A stretch of DNA of 64,000 nucleotides from Patescibacteria group bacterium. GTDB lineage: Bacteria; Patescibacteriota; UBA1384; XYA2-FULL-43-10; 1-14-0-10-43-13. Below are positions 1 through 64,000 of the stretch, one piece after another. Each line of letters starts with the position of its first letter. Positions within the stretch are counted from its first letter, which is position 1. A model generated the notes under the pieces. That model did no database searches. It saw nothing but the letters and a program-made list of their open reading frames with translations, and had not been told where the DNA came from. A program made the translations under genes and the position numbers. The DNA is taken from NCBI GenBank assembly GCA_041671645.1, contig JBAZBD010000001.1, positions 479,234-543,233 on the forward strand. The letters are read 5' to 3'.

Positions 1-2
1 GT

Positions 3-152
3 AAAAGCATCGAATTAATTACAGATTCAACAACTGCGCCCACTAAGTATATCGTCTACGGCGAGAGCGTAGTAACTGCTGGTTCGTTCTTGTCTTACTA
101 CACTGGTAAGATTTATGAGAAAGTTACTGCAGAGCCAATTGTGGCTAAATAG
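3..152 (+). CDS. 3' end of an upstream gene (partial; open frame from window start to TAG at 150-152)
   Basis: Frame 3 is open from nt 3 to the TAG at 150-152 (…KSIELITDSTTAPTKYIVYGESVVTAGSFLSYYTGKIYEKVTAEPIVAK*). It sits directly upstream of a pilin gene, so it may be the C-terminus of another pilin-like protein. Confidence 0.35.
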   Translation, partial: KSIELITDSTTAPTKYIVYGESVVTAGSFLSYYTGKIYEKVTAEPIVAK

Positions 153-215
153 TTTTTCTTACGCTTGGCGGGAAGCTCCTGCCAAGTTAAGAGAATCAAA
201 AATAAAAGGAGATGG

Positions 216-761
216 ATGAAAAAGGGTTTTACTTTGATCGAACTATTGGTGGTGGTCAGTATTATAGGTATCCTTGCGACCGTGTTGGTCGTCAATCTTT
301 CTACATCTCAGGTCAAAGCGCGAAATGCCCGCATCCAAAACGATGTAGAGCAACTCTCGAGTGCTGCAGAAATTATTCTTTTGGGTTCGGCGGCTTTTAC
401 CGGAAGCTCGATCGGTCTAAAAACTGATGATTTAAGTTTGCCCATCAAATCAGGCAATACAGCGCCTCGAATATCAGTGGGAGTCAATTCATTTCGTGAG
501 GAGGGTTCAACGGTCAATCTTATAGCTAGCCCACCCTCTAACCCAGCCTCGAATGTAGCTACTGATAAATATCATTATTATTTTATGAAGACTAACGCTA
601 CCGGCACGGCCTATGTAATTTATGCTATGGCCGCAGATACTTTTAAGGGCACTGACTCTCCTACGTTAGCTACCGGAGATAAGTTCTACTTCTGTAAGAC
701 TGGGAAAGCATGCAGCATCAAGATATTGACCGATACTGACGCGGCGACCCCATCCTATTAA
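216..761 (+). CDS. Type IV pilin-like protein with prepilin N-terminal cleavage/methylation motif
   Basis: N-terminus MKKGFTLIELLVVVSIIGILA is a class III signal peptide (G|FTLIEL). RBS AAAGGAGA lies upstream of the ATG at 216. The track ORF 165..761 starts further upstream but has no RBS. Confidence 0.8.
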   Translation: MKKGFTLIELLVVVSIIGILATVLVVNLSTSQVKARNARIQNDVEQLSSAAEIILLGSAAFTGSSIGLKTDDLSLPIKSGNTAPRISVGVNSFREEGSTVNLIASPPSNPASNVATDKYHYYFMKTNATGTAYVIYAMAADTFKGTDSPTLATGDKFYFCKTGKACSIKILTDTDAATPSY

Positions 762-818
762 ATTTTGCATCATTCCTCTGCATCGAGTACAATATTGATA
801 TATTAAGCAGAGGAGAAC

Positions 819-1586
819 ATGTTATATAATTCTATCCTGATATTCGTAATAGGTCTCGCAATTGGCTCGTTTCTCAACGTAGTCATTTTGCGTATGGATG
901 AGCTCAAGACAATCATCAATTCTAGGTCTCATTGTCCCGATTGTCGCAAGACCATCGCCTGGTACGATCTGATCCCTTTTGTCTCCTTCGTCCTGCTTTG
1001 GGGGAAATGCCGCAATTGTGGCAAGAAGATTTCATGGCAATATCCGCTGGTAGAGCTTGGTGTCGGATCGGTATTTCTGATTCTATTCCTATTTTTCAGT
1101 TTCACACCGCTATTCTTCCTCTATGCGCTAATCTTCTCACTGCTCACCGTAGTCTTTGTCTATGATCTTCGGACGCAGACAGTGCCTGAGGCCTTTGTCT
1201 GGGCGGCTCTGATCTTGTCTCTTGGCACATTTTATTTCATCAAAGGCCAACCAGCGATACCAATGCTCGAGGGCGCCTTGCTTGCTGGAGGATTCTTAGC
1301 ACTACTTGTCTATACGTCCAAAGAGAAGTGGATGGGAGCGGGGGATATCAAGATTGGGCTTATCCTTGGACTTCTGGCCGGTTTCCCTGGTGCCTTGCTG
1401 GCGATGTTTTTCTCATTTTTCTCTGGCTCTATTCTCGGATTGATTTACCTCTTTGCGACTCGCGGGAAAGTGGATAAGAAGGGGCTAAAGACCTCTTTGC
1501 CCTTTGCGCCGTTCCTTATCCTGTCTTCGTTTTTGGTCATTACTTATGGTAAAATAGTAGTAGACTGGTATTTCGGCTTGTTTTAA
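819..1586 (+). CDS. pilD: Prepilin peptidase (PilD/A24 family) with N-terminal zinc-binding domain
   Basis: GSFLNV…CPDC…CRNCG tetra-cysteine N-terminal domain followed by a polytopic membrane peptidase body. Located inside the pilin operon. Confidence 0.85.
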   Translation: MLYNSILIFVIGLAIGSFLNVVILRMDELKTIINSRSHCPDCRKTIAWYDLIPFVSFVLLWGKCRNCGKKISWQYPLVELGVGSVFLILFLFFSFTPLFFLYALIFSLLTVVFVYDLRTQTVPEAFVWAALILSLGTFYFIKGQPAIPMLEGALLAGGFLALLVYTSKEKWMGAGDIKIGLILGLLAGFPGALLAMFFSFFSGSILGLIYLFATRGKVDKKGLKTSLPFAPFLILSSFLVITYGKIVVDWYFGLF

Positions 1587-1600
1587 TAATCGGAGAGGGA

Positions 1601-2119
1601 GTGATCAGAAAAGCCTACACCTTAATCGAGCTCCTGGTGGCTATGGGTATTATGGGCCTACTTTTGACGGTAGGGATCCCTTCTTTTAGTGGTTTCAACA
1701 ACTCAATAAATTTCAAAGACAAGGTGGATGAGGTCAATAGCCTGATCAATCAGACTTATCTGATGTCTCGTAATCCCGACAGTTTGTCGACAGTTCAATA
1801 TCAGGTCAGTGTCGACGTGGATGATTCGACGAAGTTGAATCTTTCGAATTGTATCGAAGTTGATGCTGTCTCAGGGTTATGTATAAATGACAACGTTATA
1901 AAAACGGTGACACTTTCGGCGGGCGAAGAGTTCCAGGCAGGAACTTTTGGCCTCGGTGAGAGTTATATCGTTTGCCCGACTAATCTAGAAAAAAGCTGTG
2001 TGATTGGCAGCAACCCCGTGACGTTTTCGATTATGGATTCACGAGTGTCAAAGCAGGCAGATTTTACAGCCGAAACTGGCCCGTTTAAAGTTAAAACCGA
2101 GATTTCGGTGGTCAATTGA
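1601..2119 (+). CDS. Pseudopilin / minor pilin (prepilin-type N-terminal domain)
   Basis: N-terminus MIRKAYTLIELLVAMGIMGLLL. GTG start preceded by GGAGAGGGA. Confidence 0.7.
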   Translation: MIRKAYTLIELLVAMGIMGLLLTVGIPSFSGFNNSINFKDKVDEVNSLINQTYLMSRNPDSLSTVQYQVSVDVDDSTKLNLSNCIEVDAVSGLCINDNVIKTVTLSAGEEFQAGTFGLGESYIVCPTNLEKSCVIGSNPVTFSIMDSRVSKQADFTAETGPFKVKTEISVVN

Positions 2120-2685
2120 TGTTTAACAAATCAACAAAATTAGCATTTGGATTGATAGAGGTAATGGTTGCATCGGCAATGATTTTGATGGTCTTGATCG
2201 CACTCACCATGGCTACCAAATCTTCGCTCAAAGGAAATCAGGATATTCACCTGCGCGCCTCGGCTTTGTTTCTGGCTCAGGAGGGTATTGAAGCCGTTAG
2301 GGGGATTCGAGACAACAATTGGAGCAGCAACTCCGGTGCGGGTTGGAAAGCTTTGCAATGGAGTGGCAATACTCTTGTCGAAGTAGATTTGACCAACCCA
2401 AGTTGTTATAAAATTGAATTTAAGGAAATTATCAAAAGCTTTGGCCTGACAGCGATAACCTGTCCTGGTAATGTCGGTGATACGGTCGCTCAGGAATCCG
2501 TCCAGATCGAGATTGACAACCCAGACACATTTTATCGATACATTAAGATTGAATCTGCTGGCGGCCTTGGTGATTCAATAGCGAACGACGACAATGCGCT
2601 GAAAGCCACTGCACATGTAACATACGGAGATGGCAAGCAGGTTAGCGTGAGTGAATTACTTACTGATTGGCTACCCAAATACTAG
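2116..2685 (+). CDS. Pseudopilin / minor pilin (prepilin-type N-terminal domain)
   Basis: KLAFGLIEVMVASAMILMVLIAL prepilin-like N-terminus. 4-nt ATGA overlap with the upstream gene. Confidence 0.65.
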   Translation: MMFNKSTKLAFGLIEVMVASAMILMVLIALTMATKSSLKGNQDIHLRASALFLAQEGIEAVRGIRDNNWSSNSGAGWKALQWSGNTLVEVDLTNPSCYKIEFKEIIKSFGLTAITCPGNVGDTVAQESVQIEIDNPDTFYRYIKIESAGGLGDSIANDDNALKATAHVTYGDGKQVSVSELLTDWLPKY

Positions 2686-2695
2686 AAATGATCAA

Positions 2696-2735
2696 GGTTC
2701 AATTATCAATTATCAATGATCAATTAATTATCAAA
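2696..2735. repeat. Heptamer tandem repeat (TCAATTA-like x~5) filling the intergenic spacer before a pilin gene
   Basis: tcaattatcaattatcaatgatcaattaattatcaa lies between the stop at 2685 and the ATG at 2739. Confidence 0.7.
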
Positions 2736-2738
2736 TTA

Positions 2739-3476
2739 ATGAAAATTAAAAATAAAATTAGACCGGCTTTTACTCTTATTGAGATACTGATCGCGACGTC
2801 GATTTTCTCATTGCTCATGGTTATGACGAGTGGGATTGTGGCTGAGAGCTCTGGCTATCAGGCCAAGATCAAGGCGCTTCGAAATGTATCGGCGGAGACG
2901 AGAAAAGCAGCTGACTTTATTAGCAATGAAATTAGATCGGCCAACGGCTCGGGTACCGTTGAATATGTCAATTCAGCTGGCTTAAAAAGCGTATCGTATT
3001 CTACGAGCTTGGCAATCTTTAACTGCAATCAGACTTATTGCGATCCGCAATACAGGACGACTGCTGATATCACTACGCCGGGATTCGCTCTGCCTGATCA
3101 CTCGAATCTTACTGGCAACGTCTTGATCACGTTCGTCAAAGAGGACGGGATTGCTCGAGCCCATGTTATTGCTTTCAGGGATAACAACCAACACAAGTTA
3201 TACTTCAAAAAAGTTAGTGCAGACTTGAATATAAATTCTGAAGTCGGATCGATGAGCGAAGATGACGTTTATAGTGGAAAAGAAGAATCTGACGGTACGG
3301 GCGTTGAAATGGCGGCGCATTTTGGTGGATTCGCGCCGGGCAAGGAAGACTTGCACCCGAGACACTCCTATGTTACCTTTCTTGTGACCGCCAGGACGAG
3401 GGGATACGACGATTTGCCTTCGGTTCAGCGTGCAATCGCGTCCATTCGGTCTATGGTAGTAATGCGGAGTTATTAA
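2739..3476 (+). CDS. Pseudopilin / minor pilin (prepilin-type N-terminal domain)
   Basis: Internal start MKIKNKIRPAFTLIEILIATSIFSLLMV. The track ORF 2667 begins inside the previous gene, so 2739 is the plausible start. Confidence 0.7.
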   Translation: MKIKNKIRPAFTLIEILIATSIFSLLMVMTSGIVAESSGYQAKIKALRNVSAETRKAADFISNEIRSANGSGTVEYVNSAGLKSVSYSTSLAIFNCNQTYCDPQYRTTADITTPGFALPDHSNLTGNVLITFVKEDGIARAHVIAFRDNNQHKLYFKKVSADLNINSEVGSMSEDDVYSGKEESDGTGVEMAAHFGGFAPGKEDLHPRHSYVTFLVTARTRGYDDLPSVQRAIASIRSMVVMRSY

Positions 3477-3477
3477 T

Positions 3478-3918
3478 ATGTCAGAAAAGATATTCATCAA
3501 TACAGACGGTGGTTCTAGAGGAAATCCAGGTCCTTGCGGAATTGGAATTGTTTTTTTTGATGAGAAGGGGCAAGAGTTTCATCGTCATGATGAATACATT
3601 GGTGAGGGTACGAATAACACAGCTGAATACCGCGCCATTATCAAAGCCTTGGAAATACTGACCAAAAGTAAATGGTTTGTTGAGAACAACAGCAAAGAGA
3701 ACGAGGTCGTCTGCCGTCTCGACAGCCAACTGGTCGTAGAGCAGATCAATGGACGTTACAAAGTCAAACAGTCTCATATAGCTGAGTATATGGAAGAGAT
3801 CAAAAAACTACTCTCCCAGAGTATTGTAAGGGTTTCCTTCGTACACATTCCAAGAGAGCAAAATAAAATTGCCGACCGCCTGGTGAACAAAGCTCTCGAC
3901 GCAAAGACTGTGTGGTGA
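3478..3918 (+). CDS. rnhA: Ribonuclease HI
   Basis: DGGSRGNPGP…TNNTAEYRAIIKALE…D motifs of the RNase H fold. Confidence 0.8.
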   Translation: MSEKIFINTDGGSRGNPGPCGIGIVFFDEKGQEFHRHDEYIGEGTNNTAEYRAIIKALEILTKSKWFVENNSKENEVVCRLDSQLVVEQINGRYKVKQSHIAEYMEEIKKLLSQSIVRVSFVHIPREQNKIADRLVNKALDAKTVW

Positions 3919-3919
3919 G

Positions 3920-5680
3920 ATGTTAAAAACAAAATATCCGCTGTATATATTAGTCTTTTGTCTGATGGTCGGTGGATTTTTTTTGATCTCGATTTATCGC
4001 AAACCGACTATCTCTCTCAATACAAATTCGTCCAATCTGATTGATCTCAGCGCCGACACTGTCAGTGCGAAAATATCTACTCTCATCGTCCCGCACCATG
4101 ATTTGGTCGCAGAAAAGCGAGCCAAGCTGTTCGAACTGGCCATGAATTATACTGATTACCCCGACACTATCATATTGGTCTCGACCAACCATTTTGATAC
4201 TGGAAGTTATGACATTTTGACGACAGACAAAACCTGGAATCTGGCCAGTGGAAAGCTACGGCCAGACTCGGCGATAATTGCTTCGTTGGTCAAGAAGAAT
4301 TTAGTCGCAGTTCAGGAAACAGCTTTTGCTGGCGAGCATGGGATTGCCAATATTTTGCCTGATATCTACTTGAATTTTCCTGATTCAGAAATTGTGCCGA
4401 TAATTATCAAGCCAAAAACCGAAAAGGTTATCTTGGACAATTTGCTGGTCGGCTTGAACGAAGCTTGTATCAATAATTGTCTTTTGGTCGATTCTGTTGA
4501 TTTTTCTCATTACCAACCTGCCTCTCTGGCGCAAATTCACGATGATTTTACCATCCGCGCGCTCAATAATCTCGACGAAAGTTCGATCTTGAAATCAGAG
4601 GTTGACTCAGTCGAGAGCCTATATCTCGGTATGAAGTGGGCCGAAGGCAAAAACGCGAAGAAATTCAATCTAGTCGAAAATACAAATTCTGGTGTGATTG
4701 CTTCGGACCGTGACGTAGAGTCAACATCCTACGTCTTTGGTTGGTATGAGCAGGGGATTGCCAACAAAAAGATCGAGGATTCAGTTAGTTTCACGATCGG
4801 TGGCGACATGATGTTCGATCGCTTGGTTGATTATACCTTCCGCGGCGACAAGATATTCGATATTTTCAGTAACCTTGGCGACAGAACATTTTGGGGCACT
4901 GATCTTGCGATTGCAAATCTTGAAGGTCCAATTAGTGCTACTCCGATTCCTGCTGACGGGACGAGAGACAGCCTGGTGTTTAATTTCCCGCCCAAAACGA
5001 CTGATGTTCTTTTGGGGCTTCATTTTAACGCTCTGAGCCTGGCCAACAATCACGCGCTAAACCATGGGAAATCTGGCTTTGAAAATACAATCAAAGTGCT
5101 TAACGAAGCGGGGATTAGGCCAATTGGGAGTCAAAATACTTTCGACGAAACTTCAGTAGCTGAGTTTGGCTTGCCAGGCAAAAAGATATCAGTGATTACG
5201 ATTGAATCGTTGGAAGTCTCGAAAAATTTAACCGAAGTTATTCAGGCAGAAAAAGCCAAAGGCAATAAGGTTTTGGTTTTCCCGCATTGGGGCACAGAAT
5301 ATGAGCCGATTCATTCTATTGCCCAAGCCAAACTTGCCTACGCTTGGATTGACGCGGGCGCCGATATTGTGATCGGTAGCCATCCCCATGTGATCCAGGA
5401 CGCGGAGATATACAAGGGGAAGCCCATATTCTACTCACTTGGTAATTTACTTTTTGACCAAACATTTTCTGCTCCCACCCAGCACGGACTGATAATTGCA
5501 GGCGAGTTTAAAGGTGACAATTTAAGTCTAGTATTGCTTCCGACAGTTCAAAACAAGCTCAAACCTGAGCTTTTGACTGGTCAGGAAAAAACAGATTTTA
5601 TTACCAAAATGCGAGGCTATCTAAATCTGCCAGTGGCCAATCAGGGCTTGAATTATGATAAAATAGAAATAAGTATATAA
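3920..5680 (+). CDS. Membrane-anchored fusion protein: N-terminal Memo/LigB-like domain + C-terminal CapA (PGA_cap) metallophosphatase-like domain
   Basis: N-terminal TM segment. LIVPHHD…STNHF motifs in the N-terminal half. C-terminal PHWGTEY…GADIVIGSHPHVIQ…YSLGNLLFDQ is typical of CapA/PGA_cap. Confidence 0.6.
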   Translation: MLKTKYPLYILVFCLMVGGFFLISIYRKPTISLNTNSSNLIDLSADTVSAKISTLIVPHHDLVAEKRAKLFELAMNYTDYPDTIILVSTNHFDTGSYDILTTDKTWNLASGKLRPDSAIIASLVKKNLVAVQETAFAGEHGIANILPDIYLNFPDSEIVPIIIKPKTEKVILDNLLVGLNEACINNCLLVDSVDFSHYQPASLAQIHDDFTIRALNNLDESSILKSEVDSVESLYLGMKWAEGKNAKKFNLVENTNSGVIASDRDVESTSYVFGWYEQGIANKKIEDSVSFTIGGDMMFDRLVDYTFRGDKIFDIFSNLGDRTFWGTDLAIANLEGPISATPIPADGTRDSLVFNFPPKTTDVLLGLHFNALSLANNHALNHGKSGFENTIKVLNEAGIRPIGSQNTFDETSVAEFGLPGKKISVITIESLEVSKNLTEVIQAEKAKGNKVLVFPHWGTEYEPIHSIAQAKLAYAWIDAGADIVIGSHPHVIQDAEIYKGKPIFYSLGNLLFDQTFSAPTQHGLIIAGEFKGDNLSLVLLPTVQNKLKPELLTGQEKTDFITKMRGYLNLPVANQGLNYDKIEISI

Positions 5681-5701
5681 ACGAAATATCTAAGGAGGAA
5701 G

Positions 5702-7432
5702 ATGGAAGATCCTATTGAAATAAAAGTGCCGAGCCCGATGAAAGGCTCAGGCATAAAGCGCAAGAAGTGGATGCTCTGGTCTATTGTCGGCGTAGCTGTT
5801 ATCGCGCTAGGCGGATCTGCATACGCTTTTCGCGGGTCTATCTCGGATTGGATCAAGAAAGATGCACCTGTCGTCTCGACTACCTCATCAACTGAAACAC
5901 CCGCTGCTACCTCTGAAGTCACTGACGTTACGCCGACAACACCAGCCACAACCAGTACAGAAATTGTGCCAATTGTTGACGCCGGGGTGACATGGCAGAC
6001 ACCAACCAAATTGGCTGATTTGAAATTGTTTAAATCTGGTGGCGATTTCGAACCGAGTGATGTCGCCTATTATCAGGTTGCCACATTTTCAGCTGGTGGA
6101 TCATTAATTGTTGGCGAGGTAGCATGTGGTCCTGGCGGCCTTTGCTACTATCATTTCAAGAAAGGTGCAGATGGAGTGTATAATTATCTCACAAAACATT
6201 CATCAGACTCGGATTCTCTGAGCGTCTCTAAATATATTGCGACTGTAGTAAATATCGATTCTACTACGAGCTATGCTTCCATCAGTTCTCCCGACCAAAT
6301 CGCAACTGAGAAAAATGTAGTCCTGAAGAGAGCTTGGACAGAGACTTGGTACTCTTCGCTTGTATCTCCTACAAAGATCGCCACGACAAGTTATGGCGAA
6401 ATATTTCGCGTTGCCACTCAACCAACAGCCGCAACTGCTGAGACATCAGCACAATATATTACTTACTACTTGAAACATGCTGATGGGTTGGTTATAGAAT
6501 ATCGTTTGTCTGATAACTTAATGACCGACGATAGCGTGGCCCTGGTCACTTTCACAGGATTAGCCAAGAATACTGAAAAGTACTTTGCTTCGATTATTGC
6601 ATCCCATTGTGGCTCCGGATCGGGGGTATCAATCCTGAGCGACGTTTCAAATATCACCACTCGTCTGAAAGATGCTGGTGTTGCTGACAACGGCAGCAGG
6701 ATTTATTACTTTTCGAGTAACGACGATCTGGCTTTGACGCAGGCCTATACGACATATTCAAACGGTCGAGATGCTGCCAATACGATCACCAAAGAGGCAT
6801 TCCTGGCCAAAAATCCAGTTTTCATCTGGAAAAATCCATTCTCTGATTACGAGACATTCTTCAAACAGGAATTTGCGCCGCTTGGCGAATGTGGCAAGCC
6901 AGTCGTATACCTTTATCCAACCAAAACTACCCAAGTTTCTGTAAACGTCGGAGCTAAGATTACCAAAAGTGAGCCAGCGTATGGAAAAGGCTGGAACGTT
7001 TTGGCCGATCCATCGGGGAAGCTTACCTTGAATAATGTTGTTTACCCAAATCTATTCTGGGAGGGGATTGGCAAGGGAGAATACCCACAAATCTCATCCG
7101 GTTTTGTGGTTAAGAAAGCCGACATCGCGAATACATTAAAAGCACACTTAGCTAAGCTCGGATTAAACAGTCAGGAAAGCGCCGACTTTATGGAGTATTG
7201 GCTGCCCAAGATGCCTGCTACCCCCTATACTCGACTCTCCTGGTTTGGCACAAGTCAAATGGATAGATTGGCTCCTCTGACAGTTTCTCCCAAGCCTGAC
7301 AGTGTAATTCGTATCTTCCTTGATTTTGAAGGATTGAACGCGCCGATTAGCTTGCCAGAGCAGAAACTTAAGTCTATTGAACGTAAGGGCTTCACGGTCG
7401 TAGAGTGGGGTGGATTGCTCAGAGGCAATTAA
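5702..7432 (+). CDS. Membrane-anchored extracellular protein of unknown function (Ser/Thr/Pro-rich linker)
   Basis: Single N-terminal TM ([21 protein letters not shown]), then a [28 protein letters not shown] linker and a ~480-aa domain with no recognised motif. AAGGAGG RBS. Confidence 0.6.
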
Positions 7433-7450
7433 TAAAAGAAACAAGAGAAA

Positions 7451-7476
7451 GTGTCCCGACTAGTCGGGACACTTTT
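7451..7476 (+). terminator. Rho-independent terminator
   Basis: Perfect 10-bp inverted repeat GTGTCCCGAC-TA-GTCGGGACAC followed by TTTT. Confidence 0.85.
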
Positions 7477-7485
7477 CGAACAAAA

Positions 7486-7710
7486 ATGAAATTGGTAAAC
7501 GTAAAAGTAGTGCCGGGAGCAAAGGCTGAACAGATCCAGATTTCAATCGACGGAAGTCTCAAGGTTTGGGTCCGGGGCAAACCCGTCGACGGTGAGGCGA
7601 ATCGAGCCGTGATCAAAATCCTGGCCAAATATTTCGAAGTGGCGCCGAGCCTGATAGGGATCAAAAGCGGCCATACCTCGAGAAATAAATTGATCGAAGT
7701 AGATATTTGA
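7486..7710 (+). CDS. DUF167 (YggU) family protein
   Basis: [17 protein letters not shown]…[23 protein letters not shown]…[14 protein letters not shown] matches the YggU/DUF167 pattern. The track ORF 7405 has a spurious N-terminal extension overlapping the terminator. Confidence 0.7.
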
Positions 7711-7798
7711 TAGTTTGATCGTGTGCTTGGTTAACAAACGGTCAGTTTTTTGATATTGTTGTCTTGTAGTATAATTATTTTCTGAAAATGAGGTTTCT

Positions 7799-10711
7799 AT
7801 GAGTTTCAAAAAGATCGATTCTAGATTAAATCTGCCACTTGAAGAAGAAAACATTCTTAAATTTTGGCGTGAAAATAATATTTTCAAACAAACCCTGGAA
7901 AAGGATTCACCAGAAGGCAATTTTGTCTTTTTCGAGGGTCCGCCCACTGCCAATGGTAAGCCTGGCATCCACCACGTACTCGCCAGATCGTTCAAAGATC
8001 TCTTCGCTCGATACAAAACGATGAAAGGATTTAATGTCAAACGCAAAGCTGGCTGGGACACTCATGGTCTGCCAGTAGAGCTTCAAGTCGAGAAGGAATT
8101 GGGGATTTCTGGCAAGGGACAAATTGAAGATATTGTGTCGGGAGACAAAAGGGCTTCAGTTGAGAAGTTCAACAAACTATGTCGCGAATCAGTCTGGAAG
8201 TACAAAGAGGAGTGGGAAAAATTGACTGAGAGAATGGCTTATTGGGTAGATATGGAAGATCCGTACATTACCTATGAACCAAAATATATCGAAAGCGTCT
8301 GGAGCTTGATCGGAGAAATCGACAAAAAAGGTCTATTGTATAAGGGCCACAAGGTTGTGCCATATTGCCCTCGTTGTGGAACTGCGCTTTCTTCTCATGA
8401 AGTAGCTCAGGGATATCAGAATATCAAGGAAGAATCCGTATACGTCAAGATAAAGTCGAAGAAAGAAGATGTATTTTTCCTGGTCTGGACTACTACGCCT
8501 TGGACGCTCGCTGGCAACGCCGCTTTGGCTTTTAGCCCAAACGTTGAGTATGCTCGGGCAAAATTAAACAATGAGGAATATATTATTGCTCTCAATCGCG
8601 TGGAAGCTGTTCTCGGCGCAGAGGCTGAAATTGTAGAGAAGGGCCTGGACGGAGAGGCTATTATCGAGCGATATAATTGTGGCGAGGAGCCTGATTACGA
8701 GGCAATTTATGCGGATGGTGAAGGATATAGTGAGGCGGGCGAGCGGGCTTATCAGTTGATCACTGCCGATTATGTTTCTGACCATGATGGTACAGGAATA
8801 GTTCATATAGCGCCTGCTTTTGGTGCTGATGATTATATCTATGGGTTTCAGCAAAACCGAATTAAGGTTTTGAAGACGGTGGACGAGAAAGGTACTGAGA
8901 TGGCTGGTGCAGGCAAGGGCAAATTTGTGAAAGATGCCGATAATGATGTCAAAGAAGATTTACGAGCGAGGGACATATTATTCAAAGTAGAATCAGTCAA
9001 ACACGATTATCCATTCTGTTGGCGCTGTGATTCTCCACTTATTTATATGGCCAGGGATTCTTGGTATATCGCGATGAGCAAGGTTCGCGAAGAGCTTTTG
9101 AAAAACAATGAAGATATCAATTGGAATCCAGGATATTTGAAAAATGGCAGATTCGGGAATTGGCTAGAGAATATTCAGGACTGGGCGATTTCTAGAGACC
9201 GATATTGGGGAACTCCATTGCCCATCTGGGAGTGTGATAAATGCCAGAAGTATAAGGTCGTTACTTCTCTCGAAGAAATCAAGAATGTTGAGCCACACAA
9301 GCCAGAAATTGACGGAGTAATATTTGATTGTGAATGTGGCGGCAAGATGAAGCGAACGCCGGAAGTTATGGATGTTTGGCTTGACTCTGGCGCTATGCCA
9401 TATGCTCAATATCATGTTCCTTTTGAGAATGTCGAGTTGCAAAAAAGCCAGTTCCCAGCAGACTTTATCTGCGAAGCTGTCGACCAAACGAGAGGTTGGT
9501 TCTACACACTGTTAGCCCTATCCACCATCACTAGCAATACTTCTTCCTACAAGAATGTGATCTCTACTGGCCATGTTTTAGACGCTCATGGCAAGAAAAT
9601 GTCGAAGTCAAAGGGCAATATTATTGAGCCATCTGAAGCCTTTGGAAAGTATGGTGCAGACGTGATCCGCTACTTCTTTTACTCGACCAACCAGCCGGGC
9701 GAGCCAAAATTATTTAATGACAAAGAAGTTATCTCTGTCTCTCGCAATCTTTTCATGACACTTTGGAATGTCTATTCGTTTTTCATGACATACGCCTCAA
9801 TTGATGGATGGAAACCGGATAAGGTCGAAACTCAAAAGTCGAAAGTCAAAAGTCCGATGGTTGAGGTTGAAAGTGTACTCGACGAGTGGATCTTGGCAAA
9901 ACTACAGGAGTTGATCAACCAGGTCAGCGAAGGACTCGATAAGTTTGATCCCTACAAGCCGAGCAATCAGATCATCGATTTTGTTGGTGAGCTTTCAACC
10001 TGGTATGTCCGACGTTCTCGCAGGAGATTTTGGAAAAGCGAGAGTGATTCAGACAAGGAGAGCGCTTATCACACTTTGTATTACGTTTTGATTTCGCTAA
10101 CCAAGATTTTGGCTCCTATGGCTCCAATGTTTGCTGAGACTGTCTACCAAGGGTTGCGAGACGAAAGCGATCCAGAGTCGGTTCACCTGACGGATTTCCC
10201 AAATCAATCAAAGTTTGACCAGAAAATATTGGATGAAATGTCAGAAGCAAGAAATATTGTAGAAGAGGGCTTGTCAAAACGCGCTGAAGCCAAGATCAAA
10301 GTTCGTCAACCGTTAAATTCTATCTCAACTGCAGTTACATTGAGACCTGAGTTTGCTGAGATTATCCTAGAAGAGGTAAATGTTAAAAAAGTTATCGCCA
10401 AGGATTCTGGCGGGACTGAATTAGATATCAATATCACCCCTGAACTCAAATTGGAAGGATTGGCGAGAGAGCTAGTCAGAAGTATTCAGGCTTTGCGAAA
10501 AAACGCTGGATTTGAGGTCGAGAACCGTATCGAAGTGCTATATGACACTGATTCTGAGGAGCTTCTCGAAACCTTCGAAAAATTTCATGACCTGATCTCC
10601 CGTGAAGTGCTGGCCGTATCAATTAAATCTAACCGGAGTGATAGCGGATATTCGGAAGACTTGTTGATTGATGGCGCGAGTATATGGATAAATGTCTCGA
10701 AAACAAATTAA
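7799..10711 (+). CDS. ileS: Isoleucyl-tRNA synthetase (type 2)
   Basis: PPTANGKPGIHHVLARSFKD (HxGH class I motif), KMSKSKGN, zinc-binding C-terminal region, 970 aa. Confidence 0.95.
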   Translation: MSFKKIDSRLNLPLEEENILKFWRENNIFKQTLEKDSPEGNFVFFEGPPTANGKPGIHHVLARSFKDLFARYKTMKGFNVKRKAGWDTHGLPVELQVEKELGISGKGQIEDIVSGDKRASVEKFNKLCRESVWKYKEEWEKLTERMAYWVDMEDPYITYEPKYIESVWSLIGEIDKKGLLYKGHKVVPYCPRCGTALSSHEVAQGYQNIKEESVYVKIKSKKEDVFFLVWTTTPWTLAGNAALAFSPNVEYARAKLNNEEYIIALNRVEAVLGAEAEIVEKGLDGEAIIERYNCGEEPDYEAIYADGEGYSEAGERAYQLITADYVSDHDGTGIVHIAPAFGADDYIYGFQQNRIKVLKTVDEKGTEMAGAGKGKFVKDADNDVKEDLRARDILFKVESVKHDYPFCWRCDSPLIYMARDSWYIAMSKVREELLKNNEDINWNPGYLKNGRFGNWLENIQDWAISRDRYWGTPLPIWECDKCQKYKVVTSLEEIKNVEPHKPEIDGVIFDCECGGKMKRTPEVMDVWLDSGAMPYAQYHVPFENVELQKSQFPADFICEAVDQTRGWFYTLLALSTITSNTSSYKNVISTGHVLDAHGKKMSKSKGNIIEPSEAFGKYGADVIRYFFYSTNQPGEPKLFNDKEVISVSRNLFMTLWNVYSFFMTYASIDGWKPDKVETQKSKVKSPMVEVESVLDEWILAKLQELINQVSEGLDKFDPYKPSNQIIDFVGELSTWYVRRSRRRFWKSESDSDKESAYHTLYYVLISLTKILAPMAPMFAETVYQGLRDESDPESVHLTDFPNQSKFDQKILDEMSEARNIVEEGLSKRAEAKIKVRQPLNSISTAVTLRPEFAEIILEEVNVKKVIAKDSGGTELDINITPELKLEGLARELVRSIQALRKNAGFEVENRIEVLYDTDSEELLETFEKFHDLISREVLAVSIKSNRSDSGYSEDLLIDGASIWINVSKTN

Positions 10712-10731
10712 TAGTTTAAATAATATCTATA

Positions 10732-11844
10732 GTGTCTAAACTCAAAACAATTGATATTGCGATATTTATTATACCTATTGTCTTCTTGGCTGTTAGCATT
10801 GCAATTATATATAGCCTTGTGATGGGAACGAATAATGAATCCCTCTGGTCGAAGCAGGCCATGGTTGGCTTGGTCGGCATCGTAGCGATGGTCGGCGTAT
10901 GCTTTGTCGATTACCGTCAGTTTCGGGGCGTTTCGGCGATCCTCTATATTATATCGATTCTATTGCTCATAATTGTCGAATTTGTGGGCAAAACTGTGAA
11001 CGGAGCCATGAACTGGATTGACCTTGGTTTTTTCCAACTTCAGCCTTCCGAGGTGGCAAAAGTATTTTTGATTATTGTTTTGGCCTCATTTTTCTCACGA
11101 AAAATCGGGAAAATTAGTTGGAGCGATATATTCACATCTTTTTTGATCGTGGCGTTGCCTCTCATTTTGATATTGCTCGAACCAGACTTCGGTACGGGAC
11201 TGATCGTAATCTTAATGTATCTGACCATGCTGATTATGTCGAAACCGACACGTGCGCAGATCCTCACCCTGGTTCTTACGGTTGTTGTAGTACTCTCGAT
11301 CGGGTTTGGCGCGTATATGAAAGTTAAGCCCTTCGATCGGATGCTTAGGGATTATCAGAGACACCGCATCGCGGTTTTCTTGGATCCTAGTTTGGCGCCC
11401 ACAAAAGAGGGCTACAATGTAAAGCAGGCTCAAATCACAGTGGGCTCTGGCGGAATGTTTGGCAGGGGATTGGGCAAGGGTTCTCAGAGTCAGCTTCGCT
11501 TCCTGCCTGAATCTCATACTGATTTTATTTTTTCTGGGATTGCTGAATCGTTTGGCTTCTTGGGGAGTGGTTTTTTCCTATTTTTATATTGTTTTTTCTT
11601 GTATCGTCTTATACAAATTGGACAGTCCGCCAGAGATAATTTTGGCCTTCTGATCGTAGTTGGCGCAGTTAGCATGTTTTTCTACCAAGTTTTAATCAGC
11701 GTAGGCATGAATATCGGCCTACTTCCAGTCACCGGCATCCCGCTACCACTTATGAGTTATGGCGGAACTTCACTTTTTGTCTCTCTATTTGTGATTGGTC
11801 TGGTCCAGAGTATTCATATCCATCGCCAGAGGAAATCGTTTTGA
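10732..11844 (+). CDS. SEDS-family peptidoglycan glycosyltransferase (FtsW/RodA)
   Basis: 10 TM segments. Conserved motifs QPSE.AK, DFGTG, PESHTDFIFS, PLPLMSYGGTS. GTG start. Confidence 0.85.
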   Translation: MSKLKTIDIAIFIIPIVFLAVSIAIIYSLVMGTNNESLWSKQAMVGLVGIVAMVGVCFVDYRQFRGVSAILYIISILLLIIVEFVGKTVNGAMNWIDLGFFQLQPSEVAKVFLIIVLASFFSRKIGKISWSDIFTSFLIVALPLILILLEPDFGTGLIVILMYLTMLIMSKPTRAQILTLVLTVVVVLSIGFGAYMKVKPFDRMLRDYQRHRIAVFLDPSLAPTKEGYNVKQAQITVGSGGMFGRGLGKGSQSQLRFLPESHTDFIFSGIAESFGFLGSGFFLFLYCFFLYRLIQIGQSARDNFGLLIVVGAVSMFFYQVLISVGMNIGLLPVTGIPLPLMSYGGTSLFVSLFVIGLVQSIHIHRQRKSF

Positions 11845-11898
11845 TCGGCAAGTATTGACAAAATATGAGCGTGTGATATTATTACTGTAATTAGACCT

Positions 11899-11917
11899 CC
11901 GGTCTTTTTTAAGTTAG
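11899..11917 (+). terminator. Small hairpin + T6 (terminator of the ftsW-like gene, or leader attenuator of rplU)
   Basis: AGACC-TCC-GGTCT followed by TTTTTT, between a TTGACA-16-TATTAT promoter-like motif (11856-11884) and the rplU RBS. Confidence 0.5.
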
Positions 11918-11927
11918 GAGTATACAA

Positions 11928-12236
11928 ATGTTTGCAGTTATTTCGTACAATGGAAACCAGTACAAATTCGAGGAGAACAAAGAATATAATATCGCTCTGA
12001 TTGAAACTAGCGAGAAGGATATTGTTTTTGACGACGTTTTATTGGTCAGCACCGAAAAAGAAATTCTAGTTGGAGAGCCGAATGTAAAGGGTGCTTCAGT
12101 AAAAGCCGAGATTATCGGTCTTGCTCGTGGCAAGAAATTGACCGCTATGAAATTTAAAGCCAAGGCTCGCGTCAAAAAAACGCTGGGTCACAAGCAGGAT
12201 TATACCCGGATCAAGGTTATAACAATTAATAGCTAA
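11928..12236 (+). CDS. rplU: 50S ribosomal protein L21
   Basis: MFAVISYNGNQYKF…GHKQDYTRIKV. Confidence 0.85.
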   Translation: MFAVISYNGNQYKFEENKEYNIALIETSEKDIVFDDVLLVSTEKEILVGEPNVKGASVKAEIIGLARGKKLTAMKFKAKARVKKTLGHKQDYTRIKVITINS

Positions 12237-12237
12237 T

Positions 12238-12429
12238 ATGAATAGCATTACAAATTACTTCAAAGGGGTGTATCTAGAACTTAAGAAAGTAAGCTGGCCT
12301 ACTCGTAAAGAGGTCATAAACCATACAATCATCGTATTAGTATCCGCGAGTTTGGCTGTAGCCATCACGGCAAGCATCGACTTCGGTCTAACGAAATTAG
12401 TGCAATTTATTATTGAGAATAAAAAATAA
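12238..12429 (+). CDS. secE: Preprotein translocase subunit SecE
   Basis: ELKKVSWPTRKEV followed by a single TM. Sits immediately upstream of nusG. Confidence 0.85.
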   Translation: MNSITNYFKGVYLELKKVSWPTRKEVINHTIIVLVSASLAVAITASIDFGLTKLVQFIIENKK

Positions 12430-12430
12430 C

Positions 12431-13048
12431 ATGGCACCAAAAGAACCAAAACAAGAACTCGAAGAAGAAATCAAAGTTGACGAATCTGCTGAATCAAAGC
12501 AGTTTTTGACCTTGAAGCAGACTGGTGAACGCAACTGGTATGTGATTCATACCTATTCTGGATATGAGGAGCAAGTTGCCGATTCTTTGAAACAGAGAAT
12601 CGAATCCATGAACATGGAAGATAAGATCTTCGATGTTATCGTGCCAAAAGAAAAACAGATTGAAATCAAAAACGGTAAGCGCAAAACTGTCGAAAAGAAG
12701 ATTTTCCCTGGTTATGTCCTTGTTGATATGATTGTTACTGATGACTCTTGGTATGTCGTCCGAAATACGCCGAATGTTACTGGCTTTATTGGTTTCGGTG
12801 TTCGTCCTACCCCAATGTCAAAGGAAGAAATTGATCGCATCAAGAAGAGAATGGGCGTCGAAGAGCCAAAATATCAGATTGATTTCCGAGTTAATGATTT
12901 GGTCAAAATTACCGATGGAGCTCTCAAGGGTTTCGAAGGTAAGATTGAAGAAATTGACCAGAACAAAGGCAAGATCAAGGTCTTGGTTAATATGTTTGGT
13001 CGCGAGACCCCAGTAAATCTAGACTTTTTACAAGTTGTGAAAATATAA
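12431..13048 (+). CDS. nusG: Transcription termination/antitermination factor NusG
   Basis: WYVIHTYSGYE (NGN domain) and a C-terminal KOW motif (VKITDGALKGFEGKIEEID). The ATG at 12431 follows the secE stop. Confidence 0.9.
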   Translation: MAPKEPKQELEEEIKVDESAESKQFLTLKQTGERNWYVIHTYSGYEEQVADSLKQRIESMNMEDKIFDVIVPKEKQIEIKNGKRKTVEKKIFPGYVLVDMIVTDDSWYVVRNTPNVTGFIGFGVRPTPMSKEEIDRIKKRMGVEEPKYQIDFRVNDLVKITDGALKGFEGKIEEIDQNKGKIKVLVNMFGRETPVNLDFLQVVKI

Positions 13049-13105
13049 TAATATAGGATTCGAGGTTCAAAGACGCTTCTACTTTAGACCCTCCAAAGCA
13101 AAATC

Positions 13106-13531
13106 ATGGCAAAAGCAATAAAAGCAGTTATCAAATTACAATGTCCAGCAGGTAAAGCAAATCCTGCACCTCCAGTCGGCCCAGCACTTGGTCAGCATGG
13201 TTTGAATATCATGGAATTCTGCACCAAGTTCAACGAGGCTACTAGGGAAAAGGGCGACTTCATCATTCCTGTAGAGATTACGGTTTATGAAGATAGAACT
13301 TATACCTTCATTCTGAAGCAGCCACCCGCAGCCGTATTGGTTATGAAAGCCGTTAAGGCCGCTAAGGGCAGCGACAACTCCAAGAAAAATAAGGTTGGCA
13401 AGATTACTCAAGCTCAGCTCGAAGAAATCGCAAACACAAAAATGTCAGATCTAAACGCAAATGACATCGAAGCGGCCAAGAAGATCATCGCCGGTACAGC
13501 TCGAAGCATGGGCGTTGAAGTAGAGAAATAA
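13106..13531 (+). CDS. rplK: 50S ribosomal protein L11
   Basis: [30 protein letters not shown]. Confidence 0.95.
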
Positions 13532-13570
13532 ACTTCTTTTAACTTCATACATAATATGATAAAACAAAAG

Positions 13571-13609
13571 AACCCCCTCCGCCAGCTGGCGGATCGGGGA
13601 TTCTTTTTG
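13571..13609 (+). terminator. Rho-independent terminator after rplK
   Basis: CCCCTCCGCCAG/CTGGCGGATCGGGG palindromic stem followed by ATTCTTTTT. Confidence 0.75.
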
Positions 13610-13677
13610 TAGAGATGTACTGACGTTGACCAGAGAAAGCGAAAGGAGGGGCAACACTTTTCCAATCTTCGCCGGTA

Positions 13678-15576
13678 TTGATCTTACTTATTCATGATAG
13701 CCAAAATGAAGTCAAAATGTCAACATTGAACAGAATAATCATACAAAGTCATAACAAATATCCTTTCAGGGAGCTGATTTCTTCTCTACTTGATTTTGGA
13801 TATGAAAGAGAACAGGACGAAATCAAAAGCGGTTACTTCGGGATCTCAGGAGGAGTAATCAAAATTTTTCCTGTTAACGATAAAGATATTTACCTCGTCG
13901 AATTCTTTGGCGATGAGGTTGATGCCATGTATATACTTCGCGATGGCAAGCAGGAAAAGTTTTTTGGCAGCTTAGTAATTGAAAAAAATATCGTCAAGTT
14001 ATCAGATGGAAGCATATTGTCACCCGAAAGTTATGCAGTCCATGAAGATTATGGCATTGGCCAGTTTCGCAACATTGAGACATTGCTCTTGCCAGATGGC
14101 GAACAAGTAAAATACATAAATTTTATTTATCTAAATGAAGAAGTATTACGTGTGCCTGAAAATCAGATAGATAAATTGTCGCGCTATATCGGTGTGGGAC
14201 AGCGAAAACCGAAATTGAACAGACTCGGTAGCGTCGCCTGGAAGAATACATATAAGAGAACCTACGAAAACGCATTGCTCCTAGCCAGAGAATTGCTGAC
14301 AGTTTATGCCAAAAGGCAAATTGCTGAGAAGAAGAAAATGATAATCAATACGGAATGGGATACCCTGGCTCGTAAAACCTTCGATTTCACTGAAACCGTC
14401 GACCAAATGAATGCTATTGAAAGTGTATATGCCGACCTCTCTGCTGATGTGCCTTCGGACAGATTGATTTGTGGCGACGTTGGCTTCGGCAAGACTGAGG
14501 TAGCTCTTAGAGCGGCGGTCCAAGCGGTAGCAAATGGTTATCAGGTTGCCATGCTAGTACCTACAACGATATTGGCAGAACAACATTACATAAATTTCGT
14601 TCGCAGACTCGCTCATACTCCAATCCGGGTAGGTCATTTGAGCCGTTTTGTCTCTGACGAACAGAGCAAAGAGACGGTCAAAGGTTTGGCCGACGGTAGC
14701 GTGGATATTGTAGTTAGTACTCACAAGCTTATTAGGTCTGAAATCAAGTTTAAAAATTTGGGGCTCTTGGTGATTGATGAGGAGCAAAAATTTGGAGTCA
14801 AGGATAAGGAGAAGCTCAAGGATTATCGCTCAAACATAGATTGCTTGACTCTGACTGCCACACCGATCCCAAGGACGATGTATATGGCCCTGTCTGGAGT
14901 CAGAAGTATATCTCAAATATCCTCGATTCCGGAGGGAAGAAGAAGCGTAGAAACAGAGATAGCAAAGTATTATGAAACCACAATCAAGACATACATTGAT
15001 CGTGAAATTGAGAGAAAAGGGCAGATTTACTTCTTGCATAATCGAGTCCAGTCAATCGGCGGGACCAAGCGAATGTTGTCGAAACTTTACCCATCTCTAA
15101 ATATAGAGATCGCGCACGGGCAGATGCCGGAGCGTCTTTTGGCCAAAAGGATGATCGATTTTACGGAAGGGAAAATAGATATTTTGGTCTGCTCCACGAT
15201 CATTGAAAGCGGTATTGATCTGCCTAACGTCAATACTTTGATTGTTGAGGAATCAGACCGATTTGGTCTATCTCAACTTTATCAAATACGTGGAAGGATC
15301 GGTCGAAGCACTCGACAATCATACGCACTTTTCACTTACAAAAATAAGAAAATGACAAATAATGCGGTCAAGCGACTTGAAGCTCTGTCTCACAATACTG
15401 AGCTCGGTACGGGGTTCGAAATTGCATTATCCGATTTGGAAATTAGGGGAGGCGGGAATATCTTGGGCAAGGAACAGCATGGCAGTATGGAGGCGGTAGG
15501 ATTGATGCTCTACTCGAAACTATTGAAACTAGCCGTTGATAGGCTGAAAGAGGGAAATCTGTTAGAATTAGCTTAA
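13678..15576 (+). CDS. mfd: Transcription-repair coupling factor Mfd, short form lacking the N-terminal UvrB-homology domains
   Basis: CarD/TRCF RNAP-interacting domain (YAVHEDYGIGQF), SF2 helicase motifs (GDVGFGKTEVAL, DEEQKFG, TATPIPRT, QIRGRIGR), C-terminal TRCF domain. Only 632 aa; the start could also be 13717. Confidence 0.85.
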   Translation: MILLIHDSQNEVKMSTLNRIIIQSHNKYPFRELISSLLDFGYEREQDEIKSGYFGISGGVIKIFPVNDKDIYLVEFFGDEVDAMYILRDGKQEKFFGSLVIEKNIVKLSDGSILSPESYAVHEDYGIGQFRNIETLLLPDGEQVKYINFIYLNEEVLRVPENQIDKLSRYIGVGQRKPKLNRLGSVAWKNTYKRTYENALLLARELLTVYAKRQIAEKKKMIINTEWDTLARKTFDFTETVDQMNAIESVYADLSADVPSDRLICGDVGFGKTEVALRAAVQAVANGYQVAMLVPTTILAEQHYINFVRRLAHTPIRVGHLSRFVSDEQSKETVKGLADGSVDIVVSTHKLIRSEIKFKNLGLLVIDEEQKFGVKDKEKLKDYRSNIDCLTLTATPIPRTMYMALSGVRSISQISSIPEGRRSVETEIAKYYETTIKTYIDREIERKGQIYFLHNRVQSIGGTKRMLSKLYPSLNIEIAHGQMPERLLAKRMIDFTEGKIDILVCSTIIESGIDLPNVNTLIVEESDRFGLSQLYQIRGRIGRSTRQSYALFTYKNKKMTNNAVKRLEALSHNTELGTGFEIALSDLEIRGGGNILGKEQHGSMEAVGLMLYSKLLKLAVDRLKEGNLLELA

Positions 15577-16661
15577 TGGCTAATTTTGATCACAAAATTA
15601 TTCTTGCGCTCAATGCTCACCCCAAAATTGGGAGCCAAACTCTCAAGAAGCTGATTTTTGCTGTCAGCAACCCCGAACAGCTTTGGACCTTATCCAAAAA
15701 TGAACTAAGCCGAAAGATCGAGCCAAAGCTGTTGGAACTTCTGTTTCAAGCACGCGCAGACTACCAGCCGGAGTTGGAATTCGAAAAGATTAAAAAGTAT
15801 GATGTTGGCTATGTCACCATTTTTGACAAAGAATATCCGACATTACTTAAGGAAATTCCTGATGCGCCAGTCATACTATATATGAGAGGAAGCCCGGAAG
15901 CGCTCAAAAGACCGGGCCTCGGAGTAGTTGGAAGCCGAAAGTATACCGATTATGGCTCGAGCGTAGCTTACAAGCTAACAAAGTCATTGGCAGAAAGTGG
16001 TCTCACAATAATCTCTGGCCTAGCTCTCGGGATTGATGCAATCGCGCATCAAGCAGCGCTCGACGCAAATGGTATGACGGTTGGCGTCCTTGGCTGCGGT
16101 CTGGATCGGATTTACCCTGTGTCAAATCACAATCTTGGCAAAGCGATGATCGAGAGAGGCGGTGCAATAATCTCTGAATTTCCGATTGGCACGCCACCGA
16201 CAAATTATAATTTTCCGATCAGAAATAGAATTATCGCTGGACTAAGCCTGGGCACTCTGGTTGTCGAAGCGGCGTTGGATTCTGGCTCTTTGATTACTGC
16301 CGGTCTAGCGCTTGACTATAATCGTGAGGTTTTTGCCGTGCCAGGAGGAATCGACTCGCCGATGTCGGAGGGAACCAATAAATTAATCAAACAGGGCGCT
16401 ATTCCCGTGACCTGTGCAAGTGATGTCTTGTCCGTCTTGGACATCGAGGAGAAGAAAAGCGCCGAGAAGGCGAGAGAGATTCTGCCTGAAAATGAAAATG
16501 AAAAGAAGATATATGAAATTTTGAGATCGGGGGAGCGGTCTGGCGATGAAATAATCAAAGCCTCAAAACTAAATGTGATAGAGCTCAATTCTGTACTGAC
16601 GATGATGGAGCTAAAGGGCATGGTCAAAAATATTGGTGGGGGAAGATATAAAATAAGTTAA
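15576..16661 (+). CDS. dprA: DNA processing protein DprA (Smf)
   Basis: Rossmann-like core GVVGSRKYTDYG…LALGIDAIAHQAAL…FPIRNRIIAGLS…AGLALDYNREVFAVPG. Confidence 0.9.
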   Translation: MANFDHKIILALNAHPKIGSQTLKKLIFAVSNPEQLWTLSKNELSRKIEPKLLELLFQARADYQPELEFEKIKKYDVGYVTIFDKEYPTLLKEIPDAPVILYMRGSPEALKRPGLGVVGSRKYTDYGSSVAYKLTKSLAESGLTIISGLALGIDAIAHQAALDANGMTVGVLGCGLDRIYPVSNHNLGKAMIERGGAIISEFPIGTPPTNYNFPIRNRIIAGLSLGTLVVEAALDSGSLITAGLALDYNREVFAVPGGIDSPMSEGTNKLIKQGAIPVTCASDVLSVLDIEEKKSAEKAREILPENENEKKIYEILRSGERSGDEIIKASKLNVIELNSVLTMMELKGMVKNIGGGRYKIS

Positions 16662-16764
16662 AAGCGGAAAGTTATAAAGTATAAAGTAATATTGATTTGA
16701 ATAAACCAATTTCTTCTGGTAACTTAACCATAGCAAAATAAAAACAAAATTAACTGAAGGAATT

Positions 16765-18972
16765 ATGAATTTAGTCATCGTAGAGTCTCCAGCCAAAGCC
16801 AAGACAATCGAGAAATATTTGGGCAAGGATTACAAAGTCCTGGCCTCTTATGGTCATGTCCGTGATTTGCCAGAAAAATCTCTCGGAGTCGATGTGGCCA
16901 AGAATTACGAGCCAGAGTATGCGATATTGCCAAAAGCCAAGAAAGCGCTTGCGGCCTTAAAATCAGCTCTCAGCGGCGCCGACAAAGTCTATCTCGCAAC
17001 TGACTTGGACCGAGAAGGAGAAGCGATATCTTGGCATCTGACTTTTGCACTGGGCCTGAACAAGAAAAAAGACAAAATCAATCGAATTACTTTTCATGAA
17101 ATTACCAAATCTGCGATCGAAAAAGCGGTAGCGAATCCACGAGATCTCGATATTAATTTAGTAGATGCACAGCAAGCACGCCGAGTTCTTGACCGCTTGG
17201 TCGGTTATAAATTGAGCCCATTGCTCTGGAAAAAGGTAAAGAAGGGCCTGTCTGCTGGTCGTGTTCAATCGGTAGCGGTCCGTCTGGTAGTTGAGCGCGA
17301 AAAAGAAATCGAAGCGTTTAAGCCCGAAGAGTATTGGCTGCTCGGCGTTGACCTGTCCAAAAAAGATAAAAAGGAAACATTTTCCGCCTATCTCGTCGAG
17401 ATGGACAAGAAGGCTATTGGCAAAATGTCGATCAAGACAAAGGCAGAGGCGGACAAGATCGAAAAAGACTTGACCGATGCCGAATATGAGGTCATCGAAG
17501 TTAAACATGAGGACTCATATCGCAAGCCTGCCGCACCTTTCACTACCTCAACTCTTCAGATGGAAGCGGCCAGAAAACTCGGCTTCTCGCCAAAACAAAC
17601 GATGATGATGGCTCAAATGCTCTACGAAGATGGCCACATCACATATATGCGTACTGACTCGATGAATCTGTCTGCTGAATCAATCTCTGCAATTCAGAAA
17701 TTGATCGTCAAGGATTATGGCGAGAAGTATTTGGCTAAGGGCGGCAGAGTCTTCGCCACCAAGGCCAAACATGCTCAGGAGGCGCACGAAGCGATTCGCC
17801 CAACCCATTTTGAAAATTCCAACGTCAGCAATGATCGCAGAGCTCAGAAATTGTATGAATTGATTTGGAAGAGAACGGTTGCGACCCAAATGACAGACGC
17901 CCTCTTTGATGTGATCTCGGCCAGAATATCGGCAGTATCAAACAAATATATTTTTCAGACCAAAGGTGAAATTATCAAATTTGACGGCTTCATGACCGTA
18001 TATCTTGAGGGCAAAGACGAAGAAACCGAGGAAGCAATTAGCAAAATCCCAGCTCTTGTCATGGGCGAGATGCTGAAATTTATCCAGATGATCAAGGATC
18101 AGAAATTTACTGAGCCGCCAAAACGTTACACTGAGGCAATGCTAGTCAAGAAGCTTGAGAGTTTGGGCATCGGCCGACCTTCTACCTATGCGCCAACACT
18201 TGAAACGATCAAGAATCGCGGTTACGTCGAGCTGCTCGAAAAGAAATTTTCGCCGACCGAGATTGGCACGATTGTTTCGGATCTGCTGGTCAAGCATTTC
18301 GCTGAGATAGTGGACTACAAATTTACGGCTGATATGGAAGACGAATTCGATGAAATTGCCGAGGGGAAGCTTGAATGGCATAAGGTGATCGATGATTTCT
18401 ACAAGCCATTTGCCGCTAATCTTACGGTGAAGAACAAGGAACTAGAGAAAAGCGAGATCATGCCGGTCGAAGAAACCGGGGAGAAATGTCCCGAATGTGG
18501 CGCACCGCTCGTGATCCGTCACGGCCGGTTTGGCAAATTTGTCGCTTGTTCTGGCTATCCAAAGTGCAAATATTCCAAGCCCCTTGAAACCAAAGCAGAG
18601 AATAAAAATTTGCAAGTTGTCGGTAGCGACGGTGATGTCGAAAGTGTGAAAGAGGCGGAGGAACAGAAATGCGAGAAGTGTGGCGGCAAGATGATTATGA
18701 AAGAGGGAAGATTCGGCAAATTCTTGGCCTGCGAAAATTATCCAAAATGCAAAAATACCTTGGCAGTCGTCGGTAAGACCGGGGTCAAATGCCCTGAATG
18801 CGAAAAGGGCGAACTGATCGCGCGAACAACCAAGAAAAGGCGAACCTTCTGGGGTTGCTCCAAATATCCAGATTGCAAATATGCGACTTGGGACAATCCA
18901 ACTCAGCCAAAGGAAGAAAAAGTCAAAAAAGAATCAGAAACGACAGAAACCGTAATTGAGGGAGCTGAATAA
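16765..18972 (+). CDS. topA: DNA topoisomerase I
   Basis: TOPRIM N-terminus (LVIVESPAKAKTI), the catalytic Tyr region, and three C-terminal C4 zinc ribbons (CPECG…CSGYPKC). Confidence 0.95.
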   Translation: MNLVIVESPAKAKTIEKYLGKDYKVLASYGHVRDLPEKSLGVDVAKNYEPEYAILPKAKKALAALKSALSGADKVYLATDLDREGEAISWHLTFALGLNKKKDKINRITFHEITKSAIEKAVANPRDLDINLVDAQQARRVLDRLVGYKLSPLLWKKVKKGLSAGRVQSVAVRLVVEREKEIEAFKPEEYWLLGVDLSKKDKKETFSAYLVEMDKKAIGKMSIKTKAEADKIEKDLTDAEYEVIEVKHEDSYRKPAAPFTTSTLQMEAARKLGFSPKQTMMMAQMLYEDGHITYMRTDSMNLSAESISAIQKLIVKDYGEKYLAKGGRVFATKAKHAQEAHEAIRPTHFENSNVSNDRRAQKLYELIWKRTVATQMTDALFDVISARISAVSNKYIFQTKGEIIKFDGFMTVYLEGKDEETEEAISKIPALVMGEMLKFIQMIKDQKFTEPPKRYTEAMLVKKLESLGIGRPSTYAPTLETIKNRGYVELLEKKFSPTEIGTIVSDLLVKHFAEIVDYKFTADMEDEFDEIAEGKLEWHKVIDDFYKPFAANLTVKNKELEKSEIMPVEETGEKCPECGAPLVIRHGRFGKFVACSGYPKCKYSKPLETKAENKNLQVVGSDGDVESVKEAEEQKCEKCGGKMIMKEGRFGKFLACENYPKCKNTLAVVGKTGVKCPECEKGELIARTTKKRRTFWGCSKYPDCKYATWDNPTQPKEEKVKKESETTETVIEGAE

Positions 18973-18982
18973 TTTTTGGCAC

Positions 18983-19594
18983 ATGATTACACCAGAGCAA
19001 AAAATAGTCGCTTTGCAAAAGGCGAAAGAGTGGATAGTGAAAATCGACGACCCAATGCACAGTGTGCCGCACATGGAGCAGACCTTTGCTTATGCGATGG
19101 ATCTTGCAGTTTCTTACCCTGAAGCAGATCGTGATATCTTGGAAATTGCCGTTTGGTGGCATGATGTCGGCCGAGTCTTTCTCGATGACGGCCATGCCCA
19201 AAAGAGTGCGGAAATGGCAGGGGAGTCCCTTGGGAGTATTGGAATAGATCCAGGTGATGTAGCCAAAATCTGCGCCATGATTGAGAGCCATAGCAACTCG
19301 AGCACGACGAAGCCAGCCTCGCTGGAAGCTATCATTCTGAAAGATGCAGACAAGCTCGATTTCCTGACCGTATCGCGTTGGCAGATTGGGATTGGGGATG
19401 AGAGATCAAAGGAAATAAATATTGGAATTAGCAAAATCCCAGCCATCGGCAGAGAAATCTTAAAGTTGCCTGAGTCGAAAATCATGTACGAGAAACTATT
19501 TGTGCAATTGGTAAAATATTTGAAGACCGCAGATAATGCTTTTATCAATAATCTTAAACCTAGAATCAGGGAAGAATGGAAAGTTGAAGTTTAA
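18983..19594 (+). CDS. HD-domain phosphohydrolase
   Basis: H…WWHDVGR…KDADKLD signature of the HD superfamily. The ATG at 18983 follows the topA stop. Confidence 0.7.
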   Translation: MITPEQKIVALQKAKEWIVKIDDPMHSVPHMEQTFAYAMDLAVSYPEADRDILEIAVWWHDVGRVFLDDGHAQKSAEMAGESLGSIGIDPGDVAKICAMIESHSNSSTTKPASLEAIILKDADKLDFLTVSRWQIGIGDERSKEINIGISKIPAIGREILKLPESKIMYEKLFVQLVKYLKTADNAFINNLKPRIREEWKVEV

Positions 19595-19596
19595 CT

Positions 19597-20199
19597 ATGT
19601 TGCCAAAATCTGTTCAAAATTTAATTGATGAATTTAGCAAATTGCCCGGCGTAGGCCCGAAAACGGCGGCGCGACTGGCCTTTTATTTGTTGACCAAGCC
19701 AAAGTCGGATATCGAAAATCTTGGTTCCTCTGTTCTCGGCCTGGCCAATAATCTTCAATATTGCAAAGAGTGTTTCAACATCGCGGAGGAAGAAATTTGC
19801 CTGATTTGCGACAACGACCGACGAAACAAGAATATTATCATGGTGGTCGAAGAGCCGCTAGATGTGATAGCGCTAGAGAAATCTCTTCCCTTTGAGGGTG
19901 TTTATCATGTTTTGGGCGGCGTGGTCTCGCCGATCAACGGAGTTGGTCCAGATGACTTGAGAATCGCTCAGCTGATCGAACGTATCAAAAACGGAGCGGT
20001 CGAAGAGATTGTATTGGCTACGAATCCAAATCTCGAAGGAGAAGCGACAGCGGCCTATATTAAGGACAGAATCAATCAGTTAAATTTAGACAACCTTAGA
20101 ATCACCCGCATTGCTCGTGGCCTGCCAGTGGGAGGAGATCTAGAGTACGCAGACGAAGTCACCTTGAAGCGATCAATCGAAGGCAGACGAGACTACTAA
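19597..20199 (+). CDS. recR: Recombination protein RecR
   Basis: HhH N-terminus (LPGVGPKTAARLAF), C4 zinc finger (CKEC…CLIC), TOPRIM domain. Confidence 0.95.
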   Translation: MLPKSVQNLIDEFSKLPGVGPKTAARLAFYLLTKPKSDIENLGSSVLGLANNLQYCKECFNIAEEEICLICDNDRRNKNIIMVVEEPLDVIALEKSLPFEGVYHVLGGVVSPINGVGPDDLRIAQLIERIKNGAVEEIVLATNPNLEGEATAAYIKDRINQLNLDNLRITRIARGLPVGGDLEYADEVTLKRSIEGRRDY

Positions 20200-20209
20200 C
20201 CGCTCTTCG

Positions 20210-20345
20210 AGCGAAATTATTAATTTCTAATTTCTAATTGATCTAAATAAATCCTAAATCCAAATTTCTAAACTTAAATAGATTCTAATGTTAAAAACTA
20301 AGAATTATAAAATTAGTATTTGATTAGAAATTAGTAATTAGGAAT
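20210..20345. repeat. AT-rich dyad repeat region (TCTAA units followed by TTAGA units)
   Basis: taatttctaatttctaattgatctaa…tcctaa…tttctaa…ttctaa, then …gattagaaattagtaattaggaattagaaatt. Overall this is an imperfect inverted repeat about 130 bp across. Confidence 0.7.
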
Positions 20346-20445
20346 TAGAAATTCTCTATGGTGGATAACTATTATTGACTTTTCTTCCAGCCCATAGCTA
20401 CAATCCATCTCAGGTATCAGAAAATTAAAACAAAAAAGAGGGAGC

Positions 20446-20673
20446 ATGAGGAAGGAAAGCACCTATTATTGTCCAAATTATTGTGGGATAGAGAGGAACG
20501 AAGCAATCACGTGCCCAGAGTGCGGGATTCCGCTCATGGCTATCGACGAGATCGAAAAAGATACTGAGGACGACGAATTTTCTCCAAAAACACAGGGTAT
20601 GAGTGAACTAGACGAAGATCCGACTATTGCAACTTGGGGAGATGAAAGCGAAGAAGGGTTCAGCGCAATCTAA
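20446..20673 (+). CDS. Small zinc-ribbon protein with acidic C-terminal tail
   Basis: CPNYC…CPEC four-cysteine ribbon followed by a D/E-rich tail. Promoter-like TTGACT-18-TACAAT at 20378-20407. RBS AAGAGGGAG. Confidence 0.55.
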   Translation: MRKESTYYCPNYCGIERNEAITCPECGIPLMAIDEIEKDTEDDEFSPKTQGMSELDEDPTIATWGDESEEGFSAI

Positions 20674-20688
20674 AATATACAAAGACTA

Positions 20689-20713
20689 GCCTCCGGAGAC
20701 GGAGGCTTTTGTT
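20689..20713 (+). terminator. Rho-independent terminator
   Basis: GCCTCCG-GAGA-CGGAGGC followed by TTTTGTT. Confidence 0.85.
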
Positions 20714-20779
20714 ATTGATAAGAGGGGAAATTGTGCTATCTTTAATAGTAGGAAACAGAAATCATAGAAAGGCTACATT

Positions 20780-22132
20780 ATGAAGCTATTTAATACACTT
20801 TCAAGCAAGAGTGAAGAGTTCAAACCGATCGATCCAGAAAAGGTGACACTCTACACCTGTGGGCCGACCGTATACGATGTGGCTCATATTGGCAATTTGC
20901 GTGCTCTATTGACCTATGACCTCTTGAAGCGGGCTTTGGCCGCAGAGGGCTACAATGTAGTACACGCGATGAACTTGACCGACATTGATGACAAGACAAT
21001 CAAGCGATCGGAGGGCGAGAAAGAGGCCTTCTCGAAGCTAATAAAGCTATATGAAGACCGAGTCTGGCAAGACGAAAAAGAGCTAAATATCATAAAGCCA
21101 AGTATCGTGACTAGGGCGACTGAGTATATAGACAAGATGGTAGTCTTTGTCGAGTCTTTAATTTCGAATGGTTATGCCTACAAGGCTGATGATGGCTCTG
21201 TCTATTTTTCAATTGATAAATTCAAAAACTATGGTCAATTGTCAAAGCTGGACAAAGAGGGAATCAAAAGTGGTGCTCGGGTAGCGCAGGATGATTACGA
21301 CAAGGAAAATCCGGCTGACTTCGTGCTTTGGAAGGCTTGGAGCGAGAAGGACGGCGAAATATTTTGGGAAACAAGTCTCGGCAAAGGTCGCCCAGGTTGG
21401 CACCTGGAGTGCTCGGTCATGGCAGGGGACGTATTGGGCAACACAATAGATATCCACGCTGGCGGAGTTGATTTGATCTTTCCTCATCATGAAAATGAAA
21501 TTGCGCAGTCGGAGGCCAAGACAGGCAAGAAGTTCGTCAATTTCTGGGTTCACAACGAGCATCTGATGGTCGACGGCAGGAAGATGAGCAAGAGCTTGAA
21601 TAATTTCTATACGCTAGACAATATTGTGGCAAAAGGTTTTTCCCCGTTAGATTTCCGTTATTTTGTGCTTGCCGCTCACTATCGTTCCAAATTGAATTTC
21701 ACCTGGGAAGGTTTGGAAGCGGCAAAAAACGCGAGAGAGCGATTGAATAGAGTTGCTTCGCAAATCAGTGGCGGAGAGGCGGAGGGGCAGAGAGACAAAA
21801 AATACCTAGATCGATTTAACGAAAAAATCTCTAACGATTTAAATACCCCAGAAGCGCTTGCAATTCTTTGGGAGCTGATGCGAGACGAAAATGTTTCTCA
21901 AGCAGACAAAAACGCAACAATCGCCGAAATGGACAAGGTTTTCGGTCTTGGCCTATTAGAAAATCAAACTTTCGAAATACCAGCAGAGGTGATTAAGATT
22001 GCCGAGGAACGAAAGACGGCACGTGAAGCCAAGGATTTCGCCAAATCAGATGAGCTAAGGGATCAAATTATCGAGGCAGGCTGGCAGATCGAAGATTTCC
22101 CAAATAATGAATATAAGATTATAAAAAAGTAA
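20780..22132 (+). CDS. cysS: Cysteinyl-tRNA synthetase
   Basis: CGPTVYDVAHIGN (HIGH motif), zinc-binding residues, KMSKSLNN. Confidence 0.95.
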   Translation: MKLFNTLSSKSEEFKPIDPEKVTLYTCGPTVYDVAHIGNLRALLTYDLLKRALAAEGYNVVHAMNLTDIDDKTIKRSEGEKEAFSKLIKLYEDRVWQDEKELNIIKPSIVTRATEYIDKMVVFVESLISNGYAYKADDGSVYFSIDKFKNYGQLSKLDKEGIKSGARVAQDDYDKENPADFVLWKAWSEKDGEIFWETSLGKGRPGWHLECSVMAGDVLGNTIDIHAGGVDLIFPHHENEIAQSEAKTGKKFVNFWVHNEHLMVDGRKMSKSLNNFYTLDNIVAKGFSPLDFRYFVLAAHYRSKLNFTWEGLEAAKNARERLNRVASQISGGEAEGQRDKKYLDRFNEKISNDLNTPEALAILWELMRDENVSQADKNATIAEMDKVFGLGLLENQTFEIPAEVIKIAEERKTAREAKDFAKSDELRDQIIEAGWQIEDFPNNEYKIIKK

Positions 22133-22136
22133 TGAC

Positions 22137-22310
22137 CCCATGGATTTAATATCCTTACCATGGGGCCAGGCTCTTTCACTTCGCCATTGAAGGCACTCAG
22201 GCTTCTGAACAACGGCCGTGGCCGAACCATCTGTCTATCTCGTAGACGATTGGCGCTGAGGGTGAATAGCCGCACGACGCGGGTCAATCCTGCCGACGAA
22301 GTGAGCAAAC
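22137..22310 (+). ncRNA. Candidate structured RNA / cis-regulatory element (GC-rich, long-range closing helix)
   Basis: Local GC ~57% against ~43% nearby. 8-bp hairpin CCCCATGG…CCATGGGG at 22137-22166. Closing helix TCACTTCG (22175-22182) pairs with CGAAGTGA (22296-22303), enclosing nested hairpins such as GGCC-GT-GGCC. No ORF with an RBS. Confidence 0.4.
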
Positions 22311-22329
22311 TATAGCACAAAAATACACG

Positions 22330-23334
22330 ATGCAAAATATTTGGCAAAAATTGGATAAGCCGATCAAAATATTGGCGCCGATGGCGGGATATACTGATTC
22401 GGCCTTTCGCCAGCTCTGTCGTGAGCTGGGCGCTGATTTGGTAATGACGGAATTGATTTCGGCCGATGCTATTTTCCACACAGCCAAACACTGGTTCAAG
22501 GATGAAAAAGGCGAGTGGCAATCAACTAAGGGCAAAGATGAAACTTTGCAGATGCTGAAATTCGCCCAAGAAGAGAGACCGATCATCATCCAGCTTTTTG
22601 GTAAATTCCCAGAGAAGTTTGCCTTTGCCGCCAAGTGGATTAGCGAAAACCTCAAGCCTGATGGGATTGATATTAATATGGGTTGCCCAGCGCGCAAAGT
22701 TGTCGGCAGCGACCATGGCGCTGCATTGCTCAAAAATCCAACCTTGGCTTGTGAAATTGTCCGAGCGGTCAAGGAAAATACTGACCTGCCGGTATCGGTC
22801 AAGACTAGACTTGGCTGGGGCGATGACGATCAAATACTCGAATTCGCGCCGGAATTGGTCAAGGCTGGAATTAGCGCCATCATGATCCACGGCCGCACGT
22901 ACAAAGACGGATTCAAGGGCAGGGCCAGATGGGATAATATTTTTGAGGTCAAGAAAATAGTGGGCGATAAATGCGTTGTCATTGGGAACGGAGACCTTGA
23001 TTCAATGTCGAGATCCCGTATCTCAAGCTTACAGTACGGGATGACAGACGGCGTTATTTTGGACGGATATTCTATCGGCCGTGCGGCGATAGGGAAGCCT
23101 TGGATTTTTTCTAACGACGAAATTACGCCAGAAATGTTGAAAAAGATAGCTCTCAGACACGCTAAATTGTCATTTGAGCGAAAAGGTGAGCACGGAATAG
23201 TCGAATTTCGTAAGCACTTATTGTTCTATTTGAAGGGTTTTCCAGGCGCAAAGGACTTGCGGAAGGAGGCAGTATCGATCGAATCCTATGACGATGTAGC
23301 GAAACTTTTGTCCAATTTGAGTGTAAACACTTGA
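22330..23334 (+). CDS. dus: tRNA-dihydrouridine synthase
   Basis: TIM-barrel FMN enzyme: LAPMAGYTD, DINMGCPARKV, KTRLGW. Confidence 0.9.
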   Translation: MQNIWQKLDKPIKILAPMAGYTDSAFRQLCRELGADLVMTELISADAIFHTAKHWFKDEKGEWQSTKGKDETLQMLKFAQEERPIIIQLFGKFPEKFAFAAKWISENLKPDGIDINMGCPARKVVGSDHGAALLKNPTLACEIVRAVKENTDLPVSVKTRLGWGDDDQILEFAPELVKAGISAIMIHGRTYKDGFKGRARWDNIFEVKKIVGDKCVVIGNGDLDSMSRSRISSLQYGMTDGVILDGYSIGRAAIGKPWIFSNDEITPEMLKKIALRHAKLSFERKGEHGIVEFRKHLLFYLKGFPGAKDLRKEAVSIESYDDVAKLLSNLSVNT

Positions 23335-23394
23335 CAAAATTATCCAGTAGTGGTAAAGTGGACAATGTTAAGGCCAATAACACTGGTCTAGCAA

Positions 23395-23440
23395 GCAAGG
23401 AAGGGCACGGACTTGGAGTCCAAATCTTTCCTTGTTTTTT
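23395..23440 (+). terminator. Rho-independent terminator after dus
   Basis: CAAGGAA…(inner GGACT-TGG-AGTCC)…TTCCTTG followed by TTTTTTG. Confidence 0.7.
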
Positions 23441-23781
23441 GTTTCTGGAGATTCGACTGGGATTTGGGGACATTAGAACGCAGATATATAAGTTAATAAG
23501 CATTTGTGGGTCCTTTAAAACACATGGACCTAGCTCAATTAGCTTCTGACGTTCTCGCCCTCTTCCTGGTTGGATCTTCCGACGCAAGACAACTTACGAA
23601 ATTTCGGAGCAAGATAGCTTGCAGAGAAAAGGAGTATGGTGTTACAAAATCTGGAACACAAACGATTGTAATAAACCAGTCACCCCTTGGATGGCGATAT
23701 TGTGCTGTAAAGCATTTATTGCACGCCAAGGAAATGAAACTTGTCTGCAGTACACCACAATCTATCCTAGGAGGTAGAAAT

Positions 23782-25140
23782 ATGAAGAAGCTGGTTAACT
23801 ATAGCTTCATCCTCGTGCTGGCCATAGTAGCCAGCCTGTGCTTTTTGACAACTTCGGCTCAGGCCGCGGCTGTCACTGCTGTTTCGGTTGGAATCACTCC
23901 ACCGGTTTATCAGCAAACTGAGACGAAGACCGTTCCGGTCGGCAATACTCAGGTGGACCTGTTCGATACCAATATTGGTGGGATAAAGATATTCCGTCAA
24001 TCCGTTAATCGTTCGGGCAATTCAATAGGTTGTTTATATAACGACCAGGGCGTTTTCTTACGGTTAATTGGTAATTGCGTTACCAGCGATGGCAAGGCAA
24101 TAACCAAATTAGTTGCTGTGAGGGGTGACAATCCTGTGCCGAAATTTACGAAAGTAGAGGGCATCTGGACTTATCCGCATAGCGATCAAATTACCGAACT
24201 GACATCAAGGGACGGCTCACGGCTGTCATGCGACGTGCCAATCGATGGGCTCAAACCCGGTAGCCACCAGATCACTCTTTACGCATTTTGCGAAAAGGGT
24301 ATCAGAAAGGTGAGGACGTTTGATACTAGTGCAATAGTCTTCGGGCTGTTGCCGTTCTTACCAAAAATTAATAATGTGAGCTATGAGAACTCAACCGACT
24401 TGGTCGACATTATTCAATTTACAATTGTTGATAATCTGGCTGTATCTGCGACATCCCCGACCCCACCTACGGACATTCCAATGACAAGTCGTATGACTTA
24501 TCAAACGGAACTGCCAAAGGCTCCGACAATAATTTACGTTCCAACGCCCCAACAGGCGCCGGAAAGAATTATTACGGAAGTCCCGGTTCAACCCCCAACG
24601 ATCCAAGCGACCCCGACTCCAGCGGTATCAAACCCGCCTGCAGTTCCGGTCGTGAAGATCGAAGAAACATTGGCCGCTTTAGTCGCCAACGACAACAAAA
24701 TCGCCGAAGTGGTGAACAACCACGAAGCAAGAATTGTTCGTTTGGAAACGGCGTACACGGCTCCACCAACCCCAACCAGTTACAGTTTCTCGGTAGCGTT
24801 TGCACGCAATTACCGAGGCCCGTCCATCGTTGAAACGACAGAGGGACTTGATATCGTAAATGATATCACGCTCAACTGTTTATCGAATGATGGAACCTGG
24901 CAAGCCAGAGTGATCTGGGCACCGGTCAACGAGCAATACAGAAATGTATTTCTCTTGCCGGGCTACGAGCAGTTTAAGAAACGAATCGGTGTTGCTCGTT
25001 ATAGCAACATTAAAGATTCGTTTAGAGTCGGATATCGTGTGAATAATTCCTCACCTTGGAATTATGCAACGATTCAACCGACTGCCATTGTCCAGGGTAA
25101 AATCCTGGTTGTCCCAGTCGATCAAGGAGGCACCCTATGA
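23782..25140 (+). CDS. Secreted protein of unknown function
   Basis: Signal peptide MKKLVNYSFILVLAIVASLCFLTTSAQAAAV. AGGAGG RBS 7 nt upstream. The track ORF 23506 has a spurious 92-aa N-terminal extension. Confidence 0.65.
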   Translation: MKKLVNYSFILVLAIVASLCFLTTSAQAAAVTAVSVGITPPVYQQTETKTVPVGNTQVDLFDTNIGGIKIFRQSVNRSGNSIGCLYNDQGVFLRLIGNCVTSDGKAITKLVAVRGDNPVPKFTKVEGIWTYPHSDQITELTSRDGSRLSCDVPIDGLKPGSHQITLYAFCEKGIRKVRTFDTSAIVFGLLPFLPKINNVSYENSTDLVDIIQFTIVDNLAVSATSPTPPTDIPMTSRMTYQTELPKAPTIIYVPTPQQAPERIITEVPVQPPTIQATPTPAVSNPPAVPVVKIEETLAALVANDNKIAEVVNNHEARIVRLETAYTAPPTPTSYSFSVAFARNYRGPSIVETTEGLDIVNDITLNCLSNDGTWQARVIWAPVNEQYRNVFLLPGYEQFKKRIGVARYSNIKDSFRVGYRVNNSSPWNYATIQPTAIVQGKILVVPVDQGGTL

Positions 25141-26063
25141 TCCGATTATTTCTTATTCTCGGAGCCGTGGTGCTCCTCACTTTCTCGGGTCTTTCACAAG
25201 ATCCCGGGAACTCGACAGTCCCCGATGGTCAAACCTTGACCTCTCAGTTTCGTCCAACTGTCAAAACTCCGGTCCAGCGGGTCGCCCAAAAGCGCCCTCT
25301 GACAGCCGCAGATTTGGCGGGCATAGAAAGCTACAGGGCTTATTGGCAGAAACGGGGTCTTTCAATGACTCCTTCCGTCAAGAGCGCTTTAGAATATATG
25401 CTTCAGATGGATATAATTCATCTGCCAATATATTTGCAGCGAACACCACAAGAGTATGACTTTGAGGCGCAGAGCATCGAGAAGATGCTGAATCGGGTCG
25501 ATTGGTACGTTAACGTTCCAGTTTCCCAAACGCCTGCCCCCATTGTCATCCGCGAACAGGCGTCGTTGCCATCACTTCCGGCTTTAAAACCGGTCGAGAT
25601 CGTAAAATTGGCGTCTGTGCCAATGCCGACTCCCGTTGTCACCGCACCTGTTCAGGTTGTTCAACAAGTTCCAGTTGTGAAGGAAATCGTGACTAATTAT
25701 TATACGACGACCACAAACAACACGGAAACTTACGTTCAACAGCCGGCGGGCTATCAAGCTCGCTTCCCATACCAACAACAGGGCCCATCGTTCCAGGGCT
25801 CGCTATATGTCGGCTGGACTCGCCAGCAGATACCAGCGACAACCCCAACGACTCCCCCAACGGGTCCTTGCGACCCACTTGGTGGACCAAATACCGAACC
25901 CCCGCCTGGGGCAACAAATGCTCCTATCGGACCGGTATCTGGTCCAACAATAGTCTGTCCGCTTCCCCCCGGGCAGGGTATTCCATCAAATGTTCCCCAA
26001 ACGCAGCCTGGATTTATTCCAGGTGGCGTAGGGGCAGGGGGATCCCCTTCAACCACACCTTAG
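25137..26063 (+). CDS. Secreted proline/threonine-rich protein of unknown function
   Basis: N-terminal signal/TM (LFLILGAVVLLTFSGLSQ). C-terminal TTPTTPPTGP…PPGATNAPIGP low-complexity region. ATGA overlap with the upstream gene. Confidence 0.55.
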   Translation: MIRLFLILGAVVLLTFSGLSQDPGNSTVPDGQTLTSQFRPTVKTPVQRVAQKRPLTAADLAGIESYRAYWQKRGLSMTPSVKSALEYMLQMDIIHLPIYLQRTPQEYDFEAQSIEKMLNRVDWYVNVPVSQTPAPIVIREQASLPSLPALKPVEIVKLASVPMPTPVVTAPVQVVQQVPVVKEIVTNYYTTTTNNTETYVQQPAGYQARFPYQQQGPSFQGSLYVGWTRQQIPATTPTTPPTGPCDPLGGPNTEPPPGATNAPIGPVSGPTIVCPLPPGQGIPSNVPQTQPGFIPGGVGAGGSPSTTP

Positions 26064-26165
26064 TGGTTGAGTGCCTCCCAGATCGCAAATGCATCTGGGA
26101 TCACTCTAAAGAACAGAAAAAAATTTATTAATAAGTTTCTGCTCTTTAGAAGTGAAAGGAAGAAA

Positions 26166-27644
26166 ATGTTTACTTTCCGAGACGGAGGGAAAAGGTTAAT
26201 TAAGATCGCCAAAAGAGTTGCGCTTACCGGTGCCGCGCTTTTTGCATTGACTTTAGCGTTTCAAGCTCCAAAGTTTGAGGCTAAGCCAGTCAAGAGTGCC
26301 GACGCTCCAAAGTTCAACTACCTGGCAGGGGACCTAGACATGCTTCGCGGTGCGAAGCCTGCAGATACTGCTTGGTCTGATCCAGTGAGTGCGAACATCG
26401 GAGACCGTGTCTCTGTGCTGTTCTATTATCATAATGGTGTAGTCAACACGACTGCACATCACACCACTCTGAGAGTGGATTTACCAGCTGGTAGCGCAAC
26501 TTCACAGAAGTTGACTAGTTACCTATGGGCTGAGGGTTTGCAGGCTGTTAGCAACACAGTTGTTGACGGTAAAATTGTTGGCGGAGATGGTATGACCATC
26601 AATTTGCCAACTGCTGGACGCCTTGAGTACGTTCCTGGTTCGACCAAGTGGTTCCAGAATGGCGCTCAGACTGGCGTATCAGTGCCTGACTCCATCAATT
26701 CAGTCTCTGGTCTTGATATCGGAGATGTAAGTGGTTGTTGGCAGTATTCCGGTTACGTGAGCTTCCAAGTTGACGTGAAGGGACAAGCTAATCTTACTAT
26801 GAGCAAAGCTGTTGCTCACATCGGTGACGCGACTTGGCAGGAAGAGATTTCTGCATCTCGTGGCGACGAAGTGATCTATCGTTTGAACGTTATCAACAAC
26901 GGTAACGATCTGGCCAAAAATGTTCTGATCAAGGATATCTTGCCTGCCAAAATGAACTATGTTACTGGCACGACTTATCTTTATACCAAAGATGCTCCTG
27001 CCGGCGTAAAGCAGACAGATTCTATCTTCACGGCCAATGGTCTTGCTCTCCCTGATCTTCAGGCAGGTGCGGCCAACATGGTCACGATTACTTATCACAC
27101 CAAGATTTTCGCTACTCTAGACGATACTTGTGGCTATTACTTGAACAACGTTGCCAAGGTTTATATGGGCGGTGTTGAACAGGCGATGGATCAAGCCAAA
27201 GTTACTCTTCGTTGCGAATCAAGAATTTTGTCTATCGTGAAAAACGTGAAGGCAGCAAATGGTTGGGTTAAGCAAAACACAGGTAATATCGGTGATATCG
27301 TTGAATACCAAGTTATTGTCAAAAATACTGGTAACGCCAACATGACCAATGTTATCGTCTCTGATATTATGCCTCTGTATGTGAACTACCAAGCTGGATC
27401 TACCAAAATCGATGGCGTTACAGCCAACGATCAGATCATGGCCGGTGGTCTCAACCTAGGCACAATGACTCCAGGTCAGCAAAAGGTTATTACCTTCAAC
27501 GGTAAAATCTATGGCTGCCCACCTGTCGGCGGATATACGCTTTATAACACTGCGTATGGTAAAGCCGACACTGTTACACAAATCTGGGATAGCGCATCTA
27601 CAGTAGTTAATTTATCAATCCCTGGCGCACCAGTGGTTAAATAA
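26166..27644 (+). CDS. Secreted surface protein with DUF11 (TIGR01451-type) repeat domains
   Basis: Signal peptide MFTFRDGGKRLIKIAKRVALTGAALFALTLAFQA after an AAAGGAAG RBS. Repeats of the YxVxVxNxGNxxxxNVxVxDxxP type. The N-terminal module FNYLAGD…YYHNGVVNTTAH is shared with the next gene. Confidence 0.7.
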   Translation: MFTFRDGGKRLIKIAKRVALTGAALFALTLAFQAPKFEAKPVKSADAPKFNYLAGDLDMLRGAKPADTAWSDPVSANIGDRVSVLFYYHNGVVNTTAHHTTLRVDLPAGSATSQKLTSYLWAEGLQAVSNTVVDGKIVGGDGMTINLPTAGRLEYVPGSTKWFQNGAQTGVSVPDSINSVSGLDIGDVSGCWQYSGYVSFQVDVKGQANLTMSKAVAHIGDATWQEEISASRGDEVIYRLNVINNGNDLAKNVLIKDILPAKMNYVTGTTYLYTKDAPAGVKQTDSIFTANGLALPDLQAGAANMVTITYHTKIFATLDDTCGYYLNNVAKVYMGGVEQAMDQAKVTLRCESRILSIVKNVKAANGWVKQNTGNIGDIVEYQVIVKNTGNANMTNVIVSDIMPLYVNYQAGSTKIDGVTANDQIMAGGLNLGTMTPGQQKVITFNGKIYGCPPVGGYTLYNTAYGKADTVTQIWDSASTVVNLSIPGAPVVK

Positions 27645-27662
27645 GGAACAAAGAGAATTGTT

Positions 27663-29222
27663 ATGAAAAATGTATTTACAAAATTAAAAGGGATCGCGGC
27701 CAGCGTGCTTTTCTTGGCCCTCTCCCTGGCGCCGCTCGGCAGCGCCAAAGCGGAAAGTCCACGCTTCAATTATTTGGATGGTGACCATCCTCTGATTTAC
27801 GGCTTGAACTTGACCAAAAACGAGACTGAGCGAAAAACGGCTGTTACCGGCACTGCTGGCGACGTGTTCGAGATCGCTCTCTATTATCACAATGGCGTAG
27901 TCAACACGACAGCTCACAATACGAAGCTGAAGGTTGCCTTGCCAACTGAGACTATCAACAAGGGCGCGTTGCTTCGTAGCACATTGTGGGCTGATAACGC
28001 CGACACTGTGACTGCTGACATGACTGCAACTTTGGATTCTGACGCAAGTCTAGAATTCGTTCCTGGAACTTTGAAATGGTTTCCAAGCTATAAGACTGGT
28101 GACGCGCCAAGCGCATTGCCTGTAGGACAAGTTGAATCCAATTTGTTTCAGGATAGCGGTATCAACATCGGTGACGTCAATGGTTGCTGGGACTATAAGG
28201 GATATATTCTCTTTCAAGTCAAAACAGCCAAGATATTGCCCGGTGTCATCGTCCAGAACAAAATTGCCAAAAATATCACAACTGGTGAAACAGGTACTGA
28301 TATCAAGGCAAATGCGGGCGACGTAATTGAGTACACATTGACTACTACGAACACTGGCGCACAGGACATCAGCGCTGTCATCTCTGATGATATCAGCGAT
28401 ATCCTAGAATATGCCGATGTTACCAATCTTCCTGCGAATGCAGAAGTCAAGAATGGGGTAATTAGTTTCAACACTAATGGCCCTATGTACTCGAAGACAT
28501 TTGCTCCAGGAGCGGTAGAAAATGATGTTTTCAAAGTTAAGGTCAAAAGTCCGCTTCCAATGACTCCAGAGAGTGGTACTCACTTTGACTTTGTGATGTA
28601 CAACCTCTTCGGAAACGTGGTCAATGTTCGTTTGCAGAAACCTGCACCGGGTGTTGCCAGTGTCAAAATGCAAAAAGATGTCCGTAACTTTACGGCCGGT
28701 GAAATCAACTTCGCTGATGAAATTTCAGCCAAGCCTGGTGATACACTGGAATACAAAATTTCTTTTCGCAATGATGGACAGGGCGTAGCTGATTCTGTAA
28801 GGATTACAGATATTCTGCCACTGTATACTCAGTTCATGTCCGGTACGACTGTAATGTCGATCAATGATGGTCAAGAGCACACGGTTGGCGATTTGCTAAC
28901 TGGCGACGGAATCTTGATCGGTACCCTCAATCCAAATGATTTTGGCTATATCAAGTTCAAAGTTCTGACCAAGGCCACTTTGGCTGATGGCGAGAAACTT
29001 TTGAATACTGCCAATTTGAAATTTGGAACAGTAAGCCTGTCTGACACGGCTTTGACAAAAATTGCGGTAACGCAAACTGTCACTCCTGTTGCAGAAACAA
29101 GCTTGCCAAAGACCGGTGCCGAAAGCTGGATTTTAGCCCTACTTTTGGTCCCAGCTGCATACGCAGTACGCAAGTATTTGGAAAAGAGAAAAACTCTTAG
29201 CTACAAAATTGCAAACTACTAA
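27663..29222 (+). CDS. LPXTG-anchored surface protein with DUF11 repeat domains (paralog of the upstream gene)
   Basis: Signal peptide. FNYLDGD…YYHNGVVNTTAHNT module. DUF11-like repeats. C-terminal LPKTG + TM + RKYLEKRK sorting signal. Confidence 0.75.
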   Translation: MKNVFTKLKGIAASVLFLALSLAPLGSAKAESPRFNYLDGDHPLIYGLNLTKNETERKTAVTGTAGDVFEIALYYHNGVVNTTAHNTKLKVALPTETINKGALLRSTLWADNADTVTADMTATLDSDASLEFVPGTLKWFPSYKTGDAPSALPVGQVESNLFQDSGINIGDVNGCWDYKGYILFQVKTAKILPGVIVQNKIAKNITTGETGTDIKANAGDVIEYTLTTTNTGAQDISAVISDDISDILEYADVTNLPANAEVKNGVISFNTNGPMYSKTFAPGAVENDVFKVKVKSPLPMTPESGTHFDFVMYNLFGNVVNVRLQKPAPGVASVKMQKDVRNFTAGEINFADEISAKPGDTLEYKISFRNDGQGVADSVRITDILPLYTQFMSGTTVMSINDGQEHTVGDLLTGDGILIGTLNPNDFGYIKFKVLTKATLADGEKLLNTANLKFGTVSLSDTALTKIAVTQTVTPVAETSLPKTGAESWILALLLVPAAYAVRKYLEKRKTLSYKIANY

Positions 29223-29241
29223 GACAGTAAGCAAGTATAAA

Positions 29242-29271
29242 AAAGCCTCGACGCAAGTTGGGGCTTTTTTA
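29242..29271 (+). terminator. Rho-independent terminator
   Basis: AAGCCTC…GGGGCTT followed by TTTTTT. Confidence 0.65.
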
Positions 29272-29273
29272 GT

Positions 29274-29299
29274 GATCATTGATCATTGACCATTGATAA
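29274..29299. repeat. Heptamer tandem repeat (ATCATTG-like x4) immediately upstream of prfB
   Basis: gatcattgatcattgaccattgataac. Confidence 0.7.
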
Positions 29300-29313
29300 C
29301 TTATAATAAAAAA

Positions 29314-30333
29314 ATGGAAACACTCAGGAACAAACTAGAGGATTTGAGAAATTTCCTCAAAATCAGCGAGAAGAAAGAGGAGATCAAGACTCTAGAGGCA
29401 GAGATGCGAGAGCCGGCTTTTTGGCTTGAGGATGCAAGTGCCAATGACAAAAGTCGAAAGCTCAAAAACCTAAAAGACGAGATCTCTGGTTTTGATGAAC
29501 TTTACCAGATGTCGGAAATCGCCGATGATGCAGAATTGGAGACTCTTCGACCCGAAATCGAGAGATTCGAGAAGTTGACTATTTTCTCAGGCAAATACGA
29601 CCAGTATGACGCAATTCTAAACTTTTATGCTGGAGCCGGAGGAGACGACGCGCAGGACTGGACTGAGATGTTGCTTCGGATGTACCTGCGTTGGGCTGAG
29701 AACATGGGCATGAAGACCGAAATGATCTATGAATCACGTGGAGGCGAAGCCGGTATCAAAAGTGCGACTATCTCGATAGACGGCGCTTTTGCTTATGGCA
29801 ATTTGAGACTCGAATCTGGTGTTCACAGGCTAGTGCGTCAATCGCCGTTTAACGCGAAGGCTTTGCGCCAAACTTCATTTGCCTTAGTCCAGGTACTGCC
29901 CAAAATTGAATCTGATTCTGACGTCGAGATTGATGCCAAAGATTTGAAAATTGACGTCTTCAGAGCCGGAGGACATGGCGGTCAGTCAGTCAACACAACT
30001 GATTCTGCGGTACGGATTACTCACTTGCCGACAAATATTGTGGTTTCTTGCCAGAACGAGAGAAGCCAATTGCAAAACAAAGAGAGCGCTATGAAGGTCT
30101 TGCGATCTCGCTTGGCACAATTACTTATCGATCAACACAAAGAAAGGATCGAGGACCTGAAGGGTGATTTTTCTTCTCCTGAGTGGGGAAACCAAATTCG
30201 ATCATACGTATTGCACCCGTACAAAATGGTGAAGGATCATCGGACCAATGTCGAGACTTCAGATCCAGACAAGGTTTTGAGTGGGGGACTGGCCGAGTTT
30301 ATCGAAGCGGAACTCAAGAGTTCGATTAACTGA
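29314..30333 (+). CDS. prfB: Peptide chain release factor 2 (single ORF, no programmed frameshift)
   Basis: SPF tripeptide motif (RQSPF), GGQ (GGHGGQSVN), full-length in one frame. The track starts at 29293; 29314 (METLRNK) is an alternative. Confidence 0.9.
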   Translation: METLRNKLEDLRNFLKISEKKEEIKTLEAEMREPAFWLEDASANDKSRKLKNLKDEISGFDELYQMSEIADDAELETLRPEIERFEKLTIFSGKYDQYDAILNFYAGAGGDDAQDWTEMLLRMYLRWAENMGMKTEMIYESRGGEAGIKSATISIDGAFAYGNLRLESGVHRLVRQSPFNAKALRQTSFALVQVLPKIESDSDVEIDAKDLKIDVFRAGGHGGQSVNTTDSAVRITHLPTNIVVSCQNERSQLQNKESAMKVLRSRLAQLLIDQHKERIEDLKGDFSSPEWGNQIRSYVLHPYKMVKDHRTNVETSDPDKVLSGGLAEFIEAELKSSIN

Positions 30334-30346
30334 TAGGAGGGTGGTT

Positions 30347-31120
30347 ATGGAAAAATTTCTACAATTAATTCATGTTGACCAGATCAGTCATTATTTTTCT
30401 GTCGGGATTAAGTCTCTAATGCCGACTAGTTTTAACGCTGGCAGGTATGAAATATTCATACTTATTATTTTAATATTTGCATTGGCCTCCGCTGTTGATT
30501 TTTTCTTGGTTCGATCGTTTTTTGGCAAAAATTACCGTCTCTTCGTAGCTCCTGGAGTTATCATTCATGAAATGTCGCACTTTTTGGCTTGTCTTTTGAC
30601 CGGCGCCAAAGTAACCAAGGTTGTCGTATTCGATACATCTGGCGGGAGCGTAGAGCATGAAAAGCCGAGAATTCCAGTGATCGGTCAGGTCTTGATCTCT
30701 TTTGCACCCTTCATCATCGGCACCGGTATCATATATTTTATGTCCCTGCATTTGGGTCTCAAACCGGTTAACCTCAAGGAAATCGATCTTTCTGTCGGTG
30801 GTATTCTTTCCTATGCCAAGTCGATGGTATCACCAATCAATTTTGCTGATTGGAAAAACTGGCTGATCTTCTACATCGTCTTGAATGTAATTGTGACGAT
30901 GACGCCGAGCAAGCAGGACTTCAAGAACATGGCTTTGCTATTGATTCTAATTCTCGTCGTGCTTGTTGCCGCTTTTAAATTCTTGCCCATGGCCGGATAC
31001 TTTAGTTTTGTCCCGGTCGAGAAGATTACCATCCTGCTATCGTCAATAGTTTTATTGTTGATTTTTGCCCTGCTATTCAGTATTGTTTTATTCGCAGTGT
31101 CCAAGATTTTTAAAAAATAA
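30347..31120 (+). CDS. Membrane zinc metalloprotease, M50/S2P-like (HExxH in TM helix)
   Basis: IHEMSHFLACLLTGAKV HExxH motif within a multi-TM protein. AGGAGG RBS. The track ORF 30281 overlaps the prfB 3' end. Confidence 0.55.
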   Translation: MEKFLQLIHVDQISHYFSVGIKSLMPTSFNAGRYEIFILIILIFALASAVDFFLVRSFFGKNYRLFVAPGVIIHEMSHFLACLLTGAKVTKVVVFDTSGGSVEHEKPRIPVIGQVLISFAPFIIGTGIIYFMSLHLGLKPVNLKEIDLSVGGILSYAKSMVSPINFADWKNWLIFYIVLNVIVTMTPSKQDFKNMALLLILILVVLVAAFKFLPMAGYFSFVPVEKITILLSSIVLLLIFALLFSIVLFAVSKIFKK

Positions 31121-31137
31121 GTTTGATTGGAGATACA

Positions 31138-31443
31138 ATGGTTGATTTTGGAAAAATGAAAGATCTGTACGAATTACAGAAAAAGGCCAGAGCGGTACAA
31201 AAGGAACTGAAGGATGTTGAAGTTGAAGCTTCCAGCAATGACGGCTGGGTTACTGTAGTTTTTAACGGCGAACAACACATGACAGAGGTCAATATTGCTG
31301 AAGAAGCACTTCGACCAGAAAACAAGCGTGAAATTGAGAAAGATTTGAAGAATACGATTTCGCAGGCAATCTCTCGAGCCCAAGCAGTTGCGGCTGAGAA
31401 AATGAAGGATATCGCGGGCGGAATGGGAATACCAGGACTTTAG
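31138..31443 (+). CDS. ybaB: Nucleoid-associated protein YbaB/EbfC
   Basis: M(x)KMKDLYELQKKARAVQKELKDVEVEASSNDGWVTVVFNGEQHMTEVNI pattern typical of the YbaB family. Confidence 0.8.
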   Translation: MVDFGKMKDLYELQKKARAVQKELKDVEVEASSNDGWVTVVFNGEQHMTEVNIAEEALRPENKREIEKDLKNTISQAISRAQAVAAEKMKDIAGGMGIPGL

Positions 31444-31532
31444 GCCTAGAAATTTCTAATTAATAATTTTTGATTTCTAATCAATTTATAATTATTAATT
31501 AATAATTGAATAAAAACTAAGAAATAGAAATT

Positions 31533-32135
31533 ATGAAAATAATCGTAGGTCTTGGCAATCCGGGTAAGCAGTATGAAGGCACTCGCCACAATGCCGGTTT
31601 TGTATTTGTTGATGCACTCTCGAAATCAGACGAAATTACAGCAATAGGGGAGACACTTAATTTCAAGGCCGTAGCTAAGTTTGAAGCTGAAATTGCTGAG
31701 ACTCAACTCAACGGCGAGAAGCTTATAGTGATCAAGCCGCAAACCTATATGAACTTATCTGGCAATTCTGTGGCGATGGTAATGCAATACTACAAAGCTG
31801 AGATTGCTGATCTTGTCGTGGTGTCTGATGATATCGATTTGCCTGTTGGTACAGCTCGAATTCGTCATGAGGGCTCGAGCGGCGGACAAAAAGGTTTGCA
31901 AAATATTATTGATATTCTTAGGTCGGATTCATTCTCGCGTCTCCGAATCGGAGTCAAGTCAGAGCTGAGTGGTGAGACTGATAATCCGACTTTTGACGCG
32001 GCCAATTTTGTCCTCAGCAAATTTTCAAAACAGGAAAAAGAACAGATCAATCAGATAATCGCCGAGTCGATCAAGTATCTCTTGCTTCATCTGGGTCAAA
32101 AGCAAGAGATCCCTGCTCACACCATCGAGATCTAA
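31533..32135 (+). CDS. pth: Peptidyl-tRNA hydrolase
   Basis: MKIIVGLGNPGKQYEGTRHNAGF. Confidence 0.9.
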   Translation: MKIIVGLGNPGKQYEGTRHNAGFVFVDALSKSDEITAIGETLNFKAVAKFEAEIAETQLNGEKLIVIKPQTYMNLSGNSVAMVMQYYKAEIADLVVVSDDIDLPVGTARIRHEGSSGGQKGLQNIIDILRSDSFSRLRIGVKSELSGETDNPTFDAANFVLSKFSKQEKEQINQIIAESIKYLLLHLGQKQEIPAHTIEI

Positions 32136-32245
32136 ATAGTTGCTAAACTGATCAGAAAATGCTATAAATATAGTCTAATAATTTTATTTGTGGGAGCTTG
32201 TTTAGTCGACAAGTGTTATGACCACGATCCTCCGTCGCTAAAGCT

Positions 32246-33127
32246 ATGGAGGACAAGAGGAGACAGATGCGTAATGAAATGAAGTCCGCCTCTGGCGGAT
32301 CACAGAAGAAGGAACAGGACAAAGACGAGAAAATCGTCGAGCAGATCGAGGAAGAAGCCAAAGAGGAATTGACTGAGGCTGAGATCTTGAAGCAGGCCGA
32401 GGAACGTGAAAAAGAGCGCAAAGAGCTCGAAAAAGAAGAAAAAGCTGAGGCAAAGGCCTTGGCCAAAGAGCAAAAGGCTGAGGACCGCGAGGGAAAACTA
32501 GCTCGTAAAGCGACCGTTCGTGTCAAACCACGACATAGCAAAAAATACCGTGCTATCGCTGAGAAAGTAGAAGCTGGCAAAGAATACTCCGTTTCTGAAG
32601 CCATTGATTTGGCCCTAGAGACCAACCCTGCCAAATTTGATGCTACTGTTGAACTTCATGTTAAATTGAACGACAAAGAGAAAAATATTCGTGGTATGGT
32701 CGTCCTTCCTGGTGGCGTGACCAAAGAGAAGAAGGTTCTCGAAGTTACCGCAGAGAATGTTGACCAGGTAGTCAATGATGTTAAGTCTGGCAAAGTCGAC
32801 TTCGATATTATGATTGCAGATATGAAAGTGATGCCAAAGCTCGCAGTATTGGCCAAGGTCTTGGGTCCAAAGGGACTTATGCCTTCACCAAAAGCCGGCA
32901 CAGTTGTCGAGGACGTGAAGAAGGCAGCCGCCGAAATGAAGGGTGGCAAAGTTGAATTCCGTGCCGACAAACAGAACATCGTTCACATGGCTCTCGGCAA
33001 AATCTCATTTGGCGCCGAAAAAGTCAAAATGAATTATCAGGCTGTTATCGATCATATGCCAAAGAGAATCGATTCTATCTATCTTACAACTTCGATGGGT
33101 CCAAGCGTCAAAGTCGCCAAGAAATAA
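32246..33127 (+). CDS. rplA: 50S ribosomal protein L1 with ~85-aa K/E-rich N-terminal extension
   Basis: The conserved L1 core begins near KKYRAIAEKVEAGKEYSVSEAIDL. It is preceded by EEEAKEELTEAEILKQAEEREKERKELEKEEKAEAKALAKEQKAEDREGK. Alternative starts at 32267 or 32279. Confidence 0.85.
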   Translation: MEDKRRQMRNEMKSASGGSQKKEQDKDEKIVEQIEEEAKEELTEAEILKQAEEREKERKELEKEEKAEAKALAKEQKAEDREGKLARKATVRVKPRHSKKYRAIAEKVEAGKEYSVSEAIDLALETNPAKFDATVELHVKLNDKEKNIRGMVVLPGGVTKEKKVLEVTAENVDQVVNDVKSGKVDFDIMIADMKVMPKLAVLAKVLGPKGLMPSPKAGTVVEDVKKAAAEMKGGKVEFRADKQNIVHMALGKISFGAEKVKMNYQAVIDHMPKRIDSIYLTTSMGPSVKVAKK

Positions 33128-33151
33128 GAAAGCTAGTAAGCACTAAAGAAT

Positions 33152-33184
33152 GCCGCCGAAGCAGAAATGCCGAGGCGGTTTTTT
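33152..33184 (+). terminator. Terminator-like hairpin after rplA
   Basis: GCCGCC…GGCGG followed by TTTTTTG. Confidence 0.55.
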
Positions 33185-33185
33185 G

Positions 33186-33214
33186 TTGACACATCAGACA
33201 ATTCTTGCTATATT
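33186..33214 (+). promoter_or_regulatory. sigma70-type promoter for rplJ-rplL
   Basis: TTGACA-17 nt-TATATT. Confidence 0.65.
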
Positions 33215-33348
33215 AAATACATCCCAAGACCACCAGCCTTCGCTGAAGCTACGGCCGGCAAGCCAGCTAAGCGAAATAAGCCTTGTGCAGGAATACAATT
33301 CAGTTTATAAAGTTCATCAAGTTGAAAGTTATAAAGTTTATTGTGCAT

Positions 33349-33379
33349 CCTGCGCTGGTCGCAGGAATTTTCGTTTTTA
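33349..33379 (+). promoter_or_regulatory. rplJ leader attenuator-like hairpin
   Basis: CCTGCG-CTGGT-CGCAGG followed by AATTTTCGTTTTT. Lies in the ~200-nt leader between the promoter and rplJ. Confidence 0.5.
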
Positions 33380-33385
33380 CTCCCA

Positions 33386-33413
33386 TAATTCATAATTCTT
33401 AATTCATAATTCG
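33386..33413. repeat. Heptamer tandem repeat (ATAATTC x4) immediately upstream of rplJ
   Basis: ataattcataattcttaattcataattc. Confidence 0.7.
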
Positions 33414-33421
33414 GATAAAAA

Positions 33422-33943
33422 ATGGCAAAGACAAAAGCAAAAAAGGCAGAGTTGATCGACGCTCTCGACATTCAGCTTCAAAACGCCAAATCAGCAGTCA
33501 TTGTTGATTACAAGGGCATGAAGGTGAAGGAAAGTGAAGAGCTTCGCAACATTTTACGCACCAAGGGTGTTCAGTTCCACGTGACCAAGAATACTTTGGT
33601 CAAGATCGCGCTGACCAAACATGGTATCGAATTTGACAATGAGATGTTCAAGAAACCAGTCGCTATCGCTTTCGCGATGGAAGACGAAGTCGCTCCAGCC
33701 AAAGAAATCGAACTTTATGCCAAGAAACATGAAGCAGTCGAGATCTTGGGCGGAATGCTTGAGAACAAGATGATTGATGCGGCTATGGTCAAGAGATTGG
33801 CACAGCTTCCAAGCAAAGATCAGATGCGCGCTCAATTGGTTGGCACATTGGCTGCTCCACTTTCTGGATTCGTCAATGTTATGGCTGGCAACTTGCGCGG
33901 CTTGGTACAGGTGCTTAAGGCTTACGGAGACAAACAAGCCTAA
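33422..33943 (+). CDS. rplJ: 50S ribosomal protein L10
   Basis: MAKTKAKKAELIDALDIQLQNAKSAVIVDYKGMKV. Confidence 0.9.
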   Translation: MAKTKAKKAELIDALDIQLQNAKSAVIVDYKGMKVKESEELRNILRTKGVQFHVTKNTLVKIALTKHGIEFDNEMFKKPVAIAFAMEDEVAPAKEIELYAKKHEAVEILGGMLENKMIDAAMVKRLAQLPSKDQMRAQLVGTLAAPLSGFVNVMAGNLRGLVQVLKAYGDKQA

Positions 33944-34082
33944 CCAGAAAAGGATAACCCCAAAGGGGACCCTTTGGGTCGGATCGAACAGATAAGCAGA
34001 TGGTACGAAAATCTGTTATCAGTAAAATCTGCCATCCGTTTCTGAATAATTTATTTATAAGAAATTAATATTAGGAGTTAAC

Positions 34083-34496
34083 ATGGAAGAGAAAACAGAA
34101 GTTGTTGTCCCAGAGAAATTCAAGGATCTCGTAGAGAAAATTGAAAAACTCTCAGTGCTTGATCTATCAGAACTTGTCAAAGTTCTTGAAGACAAATTTG
34201 GTGTTTCTGCTGCTGCCCCAATGATGATGGGCGCTATGCCTGCCGCTGGTGGTGCCGCTGCTGCTGAGCCAGAAGAGGAAAAGACTGCATTTGACCTTAT
34301 CCTTACCGCTGCTGGTGCACAGAAAATCGGTGTGATCAAAGCTGTTCGCGAGATCAAACCTGACCTAGGCCTCAAAGAAGCCAAGGACTTGGTTGACGCC
34401 GCTCCAAAAGAAGTTTTGAAGGGTGCCAAGAAAGAGGACGTCGAAGCTGCTAAAGCCAAATTAGAGGCCGCAGGCGCAACTGTCGAAGTAAAATAA
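34083..34496 (+). CDS. rplL: 50S ribosomal protein L7/L12
   Basis: Ala/Glu-rich hinge and C-terminal domain [11 protein letters not shown]…[10 protein letters not shown]…[10 protein letters not shown]. Confidence 0.95.
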
Positions 34497-34546
34497 TTAT
34501 TCAGCATATAAGCTAATAAGCTCGTAAGCTGGTAAAAAATAGAAAA

Positions 34547-34569
34547 GAGTCCCGAAGGGGGCTCTTTTT
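34547..34569 (+). terminator. Rho-independent terminator after rplL
   Basis: GAGTCCC-GAAG-GGGGCTC followed by TTTTTG. Confidence 0.85.
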
Positions 34570-34640
34570 GTTATGCAAGTCAATTCCTCCTTGTCAAAAT
34601 AGTCTAAAAGTGGTAAAAGGATTGAAGTGAGGTGACTGTA

Positions 34641-35318
34641 ATGAACATAGACTCAAAAATCGTGAGAACGATTCGCGAAGAGACTGGGTATTTTCGAACC
34701 ACCTTGATTGGTTTGCCCTATGAGGATTTGCCTGAGCCCGCTCAGGGATTGCTTCATGCGGTTGATGATCTTCTCAACAAGGCATGTTCACTTGGGTTGA
34801 CTAATTCGTTTGGGGGCCTTGCCCCAGGAGAAACAGAGATTGCAATGCGTTGCATCACCCAGGCGGTGGTGGAAGAAATTAGCCAACTCATGGCCGAATA
34901 TGGCTCCATGATGTCGAGAGGCGCGTATGCAAGCTTAGTGCAGATTGTCGGTCGTCTTAACGGCGTTTCTCAAGTTGAAGGACCATTGCGTCTGAACGAA
35001 AGACATCCCTACAAGCCGATCCCGTATGATTGTCTCCTTGACGAGGAAGCTTCATATCTCGTAGGAATGCAGTTGGTGGGTATGGGTAATCTGATGAAAC
35101 GTGTTCACAACCAGCTTTGCGTTCGCCGACCGGCGCATTTATCTCAAGCTGACGCAGAGGGCGTGTATCTCAGGTTCCAGTTGATAATAAAGTCTGTCAT
35201 GGGCGATATGGCGCACAGGATGACCGACGATGTCTTCAGCGACACTTACTATGATTTGGGCGAGAAAATTACTCGCGTCGTCAAATTATTTGACAAACTT
35301 ATCCTGACCAGGACTTGA
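34641..35318 (+). CDS. Hypothetical protein (no recognisable domain); occupies the position where rpoB normally follows rplL
   Basis: Long ORF with GAGGTG 6 nt upstream of the ATG at 34641. GC slightly above local average. Confidence 0.5.
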   Translation: MNIDSKIVRTIREETGYFRTTLIGLPYEDLPEPAQGLLHAVDDLLNKACSLGLTNSFGGLAPGETEIAMRCITQAVVEEISQLMAEYGSMMSRGAYASLVQIVGRLNGVSQVEGPLRLNERHPYKPIPYDCLLDEEASYLVGMQLVGMGNLMKRVHNQLCVRRPAHLSQADAEGVYLRFQLIIKSVMGDMAHRMTDDVFSDTYYDLGEKITRVVKLFDKLILTRT

Positions 35319-35375
35319 GGTTTCGACCAAAGCCCTGGTTTTTTAATTAGTCAAAATATGCTATAAGTATATGTT

Positions 35376-36494
35376 ATGAGTTTCAAATTGATCAAAAAAT
35401 TAGACAACGGTGTTCGCGTTGGCGAGCTTACGACGCCTCATGGTGCTATCGAGACGCCCTTTTTCATGCCGGTTGGTACGGTAGGAAGCGTCAAATCTGT
35501 TTCGCCTTGGGAGCTAGAAACTCTTGGCGCGCAGATTGTGCTTTCCAATACTTATCATCTCTATCTTCGCCCAGGCGAGAAATTGGTCAAAGACCTCGGC
35601 GGACTTCACAAGTTCATGGGCTGGGACAAGCCAATTCTGACTGATTCGGGCGGATATCAGGTCTTTAGCTTGGCCAAGAACTCGGATTTGGTCAAAATTA
35701 CCGAGGACGGAGTAGAGTTCAAGTCTCATCTGGACGGCTCGAAGCATTTCTTCACCCCAGAGAAGGTGATTGATATCCAGCTCGATCTTGGTGTCGACAT
35801 ACTGATGCCGCTTGACGTTTGTCCTTCGGGCACGGCGAGCAAGGAAGAGATCGAAGAAGCGGTACGACTGACAATTGCTTGGGCCAAACGAGCCAAAGTA
35901 TATTTTGAATCAAAGGTCTCTGGCCTCCCATCTGGCAAGAGGCCGATGCTCCACGGAATCGTGCAAGGTGGGTTAGATAAAGATCTACGCAAATACTGCG
36001 CCGAGGAACTCATCAAATTAGATTTTGACGGATATTCTGTCGGCGGCCTGGCCGTTGATCTGGAAACTCGCGAGATGTGGGATACTGTTAAGCTGATGGG
36101 GGAGATACTACCGGAAAATAAACAGCGTTATCTTATGGGCGTCGGTACGCCAGATGATATCATCACCGCTACCAAGCTGGGCATGGACATGTTTGATTGT
36201 GTCTTGCCGACGCGACTGGCTCGCCATGGCGCGGTTTACGCGCCAGTCGAAAGTCGAAAGTCGAAAGTCGAAAATAAGAAATATGAACTCATGAATCTTT
36301 TGAATAACAAATTCAGAACCGATGGGGGAGTGATCGACGAAAATTGTGGCTGTGAAGGATGTAAGAGGGGACTGTCCCGTGCCTATATTTCCCACCTACT
36401 TCGCTCCAACGAAATTCTCGGCCTTCACCTAGCCAGCCTGCACAATCTCTGGCAGTACCTCGAACTCATGAGGAAATTGCGCAATAATGCCTAA
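35376..36494 (+). CDS. tgt: Queuine tRNA-ribosyltransferase (tRNA-guanine transglycosylase)
   Basis: PHGAIETPFFMPVGT, LTDSGGYQ, zinc site CGCEGC…H. Contains an in-frame (GTCGAAA)x4 repeat at 36246-36273. Confidence 0.95.
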   Translation: MSFKLIKKLDNGVRVGELTTPHGAIETPFFMPVGTVGSVKSVSPWELETLGAQIVLSNTYHLYLRPGEKLVKDLGGLHKFMGWDKPILTDSGGYQVFSLAKNSDLVKITEDGVEFKSHLDGSKHFFTPEKVIDIQLDLGVDILMPLDVCPSGTASKEEIEEAVRLTIAWAKRAKVYFESKVSGLPSGKRPMLHGIVQGGLDKDLRKYCAEELIKLDFDGYSVGGLAVDLETREMWDTVKLMGEILPENKQRYLMGVGTPDDIITATKLGMDMFDCVLPTRLARHGAVYAPVESRKSKVENKKYELMNLLNNKFRTDGGVIDENCGCEGCKRGLSRAYISHLLRSNEILGLHLASLHNLWQYLELMRKLRNNA

Positions 36495-36495
36495 A

Positions 36496-36548
36496 CCGGC
36501 GTGAGCGTGCGTGGAGAGGAGCGGCGTTTAATCACGCCGTTCTTTTCG
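36496..36548 (+). terminator. Rho-independent terminator after tgt
   Basis: CCGGCGTGA…TCACGCCG followed by TTCTTTTCG. Confidence 0.7.
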
Positions 36549-36605
36549 TGCATAGCGCTATATCTATAGTATGAGGCTGAGATTAAGCTGGCGTGAATCA
36601 CGCCC

Positions 36606-36634
36606 TTGACACACTATATATGGGATGCTATAAT
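36606..36634 (+). promoter_or_regulatory. Consensus sigma70 promoter P1 (TTGACA-17-TATAAT)
   Basis: Exact consensus hexamers with a 17-nt spacer. A perfect palindrome GGCGTGA-A-TCACGCC lies immediately upstream (36590-36604). Confidence 0.75.
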
Positions 36635-36640
36635 GCTTAG

Positions 36641-36830
36641 TTCTGAGGGTAGAGAAGAGCTCACCCCCAGAAGGAAAAAATTATACATCCTTTAGACTTT
36701 ACAGACTTTACGACTTCCGACTTCTCTTGCGGTAGCGTGCTGGTAGTAGCTCATGGGTACCCCCTCCACCTGTGAGACCACTATTATCAGCACAGTACCG
36801 CAAATCCAGCACGAATCACGAGTAAGGTGC
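36641..36830 (+). ncRNA. Candidate small RNA 1 (paralog A) with C-rich core CAUGGGUACCCCCUCCACCUGUG
   Basis: Downstream of P1, no ORF. Enclosing helices GCGGTA/TACCGC and GTGCTG/CAGCAC (36708-36792) present the core (36743-36765) in a loop. GACTT x4 period-8 repeat at 36694-36722. Confidence 0.5.
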
Positions 36831-36859
36831 TTGACAAAGTATTTACAACATGGTATAAT
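36831..36859 (+). promoter_or_regulatory. Consensus sigma70 promoter P2 (TTGACA-17-TATAAT)
   Basis: Exact consensus hexamers with a 17-nt spacer. Confidence 0.75.
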
Positions 36860-36865
36860 GTTCAC

Positions 36866-37110
36866 ATGACGATTGGAAATTGAATCGTCGCACCAAACAA
36901 TTTTCTTCACTTAAGTTTCTGCAATCAATCAACGCATACGAGGGTATGAGGGACGATAGATTGAAAGCATATACTACAAAAATGCAGCGGTAGTGTCCTG
37001 CATAATTCACTCTCTTGATTTATCAAGAGAACATGGGTACCCCCTCCACCCGTGTCGAGTTATGCAGAACAGTGCCGCTATTTTTAAACCGAAAGTTCGG
37101 TTTAAATAAT
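36866..37110 (+). ncRNA. Candidate small RNA 2 (paralog B) with C-rich core CAUGGGUACCCCCUCCACCCGUG
   Basis: Downstream of P2, no ORF of more than 15 codons. 5' hairpin GACGATTGG…CAATCGTC. Enclosing helix CTGCATAA/TTATGCAG (36997-37067) with inner 9-bp hairpin TCTCTTGAT-TT-ATCAAGAGA. Core at 37032-37054. 3' hairpin AAACCGAA-AG-TTCGGTTT at 37086-37103. Confidence 0.5.
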
Positions 37111-37296
37111 GGATTACAGATTTTCCAAATTACAGATTACGAATATCCTGAATCCTTAACAGCGACACAAATAGTACTTTAACAACTATATATAGACATT
37201 GTCTCAGCGAAGAGCTGCCAACTATTGGCATCTGCTTGCTGAGACAAAAAAACGAACCCAGCCCGATCCGAATAGGACGGAATTTACATAAGGAGA

Positions 37297-38271
37297 ATGG
37301 CTATGAAAAAGTTATTCACCATCACTTTGACCGCCCTTATCATGTTGGCGGCTGGACTATCACCTGTTTTCGGACAGGTTCCTGCGGACACAACCCCCGC
37401 AACAATCAATTCTATTCCCGTAGATGCAACGAAAATTGAACCTGTCGGAAACGGCAAGCTCAAAATTACGAAGAAAGATGGAGATATTGTTTATATCACC
37501 ATCAGCAATACGCAGAATAACATTTCACCGAAGGCCCAAGTGGCACCACCGGTAATCCAGAAAGTTTACATCACCAAGCGGACTCAGGTTCGCAAGGTGA
37601 GCAATTCTCGACCGGCAGCGAAAGCTCAGCCGAAACCGCAAAGGCAGGCGCTCGTTGCGCCAGAGAAAAAGGAGAAGAATATGGAAAATGTAGCTGTAAC
37701 AGCAATCGTCCTCCCTTGGTGGGGTTGGATAATCGTAGGGATCGCAATTTTCGCAATACTGCGACCACGCGAGTTCAGGACTGCCGTCCGAGCGCTGACC
37801 AATGTAAACCACTTGATCGATGACCGAATTTCGGTCCATCGCCAGGGGTTCGGGTCGCTTACGACTCACACCACTGCGGATTCGGAGACTCGAATTTATG
37901 ATCCCATCGAAAAAACTGAGCTTGAGTGCGAAGCACTCCAAGTGAAGTACGAGAGTCGGGCGCGCATTGTGGAGGCGAAAGCCGATGCAGACATCGCGCG
38001 GAGCTTGCTCCGAGCGAAGATGCTTAAGTCGCTCGAAAGCGACGACACCACTCCTGCACCGCGCCGGCTCGTGCCGGACACTCACAGCGACGAAGAAATG
38101 CGAAGGGCGCGCCGTGAAAAGCGTGCACACGATCGCGAGGAAGCGGAGAAAAAGATCATTGCTGACGAAAAGGCGGCAGAGGATGCCAGGAAGGCAACCG
38201 AAGCCGCTAAGTTAGCGGCAAAGAACAAAAACAAAGGGAACCAGCCACCAGCTGGAGCACAAGTAACTTAA
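37297..38271 (+). CDS. Secreted/membrane protein with charged coiled-coil C-terminus (GC-rich gene)
   Basis: Signal peptide MAMKKLFTITLTALIMLAAGLSPVFGQ. Internal TM WWGWIIVGIAIFAIL. C-terminal RRAR/EEAEKK charged region. AAGGAGA RBS. GC elevated, which generates the spurious antisense ORF 37525..38130. Confidence 0.6.
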   Translation: MAMKKLFTITLTALIMLAAGLSPVFGQVPADTTPATINSIPVDATKIEPVGNGKLKITKKDGDIVYITISNTQNNISPKAQVAPPVIQKVYITKRTQVRKVSNSRPAAKAQPKPQRQALVAPEKKEKNMENVAVTAIVLPWWGWIIVGIAIFAILRPREFRTAVRALTNVNHLIDDRISVHRQGFGSLTTHTTADSETRIYDPIEKTELECEALQVKYESRARIVEAKADADIARSLLRAKMLKSLESDDTTPAPRRLVPDTHSDEEMRRARREKRAHDREEAEKKIIADEKAAEDARKATEAAKLAAKNKNKGNQPPAGAQVT

Positions 38272-38399
38272 GTAGAGGGGAATCGGCCGACATCACTTGA
38301 TGCCGGCCTTTTCCATACCCAAAAAATTGTATATAATATAAACTAGGTTATAATATATTTATATCAAATATAATCTTTTGAGCTAACGGAGGGAGTCCA

Positions 38400-38780
38400 A
38401 TGGTCAATATTGCTGAAGATCAGCAGGTAAAAGATATCATAGAGAAGGATATTTTTGTTTTGCTAAAAGCAGAAAATCTTTCTGACGAGCAAAAAGCTAT
38501 CCTCATGGCGAAGCTTACGGATGAGGCAAATCTACGGATCCTGATCCATGTTGATGAAATGCTTGCCGACTCTGCCAAGACAGAGTTCAAGCGAATAGTG
38601 AGCGAAGGCGATAGCGAAATGTTATCCGCCTTTTTTGTTGCCAACAATATCGATATTGCGATGATATTTGCTGACATTGCTCTGCAACTGAAAGCGGAAG
38701 TGGTAGCATACAACAATTACCTGACAACTTCTGCCAAAGTTTTGGCTACCTCTGCAAAGCAAGTTAAGGGAGACAAATAA
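38400..38780 (+). CDS. Hypothetical protein (126 aa)
   Basis: ACGGAGGGAG RBS. Stop overlaps the start of the giant gene. Confidence 0.55.
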   Translation: MVNIAEDQQVKDIIEKDIFVLLKAENLSDEQKAILMAKLTDEANLRILIHVDEMLADSAKTEFKRIVSEGDSEMLSAFFVANNIDIAMIFADIALQLKAEVVAYNNYLTTSAKVLATSAKQVKGDK

Positions 38781-38781
38781 T

Positions 38782-41700
38782 ATGCCAGGGCCAGAAGGCA
38801 TTCCTTTAGACGATCTGGGTTTAGATCTTGGTGATCCGATGCATCTACCTGGCGATGTTGATTTTGTTGATGACAAGCCTATCAGTGTTGACAGGTCTGA
38901 CCTTCGTCTGGAGGCAACTATGGCGAAGGCTGCCCTTCACGCTAAGACAGAGAAGGGCAAACGCGAGACCAGTGAAGCCAAGAGGAAAGAAGAGGTATTC
39001 AAGACTATATTTGGTACGATCGAAAATATCGGTATATTTAGGGACGCAGATAAGGATCGACGGGCACAAAGCTACGGAAAGTCCTGGATTGGAGATTTCA
39101 ACAGGTCGCTGGCAGGTGTTAAGACCAAGAATTCAGAGGGTATTTATACTGGCCAGACAGTTGGACAGGAAATTGAAACTAAGGCCAAGAAAATCGCACT
39201 CAAGACTGTTGTTACGATAGCAATCGGTGCAGGAATCGCATCGATATTTGGTGGCGTTAGCATCCCTATTATATTGGTGGGTGCTGCTGGCGGGGCAATT
39301 GTCAGAGGGGTGAACGAAGCTCGCCGGATTTGGAATGGCAAAGAGCGAAATATGAGGGGTGAGATAGAGGCCGCCAATGAAGCAGTTATCCAGGAGATCG
39401 ATAAACTAATTGGTGACGCCGCTCTCAAGTATATGGAGCTCGAAGAGGCGCATCTTGGCGAGGAAGGATATCAACCAGACGCTGACCCAGAATTTCAAGC
39501 AATATTATATAGAGCAATTGATTTGGCTCATGATGATACGAAGCGAAAGGTGAAGGTCGTAAAAGTTCCGATTGGCCCTGATATGACCAAGACGAGGAAG
39601 GAGTATGTAGTAGTTGACCCAAGCGAAGAGCCTCCGGCGGCTGCCGAGACAGCGGCTCCTGCGGCCGATGGGACTACTCCGGCTCCTGAAGCAGCCAAAG
39701 ATCCAAAGGTATTTACGGTCGCCGAGAAGGAAGCAGAGCTTCGTAAACTTGAGAAGAAAAATGAATCTATATCCGATTGGTGTGCTACGATTGGTAGCCT
39801 TGGCACATCTATAGTGGCCAAGGTCTTCGCCGGTGCGAAGATGGCAGAGACTGCGGCAAGCCAGGGTGCCAACGCGATTGAAGCACAGCTGAGGGCGGGC
39901 GAGCAAGTTGCGAATATTGATCTAAACGGCGACAACATAAAACATACGATTGAATTGGCACGAGATCAGGCAACTCAAAAGATTACCGATACAGTGATAT
40001 TCCTCAAGGAAGCAGGCAAGGATCTGATGGGCGCAGCCAAGGATGCTCCGAATTACAATCCTTGGGTCAATGACATAATCAATAAGGCTGGCGAGCACTG
40101 GCATACTGTCAGCGAAGCCGCCAATGATCTTACCCAAGTCATAGACATCATCAAGCACAATTTAATCAGTGCCGAATTGCACAAGCAGCTCGTGACTGTT
40201 TGGGCAACTGGTGCTGCAGGACTATTGGCAACTCTTGGTAATAGCTGGGGTAGGGAAGCGACTCAAAACCTAGAAAAAGCCCAAGAAGAGCAATCAGTCG
40301 AACATGGTCAGGTTGTTGCAGGGATGAAGAAAATTCTGCCCAAGCCGATTCCGGAAACTTCTGTCGAGCCAGTGATCGAGACTCCTCCTGAGGAGATTAT
40401 TACTCCTGCAGAAAAACTGAAGCTTGCTGAGGCGGCTGGCCTCGTCTTCACTGTGACAGCGGAGTATTATTTCGAGAGAGATGGCAAAGGCTTCGATCTT
40501 GATAAGGGTGATCGTGCCGTCATATTGGATGAGGATGATTTGGGCACATGCAAAATTGCTTTTTATAGCGCCGATGGAGAAGAGAAATTTCCAGAGAAAA
40601 CATTCATTTTTGACGCGGAAGAAGCAGATCTTATTTTTGGTGCTGGCTGGTCTGAAGAGAGAAGAGCGGAAAGAGAGTCTTCTGATGATGACGGAGATCC
40701 AGATGCCCACGTCGACCAAGATGAAACTGATCAGTCAGAGATGGACAAGACTGACGCAGAATTTGCCACGGAGATGCATGAAAAATACAAAAACACAGAG
40801 TTAGAACTGACTCTCGATGAAGATGGCAAAGTTACCAAAATCGGCAAGGATAATTGGCCCAAGAATAGAGAGAACAGCGGAGTCTGTGAGAACGCGAATA
40901 CTCCAAACGGCCGATATAAAGTCAAGATTTCAAATATTGAGTCTGTCAAAGATAGTATTAATGTGAAGTTTGATCTGAAAGAGCAAGAGCTGGGAGCCGG
41001 ATTCGAGGGCTATACCCACGCTGGATTCCTTAAGTCTGATATGTCAGATGGTATTCCTCAAACGATAATCTTCGGGGCTAGCGCAAACGTACGTGAGATT
41101 GTATTGCTCGACAAAGGTGGCAAGAAGTGGAAGGTACAATCTGCCGTTGGCGATGATAAGCTCGCCATCGTCGACTGTAACCCTGACGGAACACTAGGGG
41201 ACAAGAAGCACAACCCGACCGTGAGCCAAATCAAAGAAGTTTTCATTGAGTGGTATCACAAAGAAAAACCTACGGTCAAGCCTCCTGAGAAGAAAAAACC
41301 AGAGGCTTTGCCCACGGAATTCACTGATAAGTTTACCGAGAGCGGCAAGATAGATTCTGATGCGTTTATAGACGCTATCGAAGCAGACTATTTCGATAGA
41401 AATATTAATGGCGGGAATGGTGGCCGTGTAGTAGTGGATTATGGTGGCGGCGTCGCATCGTTATTCCAGAAAATTGGGGAGGATCAATATGAAGTTTATG
41501 ATTTCGACCTTGAGAAATCAGATATAATCGCAGGTCAGTCGCCCAAGCCTCGCAATAGGGGTGATATCGAAGTAAATCAGAGTAACAAAGTCGGGAAGTT
41601 ATGGCTCGAGAAGAGCTATTTCGGCACCGACTCGTTCAAGAAGAATTGGGCTACTGAGAAGACACTTAACGAATTAGATGTAAACAGCGTGGTTCATTTG

Positions 41701-43968
41701 AGTGACAATATTACGGCCACTGTCCCGAAAGAGCCGGGCGCACCAAGCGTTGGTATGGCTGGTTTGTCATTTAAAATATCGATGGTTGAACGTCAGACAG
41801 GCACTCTTGACCAATTTACATGCGAAATTGTTGGCAATCCCGACAAAGTGGACAAAGCATTCGAAGGGTATGTTTTTCTGGGCGGTATCTTGGACGTTAA
41901 AGCTACAATCAACAGAAAAGTCATGAAGAGAATTTTGGAAGGTGATTCTCTCTCGTTTCCCCTAAAACTCGAGAAGAAGAAAGAAACGGTTCCTGCCGCC
42001 GATGTAGAGAAGAGATTAGCCGAGCTACAAGTTGGCGAAGAATTACCCATTGGCGATTCTATGAAGATTGAAGTGGAAGATGGCCCGACTGTCTTTCTCA
42101 AGGGACTGAAATACAAGATTACGAAATTGCCTTTTTTCGATGGTCGCGATCGTGATCAATTTTCTGGTCATATGGTGAGCGAGAATCCCGAGAATCTTGA
42201 GAAAATAAATAGTGAATTTTCGGAATATGAATTTTCGGCGATTGAGAATATTTCGTTCGGGATAACCATACCAGGGATAAAGAAAAGTCTTGCCGGCAAA
42301 GAAGTAATTTTCAGCTATACAAAAGATGAAGTAAAGAAGAAGGTTGAGAAGCCAGCGACCAAGGATGAAGAGACTGATCCAAACGCAAAAGAAGCGAAGG
42401 AGAAAATCAATCAAATCCTGGAGCTATCGACCAAGCTGGGTGCTCTCAAAACGAAAGTTGCCAAGCAAATAGAGGCATCAGTGGATAGGCTTACTAAATT
42501 AAATGCCAATCCCGATCGCATCAAGTCCTTGGAGATCATCGGACGAAAATTAGACCGTGTGGATCCAACGAAAATTGATGAGAAAATGACAAAGGCGGTG
42601 AAAGCCAGCCGTAAAAAAATTGATGAATACAAAGCTTTTCCGGAAGGCTTAATTGATTCTTACAAAGTTAAAGAGATACAGTCTGTCCGCTCCAAGTACT
42701 TTGAATCGCTTGACGAATTTGTTGGCATATATAATGACTTTTTGGGATCGCTTGAGCATGCTGATACCGACGAAGAAAAGGCCGAATTTATTTCACTCTC
42801 TAGTGAACTGAAGGCCGAGATTGAGAAGCTTGGGCTTGTCAGTGTCGAAGCCAAGACGGGGGACAAATGTGATTATTCAACAATGGAGGCCTCAGAAGGA
42901 TCCGAGACGGGTGACGAGAAATACAAAGGTAAGGAGATTGTCGAGCGCGTGATTAAGCAAGGGTTTATCTTCGACGGCAGTCTTCAGCTTCACGATGGTA
43001 AGCTAGGCGATGTTGCAAAAGCAGCACAAGTTACTGTCTACAAATATGTTGAGGGGGGAGAGACTCCGCCTGTGCTCGAAAATAAAGCAGTGATTCCAAT
43101 CGAGAAGTTGCAAGAGAATGTGCCTGCAGGTTTTCGGTTGTATGGCCGTGCAGAATTTTATCAGGATGATATAGCTGAAGCGCTGGATTCCGTTGATTCT
43201 GAAGCAGATGAACCTGTTCCGACTCTGAAAGCAAAGCCGTTGCTCTACGGCGATGGCGACAAATTCTGGATTATTATACCTGAAGACGGCAAATTCAATC
43301 GATATTCGCTGGATAAGGATTTCAATATTGTTGGAGAGGCTGAAATATTAACCGTTGACAATTTCAAGCCCAAGAAAGAAATCGTTGCGTTATACAGGGA
43401 TAAATTGACTTCCGAGAAAGCTGATGAGGATATCCGGGAACTGGTCGAAGGTAGCGTGGTCCCCCTGGGCTACAATGTTCGCGTTGAAGTAGGGGGCGGC
43501 AAATATTGGACTTTTTCGCCGTCATTCTCTGTCCGTGTGACTCAGATTGTGCCGAATTCGAACGAATCCACACCAGCTGGCCCCATTGAATTCTATAATA
43601 CTGAAATCATGCTTGTGAACGAAGTTCAAGAAGAGATGGCGGAATTTGATGAAGAAGCAAATATATATGTCAATAAATATGGTAATAATGTAAGACTTCG
43701 CTTTAGCCCTGAGCAGATGAGAGACGTCTTGATTGGCAATAATGTAACGCTAACAGAAGACAACGTTATCAAGGGCACTCCTGTGGCAGAAGAAATTTCC
43801 AAAGAAGCCGCCGATAACTCTGATATCAAGGAATTGGCCGAAGTTGCCAATGACCAGAACGACGCATACGCGAACCAGAGGAAGAAGAAAAAGAAAAATG
43901 ATACTAAACCGCCAGGGCTGGAAGACAAATCAAAGAGTGCAGAGAATGATTTGGGGCTAAATGGATAA
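38782..43968 (+). CDS. Giant acidic protein (1728 aa) with one hydrophobic segment near aa 140-175; unknown function
   Basis: Uninterrupted 5.2-kb ORF. The only hydrophobic stretch is IALKTVVTIAIGAGIASIFGGVSIPIILVGAAGGAIV. Strongly D/E/K-rich. No catalytic motif recognised. Confidence 0.7.
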   Translation: MPGPEGIPLDDLGLDLGDPMHLPGDVDFVDDKPISVDRSDLRLEATMAKAALHAKTEKGKRETSEAKRKEEVFKTIFGTIENIGIFRDADKDRRAQSYGKSWIGDFNRSLAGVKTKNSEGIYTGQTVGQEIETKAKKIALKTVVTIAIGAGIASIFGGVSIPIILVGAAGGAIVRGVNEARRIWNGKERNMRGEIEAANEAVIQEIDKLIGDAALKYMELEEAHLGEEGYQPDADPEFQAILYRAIDLAHDDTKRKVKVVKVPIGPDMTKTRKEYVVVDPSEEPPAAAETAAPAADGTTPAPEAAKDPKVFTVAEKEAELRKLEKKNESISDWCATIGSLGTSIVAKVFAGAKMAETAASQGANAIEAQLRAGEQVANIDLNGDNIKHTIELARDQATQKITDTVIFLKEAGKDLMGAAKDAPNYNPWVNDIINKAGEHWHTVSEAANDLTQVIDIIKHNLISAELHKQLVTVWATGAAGLLATLGNSWGREATQNLEKAQEEQSVEHGQVVAGMKKILPKPIPETSVEPVIETPPEEIITPAEKLKLAEAAGLVFTVTAEYYFERDGKGFDLDKGDRAVILDEDDLGTCKIAFYSADGEEKFPEKTFIFDAEEADLIFGAGWSEERRAERESSDDDGDPDAHVDQDETDQSEMDKTDAEFATEMHEKYKNTELELTLDEDGKVTKIGKDNWPKNRENSGVCENANTPNGRYKVKISNIESVKDSINVKFDLKEQELGAGFEGYTHAGFLKSDMSDGIPQTIIFGASANVREIVLLDKGGKKWKVQSAVGDDKLAIVDCNPDGTLGDKKHNPTVSQIKEVFIEWYHKEKPTVKPPEKKKPEALPTEFTDKFTESGKIDSDAFIDAIEADYFDRNINGGNGGRVVVDYGGGVASLFQKIGEDQYEVYDFDLEKSDIIAGQSPKPRNRGDIEVNQSNKVGKLWLEKSYFGTDSFKKNWATEKTLNELDVNSVVHLSDNITATVPKEPGAPSVGMAGLSFKISMVERQTGTLDQFTCEIVGNPDKVDKAFEGYVFLGGILDVKATINRKVMKRILEGDSLSFPLKLEKKKETVPAADVEKRLAELQVGEELPIGDSMKIEVEDGPTVFLKGLKYKITKLPFFDGRDRDQFSGHMVSENPENLEKINSEFSEYEFSAIENISFGITIPGIKKSLAGKEVIFSYTKDEVKKKVEKPATKDEETDPNAKEAKEKINQILELSTKLGALKTKVAKQIEASVDRLTKLNANPDRIKSLEIIGRKLDRVDPTKIDEKMTKAVKASRKKIDEYKAFPEGLIDSYKVKEIQSVRSKYFESLDEFVGIYNDFLGSLEHADTDEEKAEFISLSSELKAEIEKLGLVSVEAKTGDKCDYSTMEASEGSETGDEKYKGKEIVERVIKQGFIFDGSLQLHDGKLGDVAKAAQVTVYKYVEGGETPPVLENKAVIPIEKLQENVPAGFRLYGRAEFYQDDIAEALDSVDSEADEPVPTLKAKPLLYGDGDKFWIIIPEDGKFNRYSLDKDFNIVGEAEILTVDNFKPKKEIVALYRDKLTSEKADEDIRELVEGSVVPLGYNVRVEVGGGKYWTFSPSFSVRVTQIVPNSNESTPAGPIEFYNTEIMLVNEVQEEMAEFDEEANIYVNKYGNNVRLRFSPEQMRDVLIGNNVTLTEDNVIKGTPVAEEISKEAADNSDIKELAEVANDQNDAYANQRKKKKKNDTKPPGLEDKSKSAENDLGLNG

Positions 43969-44758
43969 TATCAACGCAAACAATACAGAATTACGTTTTC
44001 AATCGATCAAGGAGCTCGAGGGGAATGAGCGACTCCTTGCTCTAATTGTCAACCAAATCATGGCTATGAATGAATGGATCGAAGAGATCCATAAGTTTGA
44101 AGCCGAAGCCAAAGTCGAAACAGTGCACACGAAGCGGGTTGCTGAGACGCCTGGCGCCCACACACTTGACCATGGGCGTGTGGTGGCTCATGCCTCAAAA
44201 ATTGAGGAAAGCGCGAAGAAAGATCTTCGAGGTTATCACGCTAGATTGAATAAATTGAAAAGAGCGTTGGCTACAAATCTTGCTCACCTGTTCAGGGATC
44301 TGTCGGCTGAGGGTGACGCGGAGCAAGCTAGGGTTCGGATTCAGGGATTTCTCCAATCAATCAGCGACGAGAAAGCCCGTGTAGACATGGCCGAGCATCG
44401 TTATCCAAATGAAATCGAAAAGCTTAGTATTTATAATGCGCTGGCCAAGAGAGTCGAGGAGTCACGCAAACCGAAAGTTGTCGAACTAGAGGCGAAGGTA
44501 GCTGAGGCCGCGCCAAATCTAACCCCAGCATCTGTCGAGCCGCCTGCAGTTGTGGAAGACCCAGTTATCCCACCACCAGTTGTAGCCGAGGAATCAGTCA
44601 AAGTGGGTGATACTCCACCGGCGGGAGCGACTCCGTTTGTTGACGACGAGCCGGTTGAGGACAAGATTAGCCAGATCGAAAAAATGGGGTCCATATATGA
44701 GCTTACGACCAAACAGCTTGCACCATATTACCCTGGTGAAATAGAAAAAGCAGCATAA
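43961..44758 (+). CDS. Hypothetical protein (265 aa) with Pro/Val-rich C-terminal region
   Basis: 8-nt overlap with the giant gene suggests translational coupling. No recognised domain. Confidence 0.5.
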   Translation: MDNINANNTELRFQSIKELEGNERLLALIVNQIMAMNEWIEEIHKFEAEAKVETVHTKRVAETPGAHTLDHGRVVAHASKIEESAKKDLRGYHARLNKLKRALATNLAHLFRDLSAEGDAEQARVRIQGFLQSISDEKARVDMAEHRYPNEIEKLSIYNALAKRVEESRKPKVVELEAKVAEAAPNLTPASVEPPAVVEDPVIPPPVVAEESVKVGDTPPAGATPFVDDEPVEDKISQIEKMGSIYELTTKQLAPYYPGEIEKAA

Positions 44759-44772
44759 AAAGAAAAATCAAA

Positions 44773-47346
44773 ATGGCAACAAGTTCAAATTATTACAACT
44801 CTACTTCTCAATCACGGAACACTATATCGGCTACCTCAACCCAGGCAGATATGTCCGGGTGGTTTTGGTTTTTCGGCACGACTATCGTCCTTACAGCTCT
44901 GGTTTTGATTGTCGTCTGGATTCGCAAGATGTTGATTCGAAAGTCACAGGTCCAGATCACCCGTGACTGGATAATGTTCAAGGTGATGACGCCGAAGGAG
45001 CGCCATGCAGAGGAGGATGACCAGCGCAAGAATTTTCAGGAGATGTTAGGAGTAATTGAGCCGTTTTATGCCAATCTTCACGCGCTTTTTGACAACAATT
45101 TGTTCGCCAAAATGTTCAAACGCCAGACCCATATATCTCTCGAGCTGGTGGCCAAGGAAGGTCGGATATTCTTCTATGTCGGCTGTTCGAAAAAGATCTC
45201 TTCGATAGTTCTGAAGAATCTCCAGGCCCAATATCCTCACTCTGAGGTTCGCGAGGAGAAGGATTATTCAATTTTTCCAGACAAGCCGCTCAAAATGGAT
45301 GTGACCAGCGTCACCCTGACACGGCGTTACATGTTTCCGATCAAAACTTACAAAATGCTTGAAGAGGATCCGCTCAACGCGATCACCAATTCACTCTCGC
45401 GATTGACAGAGAATGAATTGGCCGGCATCCAGATATTGGTACGACCAACCTCAGGGTTATGGCGATTGGCGGGCGAGCGAACTGCCTATAACATTCAACA
45501 TGGCAAATCTCGAGTCTCATATTCCAACACTTGGTGGGTCAGAGCAGGAGAGTCATTCTTCAATTTTGTTAGCAGCTCGGCTAGCATGGTGGGCGGCAAC
45601 AAGGAGCAGAACGAGACAGAGTATCAGAGCTCGATGAGAAAATTGACTCCAATGCAGGAGAACACAGTCAAGCTACTCGGCGAGAAGGCAGCCAAGATCG
45701 GATTTGAATGCCAAATCAGAATTGTCGGAGTAGGGGAGACCGACAAGGACGCCGAGAATGTGACGAAGAATATTGCTGCCTCTTTTAACCAGTTCAACGC
45801 ACCTGACTCCAATGGACTTTGGAAAAAGGAACCAAAAAAGAAAAACGAAGAATTGGCCAACTATATTTTCCGAGTATTTTCATCTGGTAGTGTCTCAATA
45901 TTAAATACCGAGGAGCTTGCTTCTCTTTATCATTTCCCAAATCGTTATATTGATACTCCAAATATCGTCTGGCTGTTGTCTCGCAAAGAGCCGCCACCAG
46001 CCAATTTGCCCTCCGAAGGTACTATCGTTGGTAAATCGCTCTATCGAGGTCAGGAGAAATTCATTCGTATCAAGGAAGCAGATCGTCTACGCCACATCTA
46101 CCAAATCGGTAAAACTGGTGTGGGTAAAACTGTTATGTTCCAAAACATGATTCGTCAGGATATCGAAGAGGGTAAGGGTGTTTGCTATCTTGATCCAAAT
46201 GGTGACGCCGCCGAGTGGATATTGAATCACATTCCGAAGGAACGCGCTGAGGATGTCATCTACTTCAATCCGGCTGATAGAGAGAGGCCATTTGGTTTGA
46301 ATATGCTGGAGTGGAAGACGCCAGAGCAGAGAGACTTCTTGGTCCAGGAATCTATCCAAATATTTTACAAATTGTTTGACCCCAATCAGACTGGTATGGT
46401 TGGTCCGCAGTTTGAGCACTGGATGAGAAATGCGGCATTGACTTTGATGATGCATCCAGACGGCGGCACTATCATCGATATCCCACGCCTCTTTACTGAT
46501 CCAGATTTTGAAAAGGATCGTGTCAAATATGTGACAGATCCTGTGGTTAAATCTTTCTGGGAAAAGCAGATGGCCAAGACGGCTGATTTCCACAAATCTG
46601 AAATGTTGAATTACTTCACCTCCAAGTTTGGTAGATTCATGACCAACGACATGATGAGGAATATTCTAGGTCAGACCAAGTCATCCTTTGATTTCCGCGA
46701 GATCATGGACACCAAGAAAATTTTGATCTGCAATCTCTCCAAGGGATTGATCGGCGAAATTAATGCCTTCTTGCTTGGTATGGTGATCGTATCCAAGATT
46801 GCCATGGGTGCCTTCTCCCGTCAGGAAATTCCCGAGAATGAACGTGTTCCTTTTTACCTCTATGTTGATGAGTTTCAAAACTTTATTACCGATGTTTTCG
46901 CCACGATTTTGTCAGAGTCTCGTAAATACAAACTGAGCTTGAATATCACCAACCAGTACATCGAGCAGTTAGATGAGAAGATTCGTGCCGCTGTCGTGGG
47001 CAACGCTGGTACTTTGATTGCCTTCCGCATGGGCGCCGCTGACGCAGAATTCTTCCAGAAGGAGTTTGACCCGCTCAAGCCTGATGATCTGACAAATATT
47101 GACAAGTATAATTTCTACATTAAGATGCTGATCGACGGCGCGCCAACCCGACCTTTCAATGGTCAGAGCATCTGGCCAGAGGACTTTGAAGGCAATCCCA
47201 AGCTAGGGACCGCGATTAAAGAGCTCTCAAGGCTGAAGTATGGCAAACCCAGAGAAATCATAGAGACGGAGATATTGGAGAGATCGAAGGTTGACAGTAT
47301 TGATCTGCCAGGTCTCAAATCAACTGGCGGAGCACCGACGTCATAA
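44773..47346 (+). CDS. Membrane-anchored FtsK/HerA/TraD-superfamily ATPase (type IV secretion coupling-protein-like), paralog 1
   Basis: N-terminal TM (WFWFFGTTIVLTALVLIVVWI). Walker A GKTGVGKT. Walker B …LYVDEFQNF. HerA/FtsK-type arginine-finger/sensor SESRKYKLSLNITNQY. Conserved block …YHFPNRYIDTPNIVW… shared with ORF 49205. Confidence 0.7.
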   Translation: MATSSNYYNSTSQSRNTISATSTQADMSGWFWFFGTTIVLTALVLIVVWIRKMLIRKSQVQITRDWIMFKVMTPKERHAEEDDQRKNFQEMLGVIEPFYANLHALFDNNLFAKMFKRQTHISLELVAKEGRIFFYVGCSKKISSIVLKNLQAQYPHSEVREEKDYSIFPDKPLKMDVTSVTLTRRYMFPIKTYKMLEEDPLNAITNSLSRLTENELAGIQILVRPTSGLWRLAGERTAYNIQHGKSRVSYSNTWWVRAGESFFNFVSSSASMVGGNKEQNETEYQSSMRKLTPMQENTVKLLGEKAAKIGFECQIRIVGVGETDKDAENVTKNIAASFNQFNAPDSNGLWKKEPKKKNEELANYIFRVFSSGSVSILNTEELASLYHFPNRYIDTPNIVWLLSRKEPPPANLPSEGTIVGKSLYRGQEKFIRIKEADRLRHIYQIGKTGVGKTVMFQNMIRQDIEEGKGVCYLDPNGDAAEWILNHIPKERAEDVIYFNPADRERPFGLNMLEWKTPEQRDFLVQESIQIFYKLFDPNQTGMVGPQFEHWMRNAALTLMMHPDGGTIIDIPRLFTDPDFEKDRVKYVTDPVVKSFWEKQMAKTADFHKSEMLNYFTSKFGRFMTNDMMRNILGQTKSSFDFREIMDTKKILICNLSKGLIGEINAFLLGMVIVSKIAMGAFSRQEIPENERVPFYLYVDEFQNFITDVFATILSESRKYKLSLNITNQYIEQLDEKIRAAVVGNAGTLIAFRMGAADAEFFQKEFDPLKPDDLTNIDKYNFYIKMLIDGAPTRPFNGQSIWPEDFEGNPKLGTAIKELSRLKYGKPREIIETEILERSKVDSIDLPGLKSTGGAPTS

Positions 47347-47372
47347 AGTCGAAAGTCCATAAAGTCCATAAA
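47344..47372. repeat. AAAGTCN tandem repeat (aaagtcgaaagtccataaagtccataaag)
   Basis: Directly after the ATPase stop. Same repeat family as inside tgt (36246-36273) and ileS (9826-9858). Confidence 0.6.
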
Positions 47373-47386
47373 GCATATGGTACAAA

Positions 47387-47413
47387 ATCAGCACGAAAAT
47401 GTGCTGATTTTTG
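47387..47413 (+). terminator. Rho-independent terminator
   Basis: ATCAGCAC-GAAAAT-GTGCTGAT followed by TTTTG. Confidence 0.85.
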
Positions 47414-47515
47414 TAGTTAATATTAGAACATAAAAGTGTTGACGATGGCGATCTAATGTGGTAAGATATTCCACGAGGTCAAAAATAATTGCCGTGAAAA
47501 CGGCTCAAAACAAAA

Positions 47516-48019
47516 ATGCCAACTGAGAAAGATCTCTCAAATATCAAACAGCTCCTTGATTCAGCCGAGAACAATATTCGCTTGGCACGCTCCCTAATGT
47601 TTTCGCGTGAAGTGTTAGTCAAGAGCGAGCGTAGCGAAGCCTCAAACGAAGAGAGCGAGAGCGTCGTGGAAGGGATATTTGACGGCGAGCGGATGGTTAC
47701 TTCAAGCGGAAAGACTTATTCAGTCCCTGCGAATTATGCCTCGAAATCCAAGCTCGTAACTGGCGACACTCTCAAGTTGACTATTCCTGAAGACGGAAGC
47801 TTTATTTTCAAACAAATCGGTCCAGTCGAGCGCAAGAAACTGGTTGGTTTGTTGGAAGATATGGGCGACAATGTCTATACGGTTACGGCTGGCGGCACCA
47901 AATATCGTGTTCTGGCCGCCTCAATCACTTATTTCAAAGCTAAAATCGGGGACAGGGTAAGTATTCTTGTCCCAGAAGATTCAGCAAGCGAGTGGGCAGC
48001 AGTCGAAAATATTATTTAA
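47516..48019 (+). CDS. Hypothetical protein (167 aa)
   Basis: ORF with acidic N-terminus. No recognised domain. Confidence 0.45.
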   Translation: MPTEKDLSNIKQLLDSAENNIRLARSLMFSREVLVKSERSEASNEESESVVEGIFDGERMVTSSGKTYSVPANYASKSKLVTGDTLKLTIPEDGSFIFKQIGPVERKKLVGLLEDMGDNVYTVTAGGTKYRVLAASITYFKAKIGDRVSILVPEDSASEWAAVENII

Positions 48020-48042
48020 ATATTTAATCAATAAAGTAATAA

Positions 48043-49083
48043 ATGGAAAATCGCATGACAGTCAAAAACTTTTCTCCCTACAAAATTGTAAGAGAGGCAA
48101 TCAGCGGCTTAAAACCAAACGAACGTAAGGTTATAGCTAGCCGTTTTGGTGTTGATACTGATCACAAAACACTGTCATCCATCGGTCGTGAGCTTGGACT
48201 TTCACGCGAAAGAATTCGTCAGATCGAAAAAGACGGTCTTCGCAAGCTTGCTAAATCTATCGTTGAAGATAACAACTCATATATTATCGATATCGTTGAC
48301 GCTTTTGAGAAACAGGGCGGTATTTCTAGCCACAACAAAATCGCTGAGAAATTCCTCGACGAAGTAATGCACAAAGACAAGAATGAGTTCAACTCGCTTC
48401 ACCTGATCTTCCTTTTGATGCCACAGATCATCAAGATCGAGCGTACACAAGAGCTCGAAGCTGGTTGGATGCTTGGGTCTGTCTCCAAAGATGACATAGT
48501 CTCAATCATCGATGCTTGGGTCACACATTTGAAGAAACAAAAACGTCCAGAGAATATTGATATTTTGGTCCAATCTCATCCAACTCAATCCAAATACAAG
48601 ATGACCTTCCTTTCAGAACTTCCAGAAATTTCCAAACGACTTGTTCGCACCGAATCTGGTGAAATCGGTCTGTCTGTCTGGCCTGAAGTCAACCCAAAGA
48701 ATGTCAGAGACAAAATCTACTTTATTCTTAAAAAGTATGAAAAACCTCTCCATTTCAACGAAATCGCTGCCAAGATCAAGGATCAGAGCTTCGATGGTAA
48801 GGACATTGTCCGCGCTACCGTTCACAATGAGTTGATTGCTGATGAACGTTTCGTCTTGGTTGGCCGTGGGATCTACGCTCTGTCAGAATGGGGCTACAAA
48901 GAGGGGACTGTCGCCGAAATCATTTCTGAAATTCTATCCAAGAATCCCGAAGGCATGACCGCAGAGGATATCGTCAAGGCAGTGTCCAAACAGAGAATTG
49001 TGAAGAAAAATACCATCCTTATAAATCTTCAGACAAAGCCACTATTTAAAAAAGTTGGCAAGTCAAAATTTGCTCTAAAATAA
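48043..49083 (+). CDS. Sigma-70 region 4-like HTH DNA-binding protein with uncharacterised C-terminal domains
   Basis: N-terminal SGLKPNERKVIASRFGVD…TLSSIGRELGLSRERIRQIEKDGLRKL matches sigma70 region 4 (-35 recognition HTH). The remaining ~270 aa are unassigned. Confidence 0.6.
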   Translation: MENRMTVKNFSPYKIVREAISGLKPNERKVIASRFGVDTDHKTLSSIGRELGLSRERIRQIEKDGLRKLAKSIVEDNNSYIIDIVDAFEKQGGISSHNKIAEKFLDEVMHKDKNEFNSLHLIFLLMPQIIKIERTQELEAGWMLGSVSKDDIVSIIDAWVTHLKKQKRPENIDILVQSHPTQSKYKMTFLSELPEISKRLVRTESGEIGLSVWPEVNPKNVRDKIYFILKKYEKPLHFNEIAAKIKDQSFDGKDIVRATVHNELIADERFVLVGRGIYALSEWGYKEGTVAEIISEILSKNPEGMTAEDIVKAVSKQRIVKKNTILINLQTKPLFKKVGKSKFALK

Positions 49084-49106
49084 GCACATTGTCAGTACTC
49101 AAAGAA

Positions 49107-49140
49107 AGCTCACAGGCCTTGGCCTGTGAGCTTTTGTGTT
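49107..49140 (+). terminator. Rho-independent terminator
   Basis: Perfect 12-bp stem AGCTCACAGGCC-TT-GGCCTGTGAGCT followed by TTTTG. Confidence 0.9.
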
Positions 49141-49204
49141 TGTGGACTTTATAAACATTTATTTGTATAATTAGATTAATGTCTCTATCGGCCAATTTTT
49201 ATAT

Positions 49205-52200
49205 ATGAATTTTATACTATACGTAATTTACTTCGTCTTAATCGTTGGACCAATATACTTAATATGGGCAATTGCTAATATGAACAAAAAAATCAAAAAA
49301 GTCGACTGGCTAGCCGCTCAAGAATACACAGTATTGCGTATAGATGTACCGCGCAACAACGAGAAGTCGCCGATGGCCGCTGAGCAAATGTTTGCCGCTA
49401 TTCATGGTATCTACTCCGAATCTGCCGAATTCCAAAATCATCTGAGCTTCGAGATAGTCTCAAAAGATAAGTTCATTCAATTCTATATCTATTTGCCTTT
49501 GCACTTGAAGGATTTCGTAGAGGGTCAGATCTATGCTCAATATCCGACTGTCGAGATTAATGAAGTCGATGATTATGCCCAGAATGCCAGTATTGGCTCC
49601 AAAGATTATGCCATCTGCGAACTTAATTTGACCAAGCCAGATGTCTATCCAATCAAAACCTTTACAGATTTCGATGTAGACCCGATTTCATCTATCACTT
49701 CCGTCATGACCAAGCTTGGCGAGGATGAGGAAGTCTGGGTTCAATTTGTGATCAAGCCAATAGGGGATGAGTGGCAGGAAAAAGGTCATGAAATGGTCTC
49801 TTCTGTCCGAAACGGCACCAATATTGCCAAGGTTGGACTCGGCCGTGCTATCGCAAGTGGTTTTGCAAAATTTGGCAAAGCTTTAGTCTTGCAGGCGATC
49901 AGACCTGGCGTCGACTTGGATCAGCCAGAAAAGGAAGTCAAATTGCCATCTGCCGTAGAGGACGCCCTCAAGAATATTGAGCTCAAAATCACCAAACTTG
50001 GATTCGAGACCAAAATCAGGGTATTGGCTCTCGGGACCGATCCAACTCTGACCAAAGCTAAATGCCAAAATATCGCTGCAACGTTCAAGCAGTTTAATTC
50101 GACCACCCTAAACGGTTTCAAAATAGGGGAAGTCCATATCAACAATCAGACCTCATTCAAGGATTTCGTATATCGCTCGTTTGAAGATGACGGCGCGATC
50201 CTCAATATCGCTGAAATTGCTTCAATATTCCATTTACCATCTAGTTCAGTCTCGACCCCAAATATTGTTTGGTCTGGCTCCAAGAAGGGAGAACCACCTT
50301 CCAACTTACCGCTTCGAACAAACACTGAAGAATCTCAATTTACAGTGCTTGGACTTACGAATTTTCGGAATAATTTACAGGAGTTTGGCATCAAAACTGA
50401 TGATCGCCGACGACATATTTATATTATTGGTAAATCTGGTACTGGTAAGTCCACATTGATCGAGAATATGGTGATCAACGATATCGCGGCCGGCAAAGGC
50501 GTAATCCTAATTGATCCGCATGGAGAAACTGCGGACAAGATTTTGGCGTGTACTCCTGACAGTCGTATCAACGATGTTATAGTCTTTGATCCTTCCGATC
50601 GCGAATTTCCTGTCGCCTTCAACCTATTGGAAACGGTCGATGATGATTTTAAGGGGATTGTCGCATCTGGTTTTGTTGGAATCTTCAAGAAGATATTTGG
50701 TGAATCATGGGGACCTAGACTTGAGCATATTCTTCGAAATACTGTTTTGGCGCTTCTGGATTGTCCCGATTCCACCATGCTGGACATCCCCAAGATGTTG
50801 ACCAACAACAGGTTCCGCGACAAGATCGTCGAGCAGGTTAAAGATTCGGTGATCCGAGACTTCTGGGTCAATGAATTCGCACAATATGATAGCAAATTTA
50901 GGACTGAGGCTGTTTCACCAATTTTGAACAAAGTTGGGCAGTTCCTGGCCACTTCGACTATTCGAAACATTGTCGGTCAAGCACATTCTCGTCTGAACAT
51001 TCGTGAAGTCATGGACCAGCAGAAGGTAATGATTGTAAATCTATCTCGTGGCAAGATCGGAGAAGACAACTCTGCGCTTCTCGGCGCGATGATGATTACC
51101 AAGATTCAGCTTGCCGCGATGAGCCGTGCTGATGTCACAATCGAGAATAGACCAGATTGTTTCCTCTACGTGGACGAGTTTCAGAACTTTGCGACTGACT
51201 CTTTCGCTACGATTCTTTCCGAGGCTCGAAAGTATAATCTGTCCCTTACTATTGCTCATCAATACATCGCTCAAATGCCTGACCCGGTCAAAGAAGCAGT
51301 ATTTGGCAATGCGGGTACCCTGATCTCATTCCGTGTTGGTGGATCTGACGCTGTGACGCTGGTCAAAGAGTATGCTCCTGTTTTTGAAGAAAACGATATG
51401 GTTAATCTCGAGAAGGCTCATATCTATATCAAACTTCTAATCGATGGTATAGCACCGCCAGCTTTCTCTGCCAGAACTCTGCCACCAGTCGCCAAATTGA
51501 CCGGCAACTATGATCAGGTTGTGAACCAATCTCACCAAAAATATTCTGTCGCGCGCAGTACCGTCGAGGCTCAGATTGATGGTAAGTCAAGTCAGGAAGA
51601 GGAAGAGCTGAAAAGAGAGGCTGAAATCTTCAAATCTGGCGGACTCGAAGCGCTTCTGACAAAACGTGGCGCCGCTTCACCTAGTTCGGAGCCAGAGGAC
51701 CGCGCTCCCGAAAAGGAAACCGTCAACTCCGCATTTATCCCAGAGGAGGCGCAAGCCGAGCCAAAGCCTCTTGTAGACTCTGAGCCAGAAGATAAACCTG
51801 TATACAAGTCTGAACCAGTATCTCAGCCAGAATCAGCAAAGCTAGAAGAACATGCTAATCGCGAAGACGTAGCCTCAGTAAAACATGAAAGCCATGAAAA
51901 ACCCGAAGAGCCTACTAAGTCAGACGAGCCAAGAATCCTGAAGTGGCAGAACGTTATAGAGGGCAAGGTCTACAAGGAGCGCACAGCACGAGGTAATGTG
52001 AAGTGGTATGTTGGCGACGAGGTCGACGAGGAGAAGCTTCTCAAGGCCGGTGTAGTCTTGGACGACAAGGCGAAGCGAATCATTGCGCTAACCGCCAAAC
52101 TCGCAGATCATGATGGCACCCAGAAAAAAAATGTAGTAGGGGAGAGCGATTCTATCCGTCCCGAAAAAGTGGACAATCTATTGGAGCCAAAAGAAGTACC

Positions 52201-52477
52201 AAGCACTGCGATCGTAGAATCAAATTTGCTTCCAGAAATTGCGCCAAATATATTACCTGCTTTTCAACCGGAGAATCTACCAGAGAAACACGAAGCAGAC
52301 AGTCCTGCGCTTGCCCACTCGATATTGTCGCCGAATGAAGAGAAGGAACTGCCGAAGACTGATCATGCTGAGGCGCCAACTAAACATGCCGAATCTCATC
52401 ATGTGACGCATCATCACGCTACCCATCTAGCGGAAGGCCAGTCGGTTAAGCTACACCACAAAGAGGAAGATAAATAG
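49205..52477 (+). CDS. Membrane-anchored FtsK/HerA/TraD-superfamily ATPase, paralog 2, with long low-complexity His-rich C-terminal tail
   Basis: N-terminal TM. …FHLPSSSVSTPNIVW… block. Walker A GKSGTGKST. Walker B FLYVDEFQNF. EARKYNLSLTIAHQY. The C-terminal ~330 aa is E/P/K-rich and ends HAESHHVTHHHATHLAEGQSVKLHHKEEDK. Confidence 0.7.
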   Translation: MNFILYVIYFVLIVGPIYLIWAIANMNKKIKKVDWLAAQEYTVLRIDVPRNNEKSPMAAEQMFAAIHGIYSESAEFQNHLSFEIVSKDKFIQFYIYLPLHLKDFVEGQIYAQYPTVEINEVDDYAQNASIGSKDYAICELNLTKPDVYPIKTFTDFDVDPISSITSVMTKLGEDEEVWVQFVIKPIGDEWQEKGHEMVSSVRNGTNIAKVGLGRAIASGFAKFGKALVLQAIRPGVDLDQPEKEVKLPSAVEDALKNIELKITKLGFETKIRVLALGTDPTLTKAKCQNIAATFKQFNSTTLNGFKIGEVHINNQTSFKDFVYRSFEDDGAILNIAEIASIFHLPSSSVSTPNIVWSGSKKGEPPSNLPLRTNTEESQFTVLGLTNFRNNLQEFGIKTDDRRRHIYIIGKSGTGKSTLIENMVINDIAAGKGVILIDPHGETADKILACTPDSRINDVIVFDPSDREFPVAFNLLETVDDDFKGIVASGFVGIFKKIFGESWGPRLEHILRNTVLALLDCPDSTMLDIPKMLTNNRFRDKIVEQVKDSVIRDFWVNEFAQYDSKFRTEAVSPILNKVGQFLATSTIRNIVGQAHSRLNIREVMDQQKVMIVNLSRGKIGEDNSALLGAMMITKIQLAAMSRADVTIENRPDCFLYVDEFQNFATDSFATILSEARKYNLSLTIAHQYIAQMPDPVKEAVFGNAGTLISFRVGGSDAVTLVKEYAPVFEENDMVNLEKAHIYIKLLIDGIAPPAFSARTLPPVAKLTGNYDQVVNQSHQKYSVARSTVEAQIDGKSSQEEEELKREAEIFKSGGLEALLTKRGAASPSSEPEDRAPEKETVNSAFIPEEAQAEPKPLVDSEPEDKPVYKSEPVSQPESAKLEEHANREDVASVKHESHEKPEEPTKSDEPRILKWQNVIEGKVYKERTARGNVKWYVGDEVDEEKLLKAGVVLDDKAKRIIALTAKLADHDGTQKKNVVGESDSIRPEKVDNLLEPKEVPSTAIVESNLLPEIAPNILPAFQPENLPEKHEADSPALAHSILSPNEEKELPKTDHAEAPTKHAESHHVTHHHATHLAEGQSVKLHHKEEDK

Positions 52478-52538
52478 AGATAGATACTAGTGAATAGGGA
52501 AGACTCAGGCGGAAGCCAGGGTCTTTTCTTTTATCTAC

Positions 52539-52557
52539 CGGAGAAGTCCGTTTTTTC
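52539..52557 (+). terminator. Rho-independent terminator
   Basis: CGGA-GAAG-TCCG followed by TTTTTTC. A second weaker hairpin + T-tract lies at 52501-52532. Confidence 0.65.
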
Positions 52558-52995
52558 TAGAAGCCTTGGGGGAGTGATAGATATTCATCAAAGTATATGG
52601 CATGAGCTATATGGGGTAGCACAAATGTTGTAGAGGAGGCAGGGGCCCCGGATTATTTTGGTGCAAATAAACGGTGCAAATATGAACTTCCCCAAAATAG
52701 GGTGTTTGGGGGAAGTGAGTTCCTACGAACTAATTATGTCGCATAACATACATTATACGACATTAGCCAAAACCCGGAGAAGGACCTCTACCCTATCCAT
52801 TTATCCATATTTTTGGTTATGTCTATTTGCCGTATATATCTAGACATTTATTCTGATGCGTCCGCCCTTACATTCTTCGCTAGTTGTCCTACCATTTTGC
52901 TGTTAACTTTACCAATCAAACAATTTCGCATAACTCTTATTACAATTGCTGCAATAATACTCATTTCGAGCTTGCCATACGTCCAAAATACACTC

Positions 52996-53028
52996 AAAAA
53001 GCCCCAGAATGGCTTCTGCGGCGTTTTT
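52996..53028. terminator. Bidirectional terminator (A5-hairpin-T5)
   Basis: AAAAA-GCCCCAGAA-TGG-CTTCTGCGGC-G-TTTTT. Serves the minus-strand gene ending at 53055 and plus-strand transcripts. Confidence 0.7.
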
Positions 53029-53054
53029 CATACTCTGTATGATAATTTGTACCT

Positions 53055-53420
53055 TTAGTTCATTTCTTCAACTTTGGCGGACCGTCTTTTGATACTTGAA
53101 ACTGTAAAAGTTTTGATTGAGCCAATGTTGGAAAGTATACGAATGGTAAATGCGATGATGATTGCTAGGTATAGGTCCAGGTTTAATTTGTCGCCAAAGA
53201 ATGTTATGACCATGGCGATTATCATGTTAAACAAAAGGCCTGATACAAAGACAGTGGTATCATACTTTTTCTCAACCTGCGCTTTTACCGCGCCAAAAAT
53301 AGAGTCGAGAAGACCGATTATTGCGACTGCAGTGTATCGAGTGTATTCCGGTGGAATATCAAATTGCAGGAAAGCTCCAACTGATAGTCCTAAAATTAAG
53401 CCCAAGGCAATTAATAACAT
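53055..53420 (-). CDS. Small membrane protein, DUF1290 (Sbp-like)
   Basis: MLLIALGLILGLSVGAFLQFDIPPEYTRYTAVAIIGLLDSIFGAVKAQ…LYLAIIIAFTIRILSNI resembles the Sbp/DUF1290 small basic proteins. Confidence 0.6.
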   Translation of the reverse strand: MLLIALGLILGLSVGAFLQFDIPPEYTRYTAVAIIGLLDSIFGAVKAQVEKKYDTTVFVSGLLFNMIIAMVITFFGDKLNLDLYLAIIIAFTIRILSNIGSIKTFTVSSIKRRSAKVEEMN

Positions 53421-53537
53421 TATATTTCTTCCTTCTATTTGAAAATCTATTTTTGTCCATTATCTACAAACTAGATCCGTAGATATGTCGATTATTCTTA
53501 AATAAATAATTTTCGCAAATAGGCGGAAGGCACTCCC

Positions 53538-54467
53538 CTATTTTTTGTTTGCGGCTTTGTTCTTCAATAATTTCTTTTGCCAGAGTACGAGGAGCGGCGC
53601 TGCGTTGAAGATTGAGGAATATGTTCCGATAGTGATACCGAAGACTAGAATCAATATGAAATGCTTAATTGAGCTACTGCCGAAGACCAGGAGGGCCAAC
53701 AATACGATTAGCGTCGTGAGCGAAGTATTTACTGATCTCACAACGGTCTGATTGATACTCTCTTCAGCAGAGAGTGCAATATCCTGGTGGGGGTTTTTGA
53801 TGAAGTTCTCGCGTAATCGGTCATAGACCACGATTGTGTCATGAACTGAGAAACCCATAATGGTCAGGAGTGCGGTCACGAAAAGCGCATCAACTTCCAT
53901 CCAGATGAAAAAGTGGCCGATGACGGCGACAAATCCAGTCGTAATAAGAAGGTCGTGAATTAGGGCAATCACGGCGCAAACGCCAAACATCCAGGAAGAA
54001 AGAGGCTTTGGAACCTTGCGAAAAGCAAAGGCAATGAAAATGATAATTGTAATAGAAGCAATTATGACAGCCAGAATAGATTTATTGGTCAAATCCTGTC
54101 CGATCAGAGGACCGACAGTGTCATAGCTCACCTCTTTGTAATCGCTAATCTTCTCGGTGAATTTAGTTGCTAGCTCCTTGTGTTGATCATTGCTCAAGGT
54201 TTGAAGTTTGACAATTACGTCAGAAGCACCACTTTCTTTGATCTGGTAGCCAGTCATACCGAAATTATCAAGGGTGGATTTCGCAAGGTCTACCTTTTGA
54301 GAGTTCTCGGAACTAAACTGGATTACGGTACCGCCTTTGTAGTCTACACCGACTCGGAGCCCGTAAAAACCAATTGCGAGTACTGAAGCAATTGCCAAAA
54401 TTATAGAGAATGCAAACCAATAGTTTGAGTTTCTAATGATTCTAAACATGGATAAACCTCTTGGCAT
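53538..54467 (-). CDS. secF: Protein translocase subunit SecF
   Basis: SecD/SecF C-terminal 6-TM domain. Downstream of and overlapping secD. Confidence 0.9.
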   Translation of the reverse strand: MPRGLSMFRIIRNSNYWFAFSIILAIASVLAIGFYGLRVGVDYKGGTVIQFSSENSQKVDLAKSTLDNFGMTGYQIKESGASDVIVKLQTLSNDQHKELATKFTEKISDYKEVSYDTVGPLIGQDLTNKSILAVIIASITIIIFIAFAFRKVPKPLSSWMFGVCAVIALIHDLLITTGFVAVIGHFFIWMEVDALFVTALLTIMGFSVHDTIVVYDRLRENFIKNPHQDIALSAEESINQTVVRSVNTSLTTLIVLLALLVFGSSSIKHFILILVFGITIGTYSSIFNAAPLLVLWQKKLLKNKAANKK

Positions 54468-55740
54468 AGCTAGATGATGATAAAAGCAACAATATTGTTC
54501 GGGTCACAGTGATCGCGGTAAACAAACTGATGATGATACCGATCATCAAGGTCAGAGCGAAACCTCTGATTGGTCCGGAGCCTGTGGTGGTATAGAGAAT
54601 CAAACAAGTCAGGATTGAGGAAGTATTCGAGTCGCGAATTGAGTTCCACGATCTTTTGAAGCCGTCCATAATGGAAAGGTGCAAATCCTTGCCGGACTTA
54701 AGTTCCTCTTTCATCCTCTCAAATATCAGAACGTTTGCGTCTATTGCCATACCGATAGATAATACAAACCCGGCGATACCGGCAAGCGTTAGAGTGACTG
54801 GCATGATTTTGTAAACGGCCAGTGTTATTGCGGCGTAAGTTGTAAGTGCGAAAATTGCGATAAGGCCTGGGAATTTATAATATGAGACTATAAACATTGC
54901 AACCAATATCAGACCGATCAATCCGCCTACAAGGCTAAGCTTCAATGAGTTCGTGCCCAGGGTGGCACCAATATTTTGTTGGCCAATTAGATTGGTTGGG
55001 ACTGGAAGCATGCCCTCGTTTAATCGTTTGGCTAAGTTTTGTGCTTCTTTGATATCCTTTGAGCCCGTGATAATGGCTTCACCGTTGGCAATTTCGGTTT
55101 GTACATTTGGAGCGGATACAATTTTGTTGTCCAGCACTATTGCAATTCTCTTATTGATATTATCCTTGGTCAGCTGTCGGAACATATCGGTTCCGATGTT
55201 GTCGAACTTGATCTGCACTACGGGTTGAGATGTCGCTACTCCTTGTGAGTTTCCGTCAAAGGTTGCGTCCGATTTGGTCAGGTTGCGTCCAGTAAGCTCT
55301 GATTTTTTCCAATAACCTGGGTAAGTATATGTCGGTTCGTAATAATCGCTAAGTTGAGCGCCATCAGCTTCAGTGCCCTCTACCATGAATGCAAGTTCAT
55401 AAGTAGCGCCAATCTTATCAATTGCTTCATCGATATTTGTAATTCCAGGCAGCTCAATCAGAATGCGGTCTCCCCCGCTGGTTTGGATAGTTGGCTCCGC
55501 AACACCGAGTTCGTTGATACGTCTATCGAAGACATTTTTCAGATTGTTTAGATCTTTTACTTTATCTTTTGATTGGCTCAAATCGGCTTGGTAGATCAGC
55601 TCTGTCCCGCCGACAAGATCAAGGCCTAGCATTGCTTTGATTCGATCGCCAAAGAAGAAGCTCTTCGGCAAGTCGATAGAAATTGCGAGCGCTACAATCA
55701 ATATAATAAAACCGAAACCAACCCAGAGTTTTGTTCTCAT
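54442..55740 (-). CDS. secD: Protein translocase subunit SecD
   Basis: N-terminal TM, periplasmic domain, C-terminal 6-TM SecD/F domain. 26-nt overlap with secF. Confidence 0.9.
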   Translation of the reverse strand: MRTKLWVGFGFIILIVALAISIDLPKSFFFGDRIKAMLGLDLVGGTELIYQADLSQSKDKVKDLNNLKNVFDRRINELGVAEPTIQTSGGDRILIELPGITNIDEAIDKIGATYELAFMVEGTEADGAQLSDYYEPTYTYPGYWKKSELTGRNLTKSDATFDGNSQGVATSQPVVQIKFDNIGTDMFRQLTKDNINKRIAIVLDNKIVSAPNVQTEIANGEAIITGSKDIKEAQNLAKRLNEGMLPVPTNLIGQQNIGATLGTNSLKLSLVGGLIGLILVAMFIVSYYKFPGLIAIFALTTYAAITLAVYKIMPVTLTLAGIAGFVLSIGMAIDANVLIFERMKEELKSGKDLHLSIMDGFKRSWNSIRDSNTSSILTCLILYTTTGSGPIRGFALTLMIGIIISLFTAITVTRTILLLLSSSSYAKRFIHV

Positions 55741-55798
55741 AATATATACATCTTATCTAAAAAATAGTACTTAAGTCAACGCTCGTTGCGCTTAGCGC

Positions 55799-56431
55799 TT
55801 ATCGTACGATTGGGCAGACCAAAAGATCGCCAGTTTTTGCCAGTTTTGGAACGATATCTTCTTCGAGCATGGAGTAGCCTTTTGGGAATACAGTAAATAC
55901 CGATGGGTCAAAAAGATATATTCCGTCCATCGAAGAGAGATCTTCTGTTAGAAGGGTGGCAGTGGAATTGTGGGTTTTGTGGAATTCAATCAGTCCAGCC
56001 AGATTGTATTCGCCTTGGTCGGCATTACTATAAACGATAAACAAACCACCAGCCAGTTCTTTTTTCAGGGCATGTATTGCTCCGCCAGAGCCTTCACCTT
56101 TGTCCGAATATTTGATTGATACGTCAGAAATATTTGCTTTTGCAATCTTGTCCTTGACCTTATCGCCCAAGAAGCCAGTTGCGACGATAACCTCTTTGAC
56201 ACCGAAGCCAGACAAGGATTTGATGAAATCAATTGCTCGGTCTGCTGATTTGATCGCATTATCTCCGCCGAGAAGCACTACCGCCTTGACTGGGGCGCTG
56301 TTGTCTAGGGCGTTTAGAACTAGAGATTCGATTGCGTGTGATCGATTTCTAAGTTCTACGCCGTCGATTGCCTTATCGATCATTTTCAGAACCTCTGTTT
56401 TGATGGAAATTGTAATTCTCTCTCGATCCAT
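55799..56431 (-). CDS. Ribbon-helix-helix-like N-terminal domain fused to a nucleotidyltransferase-like (sugar-phosphate NT fold) domain
   Basis: N-terminal ITISIKTEVLKMIDKAI…RSHAIESLVLNAL. Then VVLLGGDNAIKS…GGAIHAL…DQGEYNLAGLIEFHK. Assignment is tentative. Confidence 0.45.
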   Translation of the reverse strand: MDRERITISIKTEVLKMIDKAIDGVELRNRSHAIESLVLNALDNSAPVKAVVLLGGDNAIKSADRAIDFIKSLSGFGVKEVIVATGFLGDKVKDKIAKANISDVSIKYSDKGEGSGGAIHALKKELAGGLFIVYSNADQGEYNLAGLIEFHKTHNSTATLLTEDLSSMDGIYLFDPSVFTVFPKGYSMLEEDIVPKLAKTGDLLVCPIVR

Positions 56432-56541
56432 GATTCTCCCTATAGTAAATTGTTATTGTATTCATAATTTATCATACACAAAAAATCGAAGTCAAATCCA
56501 AATCATTGCCAGACTGAGAAGAGGGCTATAGGTGTGAAAAA

Positions 56542-57522
56542 TTAATCAATTTGCTTAAAGGCATTCAAGACTGCGTTAAAGTCTTCAGGTATTTCTGCGG
56601 TAAAATTTGATTGTTTGTTTTGCCCCGGTATTGTAAAAGAGAGACTTTTGGCATGCAGCATCTGTCTCTCGATTGATCTGGTATCGGAGAAATGTTTGCT
56701 ATCCTTGGAACAGTAAACTTGGTCGCCTAGGACTGGGAATCCGGCTAGCATTGATTGTAGTCTGATTTGGTGGGTCCGGCCTGTCTCTATGTCGTACTCA
56801 ACGAGAGAAATTCGTTTACCAGCGCTATCTTGCAAATAAGAAATTACTTTGTAATTTGAAACTGCTAACTTCCCTTTCATTTCCCCGACTTCGGCCATTT
56901 TCTTGCGGTCTTTCGGGTTTCTGCCAATATAATTCGTCATTCTTCCAGTTTCATTTTTGGGCCAATTATAACAAATTGCCAGATAGATTTTCTTGACGTC
57001 CCGGTGCATGATCTGACGAGAAATTGAGTGCATTGCGCGTGCGTTTTTGGCTACTACCATAATTCCAGAGGTGAATTTGTCCAACCTATGTACTATTCCC
57101 GGACGGAACTTGGATATCTCTGAATCTGGCTCTGCCAAAGCGTCCTTGATGTTTGGCGAATGCGCGAGAAGCGCGTTGACTAACGTACCAGTATAGTTGC
57201 CTGCTGCGGGGTGGACGACCATCCCAACGGGTTTATTGAGGACGATAACGTCCTTATCTTCATAGATGATATCTAGCGAAATATCCTGAGCTGTTGGCTC
57301 TACGGTTGACTGAATTTCTGACATAGATACTTTGATTTCGTCGCCCAATTTCAACTTGTAGCTAGATTTTGTTGGCTTATTATTGACCAAAATAGCCCCT
57401 TCTTTGATCAGCTTGGCAAAGTAATTTCGAGAGTAATCTGGATTTTCTTTGGCCAAGTATTGATCCAGTCTCTCCCCCGCTCCGGAACTCACTACATAAA
57501 TTTTGGAGTCAGAATTGTTCAT
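56542..57522 (-). CDS. rluD: RluA-family 23S rRNA pseudouridine synthase (RluD-like)
   Basis: N-terminal S4 domain (LDQYLAK…), catalytic HRLDKFTSGIMVVAKN. Confidence 0.9.
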   Translation of the reverse strand: MNNSDSKIYVVSSGAGERLDQYLAKENPDYSRNYFAKLIKEGAILVNNKPTKSSYKLKLGDEIKVSMSEIQSTVEPTAQDISLDIIYEDKDVIVLNKPVGMVVHPAAGNYTGTLVNALLAHSPNIKDALAEPDSEISKFRPGIVHRLDKFTSGIMVVAKNARAMHSISRQIMHRDVKKIYLAICYNWPKNETGRMTNYIGRNPKDRKKMAEVGEMKGKLAVSNYKVISYLQDSAGKRISLVEYDIETGRTHQIRLQSMLAGFPVLGDQVYCSKDSKHFSDTRSIERQMLHAKSLSFTIPGQNKQSNFTAEIPEDFNAVLNAFKQID

Positions 57523-58355
57523 TTCAAAAATCCTGCGATGTTAGTATCAGCGTTTACACGATAGCGAGATAAAAGCAGATTATCAGACTTCAAATCCCCT
57601 ATCCCGTATTTCGTGGTAACGGCGTAAAAATAACCAGCTTCTCGAGCAGTGGACACAACCTCAGAGTTCTCTTTCCCAGCAGGATAACACAAGCTTACAA
57701 TATTATGTCCGAGTATTTTTTCGAGTGCGATCTTGCTATCCTTCAGCTCGAGACTTACTTTTTCCTGAGAGATTTTCGTCAGGTCTGGATGAGAAATGGT
57801 ATGAGATCCGACTTCGATTCCGTTGGTGTTGATCTCTCTAATTTGGGTCTCGGTCATATAATCAGAGCTGGTTTCCCCAGTAATTACAAAAGCTACCGCT
57901 TTCATCTGTTCTAATTTAAGAGCTGGGTATGCGCTCTCGAAGAAGTTTGAATATCCATCATCAAAGGTGAGAATGATTGGTTTGCTGGGTGCCTGACCGC
58001 TCGCTATCTCTTCAAATGTTGTCGTTGTATAGCCTTTGCTTTTGATCAGCTCTAGCTGGGTCGCAAATTTTGCAGGTGAAACCGACAAGTTCGTGCCGAT
58101 CTGATCGCTCGTATCGACAAAATCACGAATGTGATGGTACATCAGAATAGGTATTTCAGTTGGCATGGCGACAGGTGCAGCTTCTATCCTCTGGTCTGGC
58201 GATGGCGCAGTCGTAGTCGTCGCTTCCTCACTCTTGGTGGGATTAACGACCTCAGACTTTAGCGATTGGGCCTGTTCGAAAGCAAGCATTACCAAAAATA
58301 TCCCCAAAAGAACTATAATTCCTATCAAAATTTTTTTAGATTTATATTTCATCAA
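57519..58355 (-). CDS. Polysaccharide deacetylase (NodB homology domain), membrane-anchored
   Basis: ILMYHHI, TFDDGY, EVGSHTISHPDL motifs. N-terminal TM. Confidence 0.8.
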   Translation of the reverse strand: MMKYKSKKILIGIIVLLGIFLVMLAFEQAQSLKSEVVNPTKSEEATTTTAPSPDQRIEAAPVAMPTEIPILMYHHIRDFVDTSDQIGTNLSVSPAKFATQLELIKSKGYTTTTFEEIASGQAPSKPIILTFDDGYSNFFESAYPALKLEQMKAVAFVITGETSSDYMTETQIREINTNGIEVGSHTISHPDLTKISQEKVSLELKDSKIALEKILGHNIVSLCYPAGKENSEVVSTAREAGYFYAVTTKYGIGDLKSDNLLLSRYRVNADTNIAGFLK

Positions 58356-59478
58356 TCAATTTGGGCGTTTCCGTTGTTTCAATTTTGTGGCTTTTGATTT
58401 TGTCTACCACTGACGTGAGCTGACGATTCCGCGTATTAGCAACTAATTCGTACTGCTTGCTGGCTGAGCTAATTCGGTCCCCGACCTTGTCGAATTCCTC
58501 GGTAAACTTCTGGTATTCTGTGTCAAATCTCTGTATCAATCCGATGATATGCTGGAGGTTCTCCTGATAACGGAAATTGGTATAAGCTTGCTTGACCATC
58601 CGAAGAATCGCCGTGAAGCTAAATGGGCCGGCCAAGACGACTTTCTTTCGCATTGAATCTTCCCAGACATCGTTCATCTGCTCGTAAATGTATGAAAATA
58701 TCATTTCATTCGGGATGAATAAGATTACGAAATCGACAGTCTTCTCTTCTGGATTAATGTATTCTCGGGTACAAACCTGCTTGATCTTCTCCTTGACGTC
58801 ATCCTTGAACTTCTTGAACCAGGCCTTCTTTTCCTGATCATTTTCGGCTTCCAGGGTTTTGACGAGCGACGAGTAAGGGAACTTAACATCGATATTAATC
58901 TTGGTCTGGTCGGGGAGCAGAATAGTAAAGTCAGGCCGAGTGCTTTGGGTTTGCTGTGCCTCGTTCTTGATATAAGTTTGACCGATTACAAATCCTGCCA
59001 TCTTGAGTAGATCCTCGGCAACTTGCTCGCCAAAGGCACCGCGAAGCTGATTGTTGGAGAGCAAACTTTTTAGCTTCTCAGTGCTCATCTTCAGGTCTTT
59101 GGTAATCTCCTGTTGGCTTTTGAGCTCGCTCGAGAGAGTTGAGAACGATTTGATTCTGTCTTCGTCGCTCTTGCTCAAGCGCTCTTCGTTCTTGTGGATA
59201 TCTCGGCGAATTTCGTTGATCAATTCAGAAATGGCTGATTTCTTGCCATCCAGGTCCACCTTAATTTCGTTTTTCTGGGCCTGCAGGATTTCCTTGGCAT
59301 ACTGGATGAATTGTTCGGAGTTATTTCTCAATGCATCGGTGGAGAGTTTGGATATTTTCGATTCGAGATCCCCTGTGCCTGAGCCGCTAGCCAGGAATCT
59401 TTTCAATAGGAAAAAAGTGAGCAGACTACTGCCAAGAAAAGCGATCGCTATTACGATGATTAGACTAAGTGTGTTCAT
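58342..59478 (-). CDS. rmuC: DNA recombination protein RmuC
   Basis: N-terminal TM, long coiled coil, conserved C-terminal PDFTILLPD…VDFVILFIPNE region. Confidence 0.8.
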   Translation of the reverse strand: MNTLSLIIVIAIAFLGSSLLTFFLLKRFLASGSGTGDLESKISKLSTDALRNNSEQFIQYAKEILQAQKNEIKVDLDGKKSAISELINEIRRDIHKNEERLSKSDEDRIKSFSTLSSELKSQQEITKDLKMSTEKLKSLLSNNQLRGAFGEQVAEDLLKMAGFVIGQTYIKNEAQQTQSTRPDFTILLPDQTKINIDVKFPYSSLVKTLEAENDQEKKAWFKKFKDDVKEKIKQVCTREYINPEEKTVDFVILFIPNEMIFSYIYEQMNDVWEDSMRKKVVLAGPFSFTAILRMVKQAYTNFRYQENLQHIIGLIQRFDTEYQKFTEEFDKVGDRISSASKQYELVANTRNRQLTSVVDKIKSHKIETTETPKLIDEI

Positions 59479-59559
59479 CCTATCCCCTCAATAAATACTT
59501 TAGATCATTATACCAAAAATATTAGGCGAACAAAAGCCAAACATTTAGTTGCGGATTAC

Positions 59560-59838
59560 TTAGGCTTTGAAGCCGATTGTTCTGTCTGGCTCTACTGATT
59601 CTGTAATCTTGCCAAAGCTTTTTTCATAGAGCGTTAGGTTCTCCTCTATCGCCTTTGCGATTCTCTTCATGTGGCCAGGGCTTGTGATAATTCTGGAGAC
59701 TAGGCTTCCCTGTGGCGGCATTATGTTGAGAAAATCCAGTACAAATTCTTCTCCGGTGTGCTGAACAATCAAATTGTTAGAGTAGCTCCCCTTCACGCTC
59801 TGGTCATTAAATTTAATATTGATTTGTTGCTCTGTCAT
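59560..59838 (-). CDS. DUF3467 family protein
   Basis: Y/SNNLIVQHTGEEFVLDF…SRIITSPGHMKRIAKAIEENL pattern. Confidence 0.6.
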   Translation of the reverse strand: MTEQQINIKFNDQSVKGSYSNNLIVQHTGEEFVLDFLNIMPPQGSLVSRIITSPGHMKRIAKAIEENLTLYEKSFGKITESVEPDRTIGFKA

Positions 59839-59856
59839 ATATTTCCTATGGTTAAA

Positions 59857-62736
59857 TTATTTTTTACTATCTGGGCAGATATCGGAATATGGGCACATTT
59901 TACATTGGAACATATCGGGCTTTGCCTTCAAGTCTTGCTTTCGCAAGCCCTCTGCTACGGCCATTATCATCTCCTTCGTCTCCTCAAGGTCTTTCTCGGT
60001 GTAAGTGATTTCTCCCCTCAAGCCCGACTCGATAAACAGTAGGGTCGTCTTGGGAATAACACTATACTTTTCATACCACGCCAGAGCGTAAATTTTCATC
60101 TGAGTAGAATCCTTGATTCTCCGATCGGCATCTTTTTGCTCACGGACATCGGACGTTTTGAAGTCCCTAATCTCAGCGCTCTCCCCTACTCCGCATATCA
60201 GATCATACCGGCCGTTCACCTTGACTTTATTCTCAGAAAATTCGAATACTTCCTCAACTTTTGTCGGGTTTGTGGGATTATCAGAGTCATCGTTATAAAA
60301 TCTAGTTAAAGTCATAAGTCCCTGCTTGTAACGCAGCTCTTCCTGATCTCTGGTGATAAATCCGATATTCTTGAATGCCGTTTCGTAATCCGCTAGTAAC
60401 TGTTCAAGAGTTGGGATTTCACCATTAATTTTTCGATTGAAATAGTGATCTAGCGCGGCGTGAATTGCTGTCCCGTACATCAAGAATTGATTCTCTAGGA
60501 GCGGTATTTTCACTACATGGGCAAAGTAAAATTTCCTGGGGCAAGAATAGTAATCATCGATTTGCTGACGAGAAAGTCGGAGTGTCTCGTCGGTGAATTT
60601 ATTCGGTAATTTCGCAGGCTTTTGAACCAGCTTCTTGAAGCGTTCTATCTTCTGCATTGGGTCTAGCTTGTGTTTTAGTTTGAGCGAATCTGCCTCCCCG
60701 ATGAGCTCCATTACAAACTGGGAAAGCTTCTTGCTTCTCTTGCCGCCGTAGTCTTCGGCCGCGGTCAGAAATAGATTTGTCTTGGCCCGGGTTGCCGCAA
60801 CATAAAATAGTCGGCGTTCTTCCTGCAAATGAAAATCCCCTTCTGGCAATCGTTCTTTGATCAGTTTGTCTGGGATGGGCAGAGGGTCTCTTCGCTGTCT
60901 GCCCGGGAATCTATCGGCTACACAATTGGCAATGAATACTACGGGCCACTCTAGGCCTTTCGAAGCGTGAGCGGTTAGGATATTGACCGCATCGATGTCT
61001 CTGTCTATGTCAGAGGAAATCACCTCATCTCCTACTTCAAGGATCAGCTCTAAGTTATTCAAAAAGGCGTGGACTCCCCTATCCTCACTCCCGTGATTGA
61101 ATTGGGCGATTCGATCAAAAAATTTGGCAATATTATGAATTTTGATCTCGTTTTCGGTGTTATTTGTTTCGATCAATTTCTTCAAATATTTCTTGGCTTT
61201 GAGATAATCGTAGAGAAGCTCTCCACATGGCTCTGCTTTTCTCTCAGAATATTCCTTAACATCCTGGACTAAGCTTTCGATTTTTAGCTTGTCTTTCTCA
61301 CCTATTGTCGCCAGATCGATCGTATCGATTATAGCTCGGTTTCTGCGTTTCGACTCAGTATAATACTCCGAGAGGGCATCGTGGGATACTCCATACAATT
61401 CGCTTGTCGCAAGTTGGTACAGAGCTAGAGAGTCGTCCGTATAGACGATAGATTTTAGGAACGCGACCAACATTTTGATCTCCGGTTGAGCGAACAGCCC
61501 CGATGACCCAGAGAAGATATATGGGATTCCGGCAATATTAAATGATTGCAGAAATGGCTCAGCCTGATTGTTGGCACGGACCAGCAGAGCGAAATCATTG
61601 TATTTGTAGCCCTTTCCTTCTTTCAATTCTTTGATTCCTTCCGCGACCTTGTCTGCTTCACATGAGAGATTGTCGCAAAATAATAGTTCTGGAGTGACTC
61701 CGTGTTTTGTTGAAACTAGACGCTTGTTGATCTTGTTCTGTATCTCAAGACGGTCTGGATTGTTGTTTTGTATGAGTCGGTATGACGAATCCAGAATTTC
61801 TTGTGTAGAGCGGTAGTTTTCATTCAATACAACTTGTTTGGCCTTGGGATAGGTCTTGTTGAAATCCAGAATATTAGAGATAGAGGCGCCACGAAAACGA
61901 TAAATAGACTGGTCGTCATCCCCTACCACAGTAATATTATCGGAGCCAGACGAGAGTAATTTGACGATCTCGTTTTGAGCAAAGTTGGTATCCTGATATT
62001 CGTCGACTAGGACATATTTGAAGCGCTTGTGGCACTCCCCCAACACTTTCTTGTTCTCCTTTAGCAGTTTGTAGGTCAGATATAGTTGGTCTCCAAAGTC
62101 GAGATTTCCGGATTGAATCATCAAATCCTGATATCTTGCGTAGGCGTTCGCCAATTCCAGCGTTTTTTCATTCTCGATAGGGTCATCATTTGTTTGCAAA
62201 CTTGCGAAAGCTAAATACTGTTCTGGTGAAATTAGTTCGTCCTTTAGCCTGGAGAAATGATTCAAAAGCGCTGAAATATGGGTCAAGGGACTTGCGATTG
62301 GGCGAAAATGTACGAGATCGAAGGCATAGATATTTTGTCTCATGAAGATGGCTTGTTCCGTAGCGGTAAGAACCTTGAAATTTGCTGGGAGGCCCAGGTC
62401 GAGCGAATGATCTCGGAGCAATCTGTCGCCAAAAGCGTGAAAAGTAGAGATCCACATGTCGGTGTAGCCGTATGGGACGAGCATATCGACCCGCTCTTCC
62501 ATCTCCGAGGCAGCCTTTTCGGTAAAGGTCAGAGCTAGTATTTCTGAAGGTTTGGCTAGCTTTTGCTCGATCAGGTAAGCAATCCGACGAGTGATGACAG
62601 TTGTCTTGCCTGTACCGGCACCAGCGATGATCAAAAGCGGGCCATCGCGATGCGTGACAGCATCTTTCTGTGCAGTGTTGAGCCCAGTTAATATTTTCTC
62701 GGATGAGTCCTTTGTTGTAAAAAGGTCTTGTTGCAT
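59857..62736 (-). CDS. UvrD/PcrA-like SF1 helicase fused to C-terminal PD-(D/E)xK (Cas4/AddB-type, cysteine-containing) nuclease domain
   Basis: N-terminal GAGTGKT Walker A plus UvrD motifs (DEYQDTN, VVGDDDQSIY). C-terminal …CPRKFYF…D…E.K…CKMCPYSDICPDS. Apparently leaderless, with a TATAAT element 6 nt upstream of the ATG. Confidence 0.85.
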   Translation of the reverse strand: MQQDLFTTKDSSEKILTGLNTAQKDAVTHRDGPLLIIAGAGTGKTTVITRRIAYLIEQKLAKPSEILALTFTEKAASEMEERVDMLVPYGYTDMWISTFHAFGDRLLRDHSLDLGLPANFKVLTATEQAIFMRQNIYAFDLVHFRPIASPLTHISALLNHFSRLKDELISPEQYLAFASLQTNDDPIENEKTLELANAYARYQDLMIQSGNLDFGDQLYLTYKLLKENKKVLGECHKRFKYVLVDEYQDTNFAQNEIVKLLSSGSDNITVVGDDDQSIYRFRGASISNILDFNKTYPKAKQVVLNENYRSTQEILDSSYRLIQNNNPDRLEIQNKINKRLVSTKHGVTPELLFCDNLSCEADKVAEGIKELKEGKGYKYNDFALLVRANNQAEPFLQSFNIAGIPYIFSGSSGLFAQPEIKMLVAFLKSIVYTDDSLALYQLATSELYGVSHDALSEYYTESKRRNRAIIDTIDLATIGEKDKLKIESLVQDVKEYSERKAEPCGELLYDYLKAKKYLKKLIETNNTENEIKIHNIAKFFDRIAQFNHGSEDRGVHAFLNNLELILEVGDEVISSDIDRDIDAVNILTAHASKGLEWPVVFIANCVADRFPGRQRRDPLPIPDKLIKERLPEGDFHLQEERRLFYVAATRAKTNLFLTAAEDYGGKRSKKLSQFVMELIGEADSLKLKHKLDPMQKIERFKKLVQKPAKLPNKFTDETLRLSRQQIDDYYSCPRKFYFAHVVKIPLLENQFLMYGTAIHAALDHYFNRKINGEIPTLEQLLADYETAFKNIGFITRDQEELRYKQGLMTLTRFYNDDSDNPTNPTKVEEVFEFSENKVKVNGRYDLICGVGESAEIRDFKTSDVREQKDADRRIKDSTQMKIYALAWYEKYSVIPKTTLLFIESGLRGEITYTEKDLEETKEMIMAVAEGLRKQDLKAKPDMFQCKMCPYSDICPDSKK

Positions 62737-62742
62737 GACTGC

Positions 62743-62770
62743 ATTATAACAAAGTGCGTGGGTATATCAA
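62743..62770 (-). promoter_or_regulatory. sigma70 promoter (TTGATA-16-TATAAT) producing a leaderless helicase mRNA
   Basis: On the minus strand: TTGATA…16 nt…TATAAT, then GCAGTC, then ATG. Confidence 0.6.
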
Positions 62771-62829
62771 AAAAAGACCCTTGCGGGTCGATAAGATTGT
62801 CCTGTAGGTGCCCGAGCTTACCGGGCACC
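62769..62829 (-). terminator. Two minus-strand hairpins terminating transcription entering from 62830-63690
   Basis: Minus-strand GGTGCCCG-GTAAGCT-CGGGCACC at 62807-62829, then GACCC-GCAA-GGGTC + TTTTTTT at 62769-62789. Confidence 0.7.
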
Positions 62830-62904
62830 TACCTGTATGGAGCTGGTCACTACCCCAGCGGTACTAGTGATTGGTGGCGCTCACAGCGCCGGTTCCCGTC
62901 CGTG

Positions 62905-63051
62905 TGTCGGACAATCAACCGGATACTATGCTCGCCATTTGCCGTTGCGCTTCTTCAATACCGGATACCATCTTTTTCGCCGCTTCAAATTCCGCCGTCT
63001 TCAGGAAACTGTCCTGTAAACCGACGTCTGAAGCAAAGTCAAATCTCAATT
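62905..63051 (-). CDS. Candidate small ORF (48 aa) below the ORF-track cutoff
   Basis: Minus strand: AAAGGAG, 7 nt, GTG start, then MLRKLRFDFASDVGLQDSFLKTAEFEAAKKMVSGIEEAQRQMASIVSG, then TGA. Start codon sits in a 5-bp hairpin AGCAC-AACT-GTGCT. Followed by the terminators above. Confidence 0.3.
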
Positions 63052-63224
63052 TTCTTAGCACAGTTGTGCTCCTTTTGGCCCAACCGGGCCGTTTTGATTT
63101 TCGCCTGCATAATGAGGCATGCGAGCCTCGGGTTTAATCCTCTGCATTGGTATCGGTCTCCTACCGCAAATCGACCAAAGTGATGCAACGGATAAATATC
63201 CGCTCCCAGAGAGCAGTCTTCGGG

Positions 63225-63398
63225 ATATCAACCCTCATGCTACCTGGAATAGGTGGCTTGGGATCTTAAAATCCCAGCGTGGTACACTGTACCAAAATTT
63301 TCTCTGGTATGCGATCATCTCTGCAGTAGCATTTGCAATGAAACTTGTTAGTCCCAAAATTGCAGACAATATTGTTGCGATCCAGAGCAAAACTCTTA
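63225..63398 (-). CDS. Candidate small membrane ORF (57 aa) below the ORF-track cutoff
   Basis: Minus strand: GAAGGAGAG…ATG YLLRVLLWIATILSAILGLTSFIANATAEMIAYQRKFWYSVPRWDFKIPSHLFQVA. One predicted TM. RBS spacing is long (11 nt). Confidence 0.25.
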
Positions 63399-63690
63399 GT
63401 AGATACATATCTACCTACTCTCCTTCACCAAACGATAAACGTTCGCTTGATTAAATGATCATACAAAATTTGTGTTGGCCTGTCTAGAGAATTTGTCCAC
63501 AGAAATGATTAATTAAATTTGCCACAAAAAAACCGCCCCGATATTGGATCGAGACGGTTAATTCTTTAGTGCCCCTTACCCATTTTTTTGAAAGGGTGAG
63601 GGGTCATCAAAGAACTTTGAAGTTGCTCAAATTGAGCGTTTCAACAGCTCAATTATAACATATCTGTGCTCAATAAGTCAATAGGTATGG

Positions 63691-64000
63691 TTATTTCAAC
63701 AAATCGTTCAATTTGGATTCGATTTCCTCAATCGGTCTCATCCCAACCATAGTCTCGACCAATTTGCCGTCGTTGAATAATATCAATGTTGGTACGCTCA
63801 TGACATCGTAATTGATGGCTACCTCTTTGAGTTCATCAATATCAACTTTGACTATTTCGACCTTGTCGATGTTTTTGTACGTCTTTGCAAAGTCGTCTAG
63901 AATCATGCCCATCATTTGGCATGGGCCGCACCAAGTGGCAAAAAAATCGACCAGAACTGGCTTTTTCACATCAATATTCTTCTTGAACTCTTCTTCCGTA
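63691..64000 (-). CDS. trxA: Thioredoxin (5' end truncated by window edge)
   Basis: …EEEFKKNIDVKKPVLVDFFATWCGPCQMMGMILDDFAKTY…VPTLILF. The open frame continues past nt 64000, and the track's GTG start at 63969 is internal. Downstream minus-strand hairpin + T7 at ~63528-63560. Confidence 0.85.
   Translation of the reverse strand, partial: TEEEFKKNIDVKKPVLVDFFATWCGPCQMMGMILDDFAKTYKNIDKVEIVKVDIDELKEVAINYDVMSVPTLILFNDGKLVETMVGMRPIEEIESKLNDLLK

Follow-up and report, generated by a model that had tools for sequence, protein, structure and literature searches.

A candidate minus-strand small RNA gene in the spacer between cysS and dus of a Patescibacteria genome

The 197-nt spacer between cysS and dus (positions 22133-22329 of the window, i.e. 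of the whole stretch of 64,000 nucleotides that was analysed) may hold an orphan small RNA gene, transcribed from the minus strand and antisense to the cysS-dus read-through mRNA, a reading to which we give about an even chance. It is built on promoter and terminator signals on the minus strand that are rare in the genome, on the same layout at this locus in relatives, and on the conservation of the promoter stretch, all of which are directly observed. That an RNA is produced, where its ends lie and each step of its action we infer from these signals.

An orphan antisense RNA as such would not surprise a specialist. If the minus-strand RNA is real, however, it would offer a simple example of a tRNA-modification gene under antisense control in a genome of only 0.9 Mb, and it would indicate that a small accessory RNA gene is kept at one locus even in genomes as streamlined as this; regulatory RNAs of the Patescibacteria (candidate phyla radiation) are almost unknown. 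If the spacer is mere filler, the finding is an ordinary one. The wider pattern may outweigh this particular copy, as the junction appears to carry, depending on the lineage, nothing, an RNA of 70-180 nt, or a strongly folding RNA of 0.45-1.2 kb. Judged by title and abstract, none of the literature found on small, structured or large noncoding RNAs of Patescibacteria describes an RNA of their own, and nothing relevant came up in the same way on antisense RNA at cysS or dus.

The spacer and its minus-strand signals

The source genome is a Patescibacteria MAG of 912 kb in two contigs (95% complete), of which ~8% is non-coding DNA, and the MAGs closely related to it carry the label Candidatus Saccharibacteria or Patescibacteria. 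The spacer stretch is present in one sequencing run only, a groundwater DNA metagenome that is the probable source of the MAG, while the match of two further runs (X2 and X3) is limited to short conserved pieces of dus. A Logan contig (from another assembly of the groundwater run, and as such not independent data) covers the spacer region with 0 differences, and the spacer is therefore not an assembly join. The features of the locus, including those predicted on the minus strand, are as follows.

20780 to 22132, plus strand: cysS, cysteinyl-tRNA synthetase, 450 aa (Pfam PF01406, E 2.7e-113)
22123 to 22302, minus strand: predicted small RNA of ~180 nt, its ends placed by the promoter and terminator signals
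22123 to 22132, minus strand: U-rich tail UUACUUUUUU of the predicted terminator
22133 to 22168, minus strand: terminator-like hairpin with 11 pairs (1 G.U, 7 G-C) and a 14-nt loop (script scan, folds)
22169 to 22302, minus strand: GC-rich body of the candidate RNA (folds; internal stems without statistical support)
22309 to 22317, minus strand: predicted extended -10, TGcTATAGT (promoter scan), conserved with the relative L149
22331 to 22336, minus strand: putative -35 hexamer TTTGCA (sequence scan), overlapping dus codons 1-3 (ATG CAA A)
22330 to 23334, plus strand: dus, tRNA dihydrouridine synthase, 334 aa (Pfam PF01207, E 1.1e-67)

An extended -10 promoter of the sigma-70 type (TGn followed by a TATAAT-like hexamer) is predicted on the minus strand, with the layout TTTGCA (4/6) - 16 nt - TGc - TATAGT (5/6), i.e. 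9/12 in total, and transcription would start ~7 nt downstream of the extended -10, near 22302. Plain promoter-like sites are common (1.1 per kb of strand), but TG-extended sites of the same quality number only 208 in the genome versus 62 in reversed-sequence controls, which corresponds to 0.114 versus 0.034 per kb of strand, a 3.4-fold enrichment. On the plus strand, the promoter scan gave no strong promoter within the spacer; a weak promoter-like site lies at 22081-22108.

Directly after the cysS stop lies an inverted repeat with arms at 22133-22143 and 22158-22168 (11 nt, 91% complementary), the 8-bp core of which is CCCCATGG/CCATGGGG. A previous reading of this DNA, made from the letters alone (the sequence-only reading), had described the core as an 8-bp hairpin lacking a U-tract, and this is indeed what the plus strand has, together with an A.C mismatch where the minus strand has a G.U pair. 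On the minus strand only, the hairpin grows from 8 to 11 pairs via G.U pairing, and here the G+C-rich stem is followed directly by a U-run (UUACUUUUUU): the final codons of cysS are AAA AAG TAA (a second in-frame stop, TGA, follows at 22133-22135), and their A-run becomes a U-tract when the minus strand is read. The script scan likewise qualified the hairpin as a terminator on the minus strand only, with the tail passing the T-rich criterion at offset 0, and counted 196 such hairpin-plus-U sites in the genome versus 55 in the controls.

The predicted terminator is atypical, having a loop of 14 nt and a U-run that is broken by AC. It is because of this loop that a consensus terminator scan, which covers loops of 3-8 nt, reported no terminator in the spacer. 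Terminator-like sites with loops of 9-14 nt number 41 versus 18 in the control, and those that also have stems of at least 11 pairs number 5 versus 3. Between cysS and dus, neither the consensus scan nor the script scan gave a terminator-like site on the plus strand. Since the minus-strand signals were found after looking, their joint improbability is to be read as post hoc.

The GC content of the spacer amounts to 57.3% in 22150-22299 and 57.0% in 22169-22310, compared to 44.8% for the genome, so that the local jump to ~57% pointed out previously is present. The core lies 12 points over the genome value, at the 99th percentile of 142-nt windows. In coding DNA 57% GC is not rare, with 402 such 120-nt regions on contig 1, mostly within ORFs. 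Among the 214 non-coding segments of at least 120 nt, however, the spacer ranks 13 by peak GC, and the 12 segments above it comprise six with tRNAs, three with rRNA and three unknown ones; GC-rich non-coding islands of this genome are thus mostly RNA genes (9/12 of the segments ranked above the spacer).

The ends of the GC-rich stretch are joined by a long-range inverted repeat, TCACTTCG at 22176-22183 with CGAAGTGA at 22297-22304, which is complementary at 8/8 positions. This is the closing helix of the sequence-only reading: the 8-bp repeat exists, one base higher than the coordinates given there, but the fold that it was thought to close is no better than that of shuffled sequences, and by our own arithmetic ~0.3 perfect 8-bp inverted repeats are expected by chance within ~200 nt. 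On the minus strand only, the helix extends from 8 to 10 pairs through G.U pairs, and this helix of 8-10 bp, joining the ends of the RNA body, begins at the predicted 5' end. The internal stem at 22235-22251, on the other hand, pairs better on the plus strand, which makes the strand asymmetry of the G.U pairs a mixed one.

Compared with shuffled sequences, the 142-nt core folds at a z of -0.55 on the plus and -0.93 on the minus strand, and the multi-stem structure proposed for it does not hold up. The whole 197-nt spacer reaches -1.52 (plus) and -1.74 (minus), and the minus strand attains -2.30 or -1.87 only when the hairpin is part of the folded sequence; for the predicted RNA of ~180 nt z is -1.87, a stability that is not significant. 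A nested GGCC-GT-GGCC hairpin, also part of the proposed structure, cannot form with its 2-nt loop, and the folds give CGGC/GCCG with a 4-nt loop instead. In the MFE fold of the minus-strand RNA body ACCCUCAGC is unpaired, and in the plus-strand fold the final 25 nt upstream of the dus ATG are.

The cysS-dus junction in relatives and the search for homologues

Dus directly follows cysS in 28/29 of the relatives' loci of the order, with a gap that varies considerably. It is <40 nt in 14 loci, ~140-290 nt in four (L149, L154, L160 and L167), 450-505 nt with an inserted ORF in two (L156 and L163), and 650-1320 nt without any ORF >110 aa in 7/7 loci of the sister family f4; locus L168 contains Ns and was not assigned to a gap class. 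Two more loci came from a metagenome scan: L045, similar to L154, and L046, with a palindromic element at the junction. The nearest relative, a sister species with 88% identity in CysS, lacks the spacer, its cysS and dus genes overlapping. It follows that the 197 nt are specific to the lineage and without an orthologue in which covariation could be seen, and that the minus-strand unit would be dispensable. The sequence-only reading had held that orthologous intergenic regions lacking the element would speak against it, and as far as sequence goes they do lack it.

A fresh insertion was considered as the origin of the spacer and rejected, because the nearest outgroup to the source and its sister species in the Dus tree (L149, genome G003; node support 80/71) has a spacer as well. 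Gain followed by loss in the sister species, or two separate gains, would take two steps each.

The ORF-free spacers of at least 100 nt, i.e. that of the source genome and those of 11 relatives (n=12), have a common layout. A promoter-like site on the minus strand is present in 12/12, being TG-extended in 10/12, and the best of these sites include one with 12/12 and one with 11/12 consensus matches. Terminator-like sites occur on the minus strand in 10/12 spacers, compared to 1/12 on the plus strand. The source spacer thus has the locus, the strand and the predicted promoter/terminator layout of its relatives' spacers. Upon local alignment with the spacers of 8 relatives, only the match with L149 beats shuffled sequences (score 25 versus 15.4 +/- 2.1, reached by 1 of 500 shuffles), and outside the promoter the pairwise alignments are no better than shuffles. 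As the L149 match comprises exactly the extended -10 and the start region, it seems that the minus-strand promoter is the part under constraint, and not the RNA body. A 7-mer (CACCCUC) that the spacer shares with a C-rich motif of L154 and L167 was discarded as evidence, ~0.9 such matches being expected by chance according to our own arithmetic.

Searches for known families gave no candidate. Rfam 15 yielded no match at gathering thresholds across the whole 64-kb window, nor did any family match the 221-nt stretch 22120-22340 alone at E up to 10, where the best scores were 13.2 bits for Xoo1 (cut-off 70) and 10.9 bits for HOTAIR_2. The covariance models agree with the earlier inspection by eye, which had found no match to SRP, 6S, tmRNA, RNase P or riboswitches, and ARAGORN found no tRNA in the spacer. 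RNase P and tmRNA were found elsewhere in the source genome; RF00169, RF01854 and RF00013 have no match in it, and RF00169 matches in 0/23 family genomes. A divergent SRP or 6S RNA was rejected as an identity for the spacer, because the sister species and many relatives lack the element, as they would not if the RNA were essential.

By BLAST, the spacer has no relative in 60 relatives, in the family (22 other genomes), in the order (43) or in the class (161), and a single-sequence covariance model (R1) gave one match in 100 relatives, at an E of 0.49, i.e. at chance level. No match was found in the phage collection or by a 20-mer scan of viral contigs, and the plasmid collection gave one 29-nt chance match (E 0.6). 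Profiles built from the relatives' RNAs did not match the RNA body. Within its own genome the spacer is single copy (blastn, nhmmer), and six-frame tblastn gave no second copy among the matches listed, all of which are in one frame. Similarity to the flanks is no better than that of shuffles, on which ground a local duplication of the flanks was rejected, and with a single copy and terminal repeats that are only short chance matches, there were no signs of a MITE or other mobile element.

The reading frames of the spacer have no protein homology by Pfam or three word-index searches. HMMER over 1.84 billion proteins returned one match, to a repetitive protein of 3641 aa (39% identity over 28 aa per stretch), which was dismissed as an artefact of that repetitive sequence. 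A pseudogene fragment with protein homology, which the sequence-only reading had named as the other outcome that would tell against it, was thus not found.

At the same locus, the sister family f4 has a GC-rich and very strongly folding RNA candidate of 0.45-1.2 kb, one member of which (L173) folds at a z of -8.47. Its promoter, TATTGACAAA-N17-TGCTA(A/G)TAT in the alignment (or TTGACA-17-TGCTAnTAT), is strictly conserved. Its 5' helix has apparent compensatory changes when read from the sequences, and was recovered by automatic alignment with 3 pairs changed on both sides. The candidate has no Rfam match and is distinct from RNase P and tmRNA, both of which are on other contigs in 5/5 genomes checked. 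As an observation it is more striking than the RNA of the source spacer.

That an RNA gene occurs across the order on the opposite strand between cysS and dus, and that the source element is its local form, reduced in size and evolving fast, we hold to be unlikely. An nhmmer profile of the f4 5' domain has no match in the source spacer, and neither has an f4 covariance model (R2), which recovers other f4 members weakly (15.3, 12.5, 9.1 and 8.1 bits); alignments by MAFFT and RNAalifold (A3, A4 and A7) are too poor for linking the f4 RNA to the source spacer. If it were true, ultra-small bacteria would have a class of large structured RNA that has not been described so far, and the 180-nt form of the source would be its minimal relative.

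Possible function of the spacer and competing explanations

In the proposed mechanism, the sigma-70-type promoter (TTTGCA-16-TGcTATAGT, 22336 to 22309) would start an RNA near 22302 that passes through the GC-rich stretch and stops at the 11-bp hairpin (22168 to 22133) and UUACUUUUUU; the RNA would be ~180 nt long and its UUACUUUUUU end would abut the cysS stop codon. Dus is probably transcribed by read-through from cysS, since there is no plus-strand terminator between the genes. In compact relatives cysS and dus are translationally coupled by overlap, and together with the lack of a terminator this makes it probable that the cysS-dus message crosses the spacer. To the intercistronic part of this mRNA the small RNA would be a perfect complement, which makes cis-antisense its most likely mode, and its putative promoter overlaps the start of dus. 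Pairing or transcription collision with the cysS-dus message might then tune or uncouple dus expression, whereas a trans-acting role via an unpaired C-rich stretch is possible. Our confidence in any such specific mechanism is lower than that in the RNA gene itself, and it is put forward tentatively. A small RNA was one of two suggestions of the sequence-only reading; the promoter and terminator signals and the layout in relatives now support it better, but on the minus strand and not via the fold of the closing helix.

The main rival, in our view somewhat unlikely, is a spacer with no or almost no function, which separated two genes that once overlapped and now just belongs to the dus message, as its intercistronic stretch or 5' untranslated region. 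At most, the hairpin would then stabilise the 3' end of the cysS mRNA, and the minus-strand signals would be due to chance. This would fit well with a sequence that is an orphan in all collections searched, folds no better than shuffles and is dispensed with by the sister species, with a junction that is variable (two family members have inserted ORFs, one locus a palindromic element and many nothing), and with the general abundance of promoter-like sites. It fits less well with a GC-rich spacer, which is unusual in a 0.9-Mb genome with ~8% non-coding DNA, and with a TG-extended promoter and a hairpin plus U-run that are each rare, yet lie on the same strand in the right order. Moreover, the promoter stretch is the one part that is conserved with L149, and the same minus-strand layout recurs in 11 relatives.

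The GC excess of 12 points over the genome and the absence from the sister species could also point to foreign or decayed DNA, i.e. a pseudogene fragment, the scar of a mobile element, or a piece from a GC-richer organism, particularly since other relatives have genes inserted at the cysS-dus junction and two reading frames are open across the spacer. By our arithmetic, however, two open frames out of six are expected by chance at such GC, and no trace of an origin was found: there is no protein homology (by Pfam and the three word-index searches, with the HMMER match being an artefact), the spacer is single copy without terminal inverted repeats, target duplication or similarity to the flanks, and phages and plasmids gave no matches. 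Such an origin is therefore regarded as improbable. For a small protein the case is highly improbable. An ATG-initiated ORF of 51 codons is present on the plus strand (22160-22315, 51 aa) and one minus-strand frame is open throughout, but neither start is preceded by a Shine-Dalgarno-like sequence, the translations are rich in arginine, as those of GC-rich non-coding DNA typically are, Pfam, the word-index searches and HMMER yielded no homologue, and the minus-strand frame passes through the terminator hairpin into antisense cysS.

The other suggestion of the sequence-only reading, a cis-regulatory leader of dus on the plus strand (a structure, riboswitch-like or binding a protein or tRNA, with the 22176/22297 helix closing it), seems quite improbable. 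The element does lie directly upstream of dus, downstream of the weak plus-strand promoter-like site at 22081-22108, and given the lack of a plus-strand terminator the dus mRNA probably includes the region; one internal stem even pairs better on this strand. However, no Rfam family matches, the plus-strand core has a z of only -0.55, and an expression platform is lacking, as the dus ATG is preceded by 25 unpaired nt and neither a terminator before dus nor a start-masking helix is present. A conserved aptamer with covarying helices was not found either, there being no related sequence in the 161 class genomes or in 100 relatives: there is no orthologue, since relatives overlap both genes (the sister species lacks the spacer altogether) or have unrelated spacers.

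Comparison with known systems

Dus is a flavoenzyme, for which reason an FMN riboswitch was considered for the spacer. The spacer resembles the leaders and riboswitches of Rfam in its position upstream of a gene, its high GC content and a helix that joins the ends of a multi-stem region. Unlike them (FMN included), it has no model match up to an E of 10, no conservation in relatives and no expression platform.

The minus-strand RNA can also be set beside the predicted RNAs of the relatives, which range in length from 70 nt to 1.2 kb: ~70-125 nt in L149, L154/L045, L167 and L160, and ~0.45-1.2 kb in L169-L174 and L176. They share its locus and strand: the predicted promoter is close to the start of dus or overlaps it, a terminator-like hairpin lies in the direction of the cysS stop, and in L149 the extended -10 and start stretch is significantly similar to that of the source spacer. 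Their bodies, however, share no detectable sequence or structure with that of the source spacer, and the large forms fold far beyond chance (L173, z -8.47), whereas the RNA of the source spacer does not (z -1.87).

The closest analogues of the candidate are cis-encoded antisense small RNAs that lie opposite an intercistronic region, such as GadY of E. coli opposite the gadX-gadW spacer. The candidate and GadY are not related by sequence or in Rfam (with the GadY model, one relative's locus gave a match at chance level). They differ, too, in that the host of the candidate is an uncultured Patescibacteria MAG and its transcript is predicted from sequence signals, and in that its putative promoter overlaps the start codon of the downstream gene. 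In both cases a short gene that encodes no protein would have a sigma-70 promoter and an intrinsic terminator of its own (both predicted here), lie on the strand opposite a two-gene message, and be complementary in full to the intergenic spacer.

Short spacers with predicted minus-strand RNAs

Among the relatives' loci, four have a short cysS-dus spacer in which an RNA is predicted on the minus strand, i.e. the strand opposite cysS and dus.

L149 (genome G003), minus strand, predicted RNA of a short cysS-dus spacer
L154 (genome G022), minus strand, predicted RNA of a short cysS-dus spacer
L167 (genome G015), minus strand, predicted RNA of a short cysS-dus spacer
L160 (genome G032), minus strand, predicted RNA of a short cysS-dus spacer

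The predicted RNAs are ~70-125 nt long, and each has a 5' hairpin that is followed by a C-rich single-stranded stretch (ACCUUCCCACCCUCUUU in L154 and L167, CACCACCCACCC in L149) and then by a terminator-like hairpin with a U-run towards the cysS stop, the stem in L154 being below the length criteria of the script. The -35 element of the predicted promoter is TTGACA in L154, L167 and L160 (overlapping the dus start codon in the first two) and TTGGAA in L149. Approximately the same spacer as that of L154 is found in a metagenome (L045:2363-2492), and this version of the RNA is predicted to fold more stably than shuffled sequence (z = -2.84).

Open frame and insertions at the junction

In the window (22130-22315, plus strand), cysS ends with TAA and then TGA, both in frame, and past the second stop its frame stays open for 59 further codons, until TAG at 22313-22315. 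Protein searches with the translation of this 59-codon frame found no relatives, and its being open is probably due to chance at the local GC content.

At L033:4351-4852 and L156 (G011) a 118-aa ORF is inserted between cysS and dus, preceded by a tandem array of a AAAGCATAAAGC-like unit, and the junction of L163 (G021) holds a different inserted ORF with palindromes (GTCATTCTGAG...) on its flanks. The cysS-dus junction is an insertion hot spot.

Other GC-rich segments and the SRP RNA

Three further GC-rich non-coding segments of the window genome (G000) reach a peak GC at least as high as that of the cysS-dus spacer.

G000:C1:437732-438177, GC-rich non-coding segment, outside the window
G000:C1:382899-383391, GC-rich non-coding segment, outside the window
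G000:C1:1-938, GC-rich non-coding segment, outside the window

None of the three matched Rfam at E values up to 0.01. Each is a candidate for an RNA gene that has escaped detection, which might be the SRP RNA not found in this genome or an rRNA insertion. Also outside the window, a 286-nt non-coding segment with a peak GC of 0.62 (G000:C1:635472-635757) contains an ARAGORN call of 'tRNA-???', i.e. one to which no identity was assigned.

Neither SRP RNA (RF00169, RF01854) nor 6S RNA (RF00013) was matched in G000 at E values up to 10. With RF00169, a match (E up to 1) was obtained in 0 of 23 family genomes versus 13 of 14 control genomes in the same search; the SRP RNA of the group is either very divergent or was missed by the first look of the search tool.

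A large RNA candidate in a sister family

In f4, a sister family from the same order as the window genome, the cysS-dus spacer is 650-1320 nt long, with a GC content of 44-54%, and 50-58% within the predicted RNA stretches.

Predicted RNA stretches in f4 cysS-dus spacers (all relatives' sequence outside the window)
L169:2549-3359, plus strand
L170:183-1397, minus strand
L171:854-1341, minus strand
L172:843-1326, minus strand
L173:729-1362, minus strand
L174:194-1372, minus strand
L176:699-1392, minus strand

On the strand opposite cysS and dus, the f4 spacers share a conserved promoter (TTGACA-17-TGCTAnTAT) and a helix at the 5' end in which base changes appear to be compensatory. Most members also have a strong terminator-like hairpin, and for one 490-nt member the fold gave a z of -8.47. 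No ORF of more than 110 aa was present in the two loci checked, and RNase P and tmRNA lie on contigs other than that of the spacer in all five genomes checked. The RNA candidates gave no Rfam match, and the f4 spacer is a candidate for a large structured RNA.

Follow-up and report, generated by a model that had tools for sequence, protein, structure and literature searches.

Within the window, by which we mean the whole 64-kb stretch of DNA that was analysed, a gene-free locus adjoins a type IV secretion-like (T4SS-like) cluster; it contains two promoters and two related structured RNA domains, and a further hairpin belongs to the leader of the cluster's first gene (Table 1). The preliminary description of this DNA had called the locus ORF-free, and this is borne out: the longest ORF has 72 aa, none of the four longest ORFs has a Pfam match at E ≤ 1, the small ORFs are not kept in relatives, and no protein homology of the region was detectable. 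ARAGORN identified no tRNA or tmRNA in the 64-kb window. The gene neighbourhood of the cluster recurs in relatives (cited below by L numbers), and the host genomes of the RNA are Saccharibacteria/Patescibacteria MAGs. In all 15 genomes the locus lies beside the T4SS-like cluster (DUF5663, TraG/DUF8128), and in 13 of the 15 it is upstream of, and co-oriented with, the gene for the signal-peptide protein; the 857-aa protein of the window is 68% identical to the DUF8128 protein of L029 (BLASTP). The TM7x transcriptome paper (10.1101/2022.03.25.485537) reports that the T4SS-like cluster is maintained across Saccharibacteria.

Table 1. Features of the locus and the adjacent cluster, with positions in the window.
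Feature	Positions	Strand	Basis or remark
Promoter P1, TTGACA-17-TATAAT, TG before −10	36606..36634	+	scores 12/12
5' hairpin of RNA 1, UUCUGAGGGU...ACCCCCAGAA, then purine-rich SD-like GAAGGAAAAAA	36641..36680	+	hairpin in MFE structure
Degenerate 9-nt tandem repeat spacer in RNA 1 leader, AGACTTTAC x2.7	36694..36716	+	TRF
Domain 1: helix P1 (7 bp, 2x2 internal loop, 13 bp) stacked on hairpin P3; lacks P2 in this genome	36728..36802	+	
Loop L3 of domain 1, ACCCCCUCC, exposed C-rich anti-SD-like motif	36759..36767	+	unpaired in MFE structure
Promoter P2, TTGACA-17-TATAAT, extended −10 TGGTATAAT	36831..36859	+	scores 12/12
5' hairpin of RNA 2, GACGAUU-GGAAAUUG-AAUCGUC	36868..36889	+	MFE structure
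Domain 2: three-way junction of P1, P2 (37011-37030) and P3 (37031-37055)	36986..37079	+	
Loop L3 of domain 2, ACCCCCUCC	37039..37047	+	unpaired in MFE structure; invariant across genomes
U-tract (37081-37085) directly after helix P1 of domain 2, then small hairpin AAACCGA-AAG-UUCGGUUU	37080..37107	+	putative RNA 3' end
Long-range hairpin UGUCUCAGC...GCUGAGACA in leader of downstream gene	37199..37247	+	fold z = −5.4
Downstream gene, 324-aa signal-peptide/TM protein, first of T4SS-like cluster	37297..38271	+	ORF list
126-aa DUF5663-like protein gene, T4SS-like cluster	38400-38780		BLASTP to DUF5663 proteins
1728-aa protein, then 265-aa protein, within T4SS-like cluster	between 126-aa and 857-aa genes		
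857-aa TraG/DUF8128 coupling protein	44773-47346		Pfam TraG-D_C match

The two promoters had been singled out as the best in the window, and they are indeed its only perfect TTGACA-17-TATAAT sites; with one mismatch allowed there are three matches in the 64 kb, against 0.44 expected. Across the relatives, a promoter equivalent to P1 is found upstream of domain 1 in 14/14 genomes, with a spacer of exactly 17 nt and at least 10 of 12 matching positions. Promoter P2 is kept at ≥11/12 in 10/10 genomes that have room for it between the domains, and it is missing from genomes whose domains lie 13-19 nt apart. Hexamers and 17-nt spacing are kept in the relatives although the surrounding spacers have diverged. 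Directly 3' of the −10 hexamer of promoter P1, the element UUCUGAGGGU/.../CUCAGGAGGAA is kept in most relatives and missing from L012 and L016; the tandem-repeat spacer of the RNA 1 leader is not kept. Hairpins equivalent to the 5' hairpin of RNA 2 come after promoter P2 in L006, L008, L012, L014 and L020.

The repeated unit, a domain of 64-101 nt, is closed by a long helix (P1); a side hairpin (P2) is optional, and a further hairpin (P3) displays a single-stranded 9-nt loop, NCCCCCUCC, the sole invariant part of the scaffold. The 23-mer CATGGGTACCCCCTCCACCYGTG, which occurs exactly twice in the window (zero occurrences expected by chance), corresponds to hairpin P3, with the stem CAUGGGU/ACCYGUG and the 9-nt loop ACCCCCUCC; the single Y difference between the two cores swaps a G-U pair for G-C in the stem. 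Of the positions given earlier for this core, that of copy 2 (37032-37054) is right, whereas copy 1 had been placed at 36743-36765 and lies at 36752-36774. The enclosing helices that had been described as different in the two copies are present, but both are the homologous P1, GCGGUAGyGUsCUG...CAGmACAGUrCCGC; likewise, the hairpin reported for copy 2 exists but is the 8-bp P2, not one of 9 bp. Mismatches in the internal loop of helix P1 vary (G.G, G.U, A.A, C.A or fully paired), and a K-turn or other motif at this site was rejected. The GGGTACCC palindrome in the core, earlier suggested as a site of kissing dimerisation, was also rejected: it is not conserved (relatives carry GGUUCCC, GGCUCCC or GGCCCCC), and its GGGU forms the 5' side of stem P3. 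A third CCCCTCCGCC site, at 13574 of the window, is an ordinary terminator hairpin.

Compared with shuffled sequences, the folds of both transcripts are much more stable (z = −4.8 and −8.1). The core is present in relatives, where we identified 27 domain copies in 15 genomes (Tgt proteins 59-100% identical); the loop sequence CCCCUCC is invariant in 27/27 copies. Folded alone, every one of the 27 copies takes the same shape, with the CCUCC motif exposed in a hairpin loop; this makes it structurally plausible that the loop could serve as an anti-Shine-Dalgarno (anti-SD) sequence or in titration, as had been proposed.

That the copies are paralogous structured RNAs was supported by covariance analysis. 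A covariance model (R1) built from copy-2 sequences only recovered every copy 1, including domain 1 of the window (32.2 bits, E 5.5e-5), and scored domain 2 at 100.7 bits on the + strand against 34.3 bits on the − strand. The two paralogue sets were aligned separately; a single MAFFT alignment of all 19 copies (A4) misplaced the inner part of helix P1 in copy 1. In the copy-1 alignment (A5), 16 of 28 pairs carry compensatory changes, with 95.7% of cells paired (25-55% in slid controls); the copy-2 alignment (A2) has compensatory (double) changes in 9 of 31 pairs and 96.4% of cells paired (33-48% in slid controls). None of 500 covariation shuffles reached the observed score. When all copies were pooled in an alignment fitted to the model, from which this pair count was taken, 27 of the 31 scaffold pairs had compensatory pair types. 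Frequent G-U pairs are seen on just one strand, and R1 scores the + strand 2-3 times higher than the − strand; because of the many G-U pairs and the scores of 100 versus 34 bits, we consider the strand settled as +.

The 3' end that is kept among relatives is helix P1 followed by a U-tract, which comes after the last domain in 14 of the 15 genomes (the exception is L029). A 3' hairpin, AAACCGAA/TTCGGTTT, had been noted for copy 2; its sequence is not conserved, and the small hairpin after the U-tract varies in sequence from genome to genome. L029, L030 and L031 carry both domains in one transcript, 13-19 nt apart, and L033 has only one domain. A terminator and a convergent gene come after the RNA in L030, which is why we regard the RNA as a stand-alone gene. 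The conserved promoters, the U-tract and the convergent flank in L030 are all features of the sequence, and they point to an independent transcription unit. We are highly confident that the locus is a real RNA gene. It encodes a previously uncatalogued small non-coding RNA family of Saccharibacteria; a search of the whole window against Rfam 15 at gathering thresholds returned no match.

We infer that the RNA is expressed and acts in trans on mRNA targets as follows. In this genome the unit is duplicated, each copy having its own consensus sigma-70 promoter and a putatively protective 5' hairpin. Transcription from promoter P2 is predicted to end at helix P1 of domain 2 and the adjoining U-tract, giving an RNA 2 of ~220 nt rather than the ~240 nt suggested earlier. 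A discrete RNA 1 of ~190 nt, also suggested, is not predicted from the sequence, which has no terminator ahead of the second promoter; transcription from promoter P1 would probably read through to the same end and, barring processing, yield an RNA of ~445 nt with both domains. The exposed C-rich loops could then serve as seeds that pair in trans with GGAGGG-containing SD or 5'-UTR sequences of a set of mRNAs, and this pairing would block 30S binding and/or alter mRNA stability. An Hfq-type chaperone would not be required, as with actinobacterial 6C and firmicute RsaE/RoxS. Candidate targets would be genes of the adjacent T4SS-like cluster, several of which have GGAGGG-type ribosome-binding sites. 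If pairing is the mode of action, the loop mutation CCCCCUCC to GGGGGAGG would have an effect.

The loop is complementary to GGAGG(G) SD sequences, and it can be read as a seed for many fixed partners because the sole invariant element of the RNA is a single-stranded C-rich loop on a covarying scaffold; the same invariance means that covariation with a partner is not demonstrable. Strong SD sequences are present in few genes of the window. Duplex scans pointed to GGAGGG-type SD sequences of neighbouring cluster genes: among 46 start regions in the window, the DUF5663-like gene two genes downstream ranked second (ACGGAGGGAG, −13.7 kcal/mol), a result that is local and weak because the scans covered 64 kb of the ~868-kb genome plus flanks, and a 6-nt complement is easily found by chance. 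In relatives, GGAGGG-type SD sequences precede 8 of ~34 genes of the adjacent cluster versus 3 of ~104 other genes by our own gene classification, an enrichment that may simply mean stronger ribosome-binding sites in that cluster. On balance, we give even chances to a trans-acting small RNA (sRNA) whose C-rich loops pair with G-rich SD regions.

An invariant loop motif on a variable scaffold could also mark a protein-titrating sponge or decoy, in which the two identical C-rich loops would bind an RNA-binding protein, perhaps dimeric, whose usual sites are C-rich mRNA sequences, and the RNA would sequester or deliver that protein by analogy with CsrB/RsmZ and CsrA. Those RNAs likewise have a repeated hairpin with an invariant loop motif and a strong promoter. 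Two identical loops per RNA are equally typical of protein-titrating RNAs; the motif appears twice, in tandem and with fixed geometry, in one transcript in L029, L030 and L031; and the near-consensus promoters suggest a copy number high enough for titration. However, known sponges have many sites, whereas here there are two, or one in the single-domain L033, and the motif is C-rich instead of GGA, with no cognate protein known. A candidate C-rich-binding protein is not consistently encoded beside the locus in the neighbourhoods examined, and a motif that is a perfect SD complement is more simply explained by RNA-RNA pairing. We consider protein titration rather unlikely.

A role in cis, as a leader or attenuator of the secretion-cluster operon or a tandem riboswitch-like 5' leader, would also fit the conserved synteny with the downstream gene. 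In that case the downstream genes would be driven by promoters P1 and P2, and helix P1 of domain 2 with its U-tract would be a terminator regulated by a ligand, a protein or an RNA. The position and shared orientation in 13 of 15 genomes agree with this; moreover, the closing helix of the domain itself forms the terminator, the tandem homologous domains are reminiscent of tandem aptamers, and the interval between domain 2 and the gene has no perfect promoter. Nevertheless, the gene after the L030 RNA is convergent, which leaves this RNA without a target in cis, and in L033 a repeat-rich spacer of ~600 nt separates RNA and gene. The conserved nucleotides lie in a hairpin loop, unlike those of aptamers, which lie in junctions and internal loops, and the internal loops of helix P1 are not conserved; hairpin P2 can be dispensed with, and domain 1 lacks an expression platform. 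Placement upstream in the same orientation together with an expression platform, as expected of a riboswitch, is thus not constant. In addition, a separate conserved element of the leader lies between the RNA and the gene and has a motif of its own upstream: the conserved ACWTTAACAA (~37176-37186) precedes the long-range leader hairpin, and L005, L006, L008, L012, L016, L027 and L031 have the leader helix with sequences that covary. This hairpin is probably a separate element and not part of the sRNAs. Taken together, these observations make cis regulation unlikely.

The RNA's own 5' G-rich element (GAGGGU...GGAGGAA) could be the real, intramolecular partner of the loops. The RNA would then be a self-contained SD/anti-SD device whose 5' element pairs with its own loops or recruits 30S; it would mimic an anti-SD or serve as a decoy for 30S and so act on ribosomes, or it would switch between masked and open states. 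The GGAGGAA is complementary to the loop CCUCC, and with the 5' hairpin it is kept right where transcription starts in the majority of genomes, among them L033 with its one domain. Yet L012 and L016 lack the element and L014 and L020 have it in altered form, with no loss of the invariant loops, an RNA 2 initiated at promoter P2 would lack it, and the MFE folds, which exclude pseudoknots, hold the two elements apart; we regard this arrangement as improbable.

A DNA-level element, either an oriT-like or single-strand hairpin site for the TraG/T4SS-like machinery or a repeat/MITE, appears very improbable. The locus does adjoin a cluster with a TraG/VirD4-like coupling protein, and it contains long inverted repeats; however, conserved consensus promoters lie upstream of each copy and a U-tract downstream, the G-U pairs and the higher model score are confined to one strand, and no relaxase gene was seen. 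Searches with the covariance model over the window and 15 related loci (~270 kb) found one locus per genome, with one or two copies at each and none dispersed in the 64 kb and ~200 kb of related loci, and the 23-mer occurs only at its two sites in the window; a dispersed repeat (REP/MITE) was rejected on these grounds. A 19-mer scan of genome contigs gave five matches, of which four are chance matches inside GC-rich coding DNA, and 5 of 11 matches in a pattern scan of metagenomes are likewise due to chance. Finally, a degraded gene remnant or small ORFs can practically be dismissed: the reverse complement of the core resembles a ribosome-binding site with an 8-nt spacer and an ATG (read via GGTGGAGGGGGTACCCATG), and the minus strand has ORFs of 72 aa and 55 aa, but this ATG is found in the window and L005 only (relatives show ACG or TAT), ORFs and start codons are not conserved and the ORFs have no Pfam match, indels are not multiples of three, helix substitutions are compensatory, and no conserved start codon follows the SD-like GGAGG of the RNA 1 leader, where a well-spaced ATG occurs in L024 only and opens a frame of 23 aa.

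The genomes of Saccharibacteria and other CPR/Patescibacteria are tiny and encode few regulators that can be recognised, and Saccharibacteria live on Actinobacteria. We found no description of sRNAs in Saccharibacteria or CPR in the literature, and according to the TM7x transcriptome paper (10.1101/2022.03.25.485537) none has been validated. With its conserved promoters, covarying structure and invariant seed-like loop beside a T4SS-like cluster, the locus is a well-supported sRNA candidate, and the covariance model is directly usable for annotating the family in CPR genomes. If the RNA controls the cluster or a regulon of mRNAs with G-rich SD sequences, it would open a first way into the post-transcriptional control of gene expression in this radiation. 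Because the actinobacterial hosts use the C-rich loops of the 6C sRNA and the RNA displays such loops beside a TraG cluster, one might also imagine an epibiont-made mimic of host 6C that is exported to the host cell and reprograms host translation, which we think extremely doubtful; in a milder version, the RNA could be the first riboregulator of the secretion apparatus behind the epibiotic lifestyle.

Among known RNAs with related designs, the firmicute sRNAs of the RsaE/RoxS type repress translation through C-rich motifs in single-stranded loops that pair with SD sequences, and their 5' and 3' hairpins stabilise them in hosts that use RNase J/Y-type decay. The likeness to the present RNA would lie in C-rich loops directed against SD sequences and in 5' and 3' hairpins; these RNAs differ in motif (UCCC versus CCCCCUCC), fold and taxon. 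In Rfam scans at E ≤ 10, the loci of the window, L030 and L029 yielded only sub-threshold noise of miRNA/snoRNA-type hairpins, with no match to RsaE or 6C. Adjacent paralogous sRNA genes with their own promoters and an identical seed, diverged elsewhere, are likewise seen in OmrA/OmrB, PrrF1/PrrF2 and Qrr. The present family departs from such siblings in that its ancestral form seems to have been a single transcript of one domain or two (as in L033 and L029-L031), only some members of the clade carry the internal promoter, and RNA 1 lacks its own terminator.

The closest parallel in design is the 6C sRNA (B11/ncRv13660c) of Actinobacteria, likewise a small stand-alone RNA conserved in two C-rich hairpin loops. 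The 6C loops pair with G-rich sequences of ribosome-binding sites and 5' UTRs without Hfq or ProQ; 6C regulates secretion genes among others, represses dnaB and panD as well, and arrests growth when overexpressed (PMC6486639). The L3 loop of 6C in M. tuberculosis is UCCUCCCCCCCU, compared with NCCCCCUCC here. There is no sequence or covariance-model similarity between the two RNAs. 6C consists of two simple adjacent hairpins, whereas the present RNA has a long P1 helix or three-way junction and repeats the whole domain, and 6C belongs to high-GC Actinobacteria, whereas this RNA is found in Saccharibacteria (~45% GC). Unlike 6C, many genomes here place the two loops on two separately promoted RNAs. 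The resemblance is one of design only, in that C4-8UCC is exposed in both domains (in the one domain of L033), and the two RNAs have in common the duplicated C-loop arrangement, no obvious chaperone and a secretion-system context. If the proposed pairing in trans is true, the present family would be an independent example of the C-rich-loop strategy known from 6C and RsaE.

The 23-mer core, CATGGGTACCCCCTCCACCYGTG, occurs twice in the window, with no other occurrences even when three mismatches are allowed (0 expected). As the preliminary description had claimed, both predicted transcripts carry the core with a one-base difference; the position it gave for copy 2 was right, but copy 1 lies nine bases downstream of where it had been placed. 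Both transcripts fold far better than dinucleotide shuffles (z = -4.8 and -8.1), and in both folds the core is a hairpin whose 9-nt loop, ACCCCCUCC, is closed by the stem CAUGGGU/ACCYGUG; owing to the sole C/U difference between the copies, a pair that is G-U in one is G-C in the other. The enclosing helices, initially reported as different but compatible, exist but are homologous: in both copies the 5' strand reads GCGGUAGyGUsCUG... and the 3' strand ...CAGmACAGUrCCGC.

Relatives were collected from contigs of Tgt homologues and with one degenerate DNA pattern run over a metagenome collection (handles L005 to L033 denote related loci or genomes). The search of related genomes for the core, proposed at the outset, found the element in 15 distinct genomes with Tgt 59–100% identical. 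When 185,579 species genomes were scanned with a 19-mer of the core, the sole true match was a Candidatus Saccharibacteria MAG (L005); the other four matches were due to chance, inside GC-rich coding DNA. RNAalifold folded ten copy-2 sequences into a three-way junction of helix P1 (7 bp and then ~13 bp, separated by a small internal loop), the variable hairpin P2 and hairpin P3, which bears the C-rich loop; all 27 sequences folded singly share a common architecture, with a C-rich loop of 8–11 nt. Hairpin P2 is missing in copy 1 of the window, L006 and L024 and is thus dispensable. The mismatches in helix P1 vary (G.G, G.U, A.A, C.A or paired), ruling out a conserved motif there. In a model-fitted alignment, the loop is the sole element that never changes (CCCCUCC in 27/27 copies, CCCCCUCC in 25/27). 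The palindrome GGGTACCC, once suggested to mediate kissing dimerisation, is not conserved and sits in the P3 stem, and that idea was dropped.

In the copy-2 alignment, 96.4% of cells are canonical and 9 pairs changed on both sides, whereas slid controls were 33–48% paired and 0/500 shuffles reached the covariation score. A separate alignment of nine copy-1 sequences, which are more diverged, has compensatory changes at 16 of 28 pairs and is 95.7% paired, versus 25–55% in slid controls. Trained on copy 2 alone, a covariance model finds every copy 1 (E 7e-13 to 0.03), which establishes the paralogy of the two copies, and also all copies in more distant genomes; with covarying stems and a constant loop, the proposal of paralogous structured RNAs with a conserved core in covarying context held. 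The alignment of all 27 copies, which leans to the model structure, has 96.6% canonical cells and, at 27 of 31 pairs, types that differ on both sides. The + strand is the transcribed one: G-U pairs are frequent (RNAalifold, copy-2 alignment), and the copy-2 model scores window copy 2 at 100.7 bits on the + strand versus 34.3 on the - strand. The locus is very probably a genuine ncRNA gene.

Every genome has an ORF-free gap with a near-consensus promoter, a leader and one or two domains. L006/L024, L008/L012/L027, L014/L020, L016 and L032 resemble the window in having two domains separated by a second promoter. The domains of L029, L030 and L031 lie 13–19 nt apart behind a single promoter and therefore share one transcript. 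The most distant genome, L033, has a single domain; an ISL3-family transposase gene (DDE_Tnp_ISL3; 12984–14186, - strand) lies immediately upstream, and a rearrangement there might explain the lone domain. In several genomes extra genes intervene between tgt and the RNA, so the tgt linkage is incidental; the secretion-like cluster remains close. The assembly of the MAG of L005 and L011 is broken inside the RNA locus: L011 (CAZGJE010000046.1) ends 83 bp past tgt and L005 (CAZGJE010000002.1) begins within the RNA 2 leader. These breaks probably arose because short-read assembly collapses the duplicated domain, and MAGs may therefore under-represent the family.

Promoters P1 and P2 are exactly where they were first described and, as claimed, are the best in the 64-kb window, being its only perfect TTGACA-17-TATAAT matches; with one mismatch allowed there are 3 sites, versus 0.44 expected from shuffles. 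In 14/14 genomes promoter P1 has a spacer of exactly 17 nt and matches the hexamers at 10/12 positions or more; promoter P2 reaches at least 11/12 in the 10/10 genomes with room for it. The sequence around the promoters is not alignable between genomes, indicating that the hexamers are under selection. A U-tract directly follows the last domain in 14/15 genomes (the exception is L029), so the closing helix of that domain apparently doubles as a terminator stem. Most genomes have one more small hairpin after the U-tract, with a sequence that varies between genomes; the 3' hairpin originally noted for copy 2 (AAACCGAA/TTCGGTTT) exists as the window's form of it. Domain 1 is followed by a U-tract in no genome; genomes of the window clade have the promoter P2 -35 within ~30 nt after it. 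Based on this placement of U-tracts, we predict an RNA 2 of ~220 nt (36866 to ~37085) and a promoter P1 transcript of ~445 nt through both domains, unless processed. Both predicted transcripts start with a 5' hairpin. The RNA 1 hairpin is conserved, reading UUCUGAGGGU...CUCAGGAGGAA in most genomes, and precedes an SD-like purine run, after which the related loci have no conserved start codon.

Features of the RNA locus and its surroundings (window coordinates unless a related locus is named)
Feature	Position	Strand	Remarks
Promoter P1	36606-36634	+	TTGACA-17-TATAAT; TG ahead of -10
Promoter P2	36831-36859	+	TTGACA-17-TATAAT; TG ahead of -10
Core copy 1	36752-36774	+	23-mer scan
Core copy 2	37032-37054	+	23-mer scan
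Third conserved non-coding element	37176-37296		hairpin 37199-37247; between sRNA terminator and signal-peptide gene
Third element, relatives	L005 ~205-265; L006 ~7850-7985; L008 ~7365-7480; L016 ~13205-13320; L031 ~13425-13545		
Spacer repeats	36694-36716; 37110-37150; L012 11020-11100, 11385-11425; L016 12840-12900, 13240-13265; L027 ~4350-4420; L033 14690-14730		
rplJ, rplL, tgt	upstream of RNA locus		Pfam
Downstream gene 1			324-aa signal-peptide/TM protein
Downstream gene 2			126 aa; related to DUF5663 proteins
Downstream gene 3			1728-aa protein
Downstream gene 4			265-aa protein
Downstream gene 5			857-aa TraG/VirD4-like coupling protein; TraG-D_C above Pfam cut-off; 68% identity to relative's DUF8128 protein

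The third element consists of a conserved (G)YACWTTAACAAyATA followed by a long-range helix, UGUCUCAGCaa...uuGCUGAGACA (z = -5.4), which covaries from genome to genome (CUCAGC/GCUGAG, CUGAGC/GCUCGG, GUCAGGC/GCUCGAC) and surrounds an insert that varies from 45 to 190 nt; a CCAGCCCG...CGG hairpin comes after it, just 5' of the SD. The element resembles an independent structured 5' leader, or a promoter together with a leader, belonging to the first gene of the cluster. The intergenic spacers are rich in short degenerate tandem repeats that differ per genome (AGACTTTAC, TACAGAT(T/A), AGGATTC/AGAATTA, GTAA x7, AGTAGAA, AAATCAA); the TACAGAT type occurs in the window and L012 at differing positions. 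Because such repeats fill leaders and spacers, the length of the RNA locus is variable.

The window Tgt has an identical counterpart in a Patescibacteria MAG, and its closest relatives are CPR/Saccharibacteria proteins. Its gene (35376–36494) contains within the coding sequence a perfect 7-nt tandem repeat, AGTCGAA x4.1 (36245–36273), in an inserted stretch that the Pfam TGT profile lacks; homologues of Tgt in the clade are 345–527 aa long, and the gene therefore seems tolerant of variable repeat-derived inserts. The five downstream genes are the type IV secretion-like cluster that is reported to be maintained across Saccharibacteria (10.1101/2022.03.25.485537). Elsewhere, an ordinary intrinsic terminator, GAACCCCCTCCGCCAGCTGGCGGATCGGGGATTCTTTTT, separates two + strand genes at 13560–13620, and the CCCCTCCGCC within it is chance content unrelated to the sRNA family.

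Since an invariant single-stranded motif sits on a freely covarying scaffold, the loop resembles a seed region. CCCCCUCC is complementary to GGAGG(GGG), an extended Shine-Dalgarno sequence, and there is about an even chance that the loop is a seed for G-rich Shine-Dalgarno sites; as in 6C, the C-rich loops would base-pair with G-rich ribosome-binding sites of mRNAs. Most window genes have a weak or absent SD. In a loop duplex scan of 46 window start regions, the DUF5663-like gene two genes downstream ranked second (ACGGAGGGAG, -13.7 kcal/mol), although the complement is short. Across eight related loci, it is mainly the unknown-function and secretion-cluster genes adjoining the RNA that have GGAGGG-type SDs (8/~34 cluster genes versus 3/~104 others, a hand count with author-set gene classes over a fraction of each genome), a lead to targets that falls short of proof. 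Cluster genes (window 38400; L008, L014, L016, L029–L032) often share an extended RBS, (C/U)GGAGGGAA(A/U)AUG, and SDs are weak or absent in the housekeeping genes rplJ, rplL, tgt and pth of those loci. The additional G of the extended RBS matches the sRNA loop but has no match to the canonical 16S anti-SD partner.

An RNA that titrates a protein is a possible but unlikely alternative. Less likely still is a cis attenuator of the secretion-like cluster: conservation is centred on the loop, a separate conserved leader element is present, and in L030 a terminator and then the 3' end of a convergent gene come after the RNA, showing that the RNA can be a stand-alone gene with nothing downstream for cis regulation. 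We consider an internal SD/anti-SD or ribosome-directed role via the conserved 5' GGAGGAA improbable, and a DNA-level site for T4SS-like machinery, or an RNA that mimics host 6C and is exported into the host, highly improbable. The locus has short ORFs only (maximum 72 aa), none with a Pfam match at E≤1, in keeping with its first description as ORF-free; a coding remnant was rejected, and a coding sequence is scarcely credible.

The ncRNA gene also falls outside catalogued families: the covariance-model check proposed earlier matched no Rfam 15 family in the window at gathering thresholds, and scans of three loci at E≤10 gave sub-threshold hairpin noise only. tRNA and tmRNA were ruled out, as was a dispersed repeat, based on the 23-mer count and covariance-model searches. 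A minus-strand SD-plus-ATG reading of the core was rejected, as the ATG is present in the window and L005 only. We found no description of an sRNA in Saccharibacteria in the literature, and the TM7x transcriptome paper states that no sRNA had been validated (10.1101/2022.03.25.485537). The RNA, next to a secretion-like cluster, is a first well-supported sRNA candidate in Saccharibacteria.

Its closest functional precedent is actinobacterial 6C, and RsaE/RoxS of Firmicutes work in a similar way to 6C. 6C carries C-rich loops on two hairpins (L3 is UCCUCCCCCCCU); these loops pair, chaperone-free, with G-rich ribosome-binding sites in numerous mRNAs, those of secretion genes among them (PMC6486639). 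By analogy, the Saccharibacteria RNA would be a C-rich-seed regulatory sRNA, a known kind, working most like 6C and RsaE; however, it is a member of neither family, as there was no model match and scaffold and taxon differ. As a sibling pair the two RNAs resemble OmrA/B, whereas here the loci appear to form an evolutionary series from one domain (L033), to two in one transcript (L029–L031) and then to a pair of RNAs with a promoter each (the window clade).

Follow-up and report, generated by a model that had tools for sequence, protein, structure and literature searches.

In the T6SS, prePAAR effectors have N-terminal transmembrane domains, which are shielded by Eag (DUF1795) chaperones encoded upstream, and a variable C-terminal part. 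LXG toxins of the T7SSb have small helical Lap partners and are exported via the FtsK/SpoIIIE-type ATPase EssC. The Xanthomonas-type T4SS effectors (X-Tfes) are recognised by VirD4 through their conserved C-terminal XVIPCD domain. Extended VirB6 proteins include TraG of the F plasmid, the RvhB6 paralogues of Rickettsiales and the Orf15/TcpH-type VirB6 of MPF-FA. Patescibacteria (CPR) live as obligate symbionts and interact with their hosts through largely obscure machinery, and Berkelbacteria are tiny symbiotic bacteria. T4CP homologues number in the thousands in Patescibacteria; most are encoded away from virB4, and they may have been exapted to serve another purpose (PMC12102498). Large hydrophilic domains are a feature of extended VirB6 proteins, and VirB6 of R388 is anchored by only two N-proximal helices (PMC12857230).

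Organisation of the locus

The window analysed here is a stretch of 64,000 nucleotides from a Patescibacteria group bacterium (GCA_041671645.1, contig JBAZBD010000001.1), and all coordinates below refer to it. It contains a hypervariable island of four genes, encoding a bitopic membrane protein, a helper, a giant protein and an acidic soluble partner, flanked by tgt on one side and by a conserved pair of VirD4/TraG-type (T4CP-like) ATPases with membrane anchors on the other. The four-gene island is specific to one subclade of Berkelbacteria. The genes concerned are:

37297..38271, + strand, 324-aa bitopic membrane protein, first island gene (from hydropathy)
38400..38780, + strand, helper gene, 126 aa, acidic, DUF5663-like (from homology to the upstream genes of family members)
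38782..43968, + strand, giant ORF, ATG start, 1728 aa
43961..44758, + strand, 265-aa acidic soluble protein, fourth island gene, fast-evolving (8-nt overlap with the giant)
44773..47346, + strand, ATPase 1, T4CP-like (Pfam TraG-D_C and TrwB_AAD_bind; NCBIfam TraD and VirD4-like; PF26449 precomputed)
47516..48019, + strand, conserved 167-aa protein, encoded after ATPase 1 and before the sigma-like gene (inter-locus E 1e-57 to 1e-67)
48043..49083, + strand, 346-aa DNA-binding-type (sigma-like) protein (N-terminal Sigma70 region 4 HTH, C-terminal HARE-HTH)
49205..52477, + strand, ATPase 2, paralogue of ATPase 1 with 35% identity (Pfam and NCBIfam domains)

Like extended VirB6 proteins, the giant combines N-terminal hydrophobic helices with a very large hydrophilic region of poor conservation behind them and is encoded beside a T4CP-type ATPase; unlike them, it has one robust hairpin, an obligate DUF5663-like upstream partner and a history of cassette swaps, and VirB4, VirB3 and VirB8 are not found nearby. 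The small gene directly upstream of a large polymorphic protein with N-terminal hydrophobic helices resembles the prePAAR/Eag arrangement as a functional analogy only; the locus of the giant shows no homology to PAAR, Rhs or DUF1795, T6SS genes were not found and its motors are T4CP-like. With LXG toxins the family shares a conserved helical N-terminal domain, swappable C-terminal domains, a small upstream partner and a variable downstream gene, and the motor resembles that of the T7SSb in being a membrane-anchored ATPase of the FtsK/HerA/TraG superfamily. However, neither LXG nor WXG100 was matched, the module of ~480 aa contains a hydrophobic hairpin, the downstream proteins are far larger than immunity proteins, and other T7SS core genes were not detected. 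Variable enzymatic parts combined with a conserved terminal domain (~70 aa in most members) and the link to a VirD4-type ATPase recall the X-Tfes, but the C-terminal domain of the family is unrelated in sequence to theirs and not detectable at the end of the giant, its main conserved part is N-terminal, and no complete T4SS is nearby.

Known trafficking domains (LXG, PAAR, Rhs, XVIPCD) and toxin domains gave no match in Pfam, NCBIfam or PADLOC. A defence system was considered and rejected, since in PADLOC the giant has no match and the ATPases show only a generic similarity of HerA/mad8 type. A phage tape-measure or ejection protein, or a phage origin, was likewise rejected, as the module has no PHROG match and no IMG/VR relative and the context is one of chromosomal housekeeping genes. 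The best Foldseek match in BFVD had an E of 0.23 with a TM-score below 0.17, and PHROG matches were confined to the phosphatase/phosphoesterase cassettes of relatives, plus two unnamed single-member hits.

The giant open reading frame

The giant is a genuine gene. The identical protein is found in the NCBI MAG, at JGI and in a Logan assembly of SRR18595301 made independently; these three sources speak against the assembly artefact that an earlier note on this DNA had allowed for. The codon-position signature is uniform along the ORF, with a purine at 0.69–0.76 of first positions and GC1 > GC3 > GC2 as in the neighbouring genes, and the two other frames hold 78 and 161 stops, compared with 0 in frame. 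Furthermore, a collinear orthologue of 2043 aa is present in locus L010, that of the closest sampled genome and of another species, and matches the giant over nearly its whole length. That the C-terminal sequence is an orphan and the family very rare would suit a frameshift, an assembly artefact or a decaying gene, but in view of the above evidence and of translational coupling on both sides of the giant, such a non-functional ORF is hardly credible and is regarded as largely refuted.

The protein is acidic (D+E 18.5%, K+R 13.3%, net charge about -89), in keeping with its earlier description as D/E/K-rich, and the 8-nt overlap with the downstream 265-aa gene, which starts at 43961, was confirmed. 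The N-terminus of the giant is charged and non-hydrophobic and has no signal peptide; no sorting signal and no repeat family were found with Pfam and NCBIfam.

The conserved N-terminal module

The giant has no match in Pfam, NCBIfam, PHROG, PADLOC, PDB or BFVD. The earlier statement that it has no recognisable domain is thus correct for curated libraries, but residues 41–537 constitute a conserved family module. The features of this part are:

38902..40392, + strand, conserved N-terminal family module, residues ~41–537 (HMMER scan, iterated HMM envelope 41–537, alignments)
39181..39324, + strand, Gly/Ala-rich hydrophobic helical hairpin, residues 134–181 (hydropathy, AlphaFold2)
39775..40245, + strand, two weaker conserved hydrophobic helices, residues 332–355 and 468–488 (hydropathy, alignment)

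A full HMMER scan of 1.84 billion protein representatives found the module in about 20 clusters, and the matches of the giant to other clusters were confined to it. This rarity, with 21 clusters matched, speaks against a widespread stand-alone surface protein, an alternative raised previously. The index-free scan was needed, as the full-length giant found only itself in a word-indexed homology search; an alignment of the module found no match there, probably because the candidate list filled up with low-complexity words of Gly/Ala and Glu/Lys. Close strain variants of the giant were not found in a metagenome scan. Judged by homology, the giant belongs to an undescribed family of modular giant proteins that is rare and occurs in Berkelbacteria only, and the family is confined to this one uncultivated lineage.

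Residues R175, E179, R182 and E188 are invariant in alignments of the module, and R94, K137, P162, R189, E328, G373 and H388 are nearly so. The AlphaFold2 model of the module (pLDDT 59.8 overall, 70–87 for residues 130–280) consists mostly of long helices plus a small β-sheet, with only moderate confidence, and a structure search found no structural analogue.

The hydrophobic segment at residues 134–181, which had been interpreted as a single anchor, is indeed present, but AlphaFold2 models it as a two-helix hairpin of ~45 residues, with helices at 127–156 and 161–185 and a near-invariant proline in the turn. It is the sole robust membrane element of the giant. Its Kyte-Doolittle (KD) hydropathy peaks at 2.15 in the giant, and the family mean is 1.33 over ~40 aa devoid of acidic residues. 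The flanks contain 4.0 and 5.9 K/R per 20 aa, and with K/R-rich flanks on both sides, the N-terminus and the C-terminal mass should be cytoplasmic unless a dedicated exporter acts. The two weaker helices (H3 and H4), with family mean KD values of 0.92 and 0.64, respectively, are probably amphipathic rather than true transmembrane (TM) helices; they flank a segment of ~110 aa with a conserved G..DFDG..H motif, in which the AlphaFold2 confidence is low.

Comparison of the module by hhalign with a second island family (L003-type) yielded a collinear alignment with a probability of 39% and an E of 3e-4, which is no more than suggestive of remote homology. A PDB profile search hit polyubiquitin at profile positions 323–379, and this was treated as chance: the score is inflated because the units repeat, di-ubiquitin alone reaching only E 0.011 (18 bits), and the match straddles a unit boundary.

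The variable C-terminal region and cassette swapping

Downstream of the module the following features were delimited:

40417..43965, + strand, variable C-terminal region, residues 546–1728 (homology searches, L010 comparison)
41653..42360, + strand, diverged internal tandem duplication, residues 958–1073 and 1075–1193 (piecewise phmmer, E 2.5e-4)
42319..43092, + strand, swap segment, helical and K/E-rich, residues ~1180–1437 (L010 comparison)

The C-terminal ~1190 residues match one protein only, the collinear L010 orthologue, with 24–49% identity per 50-aa window. No similarity to the 20 family clusters was seen with jackhmmer or piecewise phmmer, and a two-sequence profile gave no match in the PDB. 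The structure prediction proposed in the earlier note gave no usable single-sequence AlphaFold2 model of the C-terminal region (pLDDT 34.7). By eye, and weakly in the low-confidence model, the region looks like short β-strand segments with acidic linkers and a helical K/E-rich stretch.

The duplication of residues 958–1073 in 1075–1193 is supported by a cross-register match of residues 1064–1219 of the giant with residues 992–1144 of the L010 protein (E 5e-10), and a second, weak duplication relates residues 554–632 to 862–930. As to the absence of β-repeat signatures claimed before, no adhesin-type repeat family was matched, but the search for internal repeats did reveal these two weak, diverged duplications.

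In the L010 orthologue a Metallophos/PPP-type phosphatase cassette (Metallophos at its residues 1289–1429) replaces 258 residues of the giant, and the identity between the two proteins drops to 14% at residues 1301–1400. The giant itself has no recognisable enzyme cassette. It also lacks, at its end, the canonical small domain of ~70 aa that is common to the C-terminal ends of most family members, giving only a 7.5-bit internal match at 705–735. Metallophos/PPP-type phosphatases are the only recognised cassettes in relatives, and such cassettes are swapped among family members. The proteins are mosaic: P0128 and P0129 share 73% identity across the first 750 aa and are unrelated thereafter, P0123 has a phosphatase insert of ~310 aa and P0124 has none, and cassettes are more similar than the modules that carry them in P0126/P0130 (51% vs 32% identity) and in L010/P0129 (47% vs 29%). 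A conserved N-terminal module followed by unrelated or cassette-swapped C-terminal parts is the architecture of polymorphic toxin and effector systems (LXG, Rhs/PAAR, CDI, X-Tfe), a correspondence in architecture only.

The DUF5663-like helper and its pairing with the giant

The stop codon of the helper lies 1 nt before the ATG of the giant, so that the two genes are translationally coupled. The helper is homologous to the upstream neighbour of every family member examined (E 3e-21 to that of L006; HMM E 8e-44). PF18908 (DUF5663) is matched at E ≤ 0.01 by 10 of 20 aligned helper relatives, and the 126-aa helper of the window itself has no Pfam match but is homologous, at E 3e-21, to proteins that have one. 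In 76 loci of species-representative genomes, all 32 DUF5663-like genes directly precede a variable partner of 148–2043 aa, and the helper is situated 0–2 nt upstream of the family gene in six of the six loci with a visible upstream flank (L005–L009 and L002).

It was further found that helper and family gene lie together between tgt/L10 and the series ATPase 1, 167-aa protein, sigma/HARE-HTH protein and ATPase 2 in all four contigs that reach the ATPases, those of L006 and L007 being too short to do so. The association with the adjacent ATPases suspected in the earlier note is thereby upheld, including its proposed conservation in homologous loci: wherever contig context sufficed, family members were located between tgt/L10 and the DUF8128/T4CP-like pair. 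The helper and its partner are inverted together in L002/L036, L009, L021 and L041, and the pair moves as a unit. A literature search for DUF5663 or DUF8128 found no mention of either. Two undescribed protein families are defined by sequence, one by the N-terminal module and one by the DUF5663 branch of Berkelbacteria. The module, the upstream DUF5663-like partner, the extreme divergence and the cassette swapping had all escaped the earlier note.

The ATPases and the other neighbours

That the neighbouring genes encode ATPases is confirmed by Pfam, NCBIfam and a PDB sequence search, all of which indicate a T4CP-like type. Both proteins show the attributes of a T4CP, namely TraG-D_C, TrwB_AAD_bind and T4SS-DNA_transf domains and a Walker A motif and one N-terminal TM helix each; their NCBIfam TraD/VirD4-like matches are all below the full-length cut-offs, and the resemblance is to the superfamily domain, short of the curated equivalog cut-offs. 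ATPase 1 has its predicted TM helix at residues 27–57, a DUF8128 region and the Walker A motif GKTGVGKT at residue 446, and is 60–92% identical across Berkelbacteria. ATPase 2, also with a predicted N-terminal TM helix, has its Walker A motif at residue 409 and ends in an acidic, His-rich tail of ~320 aa. By sequence, TrwB and DotL come nearest among solved structures (E 0.003). Among the 43 largest ORFs of the window, Pfam gave no match to VirB4-, VirB3- or VirB8-named families; the 43 comprise housekeeping, pilin, DprA and SecDF families and several ORFs without a match. Surface-type proteins with DUF11/CLIPPER are encoded elsewhere in the window. In a basal clade of Berkelbacteria, tgt, ATPase 1 and ATPase 2 are directly adjacent without the island, hence the ATPases need no giant in cis.

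The 324-aa protein has a signal-peptide-like N-terminus (1–29), a TM helix (131–157) and a charged, K/E/A-rich C-terminal half. Proteins of the same architecture occupy its position in L002–L009, of which only the 336-aa protein of L006 is detectably homologous (E 7e-11). At the position of the 265-aa gene, other loci have acidic, soluble proteins of 265–1163 aa that are not detectably homologous to it, and the P0122 locus (L005) has the same 8-nt overlap. With downstream proteins of this size, a role in immunity is not evident.

Comparison with L010 demonstrated a sharp difference in rate between the two sides of the locus. On the conserved side, identity amounts to 94.5% for the sigma-like protein, 91.6% for ATPase 1, 83.4% for ATPase 2 and 77.4% for the 167-aa protein, compared with 43.4% for the helper, 38.8% for the 265-aa protein (a 282-aa protein in L010) and 29–38% for the giant on the island side; the 324-aa protein has no match in L010. 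Always paired with a small helper gene, adjacent to two conjugation-type motor ATPases and evolving far faster than these, the giant is a good candidate for a host-interaction factor.

Possible role of the giant

We tentatively favour, while stopping short of calling it probable, the view that the giant, a polymorphic and fast-diversifying protein, takes part in host interaction as a cargo or effector-type component attended by the helper and the ATPases, for which we infer helper binding, ATPase docking, export and action on the host. The helper, co-translated with the giant, would bind or shield the N-terminal module including the Gly/Ala-rich hairpin, the hairpin would enter a membrane, and the juxtamembrane R/E helix (R175, E179, R182, E188, R189) would dock onto a conserved partner, for which the ATPase pair is the most plausible candidate. 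Powered by ATP, the ATPases would then export the variable C-terminal region, or present it, where the cell meets its bacterial host; in relatives, this region carries swappable enzyme cassettes such as PPP-type phosphatases, and host pressure would drive the extreme divergence. This is consistent with the conserved pairing and its inversion as a unit, the rate contrast and the mosaicism, and also with the shared end domain of ~70 aa, the small acidic helper, a K/R-flanked hairpin without a signal peptide, and T4CP-like ATPases with a predicted TM helix and no VirB4-type gene among the scanned ORFs of the window. On the other hand, hairpin topology and the positive-inside rule place the C-terminal mass in the cytoplasm, where a resident protein fits equally, and the basal clade keeps its ATPases without the island. 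The giant, moreover, has neither the canonical end domain nor a recognisable enzyme cassette, its fast divergence could reflect relaxed constraint instead of an arms race, the downstream partners (265–1163 aa) exceed typical immunity proteins, and the module model is of moderate confidence and has no structural analogue.

The main rival to the cargo or effector reading is a resident scaffold or regulator, anchored by the hairpin in the cell's own membrane with its C-terminal region in the cytoplasm, which would organise or regulate the two ATPases or some other process of the envelope; the phosphatase cassettes found in relatives would serve the cell's own signalling. We consider this possible but rather doubtful. 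It would account for the missing signal peptide, the K/R-rich flanks on both sides of the hairpin, the weak hydrophobicity of H3 and H4, too low for confident TM helices, and the conservation of the site next to the ATPases; PPP-type phosphatases usually work in the cytoplasm, and the invariant juxtamembrane motif suggests a fixed partner. However, components of a machine usually match the rates of their partners, whereas here 29–38% identity faces 83–94%, and close relatives have wholly replaced C-terminal regions. The basal clade without the island shows the giant to be dispensable for the ATPases, and it is more typically exported or hydrophobic cargo that comes with a dedicated small acidic partner translated along with it. 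The same neighbourhood would also suit an extended-VirB6-like subunit, the module forming the channel or stalk of a minimal T4CP-driven translocon, given four hydrophobic helices in the first 490 residues, the very large hydrophilic region behind them, the adjoining T4CP-like ATPases and the two-helix anchor and hydrophilic extensions of known VirB6 proteins (PMC12857230). For the four to six or more hydrophobic helices of VirB6, the giant offers one robust hairpin and two weakly hydrophobic helices. We judge the subunit reading quite improbable, since VirB6/TrbL and PrgH profiles are found neither in the giant nor in 21 full-length members (E ≤ 0.001). In 19 N-terminal modules neither these profiles nor a recurrent Pfam family appeared even at E ≤ 1, and there is no structural match. 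VirB4, VirB3 and VirB8 went undetected among the scanned ORFs of the window, the family is absent from the basal clade that retains the ATPases, and cassette swapping would be unusual for a channel subunit. A surface adhesin or fibre, finally, would display the acidic C-terminal region outside as a host-attachment structure. Large size, acidic composition, diverged internal repeats, a hypervariability typical of surface proteins and the presence of DUF11/CLIPPER proteins in the window would agree with it, but in the giant neither a signal peptide nor a sorting signal nor any adhesin-type repeat family is found, and because its robust TM helices are even in number, the C-terminus stays intracellular. 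Relatives carry phosphatase cassettes, and PPP-type cassettes are typical of cytoplasmic or injected enzymes. The fibre proposed in the earlier note loses ground, also in view of the K/R-flanked hairpin; a Sec-exported adhesin is unlikely, and the adhesin or fibre reading as a whole has only a slim chance of being correct.

A bolder version of the cargo or effector reading, in our opinion unlikely, is that the VirD4-type ATPase pair alone, without VirB4 or the remaining T4SS, exports giant polymorphic effectors, with DUF5663 as chaperone or adaptor and the hairpin module inserting into the host membrane. If this is true, such an exporter would explain what thousands of 'orphan' T4CP genes in Patescibacteria do and would represent a new secretion route for episymbiont–host interaction. 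The locus ties a pair of T4CP-type ATPases, with no VirB4-type gene among the scanned ORFs of the window, to a hypervariable island with a cassette-swapping giant and its dedicated small partner, and it yields testable hypotheses on binding of the helper to the module, ATPase docking via the R/E helix and export of the variable region.

Putative expression signals

One putative control site precedes the helper and the giant:

38310..38337, + strand, promoter-like site TTTCCA-16-TATAAT (10/12 consensus match), ahead of helper and giant

The number of promoter-like sites in the region is not above shuffle expectation. A ribosome-binding site, GGAGGGAG, is located at 38389–38396 before the helper, and a terminator-like hairpin with a 14-bp stem follows the 346-aa sigma-like gene at 49104–49135.

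Gene locus and reality of the open reading frame

The giant gene is preceded by tgt, an 800-nt gap, a gene for a bitopic membrane protein of 324 aa and one for an acidic protein of 126 aa (the helper); a single nucleotide separates the stop codon of the latter from the ATG of the giant. The gene for a 265-aa protein overlaps its 3′ end by 8 nt, as first reported, completing the island that is followed by two ATPase genes.

Features of the giant gene and the ATPase region
38782-43968, + strand: giant gene, ATG start, 1728 residues
44773-47346: ATPase 1, downstream of the giant; N-terminal TM helix, DUF8128 region and VirD4/TraG/TrwB-type P-loop domain
47516-49083: very conserved pair of genes (167 and 346 aa) between the ATPases
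49205-52477: ATPase 2, downstream of the giant; N-terminal TM helix, DUF8128 region and VirD4/TraG/TrwB-type P-loop domain

The giant protein (net charge about -89; K+R 13.3%, D+E 18.5%) is present in NCBI in exactly this form as a hypothetical protein from a 'Patescibacteria group bacterium' MAG (868-kb contig); JGI and an independent Logan assembly of run SRR18595301 contain the identical protein. Over the full 5.2 kb the codon-position signature stays uniform and resembles that of housekeeping genes nearby. Stops number 78 and 161 in the other two frames, and another species (L010, the closest genome sampled) has a collinear orthologue. The frameshift or assembly artefact that the earlier note had considered is thus excluded for practical purposes, its probability being negligible, and the reading frame is genuine.

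The two ATPases are paralogous (35% identity), their nearest solved sequences being TrwB and DotL. Of the proteins encoded between them, that of 346 aa combines a sigma-70 region 4 HTH with a HARE-HTH, while that of 167 aa is without family assignment. That a DNA-binding protein is encoded between two ATPases of TraG/FtsK type hints that this core acts on DNA or in a DNA-related process. By its sequence, the helper appears to belong to a diverged branch of DUF5663. No Pfam match to families named VirB4, VirB3, VirB6 or VirB8 was obtained among the 43 largest ORFs of the window; their matches were to housekeeping genes, a type IV pilin/prepilin-peptidase cluster, DprA and SecDF, and several of the 43 had none. 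A strong terminator-like hairpin (14-bp stem, 49104-49135) is directly followed by a promoter-like site (49143-49171) ahead of ATPase 2, which may therefore be transcribed separately. The tail of ATPase 2 (51500-52477, ~320 residues) is acidic, Pro/Glu/His-rich and apparently disordered.

Conserved N-terminal module and predicted topology

The statement that the giant has no recognisable domain holds for the curated libraries (no match in Pfam, NCBIfam, PHROGs, PADLOC and PDB sequences), but not for its N-terminal part. Although a word-indexed search returned only the giant itself, scanning 1.84 billion cluster representatives with residues 1-1200 by HMMER, without an index, retrieved 21 proteins including the query, with all matches confined to residues ~32-552. 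Iterated profiles bound this N-terminal module at ~474 positions, corresponding to residues 41-537. Residues R175, E179, R182 and E188 are invariant and R94, K137, P162, R189, E328, G373 and H388 near-invariant, the invariant ones making the motif GR..EA.R...GKER..R.EIE.ANEA directly after the hydrophobic segment. A ubiquitin likeness of the module was rejected: the weak match (E 0.011, di-ubiquitin; profile positions 323-379, residues ~360-395 of the giant) spans the unit boundary, the value of E 5e-24 on polyubiquitin chains is inflated because the match recurs in every unit, and the resemblance to a beta-hairpin-like motif is probably due to chance.

The hydrophobic segment itself, described earlier as a single anchor, is present at residues 134-181 (~45 residues, Gly/Ala-rich) and is free of acidic residues across the whole family; AlphaFold2 with a 19-sequence alignment, however, predicts a two-helix hairpin (127-156 and 161-185) around the near-invariant proline rather than a single-pass helix, surrounded by long helices and a small beta-sheet (mean pLDDT 59.8; residues 130-280 at 70-87). 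The hairpin flanks are K/R-rich, with family averages of 4.0 and 5.9 K/R per 20 residues. The other two conserved helices, at 332-355 and 468-488, have only weak hydrophobicity (family mean Kyte-Doolittle 0.92 and 0.64) and may not cross the membrane. A signal peptide is absent from the giant, and a hairpin obeying the positive-inside rule would leave the N-terminus and the ~1240 post-hairpin residues in the cytoplasm, barring a dedicated export system.

Mosaic C-terminal region and divergence from the closest genome

The family includes proteins of between 548 and 1852 aa, and one of 2043 aa in L010; the ten clusters looked up contain 1-2 sequences each, and only one is named, as 'hypothetical protein'. 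Behind the module, a Metallophos/PPP-type phosphatase cassette occurs in three clusters as well as in L010 and L043, and another, unrecognised domain is common to four clusters. Clusters P0128 and P0129 are 73% identical over the first 750 residues and unrelated in the remainder, and an insert of ~310 aa with the phosphatase is present in P0123 and absent from P0124. Cassettes resemble each other more closely than do the modules carrying them, both for P0126/P0130 (51% versus 32% identity) and for L010/P0129 (47% versus 29%). Most family members have at their end a small domain of ~70 aa in common, of which the giant shows only an internal trace of 7.5 bits (residues 705-735). The earlier note had seen no adhesin-type repeats; the C-terminal region still contains weak internal duplications (958-1073 with 1075-1193, and 554-632 with 862-930), the former confirmed by a cross-register match to the L010 orthologue. 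Single-sequence structure prediction of residues 546-1728 reached a pLDDT of only 34.7.

Identity of the window proteins to those of L010
Sigma-like 346-aa protein: 94.5%
ATPase 1: 91.6%
ATPase 2: 83.4%
167-aa protein: 77.4%
DUF5663-like helper: 43.4%
265-aa protein: 38.8%
Giant: 29% (residues 40-1178), 38% (residues 1438-1695)
324-aa protein: no match

The two giants are collinear save for residues ~1180-1437, which are helical and K/E-rich in the window and replaced by the phosphatase cassette in L010. From these identities and the cassette replacement, sequence divergence and exchange of domains are concentrated in the island, beside a slowly evolving ATPase core. ATPase 1 of L010 (9535-12113) appears as two ORFs of 72 and 790 aa, and the 2043-aa orthologue is interrupted by short stretches of X (masked N); both may reflect assembly or masking of the MAG rather than biology.

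Conservation of the helper-giant pair beside the ATPases

In all six loci of the giant family with a visible upstream flank (L005-L009 and L002), the family gene is preceded, at a distance of 0-2 nt, by a DUF5663-like gene. Where contigs reach the ATPases (L002, L005, L008, L009), the pair is located between tgt/L10 and the ATPase cluster, inverted as a unit in L002 and L009, and this conserved position bears out the proposed link of the giant to the adjacent ATPases. Scanning for ATPase 1 in one genome per GTDB species gave 76 loci, whose ORFs were called and searched with custom HMMs. A DUF5663-like gene was found in 32 of them, always with a same-strand partner directly downstream of it (gap -38 to +131 nt; 148-2043 aa); 18 partners have at least 900 aa, 14 a hydrophobic segment within the first 260 residues, and nine match the N-terminal module at E < 1e-5.

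Ten of the loci have a second family in place of the giant type. It occurs in the same island in about 10 Berkelbacteria species (L003/L011 5269-8418, L004 5106-8009, L012, L013, L016, L027, L033, L034, L035, L063, L065); its members, of 690-1210 aa, contain long hydrophobic stretches rich in Gly/Ala and are encoded upstream of the DUF5663-like gene, with a short soluble partner (148-596 aa) downstream of the latter. Profile comparison by hhalign (probability 39%, E 3e-4, collinear over 404 columns) suggests that this family is possibly a remote relative of the N-terminal module. In a more basal Berkelbacteria clade (L049-L056, L059, L064, L077, L079; ATPase 1 47-51% identical), tgt and both ATPase genes are directly adjacent, with no island, 167-aa gene or sigma/HARE-HTH gene within 10 kb, so that these genes seem to have been inserted later into a core of tgt and the two ATPase genes.

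Possible role of the giant

The giant represents a new, lineage-restricted and modular family, with an obligate, translationally coupled small partner, a stable genetic link to a pair of T4CP-like ATPases, evolution that is unusually fast and proceeds by cassettes, and a hairpin-type association with the membrane that involves no Sec signal. In architecture, these traits are hallmarks of exported polymorphic proteins that depend on a chaperone and an FtsK/TraG-superfamily motor. Analogues exist in the T6SS (TMD effectors and their Eag chaperones), in the T7SSb (LXG toxins, Lap partners and EssC) and among the Xanthomonas T4SS effectors recognised by VirD4. We therefore tentatively favour a cargo or effector-type role in host interaction. 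The helper would shield the N-terminal module, the invariant juxtamembrane helix would dock onto conserved machinery, and the ATPases would export or present the variable region. The combination of polymorphic modular protein, helper and TraG/FtsK-type ATPase is of a known sort; new is its assembly from undescribed families.

These observations agree also with a cytoplasmic scaffold or regulator that stays in the cell, anchored by the hairpin. This main rival is only somewhat less probable, and the predicted topology, the cytoplasmic type of the phosphatase cassettes and the retention of the ATPases in the island-free clade point towards it. An extended-VirB6-like channel subunit, whose layout the giant resembles (PMC12857230), is improbable, since every sequence test failed and VirB4 does not accompany it. 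The surface fibre proposed in the earlier note is more doubtful still, as a Sec-type fibre conflicts with the predicted topology.

Among 2,918 Patescibacteria genomes, Quinonero-Coronel et al. counted 5,713 VirD4-type T4CP homologues, only 148 of them near virB4, and noted that the Saccharibacteria t4cp is non-essential for epibiotic growth, from which they considered exaptation possible (PMC12102498). The window ATPases are one such orphan pair, and the hypervariable island linked to them offers a candidate substrate or partner. The finding, with its giant family confined to one uncultivated lineage, is specific and testable and bears on an open question about CPR T4CPs. In the literature searched, DUF5663 and DUF8128 were not mentioned.

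Candidate small RNA and other features of the window

The gap between tgt and the 324-aa gene contains two copies of a candidate new structured small RNA (36600-37110), two perfect sigma-70 consensus promoters (12/12, extended TG; 36606-36634 and 36831-36859) and a 23-nt direct repeat, CATGGGTACCCCCTCCACC(T/C)GTG, at 36752-36774 and 37032-37054. Region 36917-37092 is 95.5% identical in nucleotide sequence in L010, and the core (~36979-37094) shows 68-80% identity in several other Berkelbacteria loci with unconserved flanking island proteins. RNAalifold with nine sequences gave a ~100-nt fold that is closed by a long stem. The inner hairpin is variable and shows compensatory changes, and the loop of a second hairpin is an invariant, anti-Shine-Dalgarno-like CCCCCUCC; double compensatory changes occur in 8 of 29 pairs. 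The shorter paralogous copy was located by eye at ~36728-36805. No Rfam family was matched, either at the gathering threshold or with the cut-off relaxed to E <= 1.

Candidate small RNA in other loci
L010:44-196
L013:4450-4600
L004:4106-4256
L030:1873-2023
L015:138-288
L011:2139-2289
L036:1074-1224
L008:6490-6640

Elsewhere in the window, a type IV pilus cluster (165-3918) includes a prepilin peptidase (819-1586) and, among several short ORFs, a protein with an N-terminal methylation motif (2667-3476); DprA, the DNA-processing protein of natural transformation, is encoded at 15576-16661. The pilus cluster and DprA have a bearing on how CPR bacteria attach to hosts and take up DNA, but neither adjoins the giant. 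Two ORFs without Pfam match (23506-25140 and 25137-26063) precede two paralogous proteins of ~520 aa (26067-27644 and 27663-29222) with DUF11/CLIPPER, DUF7619 and DUF7927 repeat domains, which are typical surface-type proteins; the same DUF11/CLIPPER gene is syntenic in L005.
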